Origin: Sphingobium sp. SCG-1
GTDB lineage: Bacteria > Pseudomonadota > Alphaproteobacteria > Sphingomonadales > Sphingomonadaceae
Assembly: GCF_002953135.1 (NCBI RefSeq)
Contig: NZ_CP026373.1
Location: forward strand, 155,795-179,794
Direction: 5' to 3'
Length of the DNA: 24,000 nucleotides
Part shown: positions 1 to 24,000 of the stretch, one piece after another
Position numbering within the stretch: the stretch's first letter is position 1
Layout of the letters: each line of letters begins with the position of its first letter
Made by a program: the position numbers and the translations under genes
The notes under the pieces: generated by a model
The model's input: only the letters and a program-made list of their open reading frames with translations
Told to the model about the DNA's origin: nothing
Databases searched by the model: none

Positions 1-317
1 CTGGCGGCATCCTTGTCGCGAACCTGTGGGAGAAGCACCAACTTTGCGTCAACCGGCTGCGCAAGGCGTTCGGTAATGCGATCGTGGTTGTGCAGACGGA
101 ACGGGGTGACAATCGTGCTGTGTTCGCGCGGAAAGGGAGCAACCGTTCGCTATCGCCCGATTACGAAGCAGTCAGACTGGTCCATGGCGGGCGCCATGCC
201 GGCTTCCTACCACAGGTCGCCGAGCGCATTGCAAAGCAGGTCGCGCGCCGGAAATTGATCACCGAGATCGGAAAGGCTCTGTCGCCCGCTATCCAACCCA
301 ATGGTGCGGCAGCGTGA
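1..317 (+). CDS. C-terminal end of an unidentified protein (gene begins left of the window)
   Basis: Frame 3 is open from the window edge to TGA 315-317 and reads like ordinary protein (..ANLWEKHQLCVNRLRKAFGNAIVVVQTERGD..VAERIAKQVARRKLITEIGKAL). The competing frame 13..258 is Arg/Ser/Cys-rich GC shadow. No family recognised. Confidence 0.3.
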   Translation, partial: GGILVANLWEKHQLCVNRLRKAFGNAIVVVQTERGDNRAVFARKGSNRSLSPDYEAVRLVHGGRHAGFLPQVAERIAKQVARRKLITEIGKALSPAIQPNGAAA

Positions 318-595
318 TAAGCGATCTGCCGCTGCCCGTAAGCTTCCTTGTCGTGGTGTTCGATCGAAGCGCCAGAACCTTTTCTGTGGAAGGGCCCATT
401 CGGGATGAATGCGCGTGCCGGGAGGCGGTCGCCAGGGTTCGTAGGTGCGGGCGGGATGTCGAGTACGTCTCGTACCTTGACGGCTCAGCTCGCCAGTGGC
501 GCCGGAGTGCTGCTGAACGCTTCAGGAATGCCTCGCACTTCAAGAGGATAGGCATTGGCTCCATCCTCGGGACCGATCTGCGAAATTTGGAATAG
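314..595 (+). CDS. hypothetical small protein (93 aa), possibly translationally coupled to the preceding gene
   Basis: GTG 314-316 overlaps the upstream stop (GTGA). The ORF ends 10 nt before the maeB ATG. No family recognised; it could instead be non-coding leader. Confidence 0.25.
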   Translation: MISDLPLPVSFLVVVFDRSARTFSVEGPIRDECACREAVARVRRCGRDVEYVSYLDGSARQWRRSAAERFRNASHFKRIGIGSILGTDLRNLE

Positions 596-605
596 GACAA
601 AAGCA

Positions 606-2888
606 ATGGACGAGGACTTCCGCAAGGCAGCGCTCGATTACCACCGGCTGCCGCGGCCAGGAAAACTGGAAGTGCGCCCGACCAAACGGATGGTGAGCCA
701 GCGCGATCTGGCGCTCGCCTATTCGCCGGGTGTAGCCGCTGCCTGCGACATGATCGCCGCCAACCCGGACTGCGCCGATAGCTATACCGCGCGCGCTAAT
801 CTCGTCGCCGTCATCACCAACGGCACTGCCGTACTCGGCCTCGGCGACATCGGCCCGCTCGCTTCCAAGCCGGTGATGGAAGGCAAGGCGGTGCTCTTCA
901 AGAAATTCGCCGGCATCGACGTGTTTGACATCGAGGTCGACGCGCATGATCCAGACCACTTCGTCGCGGTGGTGGCGGCGCTGGAGCCGACCTTCGGCGG
1001 GATCAACCTTGAGGACATCAAGGCGCCCGAGTGCTTTGCGATTGAGGCCGCGCTCAGGAAGCGGATGAAAATCCCGGTCTTCCACGACGACCAGCACGGC
1101 ACCGCCATAGTATGCGCAGCAGCCGTCAGGAACGGGCTCTTGCTACAGGGCAAGAAGCTGGAGGAGGTGCGGCTTGTAACCTCAGGCGCAGGTGCGGCCG
1201 CGCTCGCCTGCGTCGACCTGCTGGTTGCAATGGGGTTGCCGGCGGAGAACGTCACACTGACCGACATCCGCGGCGTGGTCCACCGCGGCCGCGACCCTGA
1301 CATGTCAGCAAACATGGCACGCTATGCTCGCGAAACCGACGCGCGTTCGCTCGATGAAGTGCTCGCGGGCGCGGACGTGTTCCTCGGCCTGTCGGCGCCG
1401 CGCGTGCTTAAGCCCGAATGGCTGCCTTTGCTCGCCGACAAGCCGCTGATCCTGGCAATGGCGAACCCGGAACCCGAAATCCTGCCGGGGTTGGCCAGGG
1501 CCGCGCGCCCCGATGCAATCGTAGCAACCGGACGAGCGGATTACCCCAATCAGGTCAACAACGTGTTGTGCTTTCCGTTCATCTTCAGAGGTGCGCTCGA
1601 CGTCGGCGCGACCGCGATCGATGAGACGATGAAGCTCGCTGCCGCAGAAGCGATCGCCGAACTCGCGCGAAGCGAAGTTTCGGAGGTGGTAGCGGCCGCC
1701 TATGGCGGACAAACGCCGGTCTTCGGCCCCGACTACATCATACCTGCACCGTTCGACCCGCGCCTCATGCTGACAATCGCGCCCGCCGTTGCCAAAGCAG
1801 CGATGGCAGCCGGGCTCGCACGGCGCCCGATTACCGATTTCGATGCCTACGCGCAGGAGTTGGAGCGCTTCGTCTACCGATCGGGCCAACTGATGCGGCC
1901 AGTGGTCGAACGTGCGCGCCTCGCCCCCAAGCGCGTGGTCTATTCAGAGGGGGAGGATGAGCGCGTGTTGCGCGCTGCCCAAAGTGCTGTCGATGAACGC
2001 CTTGCGCGACCGCTGCTCGTCGGCCGGCGTGCAGTAATCACGGAGCGGATCGCCGCGCTCGGTCTTCGTCTGCAGGAAGGCGAGCACCTCGACATCGTCG
2101 ATCCCGGCTTTGACGAGGCAACGATGGCGCCGATGGTTGAAGCTTATACCCGCCTCGTCGGCCGGCGTGGCATCTTGCCGCCCGCAGCGGAGCGACGGGT
2201 ACGGACACGCCCTACTGTCACCGCAGCGATGCTGCTGGACGCAGGCCTCGCTGACGCAGCGCTGGTAGGAGGCTCCGGAGATTGGTGGCGCCATATGACC
2301 GAGGCGATGCCGATCGTCCGGCGCGCGGAGGGGATGGATCGGCTTTATGCGTTATCGGCGCTGGTGATCGGTAGCGGCACGCTGTTTATCTGCGACACGC
2401 ACATGAATGTCGATCCGACCGCAGAGCAGATCGCTGAGATGGTGCCGCTCGCGGCCGATATGGTGCGCCGCTTCGGACTGTCGCCCAAAGTAGCGCTGCT
2501 ATCGCATTCGAGCTTCGGTAGCTCGAATAGCCCCAGCGCACATAAAATGCGTAAGGCATTGGCGCTGATACGCTCCGCTGCACCCGAACTCGAGATTGAC
2601 GGCGAAATGCAGGCGGATGCGGCTTTGTCCGAGGCGCTCCGCCAGCGGATCGTCCGCGACAGCCCGCTCCTCGGATCGGCAAACCTGCTAGTGATGCCGA
2701 CGCTTGATGCCGCCAATATCGCGTTGTCGTTGCTGGCTGCCGCAGAGGAGGGGCTTGTGGTGGGGCCGATCCTCCTGGGGCCAGCGCAGCCACTCCATGT
2801 GCTTTCGCCATCCGTCACAGCTCGTGGAATCTCCAACATGACCGCTTTGGCGGTGATGCAATCGGGACTGGGCGCGGTTGCGGCCTGA
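606..2888 (+). CDS. maeB: NADP-dependent malic enzyme, two-domain MaeB type (malic enzyme domain plus phosphotransacetylase-like C-terminal domain)
   Basis: The translation from ATG 606 (MDEDFRKAALDYHRLPRPGKLEV..) carries typical malic-enzyme strings (LALAYSPGVA, GTAVLGLGDIGP, FGGINLEDIKAPECF, VFHDDQHGTAIV, NNVLCFPFIFRGALD). A ~330-aa PTA-like tail follows. The track ORF starts 51 nt earlier at 555, but that extension is not family-like. Confidence 0.93.
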   Translation: MDEDFRKAALDYHRLPRPGKLEVRPTKRMVSQRDLALAYSPGVAAACDMIAANPDCADSYTARANLVAVITNGTAVLGLGDIGPLASKPVMEGKAVLFKKFAGIDVFDIEVDAHDPDHFVAVVAALEPTFGGINLEDIKAPECFAIEAALRKRMKIPVFHDDQHGTAIVCAAAVRNGLLLQGKKLEEVRLVTSGAGAAALACVDLLVAMGLPAENVTLTDIRGVVHRGRDPDMSANMARYARETDARSLDEVLAGADVFLGLSAPRVLKPEWLPLLADKPLILAMANPEPEILPGLARAARPDAIVATGRADYPNQVNNVLCFPFIFRGALDVGATAIDETMKLAAAEAIAELARSEVSEVVAAAYGGQTPVFGPDYIIPAPFDPRLMLTIAPAVAKAAMAAGLARRPITDFDAYAQELERFVYRSGQLMRPVVERARLAPKRVVYSEGEDERVLRAAQSAVDERLARPLLVGRRAVITERIAALGLRLQEGEHLDIVDPGFDEATMAPMVEAYTRLVGRRGILPPAAERRVRTRPTVTAAMLLDAGLADAALVGGSGDWWRHMTEAMPIVRRAEGMDRLYALSALVIGSGTLFICDTHMNVDPTAEQIAEMVPLAADMVRRFGLSPKVALLSHSSFGSSNSPSAHKMRKALALIRSAAPELEIDGEMQADAALSEALRQRIVRDSPLLGSANLLVMPTLDAANIALSLLAAAEEGLVVGPILLGPAQPLHVLSPSVTARGISNMTALAVMQSGLGAVAA

Positions 2889-2967
2889 GCAGCTTCTTCG
2901 CGGCGTGCTCTGTGCTCGAGCTCGGCAAGCTCCTGCGCGACAAGGCTGACTTGTTAGTATGAAGCCT

Positions 2968-2988
2968 GCGGGGACGGGCCCCCGCTTG
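2968..2988 (+). terminator. weak candidate stem-loop downstream of maeB
   Basis: GCGGGG (2968-2973) pairs with CCCCGC (2980-2985) around a 6-nt loop, followed only by TT. GC-rich stem but a poor U-tract. Confidence 0.3.
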
Positions 2989-3037
2989 GCGAAAGTTATA
3001 TTCAAATGCGATGCATCGACAGCAATAGGATCTCTCC

Positions 3038-3343
3038 ATGAGTGATGACGATTACGTATACGATGACGCCTCAGGGGAATGGATGCCCCCTAGCGAGCTA
3101 GCATCCCGCCAAGCAGCAGTTAAGCGGACAGAAGTCCGGGATTCAGTTGGTAATCTGCTTGCAGATGGCGATCAGGTCACACTGATCAAGGATCTAGAGG
3201 TGAAAGGCGCTGGTCAGACATTCAAGCGCGGGACGCTGATCAAATCGATTCGTCTAACCAGCGATAGTCAAGAAATCGACTGCCGCTATGAGGGCATCAA
3301 GGGGCTCGTCCTGCGCGCAGAGTTTGTCCGCAAGAGGACATAG
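3038..3343 (+). CDS. PhnA/YjdM-family protein, short form lacking the N-terminal zinc ribbon
   Basis: The C-terminal two thirds match the PhnA C-domain pattern (DSVGNLLADGDQVTLIKDLEVKGAGQTFKRGTLIKSIRLTSDSQEIDCRYEGIKGLVLRAEFVRK). The N-terminus is acidic with no CxxC pairs. Confidence 0.8.
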   Translation: MSDDDYVYDDASGEWMPPSELASRQAAVKRTEVRDSVGNLLADGDQVTLIKDLEVKGAGQTFKRGTLIKSIRLTSDSQEIDCRYEGIKGLVLRAEFVRKRT

Positions 3344-3405
3344 TCCAGCGGAATATCGGATCGCCCTCGATCATCACTTGTCCTTTTTCAGAAAGGTACG
3401 ACAAC

Positions 3406-3597
3406 ATGTCGCCAAGGTCGCCTGTCAAGTCGTTCGCTCGCAACAGCGAACTCTACTTAAGCCGCAAGAACGCGTGCCTCGAAGAAGCTAGGGGTGCTTC
3501 CCTTCCGTGCGTGAGGGAGCGCTCGTTGCGTGCCGCCTCGGCATGGAAGGAGATGTACATCAAGGCTCAGCTGCACGAACAGCGCTCAGGACGATGA
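3406..3597 (+). CDS. hypothetical small helical protein (63 aa)
   Basis: ATG ORF in a 360-bp gap. The sequence (..ACLEEARGASLPCVRERSLRAASAWKEMYIKAQ..) resembles small helical hypothetical proteins I recall from alphaproteobacteria. No strong SD. Confidence 0.3.
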   Translation: MSPRSPVKSFARNSELYLSRKNACLEEARGASLPCVRERSLRAASAWKEMYIKAQLHEQRSGR

Positions 3598-3739
3598 ACA
3601 AGCGTGGTCGTCAGGCTGACCGGGCGACGGCCAGCCTTCGGAGGGAAGGGCATCGCCCCGCCTTTGTGATCGCCTGTGATCCGCCTAGGATGGGCCCTCG
3701 CGAGGTTTGGCAGACGGCGCACAGGGACTCAAATTCAGT

Positions 3740-6022
3740 ATGACGCTTACCGGCACGCACGATTTTGCCTTGGTTTGGATCTCAATCCTCATCGCCATTG
3801 CCGCCTCTTATACGGCCCTCGACCTCGTCGGCCGTGTCCGGGCGTCGGAGGACAGGGCAAAGCGGCTCTGGTTGGCGGCCGCCGCCTTGGCAATGGGGGG
3901 CGGAATATGGGCAATGCATTTCGTCGCGATGCTCGCCTTCAGCATGCCAGGTATGGAAGCCGATTATGACCTGGGGCTGACACTCGCCTCGCTGTTGGTA
4001 GCCATTGCGGCGACCGGCATCGGTTTCACCATCATGAGCCGCCACTCGCTGCCGACGGGCCCAAGGCTGATCGGCGCTGGCCTGATCATGGGGTTTGGCG
4101 TGGTCGCGATGCACTACATGGGCATGTCGGCGATGCGCATGGCAGCCGACTTGCGCTACGACAGGTTTTGGGTCGCTGTTTCCATCCTCGTGGCCGTTGG
4201 CGCAGCTACGGCTGCGCTATGGCTCGCCTCGCGCCGAAGCGGACATGTCGAGCGGATCATCGCCGCCATCGTTATGGGCGGGGCGATCTCCGGCATGCAC
4301 TTGGCCGGTATGCAGGCGGCCGTCTTCGTAGCGAAAAGCCATGTCGATAGGGCCAGCGGACCAACCGGGCTGGGGCAAGCGGCGATTGCGGTTGCGGTGT
4401 CGGTCGCGACCTTTCTGATACTCGCGACGGCACTTGCGGCAGCGATGTTCGACCGTCGCCTGGCGTCCATGGCCGAACGCGAAGCAGAGTTCCTGCGACA
4501 AAACCAGGAGAGGTTTCGGAGGCTCTATAAGGGAACGCCACTTCCCCTTCATTCGACCGATAAGGCTGGCTGTCTTGAGCATGTGAGCGATGCGTGGTGC
4601 GCGCTGCTTGGGTACGATCGCGGGGAGGTGATCGGGCGACCCTTCGTCCACTTTCTCACGGAAGCCTCCGCCAAGCGATTCTTGCAAGAGGACTGGCCCG
4701 GCCTGCTCTCGAAGGGGGACCTTAGCGGCGGGGAGCATCGAGCCATCACCAAATTAGGCGCGATCCTGGACGTCGTGATCTCGGCTCGCGTGGAACGTGA
4801 CCCCGAGGGTAATTTCGTCCAGGTCCTCGCGGGGCTTACTGACGTAACGGAACGGAAGAGGGCTGAGGAGGCACTGCGCCAGTCGCAGAAGATGGAAGCT
4901 GTTGGCCACCTCACCGGAGGTGTCGCTCACGATTTCAATAATCTGCTCGCCATAGTGATCGGAAATCTCGACCTGCTCAGGAAGCGGTTGCCTGATGATC
5001 CTAAGGCGGCCCGCTTCCTGGAGAGCGCCCTCGAGGGTGCCCGACGTGGAGCAACCCTGACCCAACGGCTGCTATCTTTCGCGCGGAAGCAGGATCTTAA
5101 GCCTGAGCAGGTGGACATTTCACAACTCGTGCGCGGCATGTCCGACATGATGCAGCGCTCACTCGGCCCGATGATAAAGATCGGCACTCGTTTGCCCCTC
5201 GCCTTGAGCGCCGTCGAAGTCGATCCTCACCAGCTAGAGCTTGCGATCCTTAACCTTGCTGTGAACGCGCGCGATGCGATGCCGGATGGCGGTGATGTCG
5301 AGATTTCGGCTACCGAGGAAATTGTTGGGGCAAATGAGGATCTCGCGCCGGGGAGCTACGTCCGATTGGTCGTTGCAGACACCGGCGAGGGGATGGACAG
5401 CGAGACGCTCACCCGAGCATCGGAGCCCTTTTTCACGAGCAAGGGGGTAGGCAAGGGCACAGGCCTGGGGCTTTCGATGGTGCAGGGCTTTGCAGCACAA
5501 TCGGGCGGACGTCTGACGCTCCAAAGTGCGGTTGGCCACGGCACCAAAGCGGAGATCTGGCTTCCCGCCGCCAAGGCGGCAACAGGGCAGGCCCACGATC
5601 GCGAGCAGCAGCCAAGTGCCTCGCTGCCGGCGTTGGAATCGCGCGCTATCCTGGTCGTGGATGACGATCCGCTGGTGCTGGCTAACACAGTCGCGATGCT
5701 GGAGGATCTCGGCCACCGCGTTGCGCCCGCTATTTCAGGGCCAGACGCGATCCAGCAGCTCGATCATGGTCTCGAAGTTGATCTGGTCCTCACGGACCAG
5801 ATGATGCCGCAGATGACGGGCGTTCAGTTGGCCGGTGCTTTGATCAAGCGCAGGCCAAGCCTGCCCGTGCTGCTGGTGAGTGGTTACGTGGAGTTCGCGC
5901 CAGACGAGCCGCACCGGCTCCCGACGCTACAGAAACCTTTCGATCAGCGGGCGCTTGCGGAAGCCGTAGAGGCCATCTTCACTGCCTCGAACGCAGTTTC
6001 GCTGCGCGGTAAGCGGCGCTGA
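3740..6022 (+). CDS. hybrid sensor histidine kinase: MHYT membrane domain, PAS, HisKA, HATPase, receiver
   Basis: There are three MHYT-type motifs in TM helices (WAMHFVAML, VAMHYMGMS, SGMHLAGMQ). The H-box is GGVAHDFNNLL, followed by N/G boxes (NLAVNARDAMPDGG, DTGEGM, GKGTGLGLS). The C-terminal receiver reads ILVVDDDPLV..DLVLTDQMMPQMTG..LLVSGY. ATG 3740 is preferred over the TTG at 3707 of the track ORF. Confidence 0.9.
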   Translation: MTLTGTHDFALVWISILIAIAASYTALDLVGRVRASEDRAKRLWLAAAALAMGGGIWAMHFVAMLAFSMPGMEADYDLGLTLASLLVAIAATGIGFTIMSRHSLPTGPRLIGAGLIMGFGVVAMHYMGMSAMRMAADLRYDRFWVAVSILVAVGAATAALWLASRRSGHVERIIAAIVMGGAISGMHLAGMQAAVFVAKSHVDRASGPTGLGQAAIAVAVSVATFLILATALAAAMFDRRLASMAEREAEFLRQNQERFRRLYKGTPLPLHSTDKAGCLEHVSDAWCALLGYDRGEVIGRPFVHFLTEASAKRFLQEDWPGLLSKGDLSGGEHRAITKLGAILDVVISARVERDPEGNFVQVLAGLTDVTERKRAEEALRQSQKMEAVGHLTGGVAHDFNNLLAIVIGNLDLLRKRLPDDPKAARFLESALEGARRGATLTQRLLSFARKQDLKPEQVDISQLVRGMSDMMQRSLGPMIKIGTRLPLALSAVEVDPHQLELAILNLAVNARDAMPDGGDVEISATEEIVGANEDLAPGSYVRLVVADTGEGMDSETLTRASEPFFTSKGVGKGTGLGLSMVQGFAAQSGGRLTLQSAVGHGTKAEIWLPAAKAATGQAHDREQQPSASLPALESRAILVVDDDPLVLANTVAMLEDLGHRVAPAISGPDAIQQLDHGLEVDLVLTDQMMPQMTGVQLAGALIKRRPSLPVLLVSGYVEFAPDEPHRLPTLQKPFDQRALAEAVEAIFTASNAVSLRGKRR

Positions 6023-6080
6023 CCTAAAATGGCAGGGTGCGCCCGCCAACTGGCGGATCGCCGGTGCGCCACGAGGCTGG

Positions 6081-6991
6081 TTAGTGGCTCCGGCCCCTGT
6101 TGCGAGGCTCAGGCGTGGGGCCACGATTGGGCGCCCGGCCGATCTCGGCATCGAGAGTGCCGCCCGTCTTGATGCGCTCGGCGACAGGCTGGCACGTCGA
6201 CTCCACGATCGTGCTGACCTTGCGCGCACTCTCCCCCGATCGCGCGCAGTCTTCAAAGCGGTATCGACGATCGCCTGGGCGGGGCGAGGCGTGGATCGGC
6301 TTTGTTCTTCTCGGGCGTGTTCTTCAGGAACTCCGCCGCGAGCTGTTCCTGCCCCGGCGAGTGCCCGGGTGGCAAGACGGGGCGCTCCAGGGAGCGGACG
6401 GCGCGCTGAAGCTGCACCGGCTGCTGGTTGTCGATCTGAACCCCAAGCGCCGCGCCGATCTCCCGCACGCGCGCGAGCGGCGTCTGCTGGGAAGAGATAA
6501 CGGCATCGACCTGTCGGACGCCGAGGTAGGTGAGCAGGTGCGATTGGTAGACCGGTCCCTTGGCGTGCCGGACATAGGCGAGTTCCGTGCGCGCGTTAGC
6601 GAATCGCGGCAGAAGGGGCGCCCTCCGCGATCAAGCCGCGCAACCGGTCGGCGGCTTGTAGACGGGCGGCTGGAAGGTAGCAGTCCAGCTCCTCCCGCGC
6701 TTTGACAAGCGTCACGCGGTAGCGCTGGCCCTCTGGCGCGGCGCGCTGAGGCAGCATGGCGACGCCGGCAGGACCGATGCGCGCTTCGGGCGCGAGGTCG
6801 CGCCGGATTGCCGCGGCGGCCAAAACAGCGGCCATGCCGCGATGGTCGCCCGTCAGGAAGCCGTGGCGCGACGCCTCCGTCCATGCCGTCTTGTCGATTG
6901 AGGAAATACGGATGGGTGGCCGTACGGGCACAACGGCCTCAAGTTCTCGGAGACGACGGAGGTCGCGGAAATGGTGATGACGGGCCGGCAT
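6081..6991 (-). pseudogene. frameshifted (and probably 5'-truncated) gene of unrecognised family
   Basis: Three consecutive minus-strand segments read like normal protein, but each is in a different frame. Segment 1 is 6991-6596 (..[64 protein letters not shown]). Segment 2 is ~6630-6256 (..TELAYVRHAKGPVYQSHLLTYLGVRQVDAVISSQQTPLARVREIGAALGVQIDNQQPVQLQRAV..FLKNTPEKNKADP). Segment 3 is ~6300-6084 (..RYRFEDCARSGESARKVSTIVESTCQPVAERIKTGGTLDAEIGRAP..), with stop TAA at 6083-6081. The frame switches fall near 6600-6630 and 6280-6300. I translated these by hand. Confidence 0.4.
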
Positions 6992-6994
6992 CGC

Positions 6995-7411
6995 GCGTCC
7001 CGATCATCCGGGGGCACCTCGGCAGCGGCTGACGTGACCGCCGCCTTTCATCCAGCGGCAACCAGAGACCGATCGTTCTTGTCGCGCATGAGTGTGAACC
7101 GGCTCGAGGAAGAGGCCCGGATCGGCAAGGCTGGGACCCTGGCGGCCCACCTCTCGCGGCTGGATGTGGTCGTGCTCGACGAGCTCGGCTACCTGCCGTT
7201 CGCCCGCTCCGGCGGCCAGCTGCTGTTCCACCTCGTCAGCAAGCTCTACGAGCGCACCTCGGTGATTATCACTACCAACCTGGCGTTCGGCGAGCGGCCG
7301 AGCGTGTTCGGTGATCCCAAGATGACCACCGCCATGCTCGACCGGCTCACCCACCACTGCGACATCGCCGAGACCGGCAACGACAGCTGGCGCCTCAAAC
7401 ACCGCAGCTGA
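6995..7411 (+). pseudogene. istB: 5'-truncated IS21-family istB (helper ATPase) remnant
   Basis: The C-terminal ~110 aa are a clear IstB match ([82 protein letters not shown]). The Walker A region and the whole istA gene that should precede it are absent. Confidence 0.8.
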
Positions 7412-7436
7412 CGCCCAGGCAGTCGATCAGGAGTGC

Positions 7437-7498
7437 TTCGCGCTGGTTTTTGCGGCGTAGGGCGGGCGTAGCCCGACCGGAGGCGCAACCAGCGCGAA
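7437..7498. repeat. perfect 12-bp inverted repeat inside the IS21 end
   Basis: TTCGCGCTGGTT (7437-7448) and AACCAGCGCGAA (7487-7498) are exact reverse complements separated by 38 nt. Confidence 0.7.
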
Positions 7499-7532
7499 AG
7501 GAGCGCCCGTCATCCTCGTCCCGCCAATCGAA

Positions 7533-7578
7533 AAGGGGGTCCCTGTTCGACGCCGATAAGGGGTTCCGGTTGGACGCC
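7533..7578 (+). repeat. tandem subterminal direct repeats (candidate transposase binding sites) of the IS21 remnant
   Basis: AAGGGGGTCCCTGTTCGACGCC (7533-7554) and AAGGGGTTCCGGTTGGACGCC (7558-7578). Confidence 0.55.
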
Positions 7579-7611
7579 TATTTACACGTGTGAATCCATC
7601 GCCCCGCCCCG

Positions 7612-7632
7612 CCGCCTGATTCAGGCGGTTTT
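7612..7632 (+). terminator. intrinsic terminator-like hairpin just outside the IS end
   Basis: CCGCCTGA (7612-7619) and TCAGGCGG (7621-7628) form a GC-rich hairpin, followed by TTTT (7629-7632). Confidence 0.55.
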
Positions 7633-7674
7633 CAGTACCGCGCAATGGGCGCATAAACCGACCTCTCTGAGCAG

Positions 7675-7899
7675 GTGAGTCGCACGATGGAGGCGAGCAT
7701 GTGCGAGGAAAATCTTGCATTTTATGAGCGGCGCGCGCGCCAGGAGGCTGAGGCAGCGGCGTCGGCTGTCAGCCCGGCCGTAGCGTCTGCCCACCGACTG
7801 CTGTCGATTCAGTATGAAGACGATATTCGAGAACAGCACGCCGCCCACCCGCACCCGCAAGCTGTCCACAATCGGCATATCGAGACAGCCGATGGCTGA
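7675..7899 (+). CDS. hypothetical small protein (74 aa)
   Basis: The ORF has a helical, Ala/Glu-rich N-half (EENLAFYERRARQEAEAAASAVSPAVASAHRLLSIQYEDD). No family recognised, and competing shadow ORFs overlap it. Confidence 0.3.
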   Translation: MSRTMEASMCEENLAFYERRARQEAEAAASAVSPAVASAHRLLSIQYEDDIREQHAAHPHPQAVHNRHIETADG

Positions 7900-8112
7900 A
7901 AGCGCCCTCGGTGGAGTCGGGTAAGCGTGCCCAGGCCGGATGCTGCCGCAACCCAGTGAGGCGCGCCGGGGCTCACGGACTCCTTGGCCGTGCCCGTAGC
8001 CATCGCCAGTTCGATGCTCGACGGCATGGCTGCCGTGACTCAATCAAGATCGCACCCAAGCCTGCCGACAAGTCCGGTCCGACCCAGGTGGGGATGTGGG
8101 GATCTGTGACCG

Positions 8113-8262
8113 CTAATTTCCGTTGAGCGCCTTGTGAAGATCGCGCAGTGTCAGCTCTTCAGCGATCAAGGCGCTCGCGCGTGTCTTGACGCGTGCTTGC
8201 CGCTCCGCCGACATGCTGTTGAAAACGTCATCGATGGGAACGGTCTTATATTCATTCGCCAC
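8113..8262 (-). pseudogene. truncated XRE/HigA-like antitoxin fragment (N-terminal ~49 aa only)
   Basis: Hand translation gives VANEYKTVPIDDVFNSMSAERQARVKTRASALIAEELTLRDLHKALNGN*. The ..ERQARV..RA.ALIAEE.TLRDL.KA.. stretch is the part that normally precedes the helix-turn-helix in this antitoxin type, and the HTH itself is missing. GAGG lies 6 nt upstream of GTG 8262. It is below the track's 60-aa cutoff. Confidence 0.4.
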
Positions 8263-8326
8263 GGTTGGCCTCACTTGCCCGCAAGAGTTACTTAATGTTT
8301 GTCGACCTCGCCAACGGCCTATTGGT

Positions 8327-8647
8327 TCACGCGAACAATTCGGAGTGCGTTCCGGCCCGCGTGAAGCTGATTCTATTTTTCTCGACCATGTAGATCAGTA
8401 GGAAGTCGCCGCCGATATGGCACTCGCGGTGATCCGCCCATTCTCCTTTCAGAGCATGGTCCAACCACTCCGGTCCAAGCGGCGCATCATTGGCGATCAG
8501 GAGAAGCATCGCCTCTTTGAGCTGGTGCATATTGTACCGACCAGAACGCGAGAGCCTGTCCCAATCTTTCACGAAGCTTTTGGTATAGGCGGCTTCTCGG
8601 AGAAGGGACGCTCGCTTACTGCTGGCGGGCGTCTTGGTCGAGGGCAT
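8327..8647 (-). CDS. yafQ: type II toxin, YafQ family (RelE superfamily mRNA interferase)
   Basis: The translation ..YTKSFVKDWDRLSRSGRYNMHQLKEAMLLLIANDAPLGPEWLDHALKGEWADHRECHIGGDFLLIYMVEKNRISFTRAGTHSELFA aligns along its whole length with my memory of E. coli YafQ. The start is ATG 8647 or 8665, and both overlap the dinJ 3' end. Confidence 0.85.
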   Translation of the reverse strand: MPSTKTPASSKRASLLREAAYTKSFVKDWDRLSRSGRYNMHQLKEAMLLLIANDAPLGPEWLDHALKGEWADHRECHIGGDFLLIYMVEKNRISFTRAGTHSELFA

Positions 8648-8897
8648 CAAAAACGTCCTGGGCATCGGTGAAACGGGCGCGGCGCCCCTTCATCAAGGCG
8701 CGCGATTCCTCAATGGCTGCCCGCGTTTCGGCGTTCGGCACTTTGAGCTCGAACGGCAATGCATGATCGCGGGCGACGCGCGTGAGAGTCATGCGTACGA
8801 CGTCGGACACGGTAAGTCCCAACTCAGCCAGCACGGCGGCGGCTTCATCCCTTACAGCTTCGTCGATGCGTGCGCGCACGAAGGCGGTCGCGGCCAT
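8616..8897 (-). CDS. dinJ: type II antitoxin, DinJ/RelB family
   Basis: MAATAFVRARIDEAVRDEAAAVLAELGLTVSDVVRMTLTRVARDHALPFEL.. is nearly collinear with E. coli DinJ (MAANAFVRARIDEDLKNQAADVLAGMGLTISDLVRITLTKVAREKALPFDL). A GAGGAG SD lies 5-6 nt upstream of ATG 8897. Confidence 0.88.
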   Translation of the reverse strand: MAATAFVRARIDEAVRDEAAAVLAELGLTVSDVVRMTLTRVARDHALPFELKVPNAETRAAIEESRALMKGRRARFTDAQDVFDALDQDARQQ

Positions 8898-8925
8898 GTG
8901 TGACTCCTCGTCAAATCTCTAATTA

Positions 8926-8954
8926 AATGTAGCTCAACTGAGCAACAATTACAA
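8926..8954 (-). promoter_or_regulatory. candidate sigma-70 promoter of dinJ-yafQ with an operator palindrome in the spacer
   Basis: On the minus strand: TTGTAA (8954-8949), a 17-nt spacer, then TACATT (8931-8926). The spacer contains GCTCA-AC-TGAGC (8932-8943). Confidence 0.45.
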
Positions 8955-8974
8955 GCAGGCAGCGGCCGGGTGCG

Positions 8975-9973
8975 CTACAGAAACTGCGCCCCGGCATGAT
9001 CGTCGAACAGTTCGGCGCTGCGGACATATTCCGAGAGCACCTGCACCGACTTGTGGCGGCTGACGTCCTGCATCTTGAAGATGCTCGCCCGGTTGGCAGC
9101 CGCCTCGGTGAGGAATCCGGCGCGCAGCGAGTGGCCCGCATAGTGCGCCGGGTCGTAGCCGGCGGCGGCGGCGCAGCGCTGGACCAGGCGCGCGATGGCG
9201 CGGTCCGACATGCGATCGTCGGTGAGCTCATCGCGGCGAGAGAGCCGCCGGAAGAGGGGTCCCTCGGCATGGCCGGCCGCCGCCATCCAGGCTAGGAGCA
9301 ACGCCTTGGGACGAATCCGCTTGCCCTCCGGAATGGCGACGATAACGCCCTCGCGGGTCTGGTCGGTCTTCGACTTGGCGATCATCAACTCGATGCCTTT
9401 GTCGACGAGCCCGACGTCGGGCACATCGAACGCAACGAGTTCGGACCGGCGCAGCGCGGCCGACATGCCGATCGCGAGGAGCGCGCGGTCGCGCACCGCG
9501 CGCAGGCCATCGCCTTGGATCGTCTCGAGCATATGGCGTAGCGCGGCAGCGTCGGCGGCGCGCTTGCGGACCTTGGGCTTGCCGTGGGTCGCGCGGATGC
9601 CGGCGAGCACCTCGAGCAGCCGGCCGGAGCCGGGCACGGTGTTCGGCGGCGCATGACCGGCTTGGCGGTGATAATAGGCGATCGCCGAGATCCGCTTGCC
9701 GATGGTACGAGGGTTGGTGCCGGCATCGGCATCGGCGCTGGCGAACACCGCGACCGCATCGGGGCTCGCGGGCATTGCCTGGATGCCGTGCTGCTGACAC
9801 CAGGCGGTGAAGATCTTCCAGTCGGCCTCATAGGCGCGCCGGGTCGATGACGCCCGCGAGGCTTTGGCGTAGTCGGCGGCGCGCGCGATCTGCGCGTGGA
9901 GGATGTCGGGCAGCGCGGGCTGCTCGGCCACCACCGGCAACAGCCGCGACGGGTCCATGTCATCACTCATCAC
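8975..9973 (-). CDS. Cre-like tyrosine recombinase / site-specific integrase
   Basis: The N-domain (STRRAYEADWKIFTAWCQQHGIQAMPASPDAVAVF..TIGKRISAIAYYH) and the catalytic domain (ALRRSEL.., GHSLRAGFLTEAA.., SRHKSVQVLSEYVR) follow the Cre/P1-type layout, with the R..HxxR..H..Y residues present. The start is GTG 9973 or ATG 9970. Confidence 0.9.
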   Translation of the reverse strand: MMSDDMDPSRLLPVVAEQPALPDILHAQIARAADYAKASRASSTRRAYEADWKIFTAWCQQHGIQAMPASPDAVAVFASADADAGTNPRTIGKRISAIAYYHRQAGHAPPNTVPGSGRLLEVLAGIRATHGKPKVRKRAADAAALRHMLETIQGDGLRAVRDRALLAIGMSAALRRSELVAFDVPDVGLVDKGIELMIAKSKTDQTREGVIVAIPEGKRIRPKALLLAWMAAAGHAEGPLFRRLSRRDELTDDRMSDRAIARLVQRCAAAAGYDPAHYAGHSLRAGFLTEAAANRASIFKMQDVSRHKSVQVLSEYVRSAELFDDHAGAQFL

Positions 9974-10010
9974 GCGATCCTAACGCACCCCCTTCCGCGC
10001 ATCAATCTAC

Positions 10011-10036
10011 TGTCCGAGAATCACACTTCTCGGACA
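10011..10036. repeat. perfect 10-6-10 palindrome, candidate recombinase core site or operator
   Basis: TGTCCGAGAA (10011-10020), spacer TCACAC, then TTCTCGGACA (10027-10036). It sits 38 nt upstream of the recombinase start, at the point where G+C drops. Confidence 0.6.
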
Positions 10037-10192
10037 CAAGTTGCGATATCAGGAGTGTTAACGAACTCATTTTCAGGCGAGCAGAACCGTTTACGAAGCA
10101 TCCGAACCCCCCAGTCGGAACCAGCTGGTTGGACAACACCGATCGGTTCAGCTGGCGCAGTCGCCTGGCAGCCATAGCATCGCGCGAATCGG

Positions 10193-11080
10193 CTAGTGTG
10201 CAGAGTGTTTCCGGGCGACGACATTCAGTTCCTCGTTCTCGATGAAGTTCAGCATTTGCGGCACCATTTTCGGAAACGTTCTGTGCGGAGTGGCCGAACT
10301 GCAGTACGTGACGCTTTTGCCTGCGGCGCATCCCTTGAAGGATCGGCACCCGGACACCAGAGAATGATCTGGGATTGGCGTGCACCTGGCGCAGTTTGCC
10401 CACCAGGCGGCGGTCCCGCTCCCAAAGTCGGGGAACAGCTCGTCGGCAGGGTTGTGGATGATCAAAACAGCCGGGATGCCGGGACATTTGGCACCTTGAA
10501 GATCGTCTTCTGCAATTCCAGCGGCGGTCGCGACAACCGCACGCACTGGCAATTGCTTAGTTGCAAATATGGGAATGCCTTCAGCCATGGACCCACCGTC
10601 GGAATGACCGAGATAAGCGATCGCTCTTTGGTCGACACAATATCCTTGTTCTATCGTTGACGCCACAGCCGATTGGAGTTCGAGCGCGCGGCGCGAAAGA
10701 CTAACATGATCACTATAGGCCACGATGTTGCCGCGCCGGGTTGCCTCCGTGGTGAGATTGTAGAATGATTCTGATCGATGCCTGTCAAAGCCTGCCGGAG
10801 CAAATATGACGAGCAGTGGATAGGCCGTGGTGGCGTTATAATTATGTGGCGTTCGAACCCAGATCCGCAGCCCCGAGCTCGTCCTCAGCTCGTCGCCTAA
10901 ATCGATGTGTCCGCGACGACTTCCAGTAGCGCACGCCTCATTCAATCCAACAGCACGTGGCGCATCAGCCGTTGGCTGAATGGCGGGTTGGTACAGAAAT
11001 TGCGCAAGAATGCCGACTGCAATCGCCCCGGCAATCGCCGCAAAGCCGAGCTTTCCTCCAACCCGCGATACTTCATTCAC
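10193..11080 (-). CDS. membrane-anchored alpha/beta-hydrolase, PHB-depolymerase/LpqC-like esterase family
   Basis: There is an N-terminal hydrophobic anchor (FAAIAGAIAVGILAQFL). The core pattern is PLLVIFAPAG.., with nucleophile elbow GHSDGG and later IIHNPADELFP. The family call is from general pattern only. Confidence 0.6.
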   Translation of the reverse strand: MNEVSRVGGKLGFAAIAGAIAVGILAQFLYQPAIQPTADAPRAVGLNEACATGSRRGHIDLGDELRTSSGLRIWVRTPHNYNATTAYPLLVIFAPAGFDRHRSESFYNLTTEATRRGNIVAYSDHVSLSRRALELQSAVASTIEQGYCVDQRAIAYLGHSDGGSMAEGIPIFATKQLPVRAVVATAAGIAEDDLQGAKCPGIPAVLIIHNPADELFPDFGSGTAAWWANCARCTPIPDHSLVSGCRSFKGCAAGKSVTYCSSATPHRTFPKMVPQMLNFIENEELNVVARKHSAH

Positions 11081-11471
11081 TGTTTGAACTCGGTCATTTT
11101 AGCTTTCACACCTTGCGATTAATCCCGCCTCGGCCGATAATGCTGTACCTGGTCAGCCGCCCTTCGACGTCTGCATGCCCGGTTATAGATCCGACCAATC
11201 TGTAGAAAGTATGTAAAGAAGTACGGCGCGCTGCGTTCTAGAGCGCGCGACACCGGTGCCAACTTGTGGTTAGCTTAACGTCCAACCGCGAGAAGCTTTA
11301 TTATCATCCAAACAGATTATTGTGGAACGTCCTCGACGCTCGCAGAATATTCGCTTGGTCTGACAACTGCTCCATGAATGGGTGCGCTTCACCAATGTGC
11401 ATCAAGAAGTACAACAGTAGCTTGTGTTCCCGAGTTCAGAGTTGCGGGCTTTGAAACAGCGACACTTATTT

Positions 11472-12419
11472 CTAACGGTTGTCGACGCGTGGAAGCATCC
11501 TCGCCTCCGTTATCGCGAATAGATGCGATATCGATCGCTGAAGTTCGTAACGCGTGGCCTTGAGGTCGGCGAAGCGCGCAGGTATCTCGATGTTACCGGC
11601 CTCGACAGGGTCCAAGCCGCTCGCTACCGCCGTCTCGATCGCTGTCTGCAGCCAGGCGAGCCAGTCCTTGGTCTGGTCGATTGCAGTGGAAGCGGTTGGG
11701 TCGAAAGGGCCATGACCGGGCACAACGGAACGGTGCCCAAGCGACTTGAGCGTATCGAGCGTCGCTTGCCATCGACTCAGGTCCGCGTTGGGCGTGCTAG
11801 GCGCGCGATCGTGAAAGACAAGGTCGCCCGCGATGAGCGTTGAAGTCGTTTCGTCGAAATAAGCAACATCTGCCGCGCTGTGGCCGTTTAACGGAAGAAT
11901 GCGAATGCGACGATCACCAAAGTCCTCCACATCGGATGAGATGATATGGCCTGGTAAAACCAGTTCTGTGCCGCGCATCCAGTCACCGAGGATACGATAC
12001 ATTCCATCGGAATAGACCCTGCCCTCACTCGTAAGGTCGCTATTTAGTTCGGGCGTGGCCGCCACGAGCGACTTGTCGAATGCGCCATCACCGTAGCTAT
12101 GGTCAGGATGCAGATGGGTAAGAAAAACCCGAATGATTGGCATGCCCGTCAATCGTTCAGCCAGAGCCTTGAGCGCCGTGCCATAGCGTAGGGACGGCCC
12201 GCAATCGAACAGGACGGTGCCTTTGGGAGTCGCCAGAATAGTGATATTTGCGATTGCCCCGCCATTGGAACGAGCTATCGGCTCGTCCGCGCCGCGGACT
12301 ATCCAGAGCCCGTCACCGATTGAAACTGGCGTGATCGTATATTGAAGCGACTGTGCCCATGCCGCGCCGGCCACCGGCAAAGCCACCGTGGCGACCAATA
12401 GATCGCGCCGACTGATCAC
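11472..12419 (-). CDS. MBL-fold zinc hydrolase, quinoprotein relay system metallohydrolase type
   Basis: A Tat-like signal is present (ISRRDLLVATVALPVAGAAWA), with the H-x-H-x-D-H motif (THLHPDHSYG) and a later GHGP. The GTG start overlaps the stop of the upstream SoxYZ-like gene (GTGA at 12416-12419). Confidence 0.8.
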   Translation of the reverse strand: MISRRDLLVATVALPVAGAAWAQSLQYTITPVSIGDGLWIVRGADEPIARSNGGAIANITILATPKGTVLFDCGPSLRYGTALKALAERLTGMPIIRVFLTHLHPDHSYGDGAFDKSLVAATPELNSDLTSEGRVYSDGMYRILGDWMRGTELVLPGHIISSDVEDFGDRRIRILPLNGHSAADVAYFDETTSTLIAGDLVFHDRAPSTPNADLSRWQATLDTLKSLGHRSVVPGHGPFDPTASTAIDQTKDWLAWLQTAIETAVASGLDPVEAGNIEIPARFADLKATRYELQRSISHLFAITEARMLPRVDNR

Positions 12420-13234
12420 TTCAAGGCAGAGGCCAAGCCAACCGGACGATCCATAATAGCCAGCGTCGCATCATAGTCGATCCCATTGGTGTCGCGACCG
12501 GTGACCAGAAGCTTCGCGCTTTTGGAAGGAGCGACAATTACCGTAATCACTGGATCTTCGGCAACGGATGCCTCTATAGCGAGGCTCCCGAATATCTTTC
12601 CATCCGCGTCGGTCAGCGCCAAACTTTCGAGATGGTAAGTCGGAATATTCGCGACAAAACCGGTATCCATCGGATGACGCATGGCGAGACGAACGCGATC
12701 GCCGCCCTCGGTGTGCCAAGCACCGCCGCGGATTTCGCCAAGATGCTGTGACCAATCGCCCCGTGCACGGCTCAGCGGTGGCATCGAACATCCGCCACCC
12801 GCTGCATCCACCCACGCACCACTTACGAGCCAGGAACCATCCTTCAGTTGCACTGCGCCACGTACCGGGGTTCGCTGATCCAGTTTGATGTTGGTCGCGA
12901 GATAGGGCGCGGCGTCGGCCAGGACATAGTCGATGGCCAGCGGTATCGGATTGAGATCTGCAAAAATGAGGATGCGCTTAACGCCACTAATTGTTCGCGC
13001 GTCCACAGCTACAGGGAAGCTGCGCTGGTTCTCGGCGATCTGCGGCATGATCACGCGTACGCGCGGGTCGAAGCGAACGTCGCTGTCTCCGAAAAAGGTT
13101 TCACCTAGCGCCTTCCAGACAGGCGACTGGAGCGGATCGGCTGGAACTTCTGCGACAGCGGGACTGCTGCAGATGAACAGCGCAATAGCCGCCACGCCCA
13201 GACGCTTGGTCGGGTTGCTGTGATTCTTTCCCAT
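12416..13234 (-). CDS. quinoprotein dehydrogenase-associated SoxYZ-like carrier (SoxY-like plus SoxZ-like fusion)
   Basis: A signal peptide follows ATG 13234 (MGKNHSNPTKRLGVAAIALFICSSPAVA). The SoxY-like half ends in the carrier-type motif AAGGGCS, and the SoxZ-like half follows (RVRLAMRHPMDTGF..HLESLALTD). The track start 13264 is less likely. Confidence 0.8.
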   Translation of the reverse strand: MGKNHSNPTKRLGVAAIALFICSSPAVAEVPADPLQSPVWKALGETFFGDSDVRFDPRVRVIMPQIAENQRSFPVAVDARTISGVKRILIFADLNPIPLAIDYVLADAAPYLATNIKLDQRTPVRGAVQLKDGSWLVSGAWVDAAGGGCSMPPLSRARGDWSQHLGEIRGGAWHTEGGDRVRLAMRHPMDTGFVANIPTYHLESLALTDADGKIFGSLAIEASVAEDPVITVIVAPSKSAKLLVTGRDTNGIDYDATLAIMDRPVGLASALK

Positions 13235-13304
13235 AGCTCCAAAGTAGAATGGTCCAGCCGGCATTCCAATGGTACTTTAGGCTGATGCGGCGGAAAGGTA
13301 ATTG

Positions 13305-13841
13305 ATGCTAACTCTTGTCTTGGGCGCGGCCGTTGCAGTGGCAGGGATGCCCCTCACGGACGGTCGAGACTTCGATGCTGTTTCCGGTTATCGGATCGCG
13401 CATTATCGGTCAGTGGTCCCTTTCCCGCCCGAAGGGGTACGAAAGATCGAGGTCCAGGAGGCGCTCGAACTGCTTCGTCGGCAAGGCGCGTTGTTCGTAG
13501 ATGTAACGCCGGCGCAGGGAGGCCGTCGTGACGCGCTGACAGGCCATTGGGCCCTGGCTGAGACACATGAAACGATTCCAGGAGCCCGCTGGTTTCCGGA
13601 CGCCGGGCGGGGACAGTTGGAGCCAGTTGCCGAAGCATGGTTTCTCGGCGGCATGGCTCGCCTGTTACGAGGCTCCGTTCGGCCGATTGTTGTGTTTTGC
13701 CTTGCCGATTGCTGGATGAGTTGGAACGCCTCAATGCGACTGCGACGGGCCGGATACCGAGATGTGCGCTGGTTCGCCGACGGGGTGGACGGTTGGCGAG
13801 AAAAGGGCCTGATGCTCGTAAATAGATATCCGGAAAATTAA
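13305..13841 (+). CDS. rhodanese-like, PQQ-dependent catabolism-associated CXXCW-motif protein family
   Basis: The C-terminal string VVFCLADCWMSWNASMRLRRAGYRDVRWFADGVDGWREKGL matches my memory of this family's Cys-..-Cys-Trp-Met-Ser region. GGAAAGG lies 6 nt upstream of ATG 13305. The gene is divergent from the SoxYZ-like gene. Confidence 0.72.
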   Translation: MLTLVLGAAVAVAGMPLTDGRDFDAVSGYRIAHYRSVVPFPPEGVRKIEVQEALELLRRQGALFVDVTPAQGGRRDALTGHWALAETHETIPGARWFPDAGRGQLEPVAEAWFLGGMARLLRGSVRPIVVFCLADCWMSWNASMRLRRAGYRDVRWFADGVDGWREKGLMLVNRYPEN

Positions 13842-13980
13842 TTCCTCTGGTCGACTCCACAGTCTGCAAGGCCGCAACCGCCAAACAATTTATCTCCAGC
13901 TTCGGGTGGTCTCATAGAAGCCACACCCGATCTCGTCCCCCTAAACCCCTAGCCAGACGTACTGAAGCGGTGCGCAGCCT

Positions 13981-14010
13981 TGGCACATTAGACTAAAGTG
14001 CCATCGACAG
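13981..14010 (+). promoter_or_regulatory. conserved box A (shared with 22914-22943), includes dyad TGGCAC-N11-GTGCCA
   Basis: GCACA-TTAGAC-TAAA-GTG-C-CATCGACAG here aligns with GCACA-TA-TTAGAC-CTTA-GTG-T-CATCGACAG upstream of the CoA-transferase gene. That is 24 of 28 aligned positions identical with one 2-nt indel. Confidence 0.45.
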
Positions 14011-14093
14011 TCGATTGGTAAGACGCCATCCAATATCCTCGCGCAGTATTTTAAGCCGCCAGCGTAGCTGACGGAAACAGGGAGAGGGGCTCG

Positions 14094-14234
14094 ATGGCCT
14101 TCAGTCAGTTCCAGTCACCACCCAATGTTGCGGACGTGTTTTTACTCATCTCCGGTGGGCGGATTTTGGGACGTTACGACCAGCTAAGCCATTGTTCTAA
14201 AATCCAAAACTCGCGCGACGAGCTTGGGCCGTGA
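14094..14234 (+). CDS. possible 46-aa leader ORF upstream of the monooxygenase operon
   Basis: ATG 14094 is preceded by GGGAGAGGGG (14080-14089). The translation is MAFSQFQSPPNVADVFLLISGGRILGRYDQLSHCSKIQNSRDELGP*. No homology recognised. Confidence 0.2.
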   Translation: MAFSQFQSPPNVADVFLLISGGRILGRYDQLSHCSKIQNSRDELGP

Positions 14235-14314
14235 TGTCTCACGGCAGTCAACCGGACTGCATCGGGTAATTAGGTCTAAGCAGCCGACCGTAAAAAGATG
14301 GAAGGAGTAGAGTG

Positions 14315-15106
14315 ATGGCAACAGTTGCAAATGCGACTCCGCTTGGGAGACCAAGCGATGATCGGAAGATTGTGAATTTTAAGATCCCCGCAATAGCCAC
14401 GGTAGGCCTTTTGGCGATCATGGTTTTCTACAGAACCTTTCAAAGGATGTTCGCCTGGACTGCGGGGCTCGATTCCACGGATCCGGTTTTCGACACTTAC
14501 TGGATGGGTCTACTCAAAGCTGAACTGGTATTAATTCCATTGCTCTGGGTTGGCGTGTGGTCTTACATTTGGTTCACGCGAGACAAAAACCTGTATTCAA
14601 TTACGCCTCGAGAGGAACTTCGCAGGTACTTTAATCTGGTTTTGTTCATTTTCGTTTACGCAGTTGCTGTCTGGTTTGCAGCGAGCTTTTTCGCGGAGCA
14701 AGATGCATCTTGGCACCAGACTGTCGTTCGCGACACCAGCTTCACACCGAGCCATGTGGTGCTCTTCTACGGCACCATGCCTTTGTACGTGACGTTCGGC
14801 GTCGGCTCTTTGCTTTACGCAACGACCCGTCTGCCAAAATATGCAGACAATATTTCGATTCCGCTGGTTCTAGCGGTGGCTGGTCCATTCATGATTCTCC
14901 CGAACCTGGGCTTCAATGAATGGGGCCACGCCTTCTGGATGATGGAAGAGGTGTTCACGGCGCCGCTGCACTGGGGCTTCGTTGTCATGGGCTGGACAGT
15001 CTTGGCTCTAGGTGGTCTGCTGCTGCAGATCGCGCAGCATATGATCACCCTTCTCAGGCAGATGGGCGAACTTGCCGAAAGCGAGGGTGAGGTCATCGCG
15101 GGCTAG
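14315..15106 (+). CDS. pmoC: copper membrane monooxygenase subunit C (PmoC/AmoC family)
   Basis: EQDASWHQTVVRDTSFTPSH gives D-x3-H-x12-H. NEWGHAFWMMEEVFTAPLHW gives N-x3-H-x13-H. There are multiple TM helices, and a GGAAGGAG SD lies upstream of ATG 14315 (a GTG at 14312 is also possible). Confidence 0.93.
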   Translation: MATVANATPLGRPSDDRKIVNFKIPAIATVGLLAIMVFYRTFQRMFAWTAGLDSTDPVFDTYWMGLLKAELVLIPLLWVGVWSYIWFTRDKNLYSITPREELRRYFNLVLFIFVYAVAVWFAASFFAEQDASWHQTVVRDTSFTPSHVVLFYGTMPLYVTFGVGSLLYATTRLPKYADNISIPLVLAVAGPFMILPNLGFNEWGHAFWMMEEVFTAPLHWGFVVMGWTVLALGGLLLQIAQHMITLLRQMGELAESEGEVIAG

Positions 15107-15114
15107 TTCAGGAT

Positions 15115-15149
15115 TATTGCGCGAGATCGGCTCGGTGTCGGTTTCGCGC
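15115..15149 (+). other. intercistronic stem-loop between subunit C and A genes
   Basis: TTGCGCGA (15115-15122) and TCGCGCAA (15142-15149) are exact complements with a 19-nt loop. An A-rich tract follows and there is no U-tract. Confidence 0.4.
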
Positions 15150-15221
15150 AAAACGAAAAACAACGGTTACAGGGGGCGCGCATGCGCTTGGCATTTCGTC
15201 GCCGGAAGCATGGAGAGTAAG

Positions 15222-16076
15222 ATGAGAGACAATCCAGGACAAACAATTTATGGAATAAAGTGGTCGAAGGAAGGGGCAAAGCTATCGCGGACCTTCGACA
15301 TCATCGTCGCGGTGATCCTGTTGCTGGCGGTCGCCGGCGCGACTCATCTTCACTTCATGCTACTTGCGGGCGATTGGGACTTTTGGGTCGATTGGAAAGA
15401 CCGGGAATTCTGGGTGACGTTGACGCCGATTGTGGCGATCATGTTTCCAGCGGCCTTGCAGTATATGTTCTGGAAATATTTTCGTCTCCCGATTGCCGCA
15501 ACGCTGGCAATTGTGGGCCTGATGATCGGCGAGTGGCTCAACCGCTATTACGGCTTCCATCTGTGGTCCTATTTCCCAATGAGCATGGTGTGGCCCGCAA
15601 TGCTACTGCCGAGCGCACTAGCTCTGGATGCCATTCTCTTGCTCACCGGCAATTTCCTGTTGACTGCGATATTCGGCGGAATGGCGTTTTCTCTGCTGTT
15701 CTACCCTTCGAACTGGTTCATGTTGGCCCCATACAGATTGCCCGTGCAGATCATGGATTATCTTGCATCTGTGGGTGACGTGATGGGTTACTCGTTCACG
15801 CGAACGGCAACTCCAGAATATCTTCGGATGATCGAACGCGGCACGTTAAGGACATTCGGTGGACACTCCGCGACGGTGTCGGCCTTTTTTAGCGGCTTTG
15901 TATGCATATTAACATATATGGTCTGGTGGGGCTTTGGCGTCCTTTTCTCGCGCGTGATCACCGTCCCGAATACGTTCAAGAAGCTCCTTGGCCTGGTTCC
16001 AAAGGCAGCCGGAACGTCGACGCAGCAAGGGGGCAAGGATACTAAGCTTACAACAAGCACCGTGGGGGGGGTTTGA
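15222..16076 (+). CDS. pmoA: copper membrane monooxygenase subunit A (PmoA/AmoA family)
   Basis: Hallmark strings are HLHFMLLAGDWDFWVDWKDREFWVT, IGEWLNRYYGF, LLFYPSNW and TPEYLRMIERGTLRTFGGH. ATG 15222 has GGAG 6 nt upstream (ATG 15210 is also possible). The track ORF start 15072 overlaps subunit C and is not family-like. Confidence 0.93.
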   Translation: MRDNPGQTIYGIKWSKEGAKLSRTFDIIVAVILLLAVAGATHLHFMLLAGDWDFWVDWKDREFWVTLTPIVAIMFPAALQYMFWKYFRLPIAATLAIVGLMIGEWLNRYYGFHLWSYFPMSMVWPAMLLPSALALDAILLLTGNFLLTAIFGGMAFSLLFYPSNWFMLAPYRLPVQIMDYLASVGDVMGYSFTRTATPEYLRMIERGTLRTFGGHSATVSAFFSGFVCILTYMVWWGFGVLFSRVITVPNTFKKLLGLVPKAAGTSTQQGGKDTKLTTSTVGGV

Positions 16077-16080
16077 GAAC

Positions 16081-17367
16081 ATGCAGCTAATAATAGGGAA
16101 AACACGCAACATCTTCCGGCGCTTGACGGCAGCTTTGCTGCTGATCGTCAGCCTTGCCGGAGCTGGTTTGTCATCGCCGGCTTTTGCCCATGGTGAGCGC
16201 AATCAGGAACCCTTTTTAAGGCTCCGTACCGCTCACTTCTACGATGTAAAATGGAGTTCCAAATCGGTCCCAGTGAACGGTAGTATAATCATAACTGGCC
16301 GGTTTAGACTCTTTAAAGAATGGCCAGCCAACCTTCCCAAGCCAGACGTTGCATTTTTGGGCAATGGTACGCCAGGACCAGTCTTCGTGAGGACGGAAAG
16401 CTATATCAACGGGGTTCCGGCAATCCAATCTGCGCCGCTGGAGCTCGACCGAGATTATGCTTTCAAATTTGTGCTAAAGGCACGAATTCCTGGCCGTCAC
16501 CACGTCCACCCTATGATCAACGCCCAAGAAGCGGGGCCGCTACTCGGCCCGGGGGAATGGGTGACAGTGACAGGTTCCCATGCCGACTTCAAATTGCCTG
16601 TTCGGACGATCAACGGAACCTTCATTCCCAATTTGGAGACGTGGGGACTTGATCGCGTTTACTTGTGGAACGGCCTGTGGTTCGCCATTGCTATTGGATG
16701 GCTACTCTTCTGGCTGCGGCGCCCACTCCTCATCACCCGCTACTTGGCGGTGACCGAAGGCAAGGAAGAGGCTCTGATCTCGAACAAGGACCGCGTTGTC
16801 GGAGCAATCCTGCTAGCATCGACCATCGTGATCGTCTTCGTTGGATATGTCGTCACTGACAACGCCTTCCCGCGCACAATTCCTTTGCAAGGCGGTCGAG
16901 CGAGCGTCGAACCTTTGCCGTTCACCCCCGGTGCAGTGAAGGTGTATGTTACCAAGTCGACTTATGATGTGCCTGGCCGCTCCCTAAAAATTGAGATGAA
17001 TCTCACCAATGAGGGGCCAGCGCCAGTCCAACTGGGTGAATTCCTCACGTCGAATCTCCGGTTTATCAACGCGAGCGTTCCAGCAGCAGTAAAGGGTCTG
17101 GATCCAAACTATCCGCGCGATGTCGTGCCGGTAAATGGTCTAAAAGTTAGTGACAACCGGCCTATCGCCCCGGGCGAAACGCGCAAAATTGCTGTTGCGG
17201 CGACAGACGTAGCTTGGGAAAAAGAAAGACTGACGAGCTTGTTGAACGATCCTGACAACCTGGTGGGGGGACTCTTGTTCTTCTTCGATGCGGCCGGGAA
17301 TCGATCAATCAGCAACGTGTCTGGGCCTATGGTACCAGTCTTTACGGCAGAAACGGTGAAAGGCTGA
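16081..17367 (+). CDS. pmoB: copper membrane monooxygenase subunit B (PmoB/AmoB family)
   Basis: The signal peptide ends ..SSPAFA, and the mature end is HGERNQEPFLRLRTAHFYDVKW. The H-x-H string is GRHHVHPMINAQEAGPLLGPGEWVTVTG. There are two central TM helices and a C-terminal beta-rich domain. ATG 16081 lies 4 nt after the subunit A stop. Confidence 0.93.
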   Translation: MQLIIGKTRNIFRRLTAALLLIVSLAGAGLSSPAFAHGERNQEPFLRLRTAHFYDVKWSSKSVPVNGSIIITGRFRLFKEWPANLPKPDVAFLGNGTPGPVFVRTESYINGVPAIQSAPLELDRDYAFKFVLKARIPGRHHVHPMINAQEAGPLLGPGEWVTVTGSHADFKLPVRTINGTFIPNLETWGLDRVYLWNGLWFAIAIGWLLFWLRRPLLITRYLAVTEGKEEALISNKDRVVGAILLASTIVIVFVGYVVTDNAFPRTIPLQGGRASVEPLPFTPGAVKVYVTKSTYDVPGRSLKIEMNLTNEGPAPVQLGEFLTSNLRFINASVPAAVKGLDPNYPRDVVPVNGLKVSDNRPIAPGETRKIAVAATDVAWEKERLTSLLNDPDNLVGGLLFFFDAAGNRSISNVSGPMVPVFTAETVKG

Positions 17368-17377
17368 ATTCCCGCGA

Positions 17378-17427
17378 CTTTGCTCAGGGTTGCGCCACGC
17401 TAGTGCGCGGCGGGACTCTGAGCAAAG
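17378..17427 (+). other. strong stem-loop immediately after the subunit B gene
   Basis: CTTTGCTCAG (17378-17387) and CTGAGCAAAG (17418-17427) are exact 10-bp complements with a 30-nt loop. No U-tract follows. Confidence 0.5.
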
Positions 17428-17466
17428 GACGATGACATTGTAATCGTAGGATTTGGAGAGTTGATC

Positions 17467-18048
17467 ATGAGGCTGACTGGTCGTCGAGGAGTCGCCGCAT
17501 ATTGTTTAATCATTTTTTGCGCGCCGACATCTGCTCATGCTCACGGCGGCCTGACGATGGAGAAAGACGTCTGCAAGCTTCAGGTCGGCCAGTATCAAAT
17601 GCATTTCAACGGGTATCAGCCCGACAGCCAGGGTGCCGAGCAGTTCTGCGAAGATATTCCGAGTACCGGCAGAACCGTAATCGTTCTCGATTTCATTGAC
17701 GATAATCTGCGCAAGCTTCCGATCGATGTGAGGGTGGTCAAAGCGTCTGGTTCGGAGGCGGATCTTGCGAAGGCCACAGTCTTTCATGTCGAGCCGCGGG
17801 TCTATCCGACAGGATCACTTTCATTTTCGTATGATTTCAAGGAGGGGGGGAATTTTATCGGGCTGGTTTCCGCAGGTGGTGACACCGCGCATGTGGCACG
17901 ATTCCCGTTCGCTGTCGGCAGCATGTGGCTGCACTGGAGAAAACCTCTCGGACTCCTGGCGATCATGCTCCTCGCGGTCGGCGGACTGTTCGGATACTCT
18001 ACGCTCAAAAGACCGGCCAAACGAAGCAGCGCGCAACGCCGTGTATAG
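17467..18048 (+). CDS. secreted, C-terminally membrane-anchored protein in the PmoD/AmoD position (family unconfirmed)
   Basis: GGAGAG lies 6 nt upstream of ATG 17467. The signal peptide ends ..APTSAHA, followed by HGGLTMEKDVCKLQVGQYQMHFNGYQ, a ~140-aa soluble part, then a TM helix (LGLLAIMLLAVGGLFGY) and a basic tail. Confidence 0.75.
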   Translation: MRLTGRRGVAAYCLIIFCAPTSAHAHGGLTMEKDVCKLQVGQYQMHFNGYQPDSQGAEQFCEDIPSTGRTVIVLDFIDDNLRKLPIDVRVVKASGSEADLAKATVFHVEPRVYPTGSLSFSYDFKEGGNFIGLVSAGGDTAHVARFPFAVGSMWLHWRKPLGLLAIMLLAVGGLFGYSTLKRPAKRSSAQRRV

Positions 18049-18095
18049 GACACTGGCGGTAACATCAGCGCGCCGGATGATTTTCCCACGAGAAA

Positions 18096-18470
18096 GTGAT
18101 CAAGAAAATGCGAATATCGACCCTTTCGCTGGTGTGCATCGCCTGCATTCCATCTCCGCTTTTTGCGCATGCCGCGTTGGTTAAGTCAGTGCCGGGCAGT
18201 CGCGCCGTGATCGACAAGATGCCGCCACAGGTGGAACTGTGCTTCAATGAGGAAGTCGACCTCAAATTTTCGACATTTTCGATTAGCGACACGGCGGGCA
18301 AACATGCGCCGCTTGGACCTATAAAACTCGGTCGCGACGCGCGGTGCCTATCTGCCAAGAGCGGAGCTCTCGCCAAAGGCACCTATCAGCTTAACTATCA
18401 TGTACTCTCGAAGGATGGTCATATTGTTAAGTATGGACTGCAATTCACCATTCGTGCGGATTCCAAATAA
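18096..18470 (+). CDS. copC: periplasmic copper-binding protein CopC
   Basis: The signal peptide ends ..SPLFA, and the mature end is HAALVKSVPG. The family end-string GTYQLNYHVLSKDGHIVKYGLQFTI is present. The start is GTG 18096 or ATG 18108. Confidence 0.9.
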   Translation: MIKKMRISTLSLVCIACIPSPLFAHAALVKSVPGSRAVIDKMPPQVELCFNEEVDLKFSTFSISDTAGKHAPLGPIKLGRDARCLSAKSGALAKGTYQLNYHVLSKDGHIVKYGLQFTIRADSK

Positions 18471-18472
18471 CA

Positions 18473-20476
18473 GTGAATGAGTTGCTGTCAGCGTCCACGA
18501 CGGCAATTATCAACGCTACTTTGGCCTGGTTGATCGGAGCCTCGCTTTTCAGTCTGTCGACGGCGCATCTTTCAAACGCGGTTCTCTGGAACTGGCGAAA
18601 GAAGATGCGTTTGGGGACAATGGTCGCGGCGCTCATTTTACCGGTTGCTCTGGTTCTCAACCTGGCAGCGCGGTCGGCTTCCGCTAATGATGTCCATCTT
18701 TGGGCCATCATGACGGATCCCAAGCTGGTGCTGGAATTCGCCGCTGGAAGCTCGTCCGGTCAGGTGGTCTACATTCGCTTGCTTATGGCGTGTTTCGGAG
18801 CGGTTTGCCTCGGAGGTGCTTGGTTTTGGGACCGATCTGCGCCGTGGCGCCTGACCCATATCATTGCGCTTGCCGTCGGCGTTATCTCTGGCGTCATCGG
18901 ACCGCTCGGGGGCCATGTCGCCGGCGATGAGGCTACCCGATGGTTGGTGCCGATCCATATTGCCCATATCCTTGCAATGGCCACATGGCTCGGGGGGCTG
19001 CCTGGCTGGGTAGGCCTGGTCATCTGCACGAGCCAAACCCCATCATCGCCATTGCAAAGAGATGTGCTTGCAGCATTACGCAGCTTCTCCAAGCTGGCTA
19101 CAGCTTGCATGGCTATTATTATTACGTCAGGCGTGGCGCTGGCCAGCGCCTGGATCAAGTCACAGGGGGACTTGATCGGGACGACGTACGGCTGGCTTCT
19201 ATGCGCCAAAATATGCATTTTGATGGCTGTTTTGCTGTTGGCGAACCGGGTTCGCAAGCGACTGCTATCTGGCCACAATCGCCAGGGCCACAAACTCGGG
19301 CTGGGCGTTCCCGTCGCGCGCTGGGTGGTCGCGGAACTCGCGCTTGGCGGCGTGATTTTAGGATTGGCAGGAACACTCGCGCAGACGACTCCCGCGGTGC
19401 ATGATCAGCCGGTCTGGATCCTTCCTTTCAGGATCGCGCTTTCAGCAACATGGCCCGTATGGCCGACAATGTGGGTCTTTCCGATCGCGACCGGGGTCGC
19501 CTGTCTTTCGCTTCTGACCGGTTTCGCGCGCTGGGCGTCACTCTCCCGAGCCCGGCGCGCGCTCCTGGCGGCTGCGGGACTGTTAGCAGCCGGAGTTGCC
19601 GCCTGGGCCGCTAGCGTGCCGGCTTACCCAGAGACCTATCGGCGATCGACGTCGCCATATCTCACAGTCTCCATCGCGCAGGGCGCCAAGAATTACCGAG
19701 AAAATTGCACCGCTTGTCACGGACCCGGTGGACAAGGCGACGGGCCGCTTGCCAAATCGCTGCCCAAGCCACCGGCGAATCTCTCCCAACCCCACACAGC
19801 GCTACACACGGGCGGCGACCTCTATTGGTGGATCAAAAATGGCATTCCGGAAAGCGGTATGCCGCCATTCGGTGATATGTTTGATGAGCAGAGCATTTGG
19901 GACACTGCAAATTTCCTTCGGGTTTTTTCCCAAGGGTTTGAAGCCAGGGTGCTCTCGCCGCTGATCGCGCCAAACGGCCCCTGGCTCGGCGCACCGGACT
20001 TCTATTTTGAGCGATCCGATGGCTCGCCAGGCGAGCTGAAAGACTTTCGACACGCCGCAAACGTGCTGATCGCCGTATTTCCGGCTGCCTCCGGGTCGAC
20101 CTCGGCGCGCGTGAAGCAGCTTGTAATGGCCCAGCGCACATTGGCGGCGTCAGGGATTCAACTGATCCTCGTTACGCCGCACAAATTGCCGAATCTCCCT
20201 AACACGATTGTTCAAGTTAACGATGACGCCGCGCAGGTGATCGAGAGCTACGCATTCCTGTCGCGCACTCTAGCCAACAAAGGCCGCAGCAATGAACTCA
20301 ACATGAGCCGCAGCTATGTCGAGTTCCTCATCGATCGTTTCGGCTTCGTCCGCGGACGCTGGATACCCGAAGAAGATCGCGACGGTTGGCAGAATCTTGT
20401 GAAACTGAAGCAAATATCAAAGACGCTTTTCGACGAACCGGAGATACGCGGATCGCCGGATGCCCATATTCATTGA
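18473..20476 (+). CDS. copD: CopD-family membrane protein fused to a class I cytochrome c domain and a Cys-less thioredoxin/redoxin-like domain
   Basis: The N-terminal ~390 aa are polytopic and CopD-like (..HIAHILAMATWLGGLPGW..). The heme motif CTACH is encoded at 19706-19720, with a likely axial Met in GMPPF (ATG 19859-19861). The C-terminal ~165 aa follow a redoxin pattern (APDFYFERSDGSPGELKDF..VLIAVFPAASGST..EFLIDRFGFVRGRW), with the CxxC position replaced by AASG. The GTG start lies 2 nt after the copC stop and is uncertain. Confidence 0.85.
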   Translation: MNELLSASTTAIINATLAWLIGASLFSLSTAHLSNAVLWNWRKKMRLGTMVAALILPVALVLNLAARSASANDVHLWAIMTDPKLVLEFAAGSSSGQVVYIRLLMACFGAVCLGGAWFWDRSAPWRLTHIIALAVGVISGVIGPLGGHVAGDEATRWLVPIHIAHILAMATWLGGLPGWVGLVICTSQTPSSPLQRDVLAALRSFSKLATACMAIIITSGVALASAWIKSQGDLIGTTYGWLLCAKICILMAVLLLANRVRKRLLSGHNRQGHKLGLGVPVARWVVAELALGGVILGLAGTLAQTTPAVHDQPVWILPFRIALSATWPVWPTMWVFPIATGVACLSLLTGFARWASLSRARRALLAAAGLLAAGVAAWAASVPAYPETYRRSTSPYLTVSIAQGAKNYRENCTACHGPGGQGDGPLAKSLPKPPANLSQPHTALHTGGDLYWWIKNGIPESGMPPFGDMFDEQSIWDTANFLRVFSQGFEARVLSPLIAPNGPWLGAPDFYFERSDGSPGELKDFRHAANVLIAVFPAASGSTSARVKQLVMAQRTLAASGIQLILVTPHKLPNLPNTIVQVNDDAAQVIESYAFLSRTLANKGRSNELNMSRSYVEFLIDRFGFVRGRWIPEEDRDGWQNLVKLKQISKTLFDEPEIRGSPDAHIH

Positions 20477-20487
20477 GCGAGGAAGCT

Positions 20488-21012
20488 ATGTGGAAATCAA
20501 CTGTACTTGTTTTGCCTCTCATGATCGCAAGTTGCTCGGGAGGAGCCCAAAAGACTCCAGATGCCCCAAAGGAAGCGCACTCCGAGCACAACATGGCAGC
20601 GATGCCGGGCATGGGAAACATGAGCGATCCAGGACACGATATGTCTTCGATGGACGACGCAAAGCCGGTGGCTTCAACCGATACACCCCCACTAAAAATT
20701 GTCGGCCCCATTGATGGCGCGACGATTGGGCAGCGCGTGGCCGTTGTTTTTGAGGGACCCGCTCAGCTTTCCAAATATACGATGGATAATCCTGAGGCGG
20801 CAGCTCACCTGCACATTGCGCTCGACGATACTGAGCTTATGCCGATGGGCGAGCAGTTGATCAGCTTGGGCGCCAAGCAATATGTTTTCATATTCGATTT
20901 ACCAACAAAACCGGGACGTCACACGATAAGTCTCTATTGGGCCGATCGGCTTCACAAGAAGATTGAAAATGGTGTCCAGACTATATCTGTAGAAGTGACC
21001 GGTTCCAAGTAA
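20488..21012 (+). CDS. lipoprotein with Met/His-rich copper-type motif and a DUF4399-like beta domain
   Basis: GAGGAAG SD then ATG 20488. The lipobox is LMIASC. The metal-type stretch is HSEHNMAAMPGMGNMSDPGHDMSSMDD. A ~115-aa domain follows with AAHLHIALDD and GRHTISLYW, which resembles what I recall of DUF4399. The track start 20386 overlaps copD. Confidence 0.8.
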   Translation: MWKSTVLVLPLMIASCSGGAQKTPDAPKEAHSEHNMAAMPGMGNMSDPGHDMSSMDDAKPVASTDTPPLKIVGPIDGATIGQRVAVVFEGPAQLSKYTMDNPEAAAHLHIALDDTELMPMGEQLISLGAKQYVFIFDLPTKPGRHTISLYWADRLHKKIENGVQTISVEVTGSK

Positions 21013-21086
21013 TACCTTGGAACGTCCGTTGTTCGTAGCGGTTCGGGATTTCCCTTAGACGGAGATTTCGCCAGCGTTATTTCTGC

Positions 21087-22877
21087 ATGCCAAAAAGGAA
21101 AGGTCAAGTCTTGTACAACGCGCCGATACTGGAGCAATCATTTGTCCTCAAAACGATAGCGAGTTTGAGGGAAATCGCAGGTCACGCTAGATTCTCTCTG
21201 GCAAATGACGAACTGGTCGACGCTATTTTGCAGCAGGCGGGCAAATTGGCCGGCGAGGTATTTGGGCCGCTGTGTCGCTCCGGTGACATCGAGGGTGCGC
21301 GATGGGAAGACGGAAATGTCGTTCTGCCCAACGGATTTCGCGATGCTTACAATCTATATCGCGAGGGCGGCTGGGCCTCCCTGCACGCCGATCCTGACAC
21401 CGGTGGACAAGGATTGCCGTTTGCGCTATCGTGTGCCGTTCAGGAACAGTTGACCTCGGCCAATATGGCTTTTGCCCTGTGCATGATGCTTAGCCAGGGC
21501 GCAATTCATGCCCTTTCGCACCATGCCTCCGAGGAATTGCAGCGTCGCTTTCTCAGTCGCCTTGTGAGCGGCGAATGGACTGGCACGATGAACCTTACAG
21601 AGCCGCAAGCCGGTTCGGACGTGGGCGCTCTAAGGACGCAGGCGACGCCCGATGTTGACGGCCGTTACAGGATATCCGGCGAGAAGATTTTCATAACATG
21701 GGGCGACCATGACGTTGCTGAGAACATCGTCCATCTGGTGCTCGCCCGTCTGCCCGGAGCTCCGGTCGGGACCAAAGGCATTTCACTCTTTCTTGTTCCT
21801 AAGTTCCTCGTGAACGACGACGGCACCCTCGGGAACAGGAATGGAGTGTCGTGCCGTTCGCTGGAAAGAAAGCTCGGAATCCACGCGTCGCCGACCTGCA
21901 CCATGCAATTTGGCGACGAGAGTATTTGCTTTGGCTGGCTCGTAGGGGAGGAAAACCAGGGCATGGCGGCGATGTTTACGATGATGAACCACGCCAGAAT
22001 CAACGTCGGTCTCCAAGGCGTCGCTATTGCAGAGCGCGCTTATCAACGCAGCGTTAAATATGCTTACGAACGGCAACAGCATGGACGGCTGATTGCGACG
22101 TTCCCCGATGTGCGCCGCATGCTAATGACGATGCGTGCGAACACGCAGGCAGCACGGGCTTTGGTCTATTATACGGCGTCCCAGGTCGATTTGGCCGCAG
22201 CGGCGGCCGAGCCCGTCGATCGCAGGCAATTCCAGTGTCGGGCCGATCTCCTGACACCCGTGGCAAAAAGCTGGGCAACGGATCTGGGCGTCGAAACGAC
22301 GTCGCTGGGAATCCAGGTTTTGGGCGGCTTGGGGTATATTGAGGACAGTGGGGCGGCGCAGGATTTTCGCGACGCGCGGATCGCTCCCATTTATGAAGGA
22401 ACGAATGGCATTCAGGCCATCGACCTCGTTGCCCGGAAACTGGGCATCGACGATGGTAGGCATTGGCGCGAACTGTTTGCAGAAATTGAAAACTCGCTGA
22501 CGCGCGCTTCACTTATCCCCACGCTTGAATCGATGGCATCCGCTTTGCGCTCGGGCCTGGAAGCTGTGTCTCGATCTACGCTTTGGCTGACGAGCAGCGC
22601 TTCAAATCTGCCCGATCAGCGGTTGGCGGCCGCTTCAGCCTATCTAAGAATCTTTGGAAATCTCGTCGGGGGATGGCTTTTACTAATCGAGGCTGAGGCG
22701 ACACTCGGCGATCTATATTCGCAGGAATATGATCGCGCGTTTCTTGATGCCAAGGTAGCGACGGCGAAATTCTTCGCAGAGCAGATCGTCGCACCCCAAT
22801 CCGCCATCTCGAGTGGTCTTTTGCTCGCCGGTAGCGGTGACTATCAGCTGAGTGGAGATCAGATGCTCTCCCGGTGA
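21087..22877 (+). CDS. long-form acyl-CoA dehydrogenase (~590 aa class with extra N- and C-terminal domains)
   Basis: Typical strings are GTMNLTEPQAGSDVGALRTQATPDVDGRYRISGEKIFITWGDHDVAENIVHLVLARLPGAPVGTKGISLFLVPKF and ..QVLGGLGYIEDSGAAQDFRDARIAPIYEGTNGIQAIDLV. An alternative TTG start at 21111 has GGAAAGG upstream. Confidence 0.9.
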   Translation: MPKRKGQVLYNAPILEQSFVLKTIASLREIAGHARFSLANDELVDAILQQAGKLAGEVFGPLCRSGDIEGARWEDGNVVLPNGFRDAYNLYREGGWASLHADPDTGGQGLPFALSCAVQEQLTSANMAFALCMMLSQGAIHALSHHASEELQRRFLSRLVSGEWTGTMNLTEPQAGSDVGALRTQATPDVDGRYRISGEKIFITWGDHDVAENIVHLVLARLPGAPVGTKGISLFLVPKFLVNDDGTLGNRNGVSCRSLERKLGIHASPTCTMQFGDESICFGWLVGEENQGMAAMFTMMNHARINVGLQGVAIAERAYQRSVKYAYERQQHGRLIATFPDVRRMLMTMRANTQAARALVYYTASQVDLAAAAAEPVDRRQFQCRADLLTPVAKSWATDLGVETTSLGIQVLGGLGYIEDSGAAQDFRDARIAPIYEGTNGIQAIDLVARKLGIDDGRHWRELFAEIENSLTRASLIPTLESMASALRSGLEAVSRSTLWLTSSASNLPDQRLAAASAYLRIFGNLVGGWLLLIEAEATLGDLYSQEYDRAFLDAKVATAKFFAEQIVAPQSAISSGLLLAGSGDYQLSGDQMLSR

Positions 22878-22913
22878 ATCAATCGGGCGGGCGAGCAACG
22901 GATTCCGCGCCCT

Positions 22914-22943
22914 GCACATATTAGACCTTAGTGTCATCGACAG
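22914..22943 (+). promoter_or_regulatory. conserved box B (partner of 13981-14010)
   Basis: GCACATATTAGACCTTAGTGTCATCGACAG, 139 nt upstream of ATG 23082. See box A for the alignment. Confidence 0.45.
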
Positions 22944-23081
22944 AAGGGCTCGGGCGCATGCATTGGTGAAAAGGCATGATTGTTGCGGCGGAGCGGATCG
23001 GGTTCACCGCCTCTTTCCCGAGCGACGAAATGAGGGCCGCATGGCGAACAGCGCCTATCGTTACAGGAGCAGTAGGAAATA

Positions 23082-24000
23082 ATGGGCAGAATCGGGGCAC
23101 GAGAAGAAGCGGAGCGGCGTTCTGCGGGGCAAGGGACAGTCGAAGTCCTGGGCATGGAGGCTGATGGGGCGTCCGCATTGGACGAAACAGACGAGAAATC
23201 GTTTGACTCGGCCTATTGTCGAAAGCGTGTGACGGCCGAGGACGCTATTGATCTCATCCCGAACGGCGCCCGGATTGCGTTGGGCATCGGCGTCTCACAG
23301 CCCCCATCCCTGCTGCATGCGATGACGCGCAAAGCGCGATCGGGAACGCTGAAGGGAATCAAGCTCTATTATCTGCTGTCTTCGGCCGTCGCCGGAGAGA
23401 CCGTTTGCGCGGCCGACTTGGGAGACAGCATCGAGCCGATCAGCCTGTTTCATTCCGGTGTCGAGCGCTCATTGGACAAAAGCGCGGTTGCCCAAGGGCG
23501 TAGCCTGTGCGCGATCATGCCTGCGGCGTTTAGTCAGGTGCCAAAGCTGTTGTGCGAGGAAGTTGCCGTTGACACCCTGATTGCGACGGTCTCGCCCATG
23601 GATTCGTCAGGAAATTTTAGTTTCGGAACAAATACGGACTATGCGCAACCGGTATCGACAATCGCGAAGCGCGTGATTCTCGAGGTCAACCCTCGAATGC
23701 CACGCGTCTCAGGCGATTGCACAGTCAATATCATGGACGTTACTGCCATCGTGGAGCACGATAGCCCGTTGCTCGAATACCCACGCGCCGCGCCCAGTCC
23801 CGAAGACAATCTTATTGGTTCGATCATTGCAGGAATGGTGAAAGATGGCGACTGCCTGCAAATGGGCATCGGCGCACTTCCTGACGCGGTATGCCGCGCG
23901 CTTCTCCACCATCAACATTTAGGTATTCACACTGAGCTTCTCACGCCTGGGTTAGCGAATCTCATGCGGATGGGCGTCGTTGACAACAGCCGCAAACAAA
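23082..24000 (+). CDS. acetyl-CoA hydrolase/transferase family protein (4-hydroxybutyrate CoA-transferase-like), 3' partial at window edge
   Basis: The frame is open from 23076 to the window end, so it is absent from the ORF track. Hand translation gives ..RVTAEDAIDLIPNGARIALGIGVSQPPSLLHAM..DTLIATVSPMDSSGNFSFGTNTDYAQP..VILEVNPRMPRV..DCLQMGIGALPDAVCRAL..LGIHTELLTPGL... The first ATG is 23082, and ATG 23154 is an alternative. Confidence 0.85.
   Translation, partial: MGRIGAREEAERRSAGQGTVEVLGMEADGASALDETDEKSFDSAYCRKRVTAEDAIDLIPNGARIALGIGVSQPPSLLHAMTRKARSGTLKGIKLYYLLSSAVAGETVCAADLGDSIEPISLFHSGVERSLDKSAVAQGRSLCAIMPAAFSQVPKLLCEEVAVDTLIATVSPMDSSGNFSFGTNTDYAQPVSTIAKRVILEVNPRMPRVSGDCTVNIMDVTAIVEHDSPLLEYPRAAPSPEDNLIGSIIAGMVKDGDCLQMGIGALPDAVCRALLHHQHLGIHTELLTPGLANLMRMGVVDNSRKQ

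Follow-up and report, generated by a model that had tools for sequence, protein, structure and literature searches.

The three quinoprotein relay genes that lie beside a copper membrane monooxygenase (CuMMO) operon in the DNA described here are probably an ordinary relay set in a split ped-type cluster, and their most likely client is a PedH-like alcohol dehydrogenase (ADH) encoded 30.8 kb away. The window, by which we mean the whole stretch of 24,000 nucleotides that was analyzed, sits on a plasmid of ~219 kb (Sphingobium-like) that also bears the only CuMMO of the genome. Since the dehydrogenase is encoded on the same plasmid, at a distance of ~31 kb, the arrangement would represent a single island for an alkane-to-acid pathway and not a new CuMMO helper system. 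The genes on which the comparison is based are the following.

10193-11080, minus strand: exported alpha/beta-hydrolase (PHB-depolymerase-like), adjoining the MBL hydrolase gene
11472-12419, minus strand: MBL-fold hydrolase, TIGR04558, quinoprotein relay system zinc metallohydrolase 1
12416-13234, minus strand (longest open reading frame to 13264): SoxYZ-like carrier, TIGR04557
13302-13841, plus strand: PQQ-catabolism-associated CXXCW rhodanese-like protein, TIGR03865, transcribed away from the carrier gene and in the direction of xmoCAB
14312-17367, plus strand: xmoC-xmoA-xmoB, with the AmoC, AmoA, and AmoB_BACT models above their cut-offs
17461-21012, plus strand: PmoD-like protein, CopC, CopD-cytochrome c, and a 208-residue protein, the copper-handling tail of the CuMMO operon
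C2:200437-202179: PedH-like PQQ-ADH, the best PQQ-ADH match of the genome (786 bits)

All three relay proteins pass the curated NCBIfam cut-offs, which upholds the family assignments made in an earlier note on this DNA, as the AmoCAB matches uphold its claim of a CuMMO operon next door. The hydrolase scores 337.0 bits with TIGR04558 (cut-off 300), compared to 160 bits with the type 2 model, TIGR04559 (cut-off 280). The carrier scores 184.7 bits with TIGR04557 (cut-off 140), covering positions 1-225 of the 226 in the model, and the CXXCW protein 157.9 bits with TIGR03865 (cut-off 128.05). The Pfam assignments are concordant, with the SoxY domain of the carrier at 91.6 bits and SoxZ at 23.6 bits, slightly below its cut-off of 25, and the models of true SoxY and SoxZ remain far below theirs (60 versus 125 and 21 versus 76, respectively). 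Each of the three genes is present in a single copy in the genome. The sequence details that the earlier note had listed, namely the GTGA overlap at 12416-12419, the Tat signal, HLHPDH, AAGGGCS, and FCLADCWMSWN, are all found as described. Positions 12419-12416 of the minus strand read GTGA, with the GTG start of the hydrolase overlapping the TGA stop of the carrier, and the hydrolase is predicted to be translationally coupled to the carrier through this overlap. Met11, at 13234, is the likelier translation start of the carrier, because the database copy consists of 272 residues and GGAG is found before that ATG.

The hydrolase begins with MISRRDLL, a twin-arginine (Tat-type) signal, and contains the sequence THLHPDH; residues His102, His104, Asp106, His107, His180, Asp199, and His236 are invariant in 61 homologues. 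The protein is predicted to adopt a SoxH-like MBL fold, to be exported by the Tat route, and to possess a complete binuclear HxHxDH/H/D/H metal site. The folds closest to its AlphaFold model (pLDDT 92.5) are those of an uncharacterized Burkholderia MBL protein (8D2Z) and chlorothalonil dehalogenase, and comparison of sequence and fold, which led only to these two and to class B beta-lactamases, yielded no clue to the substrate. In the carrier, the motif DAAGGGCS is invariant and holds the sole mature cysteine in 120 of 120 homologues; this residue, Cys159 as numbered in the open reading frame of 282 residues, occupies in an alignment the position of the carrier Cys at the C-terminus of SoxY (4UWQ_B). 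The first Cys of the CXXCW protein aligns, in turn, with the catalytic Cys of Sud (1QXN). The actual spacing in its motif is C-x3-C-W, not CxxCW, and is seen in all relatives compared, with the motif kept as FC..(D/N)CW.(S/G)WNA in 32 variants.

SoxH is a periplasmic, Tat-exported MBL protein, as the hydrolase here is predicted to be. The Sox system (4UWQ, 2OX5) and the carrier also have in common the SoxY fold and a carrier cysteine found in a GGC motif at the same position. Unlike in the Sox system, SoxY and SoxZ are fused here in one chain, so that the carrier cysteine would be placed in a loop inside the polypeptide, where SoxY carries it on a free arm at the C-terminus, and no genes for SoxAX, SoxB, or SoxCD are present nearby.

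The TIGR03075 model of PQQ dehydrogenases finds no match inside the window, as the earlier note had stated, or within 10 kb of the trio, and the PedH-like enzyme is the closest one. Among solved structures it is most similar to PedH (6ZCW, 907 bits, compared to 726 bits for ExaA). It carries a vicinal Cys pair in PCCDVVNRG and reads WDFDG, as in PedH 6ZCW, where ExaA has WDFSG. By these features the enzyme is of PedH type and predicted to be lanthanide-dependent (extra Asp, D-x-D). Its gene is surrounded by those of pseudoazurin, the aldehyde dehydrogenase ExaC (941 bits versus 900), a FIST/histidine kinase, a LuxR regulator, a binding protein, a TIGR03866 propeller (408 bits), a TonB receptor, and acetyl-CoA synthetase (Acs), and a search of the genome for the three relay families found no separate set in this cluster.

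Other sphingomonads have the trio built into just such a PedH-type cluster, one block of 10-20 kb that runs in the order PQQ-ADH, binding protein, YVTN propeller, TonB receptor, Acs, hydrolase, and carrier, followed by CXXCW, pseudoazurin, and ExaC, with the dehydrogenase within about 10 kb of the trio. The trio described here is 51-70% identical to these canonical copies at the protein level, comparable to the 48-61% of the other accessory proteins. One of two alternatives offered by the earlier note, that the cognate PQQ dehydrogenase lies elsewhere and catalyzes the second step of an alkane-to-acid route, is therefore well supported by the PedH-like cluster on the plasmid, and is further backed both by the missing relay set of that cluster and by the place of the trio in other sphingomonads.

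Of 163 genomes of the genus, 56 encode the carrier and 62 a PedH-like enzyme (at least 79% identity), with both found in 55 and the carrier without the enzyme in a single genome. Seven have the PedH-like enzyme and no carrier, thus the trio is not essential for this enzyme. A CuMMO is present only in the genome described here (one of the 163, or one of the 56 that bear the trio), and the remaining 55 trio-bearing genomes are without it. The metagenome carrier loci of at least 6 kb, retrieved with three type-2 carriers as query, include a PQQ dehydrogenase in 16 cases out of 36, and a CuMMO or CopCD in none; among the full-length (20 kb) loci, five of 12 have no PQQ dehydrogenase within 10 kb.

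Members of the same three NCBIfam families, all of them exported, are found in the ped cluster of Pseudomonas putida KT2440 (PP_2666, a rhodanese-domain protein; PP_2677, a SoxYZ-like carrier; and PP_2678, a SoxH-like hydrolase). The two systems also share a PedH-type lanthanide PQQ-ADH with vicinal Cys, a YVTN propeller, a binding protein, an aldehyde dehydrogenase, and LuxR-type regulators. Unlike in KT2440, the trio here is remote from the dehydrogenase and directly beside a CuMMO operon, a pseudoazurin is encoded in the cluster, where no cytochrome c550 gene is seen, and no PQQ biosynthesis genes were found. In methanotrophs, the alcohol produced by pMMO is oxidized by a periplasmic PQQ methanol dehydrogenase (MxaF/XoxF). 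The plasmid similarly pairs a copper monooxygenase with a PQQ dehydrogenase, both on one replicon, although the CuMMO is of the hydrocarbon type and the dehydrogenase is neither MxaF nor XoxF but a PedH homologue of the ethanol type. A homologous trio of Methylorubrum extorquens AM1, META1p1703-1705 near xoxFGJ, is likewise tied to a lanthanide-dependent PQQ dehydrogenase; unlike the trio here, it is co-transcribed with a thioredoxin-like gene and has no linkage to a monooxygenase (PMC12997753). The function of META1p1703-1705 is unknown, with enzyme maturation or redox control having been proposed (PMC12997753). Relay trios are widespread, named in databases, and discussed in reviews. The statement of the earlier note that their biochemical role is unknown still holds (PMC12997753).

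The region at 167-209 kb of C2 may be viewed as an alcohol-oxidation cluster of the sphingomonad ped type in split form, with a CuMMO module positioned between CXXCW and pseudoazurin/ExaC. This module would consist of xmoCAB-pmoD-copCD, an acyl-CoA dehydrogenase, a CoA-transferase, OmpW-EthD, and TonB receptor-PepSY. In the resulting pathway, an alkane would first be oxidized to an alcohol, a step for which the plasmid encodes three di-iron monooxygenases besides the CuMMO. The PedH-like ADH in the periplasm would then produce an aldehyde, perhaps passing electrons to pseudoazurin, ExaC would convert the aldehyde to an acid, and Acs or the CoA-transferase would turn the acid into an acyl-CoA. 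Thiol chemistry carried out by the trio would sustain the ADH step. The rhodanese-like protein may act on the carrier cysteine, where it would load or resolve an adduct or disulfide that the hydrolase may release; the outcome would be an intact Cys-Cys ring in the ADH, or PQQ cleared of adducts. A chromosomal XoxF-like enzyme could perhaps be a client of the trio as well. The same hypotheses of ADH maintenance have been put forward for relay genes in a review, with the function untested (PMC12997753).

The earlier note had also proposed a search of the genome for PQQ dehydrogenases and pqq genes. Apart from the PedH-like enzyme, its outcome is that neither pqqC nor pqqE is found above cut-off anywhere in the genome, which is rated 100% complete. 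A pqqC gene was found in none of 18 genomes of the genus and, as a positive control, in 15 of 80 genomes of the class. The absence of pqqC and pqqE had not been foreseen in the earlier reading. The host thus seems unable to make PQQ, so that the cofactor could be controlled from outside. With the trio, the CuMMO, and the PedH-type dehydrogenase each encoded once, and all on a single replicon, the plasmid is an unusually clean test bed, to which natural relatives that lost the CuMMO yet kept the trio add further value.

The monooxygenase encoded by xmoCAB, single-copy in the genome, is predicted to belong to the hydrocarbon-type branch of CuMMOs. Its XmoA is 55-70% identical to sequences of uncultured Gamma-, Beta-, and Alphaproteobacteria, and 46-53% identical to methanotroph sequences, mostly of the pxm-type A-B-C order. 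In the copper-handling tail, CopD and the cytochrome c were identified with Pfam and CopC with tblastn; the gene order is the same in contig L151. The operon shares with several others an upstream element, which we call the island box, found in the window at three positions (0.01 expected for the pattern).

13263-13290, minus strand: island box variant (CCGCATCAGCCTAAAGTACCATTGGAAT) in the soxYZ/cxxcw intergenic region, pointing towards soxYZ
13983-14010, plus strand: island box (GCACATTAGACTAAAGTGCCATCGACAG) upstream of xmoC, 142 nt past the cxxcw stop, 39 bits
22916-22943, plus strand: island box upstream of the CoA-transferase gene, 34-39 bits, also matching the pattern

Strong boxes precede xmoCAB, the CoA-transferase gene, ompW-ethD, and the TonB receptor/PepSY operon. 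The box upstream of xmoC is conserved in contigs L153 and L154, and is still present in two derivatives from which the CuMMO has been deleted (Sphingobium sp. RAC03 and L152). A 28-mer search allowing up to six substitutions finds two sites only, and the soxYZ site surfaced from an 11-mer comparison of intergenic regions, the one between soxYZ and cxxcw being 70 nt long. In a manual alignment, 18 of 25 positions are the same in the soxYZ box and the xmoC box. When the soxYZ sites are left out of the training of the matrix, the soxYZ box reaches 16.6 bits, rank 8 among ~9 million positions of the genome. The element scores 15-20 bits in all six contigs of the island clade, compared to at most 13 bits in 26 canonical loci, and is oriented to its operon in the same way as the four strong sites. 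The canonical loci contain a ped-type motif, which here is found upstream of the ExaC and YVTN genes.

With moderate confidence, we infer from these comparisons that in the island lineage the soxYZ-hydrolase operon has exchanged its ped-type upstream motif for a variant of the xmoCAB box, and therefore would be switched on together with the monooxygenase. If that is so, a short-chain alkane pathway would have arisen when a CuMMO module entered an alcohol-oxidation cluster whose helper genes were then re-used. Such rewiring could be over-read, since the soxYZ box is weak and also equals the ped motif, in the opposite orientation, at 10 of 17 positions (manual alignment). None of the island boxes is found in the PedH cluster, so that regulation of the trio would differ from that of its proposed client. 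The gene at the hyp207 position is not conserved on the plasmid, and no regulator of the box was identified. A sigma-54 reading of the box was rejected, as the spacing and the -12 GC, read by eye, do not fit. Co-transcription of cxxcw with xmoC is judged unlikely, since the first 120 nt past the cxxcw stop are unconserved and are followed by the conserved box and a TTGACA-like hexamer.

The adjacency of the trio and the CuMMO might, alternatively, be meaningless, the CuMMO module having simply landed in the ped-type cluster of a mosaic plasmid, with the soxYZ element a remnant of a related ped motif. We regard this as unlikely, although the plasmid is rich in IS66, IS110, IS21, and Tn3 elements, gene order varies between relatives, the soxYZ site with its own class left out is equal at most to the best genome-wide background, and a ped-type site scores 15.7 bits with the same box matrix. 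The presence of the element throughout the island clade, its absence from the canonical loci, and its orientation all speak against this reading. The adjacency itself, kept in the window and in three further contigs from two other lineages, in which the trio is 70-88% and XmoCAB 92-98% identical, has outlasted divergence of the trio to ~70-75% protein identity. The trios of the window and of RAC03 are 70-79% identical at the protein level, with synonymous sites saturated. The RAC03 plasmid carries the same island without the CuMMO and a 94%-identical PedH-like gene 17 kb from the trio, which is intact both there and in L152.

Other CuMMO loci bear on the second alternative of the earlier note, that the relay services the CuMMO itself. 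Relay genes are found in only two of 80 related loci by iterated profile search (flanks up to 10 kb); iterated profiles were used because a tblastn screen of these loci with the window proteins was too insensitive and missed a TIGR04557 carrier of 226 bits. The expectation that relay genes would be a conserved accessory of other CuMMO loci thus fails, and with 78 of 80 loci lacking them, and with the 55 trio-bearing genomes that lack a CuMMO, service to the CuMMO does not hold as a general rule. In this lineage it may nonetheless apply, given the conserved adjacency, the soxYZ box variant, and relay genes that two other CuMMO lineages carry independently. Two alphaproteobacterial metagenome genomes encode a DUF2946-like protein, a 323-residue protein, CopC, CopD, a TIGR04559 hydrolase (404 bits), and the 226-bit TIGR04557 carrier in an operon convergent with xmoCAB-pmoD, with no PQQ dehydrogenase across about 39 kb. 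In locus L044, an esterase homologous to the alpha/beta-hydrolase of the window is fused to a CXXCW domain (159 bits) directly after xmoCAB, a singleton among 5.8 billion proteins. In neither of these two lineages does a PQQ dehydrogenase lie close to the relay genes, which weighs against the PedH-like enzyme as the client. The carrier is found somewhere in five of five genomes with related CuMMOs, and in three of them adjoins a PQQ dehydrogenase on another contig.

These loci might suggest that the relay is a periplasmic thiol-based maturation or protection system, not specific for PQQ dehydrogenases, which has been recruited at least three times to the CuMMO or copper-delivery operons of hydrocarbon oxidizers and is needed for full monooxygenase activity or its coupling to the ADH; we consider such a history quite improbable. 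The three recruitments would be the sphingomonad island with its shared upstream box, the copC-copD-hydrolase-carrier operon, and the esterase::CXXCW fusion.

Little more credence than a passing one is due to the view that the relay guards vulnerable cofactors throughout the periplasm, PQQ and copper centres alike, against attack by reactive sulfur species or by other nucleophiles or electrophiles. A guard without a specific client would be found beside both kinds of enzyme, and relay genes do lie by PQQ enzymes in most lineages and by copper enzymes in a few, with part of the full-length metagenome loci lacking a nearby PQQ dehydrogenase. All three belong to the protein repertoire of sulfur oxidation (SoxY, SoxZ, SoxH, and rhodanese), although no sulfur-metabolism genes are linked to the trio at this locus. 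Thiosulfate inhibits growth of Hyphomicrobium on methanol, as cited in a review that also hypothesizes protection of PQQ from sulfur nucleophiles, although RB-TnSeq in P. putida gave minimal phenotypes only (PMC12997753). The co-occurrence of carrier and PedH-like enzyme in the genus (55 of 56) is tighter than a guard would need.

The least probable reading, and in our view a very doubtful one, is that the relay directly serves the CuMMO or its copper supply, for example by keeping cysteine ligands of the PmoD/CopC type reduced or by passing reducing equivalents or copper to the enzyme, with linkage to PQQ dehydrogenases elsewhere being secondary: the adjacency retained in three lineages despite the lower conservation of the trio, the box variant common to soxYZ, xmoCAB, and the TonB receptor/PepSY operon, the convergent copC-copD operon, the L044 fusion, and the carrier in all five CuMMO genomes speak for it, and they are countered by the many trio-bearing genomes without a CuMMO, the 2 of 80 CuMMO loci, the 0 of 36 metagenome loci, the singleton status of the fusion, the survival of the trio in two derivatives after CuMMO loss, and the three of five genomes in which the carrier adjoins a PQQ dehydrogenase. 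Should the copper enzyme need the trio, the reading of the whole gene family would change. As for the alpha/beta-hydrolase gene at 10193-11080, its homologues are found inside the CuMMO operons of ~20 relatives, where tblastn places them downstream of xmoB (L019-L035 and L043) at 31-38% identity.

The three open reading frames singled out in the earlier note, encoding an MBL-fold zinc hydrolase, a SoxYZ-like carrier (soxYZ) and a rhodanese-like CXXCW protein (cxxcw), are found where it described them, and profile HMMs place all three products in the proposed families, above the curated NCBIfam cut-offs. The hydrolase scores 337 bits with TIGR04558 (quinoprotein relay system zinc metallohydrolase 1, cut-off 300), the carrier 184.7 bits with TIGR04557 (cut-off 140) and the rhodanese-like protein 157.9 bits with TIGR03865 (PQQ-dependent catabolism-associated CXXCW motif protein, cut-off 128). 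The predicted translational coupling is likewise present, with minus-strand nucleotides 12419–12416 reading GTGA and the GTG start of the hydrolase overlapping the TGA stop of the carrier. Each relay gene occurs once in the genome, and all three proteins carry export signals, that of the hydrolase being of the twin-arginine type. The motifs quoted for them are indeed in the sequences and are conserved among homologues. The mature part of the carrier has a single cysteine, invariably within DAAGGGCS (120 of 120 homologues); in alignments this residue matches the carrier cysteine at the C terminus of SoxY. The metal site of the hydrolase (HxHxDH/H/D/H) is complete and invariant in 61 homologues, and its predicted model is a confident MBL fold (pLDDT 92.5); the nearest solved relatives, by sequence and by fold, are functionally uninformative. 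The motif FC-x2-(D/N)CW-x-(S/G)WNA of the rhodanese-like protein is present in every relative seen, with a cysteine spacing that is literally C-x3-C. Of its two cysteines, the first stands at the position of the catalytic residue of the sulfur transferase Sud. The trio itself is a known, uncharacterised gene set.

There is, as claimed, no PQQ dehydrogenase within the window, and the neighbouring copper membrane monooxygenase (CuMMO) operon, xmoCAB, is complete and the only one in the genome. Two readings had been offered: that the cognate dehydrogenase lies elsewhere and serves the second step of an alkane-to-acid route, or that the relay services the CuMMO itself. The former is supported by a genome-wide search, whose best match is on the same plasmid contig (C2:200437–202179, 786 bits), 30.8 kb from the stop codon of cxxcw. 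The closest solved structure to this protein is the lanthanide enzyme PedH (907 bits, versus 726 bits for the calcium enzyme ExaA); it has vicinal cysteines (PCCDVV) and the sequence WDFDG exactly as in PedH, where ExaA has WDFSG. Its gene neighbours are as follows.

Neighbours of the PedH-like gene at C2:200437–202179
Redox proteins: pseudoazurin; ExaC-type aldehyde dehydrogenase (941 bits versus 900)
Regulators: FIST sensor and hybrid kinase; LuxR-type regulator
Others: binding protein; TIGR03866 YVTN propeller; TonB receptor; acetyl-CoA synthetase

Full-length PQQ dehydrogenases of the methanol/ethanol family number five in the genome. A second one with the cysteine pair and a D-x-D motif (DHD) is a chromosomal, XoxF-like enzyme in the region C1:449134–460692, and the remaining three are type II quinohaemoproteins lacking the pair. 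The XoxF-like gene is flanked on one side by genes for glutathione-dependent formaldehyde dehydrogenase and S-formylglutathione hydrolase and on the other by a cytochrome oxidase operon; it has its own YVTN gene (a second one, besides that of C2) and binding-protein genes, without the relay trio. In total, the genome has at least seven genes for PQQ-dependent dehydrogenases. Since pqqC was not found in it and no pqqE scored above the cut-off, the organism most probably needs PQQ from outside. The same search for pqqC was negative in all 18 sampled genomes of the genus and all 12 of the order, and among 80 others of the class it was positive in 15; the genus, too, seems dependent on an outside supply of PQQ.

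At 19 further loci of the genus, the trio is arranged as in the window, with the hydrolase and carrier genes sharing a strand and CXXCW divergent from them; most of these loci include within ~10 kb a PedH-like gene (80–89% identical to that of C2), a YVTN gene or ExaC. The full canonical cluster, which holds both the trio and the PedH-like gene, runs in the order PQQ alcohol dehydrogenase, binding protein, (cytochrome c), YVTN, TonB receptor, Acs, hydrolase and carrier, followed by the divergent CXXCW, pseudoazurin and ExaC. All of these parts are present on C2, with the trio set apart from the remainder. Between CXXCW and pseudoazurin/ExaC lie xmoCAB-pmoD-copC-copD, genes for a 208-aa protein, an acyl-CoA dehydrogenase and a CoA-transferase, IS66, ompW-ethD and a TonB receptor/PepSY pair; the arrangement is that of a ped-type cluster that has been split, with the CuMMO module between its parts. 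Identities to the canonical copies are 51–70% for the trio, comparable to 48–61% for the other accessory proteins. Separate origins for the trio and the PedH cluster need not be assumed. Across the genus, carrier and PedH-like gene are distributed as listed below.

Occurrence in 163 species genomes of the genus (carrier, above cut-off; PedH-like, at least 79% identity)
Carrier: 56
PedH-like gene: 62
Both: 55
Carrier without PedH-like gene: 1
PedH-like gene without carrier: 7
CuMMO: 1

The split arrangement is conserved in a small island clade of sphingomonads. The four closest carriers (81–85% identical) belong to one clade, and the layout of the window recurs in three metagenome contigs that represent two further lineages (L153; L151 and L171). 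Their Xmo proteins are 98% (XmoC of L153) and 92% (XmoCAB of L151 and L171) identical to those of the window, their trio proteins only 70–88%. Sphingobium sp. RAC03 and contig L152 are without xmoCAB, and have kept the upstream box of the xmoC type ~145 nt after cxxcw; in RAC03, a Tn3 transposase and resolvase exactly fill the xmoC–copD interval, and in L152 only the final 50 codons of the CoA-transferase gene are left, directly adjoining cxxcw, all of which marks them as deletion derivatives. Despite the missing xmoCAB, both trios are intact, and RAC03 keeps a PedH-like gene (94% identical) 17 kb from its trio.

That the relay services the CuMMO is unlikely, as a profile search of 80 related CuMMO loci, with flanks of up to 10 kb, detected relay genes in only two. 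Relay genes are nevertheless found in copper or CuMMO operons of two independent CuMMO lineages. In L044, xmoCAB is immediately followed by a gene for a 459-aa protein in which the CuMMO-linked esterase is fused to a CXXCW domain (159 bits); a YVTN gene and Acs come next. No second example of this fusion exists among 5.8 billion proteins. In two alphaproteobacterial metagenome genomes (L037:13960–20746 and its near-twin L164:6304–13246), an operon convergent with xmoCAB-pmoD comprises genes for a DUF2946-like and a 323-aa protein, copC, copD, hydrolase (TIGR04559, 404 bits) and carrier (TIGR04557, 226 bits), with no PQQ dehydrogenase in ~39 kb. Genes for a 175-aa protein and a TetR regulator follow this operon, and a MEDS-domain regulator also adjoins it. 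Every one of five genomes bearing related CuMMOs also encodes a carrier, and in three the carrier gene neighbours a PQQ dehydrogenase on a separate contig. Among 36 metagenome carrier loci of at least 6 kb each, none has a CuMMO or CopCD and 16 have a PQQ dehydrogenase. Where the flanks reach the full 10 kb (12 loci), the latter is missing from five, so that a window without it is not rare for the family. A clade of type-2 hydrolase and carrier pairs, often with a TetR gene (L174, L175, L179, L181, L186, L187, L193, L194 and L250), lacks PQQ dehydrogenase, CuMMO and CopCD genes alike over flanks of up to 10 kb ("orphan" relay pairs).

The trio and the CuMMO operon have in common a 28-nt upstream box (consensus GCGCATnrGACTwAAGTGCCATCGACAG), with a weak site at soxYZ. 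Its degenerate core, CYWWAGTRYCATYG, has three matches in the window (0.01 expected), five on the plasmid and none on the 4.28-Mb chromosome. Each site is located 5' of an alkane-island operon and faces it.

Box sites and the operons downstream
C2:169057 (window 13263), soxYZ-hydrolase
C2:169777 (window 13983), xmoCAB
C2:178710 (window 22916), CoA-transferase gene
C2:186237 and 186513 (both outside the window), ompW-ethD and the TonB receptor/PepSY operon

With a position matrix these sites score 27–39 bits, the next best in the genome 18.4 bits, and they recur at orthologous positions in L151, L152, L153 and RAC03. When the matrix is trained without the soxYZ class, the soxYZ box is within background (16.6 bits, rank 8 genome-wide); it scores 15–20 bits in all six island-clade contigs and at most 13 bits in 26 canonical trio loci. 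In place of the box, the canonical soxYZ/cxxcw intergenic region has a ped-type motif, ATTGSVCYTTGG, found in this genome 5' of ExaC and of the YVTN gene (C2:191317 and 203627). This motif is probably where the cluster's LuxR-type regulator binds. More broadly in sphingomonads, ATTG(G/C)(A/C/G)C(C/T)TTGG is seen 5' of ExaC, YVTN, PQQ alcohol dehydrogenase and canonical soxYZ/cxxcw genes (L137, L133, L141, L144, L155 and L157, besides C2). These sequence elements make it probable that the island trio has been rewired out of the ped regulon and into that of the CuMMO; caution is due because the box and the ped-type motif resemble each other.

The client of the relay would be a PedH/XoxF-type enzyme. 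The rhodanese-like protein may form or transfer a covalent adduct or mixed disulfide on the carrier cysteine, which the hydrolase would then resolve; in this way the Cys-Cys ring of the dehydrogenase would be maintained or its PQQ kept free of adducts. Both roles have been put forward before as hypotheses (PMC12997753).

An exported alpha/beta-hydrolase with a GHSDG elbow (window 10193–11080, minus strand) has no Pfam or NCBIfam match and is 31–38% identical to a gene within the CuMMO operons of ~20 relatives (L019–L035, L043 and L044); it looks like an unrecognised CuMMO-associated gene. Family members from Methylomonas, Methylobacter, Nitrospira and Cycloclasticus symbionts go by the name PHB depolymerase, and the member in L044, a metagenome genome, is the one fused to the CXXCW domain.

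The genome consists of two contigs, rated 100% complete, and the window corresponds to C2:155795–179794. The first 18.4 kb of C2 (236,976 bp) repeat the last (1–18421 and 218563–236976, 99.95% identity), so that C2 is a circular replicon of ~218.6 kb with an untrimmed overlap, in which genes are counted twice. The closest public plasmid is pBSY17_2 of RAC03. Clusters for soluble di-iron monooxygenases (Phenol_Hydrox alpha and beta subunits) are found at 103–105, 119–122 and 217–219 kb, and together with the CuMMO these three give C2 four hydrocarbon monooxygenases. A GroEL-like gene that follows the island in L171 (14241–15785) and is cut by the contig end may point to a di-iron monooxygenase cluster beside the island in that relative as well. 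At the left island junction, beside a recombinase gene, window 9935–10039 shares 82.6% identity with a segment of the RAC03 plasmid (L018:8145–8250) located 5.7 kb from the RAC03 trio.

Follow-up and report, generated by a model that had tools for sequence, protein, structure and literature searches.

Gene content of the locus

Positions 17467-21012 of the window (the whole 24,000-nucleotide stretch analysed here) form the accessory half of an extended operon for a copper membrane monooxygenase (CuMMO) on a plasmid of Sphingobium sp. SCG-1, which was isolated from natural-gas-leak soil. Subunits C, A and B of the monooxygenase are encoded directly upstream (Table 1). Subunit A probably starts at ATG 15222 or 15210; its mechanical ORF opens at 15072, and the homologue in related locus L001 (89%-related) has 284 aa. 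Behind subunit B, four genes on the same strand with short gaps had been claimed in a preliminary description made from the sequence, and the ORFs are present at those coordinates, with copC opening at 18096 or 18108 and the copD fusion spanning 18473-20476. The pmoB-pmoD gap measures 99 nt (17368-17466) and the pmoD-copC gap 47 nt, or 59 nt with CopC ATG 18108 in place of the alternative start, GTG 18096. Only 2 nt separate copC from copD, and 11 nt separate copD from the lipoprotein gene. The public plasmid annotation shortens two of the four accessory proteins, which hides their export signals. No PCuAC (DUF461) gene was found among the window genes scanned.

Table 1. Genes, domains and RNA feature of the locus (window coordinates)
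Feature	Position	Strand	Evidence
CuMMO subunit C (pmoC/amoC-like)	14312..15106	+	Pfam AmoC 321 bits; NCBIfam AmoC_BACT 360 bits, over cut-off
CuMMO subunit A	15222..16076	+	Pfam AMO 325 bits
CuMMO subunit B with signal peptide	16081..17367	+	Pfam Monooxygenase_B 470 bits
Strong RNA hairpin, pmoB-pmoD spacer, without U tract	17378..17427	+	MFE -47.6 kcal/mol for 17366-17470, z -6.0
pmoD/amoD homologue, AmoD type (C36-x8-M45-H46...C61)	17467..18048	+	Family profile, AF2 model, Foldseek
copC, single-Cu(II)-site (C0-1) type	18108..18470	+	Pfam CopC PF04234 66.2 bits vs cut-off 23.3
copD membrane domain, ~10 TM helices, residues 1-385 of 667-aa fusion	18473..19627	+	Pfam CopD PF05425 66.2 bits vs cut-off 32.1
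Periplasmic c-type cytochrome domain of CopD fusion	19628..19939	+	Pfam Cytochrome_CBB3/Cytochrom_C over cut-off
Cys-less peroxiredoxin/thioredoxin-fold domain of CopD fusion	19940..20476	+	Profile A4 vs PDB AhpE 5ID2, E 2.6e-8
Lipoprotein, Met/His-rich tether + Ig-like β-sandwich	20488..21012	+	Sequence, AF2 model

The hairpin in the pmoB-pmoD spacer has a counterpart at the same place in L001 (z -5.05) and is a candidate transcript-end stabiliser or attenuator. A promoter/terminator scan returned sites no more numerous than in shuffled sequence. We infer that the accessory genes are co-transcribed with the monooxygenase; counting against this, the hairpin is very stable, and most transcripts might stop at it.

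The PmoD/AmoD homologue

The first accessory gene had been described as an unknown ORF, distinct from AmoD. It is itself PmoD/AmoD: the family profile matched PmoD structure 6CPD at E 9.4e-34, and 6CPD was also the best Foldseek match (TM 0.83, rmsd 2.1 Å) of the AF2 model (pLDDT 86.8). The signal peptide covers residues 1-25 (MRLTGRRG, a hydrophobic core and SAHA/H), leaving His26 (codon 17542-17544; context ..PTSAHA/HGGLT) as the predicted mature N-terminus. Residues ~153-180 form a C-terminal membrane helix, modelled as a helix over 153-180. The N-terminal segment was poorly modelled, with pLDDT <50 at residues 22-25. H26, C36 and C61 were invariant in all 26 aligned homologues.

The protein thus combines the features by which Fisher et al. 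2018 delimit PmoD/AmoD, namely a 6CPD-homologous domain, two Cys, a signal peptide with a C-terminal TM helix, and linkage to a CuMMO. Two motif classes are recognised, Cx8MHxnC (AmoD) and Cx7MxHxnC, with CuA formation confined to Cx7MxH proteins (PMC6189053). Met at C1+9 and His at C1+10 (C36...M45-H46) place the SCG-1 protein in the AmoD subclass. Membership of the CuA-forming class was rejected, as Gln44 occupies C1+8 and Met sits at C1+9. The ORF has no Pfam match, and a YcnI/DUF1775 assignment was likewise rejected, the likeness being architectural only. PmoD-CopC fusion proteins also exist (P0005, and Bradyrhizobium ERR11 in Fisher's table; PMC6189053), and disruption of pmoD produces a copper-dependent growth defect (PMC6189053).

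CopC and the CopD fusion

CopC carries a signal peptide over residues 1-20 (..PSPLFA/HAALV), so that the mature chain is predicted to begin at His21 (codon 18168-18170). In alignments, this His falls on residue 1 of 5ICU, 9C14 and 1M42, and further along the chain the D-x-H ('kDGHiv') is conserved. The mature protein contains a single Met and lacks the Met-rich loop of 1M42/1IX2; the Cu(I) site is therefore absent, as in the C0-1 type. It scored below the cut-off of NCBIfam equivalog NF033814 (65.1 bits vs 95). From these residues, the protein is predicted to bind one Cu(II), with Asp, His and both the amine and the imidazole of His1 as ligands.

In the CopD fusion, hydropathy and positive-inside analysis placed both ends of the membrane domain in the periplasm, and H148, H165 and H310 are invariant. 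The appended domain is a class I c-type cytochrome with CTACH at 412-416, a distal Met463 and periplasmic placement by topology. C412, C415, H416 and M463 are invariant among homologues, and the domain matches the cytochrome c552 PDB entries 9VR0/7O9U (E 2e-16). The last domain has a peroxiredoxin fold and closes on an invariant H665-x-H667. Pfam AhpC-TSA matched 16 of 18 homologues; the window protein reached just 14.9 bits (cut-off 26) and has zero Cys in the domain. A true peroxiredoxin (AhpC/TSA) was rejected on these two grounds, the relation being at the level of fold only.

The preliminary description had taken the fused CopD as a departure from nitrifiers. This does not hold, as amo-linked copD genes of Nitrosomonadaceae and comammox Nitrospira encode the same fusion. 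CuMMO clusters of these two groups and of Bradyrhizobium, Nevskiales and Methylibium share the full architecture (a 10-TM CopD followed by cytochrome c, a Cys-less peroxiredoxin-like domain and a terminal HxH), and every CuMMO-linked CopD examined carries a fused cytochrome c whose CXXCH and Met are invariant. That CopD in CuMMO clusters is always this cytochrome c/peroxiredoxin-fold fusion with HxH at its end suggests redox-coupled copper handling.

An Ig-like lipoprotein as the fourth gene

The last gene encodes the Met/His-rich lipoprotein expected from the preliminary description, with both the lipobox MIAS/C and the quoted Met/His-rich stretch in the sequence. The lipobox MWKSTVLVLPLMIAS/C follows a hydrophobic signal, is conserved in L001, and marks Cys16 (codon 20533-20535) as the predicted lipidation residue of a bacterial lipoprotein. 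A disordered tether (residues 17-~62) follows, with 3 His and 6 Met in ~45 residues, and then an Ig-like domain (~65-172) with the motif HLH...D...MP...YW.D..H, of which HLH…D…YW.D..H is invariant. The AF2 model has pLDDT ~90 over residues 65-170 and a disordered tail, and matched only generic Ig-like folds.

A suggested relation to DUF4399 found only sub-threshold scores: PF14347 gave 17.4-20.9 bits for the window protein and distant homologues, where the gathering threshold is 28. Profile positions ~21-90 are matched by two distant homologues and by the C-terminal ~65 residues of the lipoprotein, and the Methylibium homologue gave no match. In five Bradyrhizobium clusters a homologue lies 3' of copD, and in Methylibium one lies between pmoD and copC; the homologues of both genera lack the lipobox Cys.

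Predicted N-terminal histidines of PmoB, PmoD and CopC

Three consecutive proteins (PmoB, PmoD and CopC) had been predicted to mature to an N-terminal His, and each indeed has a small-x-small site followed by His. Cleavage sites were placed by the (-3,-1) rule, family conservation and alignment to the mature chains of solved structures. Such alignment backs the prediction for CopC, as above, and for PmoB, where His37 (codon 16189-16191; ..SSPAFA/HGERN) aligned with residue 1 of mature PmoB/AmoB chains 1YEW, 9CL6 and 9PXF and the HxH motif is retained. For PmoD, the prediction draws on conservation: of 230 full-length relatives, 220 have His at the predicted +1 position, and in nearly every case the first invariant Cys follows 10 residues later. 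Judged from the sequences, the His +1 pattern of the three proteins is not chance. It is plausible that AmoD/PmoD has a histidine-brace Cu(II) site, given this conservation in PmoD and the extra N-terminal Ser-Met borne by every PmoD construct of Fisher et al. 2018 (PMC6189053).

The three residues may instead coincide through signal-peptide context and share no chemistry, with the PmoD His acting structurally or as a plain side-chain ligand. Variation within the family fits this reading, since in-operon PmoDs of alpha-methanotrophs carry Glu at that position (RA/EGG..), a few relatives have Gly, and the third comammox paralogue reads ALA/QHGHE; the poor modelling of the N-terminal segment also favours it. 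We regard coincidence as possible but lean against it. The small-x-small site is directly followed by His in the great majority of relatives, the near-constant 10-residue His-Cys1 spacing argues for a defined site, and YcnI, which has the same architecture, uses exactly that residue as a mono-histidine brace (PMC8424229).

A proposed copper line for the monooxygenase and its alternatives

The accessory module is an ordinary one, consisting of the known PmoD/AmoD-CopC-CopD set plus one small uncharacterised copper-type lipoprotein. We consider it likely (probability about 0.8) that the accessory half of this 'cabdcd' operon works as a copper line for the CuMMO, acquiring the metal in the periplasm and delivering it to the enzyme. 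Copper would be captured by CopC and by the tail of the lipoprotein, and CopC would hand Cu(II) to CopD for uptake; we infer this direction of flow, and the direction of CopCD transport is debated. The fused cytochrome c may donate an electron so that Cu(II) is released as Cu(I). PmoD, with its cupredoxin-like periplasmic domain on a C-terminal helix and a putative cluster of His1, Cys36, Met45-His46 and Cys61, could serve as a membrane-tethered copper buffer or relay beside CopC and the enzyme, in the manner of YcnI with the YcnJ CopC domain in Bacillus. Published work agrees with parts of this scheme: CopCD/YcnJ/YebZ are implicated in copper uptake (PMC12362106), and YcnI exchanges Cu(II) with YcnJ-CopC (PMC8424229).

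A bolder joint reading would make PmoD/AmoD brace Cu(II) proteins that were masked by the added Ser-Met. A three-brace relay would then pass copper from CopC through membrane-tethered AmoD to PmoB CuB by Cu(II) ligand exchange, the CopD cytochrome c would be a cupric reductase gating import, and the DUF4399-like protein would represent a new periplasmic copper-capture family. Taken whole, this reading is doubtful in our estimate.

The module might also be chiefly a redox line, in which PmoD and the CopD-fused cytochrome c pass electrons to the monooxygenase and copper is cofactor, not cargo. The presence of that cytochrome on every CuMMO-linked CopD examined would fit, as would the CuA-like site of Cx7MxH PmoDs, which have been proposed as electron-transfer partners (PMC6189053; PMC13058606). 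Such a site has been shown in the Cx7MxH class alone; it suggests electron transfer, not copper delivery, and so speaks against a copper line. However, the SCG-1 motif is Cx8MH, the cytochrome is covalently joined to a CopD transporter domain with CopC always preceding, and Bradyrhizobium diazoefficiens has the same fusion beside a PQQ dehydrogenase, not a CuMMO. We therefore judge a redox line improbable. The position of the copC-copD-fourth-gene trio in B. diazoefficiens also counts against a line dedicated to the CuMMO, as the trio may serve general copper supply; in another assembly, a contig that appears to be equivalent has a CAB-D cluster at a distance of ~14 kb.

Even less likely is a copper resistance or detoxification unit of the Pseudomonas cop type that merely shares the island. 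CopC and CopD first received their names in the context of copper resistance, and resistance systems often include periplasmic proteins rich in Met and His. The two proteins are also widespread outside CuMMO organisms (PMC6189053). Against this, no CopA multicopper oxidase or CopB-like gene was found among those genes of the window that were examined, the Met-rich Cu(I) site is missing from CopC, which also falls short of the NCBIfam equivalog score, and the gene order behind the CuMMO is kept across classes and phyla. Moreover, P. syringae copCD raises copper uptake, according to work cited in PMC12362106. A copper line for the monooxygenase remains our preferred reading.

PmoD/AmoD function and the copper route to pMMO/AMO-type enzymes matter for methane, ammonia and short-alkane oxidation. 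The SCG-1 locus is not a new kind of system, and its value lies in the surrounding comparison. The predicted mature N-terminal His is near-universal in PmoD and was beyond the reach of the Fisher et al. 2018 constructs, and non-nitrifier CuMMO clusters repeatedly encode small Ig-fold proteins of one HxH-bearing family.

Comparison with known systems

The proposed synteny with the nitrifier arrangement amoCAB-amoD-copCD was borne out, as the same order was recovered in nitrifier loci. The order CAB-PmoD-CopC-CopD::cyt c::Prx-like recurs in Bradyrhizobium spp., Nitrosomonadaceae, Burkholderiales/Rhodocyclaceae MAGs, Panacagrimonas and Methylibium. In comammox Nitrospira, PmoD paralogues adjoin copCD and amoCAB is nearby.

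Fisher et al. 2018 catalogued a 'cabdcd' class of extended operons, to which the SCG-1 cluster adds a new member. That class, with Cx8MHxnC PmoDs and the same order of CAB, pmoD, copC and copD, includes N. europaea amoCAB-NE2060-copCD, Nitrosospira multiformis Nmul_A2762, Bradyrhizobium sp. ERR11 and Skermanella aerolata (PMC6189053), and CopD there also bears the cytochrome c and AhpC/TSA-like fusion. SCG-1 differs in its host replicon, a sphingomonad plasmid, in lacking the amoE paralogue, and in its fourth gene, which is common to Bradyrhizobium and Methylibium and was not seen in nitrifier loci.

PmoD of Methylocystis sp. Rockwell (6CPD) shares with the SCG-1 protein a signal peptide, a cupredoxin-like domain, two invariant Cys and a C-terminal TM helix. 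In contrast, SCG-1 has Cx8MH in place of the CuA-forming Cx7MxH, and its predicted mature N-terminus is His where Rockwell-type PmoDs have Glu. The pmoCAB-pmoD-copC-copD-pCuAC operon of Methylosinus trichosporium OB3b is likewise a five-to-seven-gene operon with a small secreted copper protein last; in SCG-1 this last gene encodes a DUF4399-like Ig-fold lipoprotein instead of PCuAC (DUF461). On paper, SCG-1 also resembles Bacillus subtilis YcnI/YcnJ (DUF1775 and CopC-CopD-YtkA), which sets a membrane-tethered β-sandwich with an N-terminal His beside CopC/CopD. Both systems have a C0-1 CopC and a CopD with an added extracytoplasmic C-terminal domain, whereas SCG-1 PmoD lacks DUF1775 and the CopD additions are cytochrome c and Prx-like domains, not YtkA.

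PmoD/AmoD and the N-terminal histidines

The first gene after pmoB, ORF 17467-18048, encodes a PmoD/AmoD homologue. A profile built from 26 homologues of the protein gave one match in the PDB, PmoD of Methylocystis sp. Rockwell (6CPD; E 9.4e-34), and in Foldseek the AlphaFold2 model (pLDDT 86.8) matched the same structure best (TM 0.83, rmsd 2.1 Å). All PmoD hallmarks described by Fisher et al. [quoted passage not shown] The motif C36-x8-M45-H46...C61 belongs to the Cx8MHxnC class, which is annotated amoD in ammonia oxidisers, while CuA formation has been demonstrated for the Cx7MxH class only (PMC6189053). The preliminary description had listed this gene as an unknown ORF; it is AmoD. As the protein had no match in Pfam or NCBIfam, membership of the YcnI/DUF1775 family was dropped, and YcnI was retained as a functional analogy only.

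Predicted cleavage leaves histidine as the first residue of PmoB (..SSPAFA/HGERN), PmoD (MRLTGRRGVAAYCLIIFCAPTSAHA/HGGLT), and CopC (..PSPLFA/HAALV), and these contexts are present in the sequence as had been reported. PmoB and CopC were aligned to mature chains. The PmoB histidine corresponds to residue 1 of the PmoB/AmoB chains 1YEW, 9CL6, and 9PXF, and that of CopC to residue 1 of Methylosinus CopC (5ICU), YcnJ-CopC (9C14), and Pseudomonas CopC (1M42). In the latter alignment, CopC retained the downstream Asp-Gly-His and had no Met-rich loop, which assigns it to the single-Cu(II)-site (C0-1) type. In CopCs of this type, a histidine brace formed by the alpha-amine and imidazole of His1 holds a single Cu(II) (PMC6189053, PMC12362106).

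For PmoD, the other possible cut (TSA/HAHGG) also places histidine first, and His26 was invariant in a 26-sequence alignment. A wider set of 230 full-length relatives was assembled from a homologue search and the best 150 of 837 clusters from an exhaustive representative search (E ≤ 0.001). Histidine followed a small-x-small site in 220 of these 230, lying exactly 10 residues before Cys1 in nearly all of the 220. Within this set, every member of the Cx8MH class (136/136) had the histidine. In loci fetched from GTDB genomes, the AmoD-type (..AxA/HGG..) and AmoE-type (..AAA/HG..) paralogues of Nitrosomonadaceae, comammox Nitrospira, and Bradyrhizobium carry this histidine; a third paralogue in comammox Nitrospira reads ALA/QHGHE.

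The position is tabulated as 'H1' in Supplementary Data 2 of Fisher et al. 2018, where NE0941/NE2060 and NE0942 have H and Met49242_1452 has E, and the main text never mentions a brace (PMC6189053). The N-terminal-His copper proteins named in the YcnI paper are LPMOs, CopC, the PCuAC of PmoF, and the pMMO CuB site; PmoD is absent (PMC8424229). Based on predicted cleavage and conservation, a brace-type site in PmoD/AmoD is a plausible candidate, and we consider this N-terminal histidine the most valuable lead from the locus.

In the SCG-1 plasmid annotation, PmoD begins at an internal Met (MEKDV, 163 aa; region 17467-17554), so that its signal peptide and His1 are lost. The annotated lipoprotein begins at Met36 (139 aa; region 20488-20592), which removes its lipobox. 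The longer N-termini of both proteins are kept in homologues, and GGAG sits 5' of the ATG at 17467.

The CopD fusion and the fourth gene

The CopD fusion (667 aa) contains about 10 hydrophobic segments with K/R-rich loops on alternate sides, an arrangement that places both termini of the membrane domain in the periplasm. His148, His165, and His310 are invariant in the membrane part. A c-type cytochrome domain follows (CTACH 412-416, Met463), and the predicted topology shows this haem domain to be periplasmic. A thioredoxin-fold domain makes up the last ~178 residues; its profile matches AhpE (E 2.6e-8), which relates it to the AhpC/TSA peroxiredoxins, and Pfam AhpC-TSA matched 16 of 18 homologues. 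It ends in an invariant H-x-H and has no cysteine, which rules out an active peroxiredoxin.

The fused CopD had been presented as a contrast with nitrifiers, but fusion proved to be the norm. We found 118 homologues, including proteins from Bradyrhizobium, Nevskia, Panacagrimonas, Stagnimonas, Sinimarinibacterium, Paraburkholderia, and Methylocella. By tblastn, CopC was followed by contiguous CopD, cytochrome c, and C-terminal domains in nearly every nitrifier locus examined. On one Nitrosomonadaceae chromosome, the gene after amoC-A-B-E-D-copC is one 674-aa ORF that matches CopD, Cytochrom_C, and AhpC-TSA. These occurrences rule out the view that a fused CopD is unusual.

The fourth gene encodes a lipoprotein whose lipobox, MIAS/C, precedes a stretch of ~45 residues that contains 3 His and 6 Met. 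Its model shows a disordered Met/His-rich tether and, over the C-terminal ~105 residues, a confidently predicted Ig-like β-sandwich. Fold searches against the PDB returned generic Ig-like domains only (best TM about 0.6, short targets), and sequence searches of the PDB gave only a chance-level match to an AA11 LPMO (E 0.32). Three of four divergent members matched DUF4399, a family that the preliminary description had proposed searching for, at 17-21 bits against a cut-off of 28; the assignment was rejected as sub-threshold in each member tested.

Four homologous proteins were identified by word-indexed search and more by tblastn of fetched loci. These follow copD in CuMMO (copper membrane monooxygenase) clusters of Bradyrhizobium niftali, B. 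cajani, B. uaiense, B. frederickii, and B. forestalis, follow copC-copD beside a PQQ dehydrogenase gene in B. diazoefficiens, and lie between pmoD and copC in Methylibium. All share HLH…D.T..MP…QL…G…Y…F.LP..PG…YW.D..H, and each has an N-terminal segment rich in His. Ordinary signal peptides take the place of the lipobox in those from outside the Sphingobium lineage. A 169-aa secreted protein encoded after copD on a Nitrosomonadaceae chromosome (locus L011, 11156-11665) has no Pfam match and no relationship to the fourth gene of Sphingobium; here too histidine is the predicted mature N-terminus (..PPVWS/HSDKY..), and the C-terminal tail is His-rich (DSHADFHDQHGDDHSDHHKMHH).

Genomic setting and expression signals

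Re-derivation of the coordinates from the sequence reproduced the ORFs, strand, and short gaps described previously.

Features of the CuMMO locus and its surroundings
Feature	Position	Strand	Location	Support
Hybrid sensor kinase	3707-6022	+	upstream of island	three MHYT membrane repeats, PAS, HisKA, HATPase, receiver
Tyrosine recombinase	8975-9973	-	at G+C boundary	
MBL-fold protein, SoxY/SoxZ-like protein, PQQ-associated CXXCW rhodanese-like protein	11472-13841		upstream	TIGR03865, 158 bits (rhodanese-like protein)
CuMMO subunit C	14312-15106		upstream of four-gene module	strong Pfam and NCBIfam matches
CuMMO subunit A	~15222-16076		upstream of four-gene module	strong Pfam and NCBIfam matches
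CuMMO subunit B	16081-17367		directly 5' of four-gene module	strong Pfam and NCBIfam matches
Hairpin	17378-17427		directly 3' of pmoB stop	
pmoD	17467-18048	+	first gene of module	
copC	18096/18108-18470		second gene of module	
copD fusion	18473-20476		third gene of module	
Lipoprotein gene	20488-21012		fourth gene of module	

PmoD, the CopD fusion, and the lipoprotein match the hypothetical proteins C1T17_20600, C1T17_20610, and C1T17_20615 at 100% identity. These proteins are encoded on a 236,976-bp plasmid in Sphingobium sp. SCG-1, a soil isolate from the site of a major natural-gas leak (PMC7660913). No PLSDB plasmid was matched when 14000-21100 was searched by megablast. At the recombinase, G+C drops from ~0.69 to ~0.53-0.58 (profile 9000-11000); together, recombinase and G+C step are consistent with acquisition of the CuMMO region as an island on the plasmid. 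The MBL-fold, SoxY/SoxZ-like, and TIGR03865 genes are accessory genes of PQQ-dehydrogenase systems, and an acyl-CoA dehydrogenase gene lies 3' of the module. The sensor kinase is a possible candidate regulator.

Spacings from pmoB onward through the four genes are 99, 47-59, 2, and 11 nt on one strand. The 105-nt spacer after pmoB (17366-17470) has an MFE of -47.6 kcal/mol (z -6.0) and contains the hairpin, which is very stable and has no U tract. A hairpin occupies the equivalent place (2466-2515; z -5.05) in an 89%-related metagenomic locus, L001. The hairpin may stabilise the pmoCAB 3' end or attenuate read-through, and may determine how abundant pmoCAB transcripts are relative to those of the accessory genes. 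Consensus promoter and terminator sites were no more numerous than in shuffles, with none in gene junctions.

Proposed role in copper handling

Judged from sequence, all four proteins of the module are exported or sit in the membrane, carry conserved ligands of copper type, and are encoded in a conserved order behind the CuMMO genes. We infer that it would acquire copper for the CuMMO. Disruption of pmoD causes a copper-dependent growth defect (PMC6189053), and CopCD/YcnJ/YebZ are implicated in copper uptake (PMC12362106). YcnI has a cupredoxin fold, a membrane tether, and an N-terminal His, and Cu(II) is exchanged between it and the YcnJ CopC domain (PMC12362106, PMC8424229); by analogy, AmoD may work as YcnI does.

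In the copper-acquisition reading, the fused cytochrome may serve as the reductant of Cu(II) held by CopC at the CopD mouth; in the main rival explanation, PmoD and the cytochrome would deliver electrons. Under copper acquisition, the terminal HxH of CopD and the HxH and tether of the fourth protein may provide additional hand-over points.

Comparison with known loci

The earlier proposal of a copper module with nitrifier-like synteny was right in outline. The order CAB-PmoD-CopC-CopD recurs in Alpha-, Beta-, and Gammaproteobacteria, and in comammox Nitrospira PmoD paralogues adjoin copCD with amoCAB nearby. PmoD-CopC fusions, which support functional coupling of the two proteins, include the metagenomic P0005 (324 aa) and Bradyrhizobium sp. 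ERR11 Ga0061098_101195 (290 aa, Fisher Supplementary Data). P0005 keeps the CopC signal peptide as a second hydrophobic segment (end ..LVDA/HARLL), so the CopC histidine could still become an N-terminus if this site is cleaved.

In Bradyrhizobium locus L005, PQQ dehydrogenase and cytochrome c genes adjoin copC-copD and the fourth gene. The accessory module of B. diazoefficiens (L005/L065) is split from the enzyme genes: copC-copD-fourth gene lies at ~142.7-145.5 kb and pmoCAB-pmoD at ~159.5-163.0 kb on the opposite strand, ~14 kb off, a distance that spans two assemblies whose 410,250-bp contigs were assumed equivalent.

The CuMMOs of Bradyrhizobium ERR11 and Solimonas have been described as of unknown function (PMC6215863). 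The SCG-1 locus corresponds to the 'cabdcd' neighbourhood class of PMC6189053, whose Cx8MH PmoDs include N. europaea NE2060, N. multiformis Nmul_A2762, and those of Bradyrhizobium sp. ERR11 and Skermanella aerolata. It is an added member of this known class, and is not itself a new type of system.

Follow-up and report, generated by a model that had tools for sequence, protein, structure and literature searches.

The gene at the centre of this analysis, which lies in a 24,000-nucleotide stretch of Sphingobium sp. SCG-1 DNA (the window), is the standard copD of extended CuMMO (pMMO, AMO and hydrocarbon-oxidizing relatives) clusters, in which it accompanies xmoCAB, an amoD/pmoD-like gene and copC, and the fusion is no isolated case. 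The product is a genuine membrane protein built of three parts and joins a copper-transporter core to a haem c domain and a Cys-free thioredoxin-like domain, and we hold its assignment, by family and by architecture, to the long-form CopD of extended CuMMO clusters to be close to certain. The best reading of its role is that of a CuMMO-linked copper handler whose haem would alter the redox state of copper, by a mechanism that we infer below. The features on which the argument draws are, in window coordinates:

14312 to 17367, forward strand: CuMMO structural genes C-A-B, heading the cluster (Pfam and NCBIfam above cut-off)
17461 to 18048, forward strand: gene in the conserved AmoD/PmoD slot, product secreted with a C-terminal membrane anchor
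18096 to 18470, forward strand: copC partner with signal peptide, mature N-terminal His and DGH motif (Pfam CopC, NCBIfam, YobA alignment)
18473 to 20476, forward strand: long-form CopD gene (CopD core, cytochrome c, Cys-less thioredoxin-like domain), 667 aa, one intact ORF
18473 to 19387, forward strand: CopD/YebZ core, eight helices, residues 1-305 (hhalign against YebZ, Pfam CopD)
19388 to 19612, forward strand: predicted periplasmic loop and two extra transmembrane helices, residues 306-380 (AlphaFold2, hydropathy, positive-inside count)
19613 to 19948, forward strand: mono-haem class I cytochrome c domain, residues 381-492 (Pfam PF13442/PF00034, Foldseek)
19949 to 20452, forward strand: thioredoxin-fold (peroxiredoxin/ResA/TlpA-like) domain with no catalytic Cys, residues 493-660 (profile, AlphaFold2, Foldseek)
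20453 to 20473, forward strand: C-terminal tail SPDAHIH, predicted disordered, residues 661-667 (pLDDT 34)
20488 to 21012, forward strand: lipoprotein gene with lipobox MIASC, a Met/His-rich stretch and a weak DUF4399 match, its ATG 11 nt past the copD stop

Translation of copD starts at a GTG (18473), 2 nt past the copC stop, and ends at a TGA (20474-20476), which confirms the coordinates and the single 667-aa ORF proposed in an earlier note on this DNA. The possibility of a frameshift or of mis-joined separate genes, which that note had raised, is ruled out by more than 40 homologues of similar size (662-670 aa) that match the protein end to end (100% of its length). Its three-domain anatomy is likewise borne out, as Pfam (for the CopD and cytochrome c parts), an AlphaFold2 model (overall pLDDT 84.4) and Foldseek agree. 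The long-form copy is the sole CopD of its genome. An exact-sequence look-up of the 667-aa protein found no record; the closest homologues overall are 75-82% identical, and the nearest named relatives, from Bradyrhizobium and Panacagrimonas, 41-43%. Conservation of individual residues is given below as counts over a family set of 106 members.

As judged from its sequence, the N-terminal core is a YebZ-type copper permease with two periplasm-facing His residues. Pfam CopD (PF05425) matches residues 200-302 at 66.2 bits against a cut-off of 32.1, and hhalign pairs residues 10-305 with residues 9-289 of the 290 in Escherichia coli YebZ (probability 97.8%, E 7.8e-13). In this alignment His148 (18914-18916) and His165 (18965-18967), each retained in 105/106 family members, fall on YebZ His135 and His154, which are needed for copper uptake by YebZ, the sole CopD tested directly and a copper importer (PMC11923076). 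The loop that follows the core carries the conserved motif AVHDQPVW.LPFR, including His310 (19400-19402; kept in 105/106), and the AlphaFold2 model places the extra helices at residues 332-356 and 359-379. The total of ten helices, together with the Pfam match and the YebZ alignment, upholds the earlier view of a polytopic, CopD-like N-terminal part extending over roughly residues 1-390. Because of the two extra helices the C-terminal half of the protein would lie in the periplasm, the location that is also predicted by positive-inside loop counts and hydropathy.

The first periplasmic domain is a cytochrome c, the fold proper of which spans approximately residues 398-491. The motif CTACH (19706-19720) provides Cys412, Cys415 and His416, and the distal ligand Met463 (19859-19861) is found, with Pro464, inside the sequence GMPPF. 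The class I signature that had been recognized from these two motifs is confirmed by Pfam scores above cut-off for residues 401-483 (Cytochrome_CBB3, 48.7 against 27; Cytochrom_C, 45.5 against 21.3), by a Foldseek match to cytochrome c552 (9vr0; 41% identity, TMt 0.76) and by the presence of both CxxCH and Met-Pro in all 106 family members, in which His441 and His445 are also invariant. The haem-attachment protein CcmE is encoded in the genome (contig C1), and the predictions point to a periplasmic haem domain in a host that has a haem-attachment system. Fusions of cytochrome c with CopC-CopD proteins and with FTR1 iron permeases are seen as well (P0093-P0099), and from these redox-coupled metal transport seems to be a recurring theme.

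The C-terminal domain had been described as an AhpC/TSA-redoxin pattern with AASG in place of CxxC, and both the fold and the lack of cysteine hold. When the last 180 aa are presented alone to Pfam the AhpC-TSA match is sub-threshold (E=0.026), with PF00578 at 14.9 bits against 26 and PF08534 at 12 against 26.6, both under the gathering score. The family profile, however, finds AhpE (8e-5) and ResA (8e-4) among PDB sequences, pLDDT is about 90 across the domain, and Foldseek matches it at probability 1.00 to the peroxiredoxin Bcp4, AhpE, ResA, CcmG, TlpA and BsSco (TMt up to 0.73). The Cys-bearing turn of AhpE corresponds to a two-residue deletion in the family alignment, and the position reads FPAASGSTSAR in the present protein (P0001). 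Cys is absent from the domain in 88/106 members and no member has a conserved CxxC. Since neither a catalytic CxxC nor a peroxidatic Cys is present anywhere in the family, thiol-disulfide and peroxidase chemistry are excluded, and an active peroxiredoxin or thiol-disulfide oxidoreductase is thus ruled out. What is conserved instead is a set of other residues, with Asp621 and Arg627 invariant and Arg546 (103/106), Arg629 (105/106) and Trp630 (104/106) nearly so, and a tail ending in HxH (His667, 106/106; His665, 104/106), in which Asp663 is also conserved. The terminal HxH, which contains the only conserved His residues of the domain, is likewise present in nitrifier and comammox copies. A similar HxH pair belongs to the CuB site of PmoB. 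In a search of 1.84 billion proteins and in genome loci the domain was found only within the CopD fusion; short matches that might have represented a stand-alone form proved, in the protein search, to be copies of the fusion that lack their N-terminal part, and two loci that match the C-terminal domain alone (L060 and L062) look like gene relics.

It could be argued that the thioredoxin-like domain and its HxH tail act as a Sco-like chaperone that holds copper for insertion into the CuMMO, with the haem tuning the redox state in the manner of fusions between Sco and cytochrome c; for one of these, from Pseudomonas putida, intramolecular electron transfer was reportedly described by Banci and colleagues in 2011. 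Consistent with such a role are the conservation of the HxH and Asp663, the appearance of BsSco at rank 5 among the Foldseek matches and the naming of the domain as Sco1-like in a previous paper (PMC11923076). It should be emphasized, however, that the CxxxC and distal His ligands of Sco proteins are missing throughout the family, 88 of the 106 domains being devoid of Cys, that the fold is nearer to ResA, TlpA and peroxiredoxins (TMt 0.68-0.73) than to BsSco (0.55), that the conserved residues are mainly Arg, together with Asp621 and Trp630, and are unlike a metal site, and that disorder is predicted for the tail. We therefore consider a Sco-like chaperone unlikely. A copper site of the Sco1/SenC type, with no conserved Cys to form it, was rejected, and the earlier suggestion of a Sco-like copper-binding module was not sustained.

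The cluster has the order C-A-B, amoD-like, copC, copD, and synteny of the long-form gene with CuMMO genes extends to 16 loci in Nitrospiraceae and in alpha-, beta- and gammaproteobacteria. Of 28 genomes with a long CopD, 23 contain CuMMO genes, compared with 0 of 14 control genomes. These data, and the location of copC directly upstream, bear out the partnership with CopC and the association with CuMMO operons that the earlier note had supposed. The protein in the AmoD/PmoD slot has no match in Pfam or NCBIfam, and by tblastn its gene shows 32-53% identity to its counterparts at this position in 22 related clusters, some of them from Nitrosomonadaceae. The lipoprotein gene adjoins long CopD in other loci also (L001, L003, L004, L005, L007 and L009). 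Terminator and promoter scans within the cluster did not exceed shuffled sequence in the number of sites, and no near-identical plasmid records for the cluster were found. Clusters with long-form CopD span nitrifiers, comammox Nitrospira and alkane oxidizers. In Nitrosomonas sp. Is79 (PMC3764937) and gammaproteobacterial methanotrophs (PMC6189053) the long-form gene is not beside the CuMMO operons; as many CuMMO organisms lack it at this location, long-form CopD is not universally required.

The oxidation state of copper in CopD transport is an acknowledged unresolved point in the field (PMC12362106, PMC11923076). We propose that Cu(II) would be captured by the N-terminal His site of CopC and presented at the His148/His165 entrance, where the haem tethered to CopD, itself reduced through the respiratory chain, could donate one electron to give Cu(I), ready for transport or for transfer towards the monooxygenase. 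With its thiol chemistry lost, the thioredoxin-like domain would provide a scaffold or a surface for docking, and its HxH tail may bind copper transiently. Taken as a whole, the explanation that combines long-form CopD, Cu(II) capture by CopC, reduction by haem and a scaffold domain is the best available, and we advance it tentatively, at a little under even confidence. Its central step, in which the haem domain acts as a cupric reductase, is plausible, if somewhat short of probable. In favour of Cu(II) reduction is the observation that the only copper site retained by CopC here is of the Cu(II) type (N-terminal His and DGH), as in YobA, with no Met-rich Cu(I) site. Against it, a review places the copCD mutant of Methylosinus trichosporium OB3b outside the copper switch and describes it as not critical to copper uptake (PMC7558416).

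The same Cu(II)-type site, the only one in CopC, would also suit electron flow in the opposite direction, in which the haem, on the periplasmic side, oxidizes Cu(I) to Cu(II) and so loads the Cu(II)-specific CopC for the monooxygenase, while the CopD core releases copper. Transport of the FTR1 type is coupled to metal oxidation, and FTR1 permeases are among the proteins fused to cytochrome c. Cop/Pco systems, moreover, couple CopC/CopD with a cuprous oxidase (PMC7558416). This direction is nevertheless improbable, as YebZ imports copper (PMC11923076), both of the His residues critical for import are conserved here, and export is without evidence for any CopD.

Alternatively, the haem domain may exchange electrons with the monooxygenase system, as a tethered cytochrome c that feeds or drains the CuMMO or the AmoD/PmoD-type protein encoded two genes upstream, with the CopD core mainly an anchor and copper supplier. 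Cytochrome c and CuA are a classical donor-acceptor pair, and the linkage to CuMMO is tight whatever the type of substrate, be it in nitrifiers, comammox organisms or alkane-type clusters. PmoD is required for copper-dependent growth and is able to form an electron-transfer centre that resembles CuA (PMC6189053). Many functional CuMMO operons, however, do without the long-form gene, the protein in the AmoD slot here has a Cx8MH motif and not the CuA-linked Cx7MxH, and CopC-CopD proteins outside the subfamily are also fused to cytochrome c. In addition, a review does not describe the OB3b copCD mutant as having lost pMMO function (PMC7558416). We thus give this role little credence. There is also a small chance that the periplasmic half as a unit (haem, Cys-less thioredoxin fold and HxH tail) is a dedicated device for metallation and redox servicing of the CuMMO, reducing Cu(II) bound to CopC and passing copper through the HxH tail to the enzyme or to AmoD/PmoD, with import by the CopD core secondary or absent. 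If this were true, the acquisition and retention of active-site copper by CuMMOs would be directly testable with one gene.

The earlier note regarded the exact architecture as not characterised. It is indeed uncharacterised, but the layout has already appeared in print, in a 2025 paper that includes the CopD of M. trichosporium OB3b and assigns the three-part proteins to a subgroup of about 4% of CopD (PMC11923076). The Sphingobium copy itself therefore adds little that is new. This analysis quantifies family-wide features that are useful for the design of experiments, namely the Cys-free C-terminal domain, the near-invariant HxH end and the occurrence of the domain only in the fusion. A redox cofactor physically tied to a copper permease, and travelling with monooxygenase genes, is an experimental handle on two questions: how CuMMOs are supplied with copper and which oxidation state is moved by CopD.

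Among known systems the closest are the long-form CopD proteins of nitrifiers, comammox Nitrospira and OB3b, which share the domain order, length class (about 640-700 aa), invariant residues and HxH end, although the nitrifier copies are only 29-35% identical to that of Sphingobium, which appears to sit on a second replicon of its sphingomonad host, with a CuMMO of hydrocarbon type. In extended amo/pmo operons the gene has the same place, after copC and an amoD/pmoD-type gene and downstream of the CuMMO C-A-B genes. E. coli YebZ is similar over the full length of its eight-helix core, in both import His residues and in the CopC-type gene immediately upstream. In contrast, YebZ has only 290 aa, without the extra helices, haem domain or thioredoxin-like domain, and its operon (yobA-yebZ-yebY) encodes a third partner, YebY (DUF2511), and is not linked to CuMMO genes. 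Bacillus subtilis YcnJ, a CopC-CopD-YtkA fusion for which Cu(II) uptake from a His-brace domain has been proposed (PMC12362106), also combines a CopD core with extracytoplasmic copper-handling domains, but the appended domains are CopC and YtkA and there is no redox cofactor, the paper expressly leaving the reduction step without an assigned protein. ResA, TlpA, CcmG and the 1-Cys peroxiredoxins AhpE and Bcp have the fold and the order of secondary structure of the C-terminal domain, and differ in possessing the catalytic CxxC or peroxidatic Cys that long-form CopD lacks throughout. Finally, the cupric reductase CcoG, a membrane-bound bacterial protein that serves the supply of cuproenzymes by converting Cu(II) to Cu(I), is a functional analogue only, an unrelated protein with, according to a review, a different cofactor.

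The long-form CopD (long CopD) is encoded by one 667-residue reading frame with a GTG start 2 bases past the stop of copC, within a copper membrane monooxygenase (CuMMO) cluster. The features referred to here are as follows.

8314-9774: integrase and YafQ/RelB toxin-antitoxin stretch, matching a Sphingomonas sp. NBWT7 plasmid at 92% identity
14312-17367, + strand: CuMMO genes C, A and B (NCBIfam: bacterial AmoCAB)
17461-18048, + strand: gene in the AmoD/PmoD slot, encoding a 195-residue secreted, membrane-anchored protein
18096-18470, + strand: copC, upstream partner of long copD
18473-20476, + strand: long copD, single 667-residue reading frame
19706-19720, + strand: haem motif of long CopD (Cys412, Cys415, His416)
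20488-21012, + strand: lipoprotein gene, ATG at 20488, 11 nt past the copD stop

More than 40 database proteins of 662-670 amino acids match long CopD across 100% of its length. The nearest homologues (82% and 75% identity) share the start MNELLSAS, and so the start codon and the reading as a single gene, made in the earlier note, are both confirmed; a frameshift joining separate genes is ruled out by these same full-length proteins. The position that the note assigned to the haem motif was likewise exact. The Pfam matches, each scoring above its curated cut-off, are CopD (residues 200-302) and Cytochrome_CBB3/Cytochrom_C (residues 401-483), and Met463-Pro464 fall within GMPPF. The assignment of the central region to the class I cytochromes c is borne out by an alignment of 106 family members, every one of which (106/106) has CxxCH, the Met-Pro pair, His441 and His445, and by Foldseek, in which the modelled region matched a class I cytochrome c552 (41% identity, TMt 0.76). 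The host genome encodes CcmE, so haem attachment in the periplasm is possible. Among the database matches P0093-P0099, related cytochrome c domains occur in fusions with CopC-CopD proteins (671-782 amino acids) and with FTR1-type iron permeases (625-710 amino acids), and thus haem-tethered metal permeases seem to be a wider theme.

The family profile aligns residues 10-305 with all 290 residues of E. coli YebZ, a CopD-type copper importer (probability 97.8%, E 7.8e-13), and pairs His148 and His165 of long CopD with YebZ His135 and His154, both of which are required for copper uptake (PMC11923076). The AlphaFold2 model (mean pLDDT 84.4, pTM 0.70) contains ten long helices, and hydropathy identifies an identical set of ten segments. 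Lys and Arg abound in the odd-numbered loops (WRKKMR and SLSRARRA, among others) and the conserved histidines sit on even-numbered loops, which argues for a predicted N-out, C-out topology. In the predicted helix plan, the eight-helix core of YebZ type is followed by a conserved external loop bearing His310 and by two additional helices that would carry the remainder of the protein into the periplasm.

By itself the C-terminal domain falls below the threshold for AhpC-TSA (E 0.026). A profile built from 17 sequences and searched against PDB sequences, however, matched the 1-Cys peroxiredoxin AhpE (8e-5), ResA (8e-4), glutathione peroxidases and TlpA; thioredoxin-fold proteins made up all the significant matches and nearly all matches overall. 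The domain is modelled at a pLDDT of about 90 in the order beta-hairpin, beta-alpha-beta, beta-alpha, beta-beta-alpha, as in AhpE/ResA-type proteins, and Foldseek returned Bcp4, AhpE, ResA, DsbE/CcmG, TlpA and BsSco with probability 1.00. The AhpE turn bearing the peroxidatic cysteine aligns with a two-residue deletion in the long-CopD family, 88 of whose 106 aligned members (identity down to 24%) have a cysteine-free domain, and a conserved CxxC is found in none of the 106. Together, profile matches, model and alignment indicate that the thioredoxin fold is real and that loss of thiol chemistry is, across the aligned sequences, a family-wide trait. The redoxin fold lacking active-site cysteines described in the earlier note is thus upheld, and decay of the window copy as the cause is rejected by the same counts. 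Conserved in place of cysteine are Arg546, Asp621, Arg627, Arg629, Trp630 and a terminal HxH (His667 in 106/106 members, His665 in 104/106), the last on a tail that is disordered in the model; the ending PPPxDHVH is common to Nitrosovibrio, Nitrosomonas and comammox Nitrospira copies. It could be argued that the domain and its HxH tail form a real copper site. The Sco-type version of this proposal, the copper module suggested in the earlier note, is excluded by the missing Sco ligands, and BsSco is a weaker fit (TMt 0.55) than ResA, the best match (0.68-0.73).

At E <= 0.001, a query of 1.84 billion representative proteins with the C-terminal domain alone yielded 205 clusters; of the best 150, the majority are 620-700 residues long and match at the extreme C-terminus. 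The shorter matches inspected begin in mid-cytochrome domain or mid-ninth helix, and are therefore truncated calls of the same architecture rather than stand-alone domains. Short ORFs in a Rhodoferax and a Polyangiaceae bin (L060, 9971-10435; L062, 9323-10246) start inside the domain, match just the last 80-145 residues, including PPPD.HVH, and lack cytochrome and CopD parts. Their neighbours are genes of acyl-CoA metabolism, and these ORFs look like what is left of an earlier cluster. Thus, among the matches listed, the domain appears to exist solely in the long-CopD fusion.

Window proteins were compared by tblastn with 80 loci from species-representative genomes. The string C-A-B, 195-residue protein, CopC and long CopD recurs in Bradyrhizobium frederickii, Panacagrimonas, Methylibium, Polaromonas, Nitrosovibrio, three Nitrosomonadaceae, one member each of Burkholderiales, Rhodocyclaceae and Hyphomicrobium, one gammaproteobacterium and Nitrospiraceae; in Panacagrimonas perspica it was seen in called genes with Pfam labels. 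In Methylocapsa polymorpha copC-copD stands by itself; a single pmoC and a gene resembling PCuAC lie at a distance of 6-8 kb. Whole assemblies were searched where loci lacked flanking CuMMO genes. AmoA or AmoC was present in 23 of the 28 genomes with a three-domain copy, the remaining five all being metagenome bins, whereas neither family occurred in 14 control genomes. Presence of the fusion thus follows that of CuMMO genes, which answers a check set in the earlier note, and their company looks obligate. CuMMO subunits and long CopD differ in their nearest relatives in four of the compared loci (L001, L002, L020 and L027): in Bradyrhizobium, Hyphomicrobium and the gammaproteobacterium AmoA is 61-63% identical to that of the window and the CopD cores just 30-35%, while Panacagrimonas combines an AmoA of 44% with the closest CopD core (44%). 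Clusters may have exchanged accessory genes.

Within the window, the AmoD/PmoD-slot protein has no Pfam or NCBIfam match. It is 32-53% identical to same-slot genes of 22 related loci and, by tblastn, 42-52% identical to the amoD-slot gene of Nitrosomonadaceae, so that, as judged by sequence, it is of AmoD/PmoD type. Predicted signal peptide cleavage (SAHA|HGG) would make His the first residue; a membrane anchor lies at the C-terminus, and the protein carries C-x8-M-H (CKLQVGQYQMH) as against the Cx7MxH tied to CuA formation (PMC6189053). The lipoprotein gene (Shine-Dalgarno GAGGAAG, lipobox MIASC) encodes the Met/His-rich stretch HSEHNMAAMPGMGNMSDPGHDMSSM and matches DUF4399 weakly (E 0.0057). 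Its homologues adjoin long CopD in the Bradyrhizobium, Panacagrimonas, Methylibium and Polaromonas loci, and the module thus probably includes it as a fourth copper-handling component. Long CopD is the sole CopD-family (PF05425) match in the 4.51 Mb host genome, which has two contigs, with long CopD on the second; an ordinary short CopD is absent from the host. Towards its left end the window is similar to sphingomonad plasmids, the left 9.9 kb matching mostly those of Sphingobium, Sphingomonas and Novosphingobium; nothing close to the CuMMO cluster was present in the plasmid collection.

Long CopD thus joins a YebZ-type core with import-critical histidines to a predicted periplasmic haem c domain with intact ligands and a thioredoxin fold incapable of thiol chemistry. 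CopC, which shares with its E. coli counterpart YobA a Cu(II) site of N-terminal His and DGH and has no Met-rich Cu(I) site, would deliver Cu(II) to the entrance formed by His148 and His165; an electron donated by the tethered haem would yield Cu(I), and the copper would afterwards be moved or handed on for the monooxygenase. Analogy with the cytochrome c fusions to CopC-CopD and FTR1 permeases, which are weaker matches, supports this scheme, although as a whole we hold it tentatively, as somewhat short of probable. Electron flow could instead be reversed, with a cuprous oxidase loading CopC, or the haem could serve as electron carrier for the monooxygenase or the AmoD/PmoD protein. The observation in the earlier note stands; its interpretation holds in part, in the CopC partnership and the CuMMO link and not in the Sco-type site.

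Reduction of copper during passage through CopD is treated as a pending question in PMC12362106, and according to a review (PMC7558416) a copCD mutant of OB3b has no critical defect in copper uptake and copCD lies outside the copper switch. The finding is of modest interest, and is useful as an experimental pointer on long-CopD function. Extended operons of the types pmoCAB-pmoD-copC-copD(-PCuAC) and, in nitrifiers, amoCAB(E)D-copCD are known (PMC6189053, PMC3764937, preprint 10.1101/138586), and the three-domain CopD architecture has already been mentioned in one sentence (PMC11923076). The window gene is a further member of this known protein family, of putative function, and is carried alongside a hydrocarbon-type CuMMO by a sphingomonad replicon.
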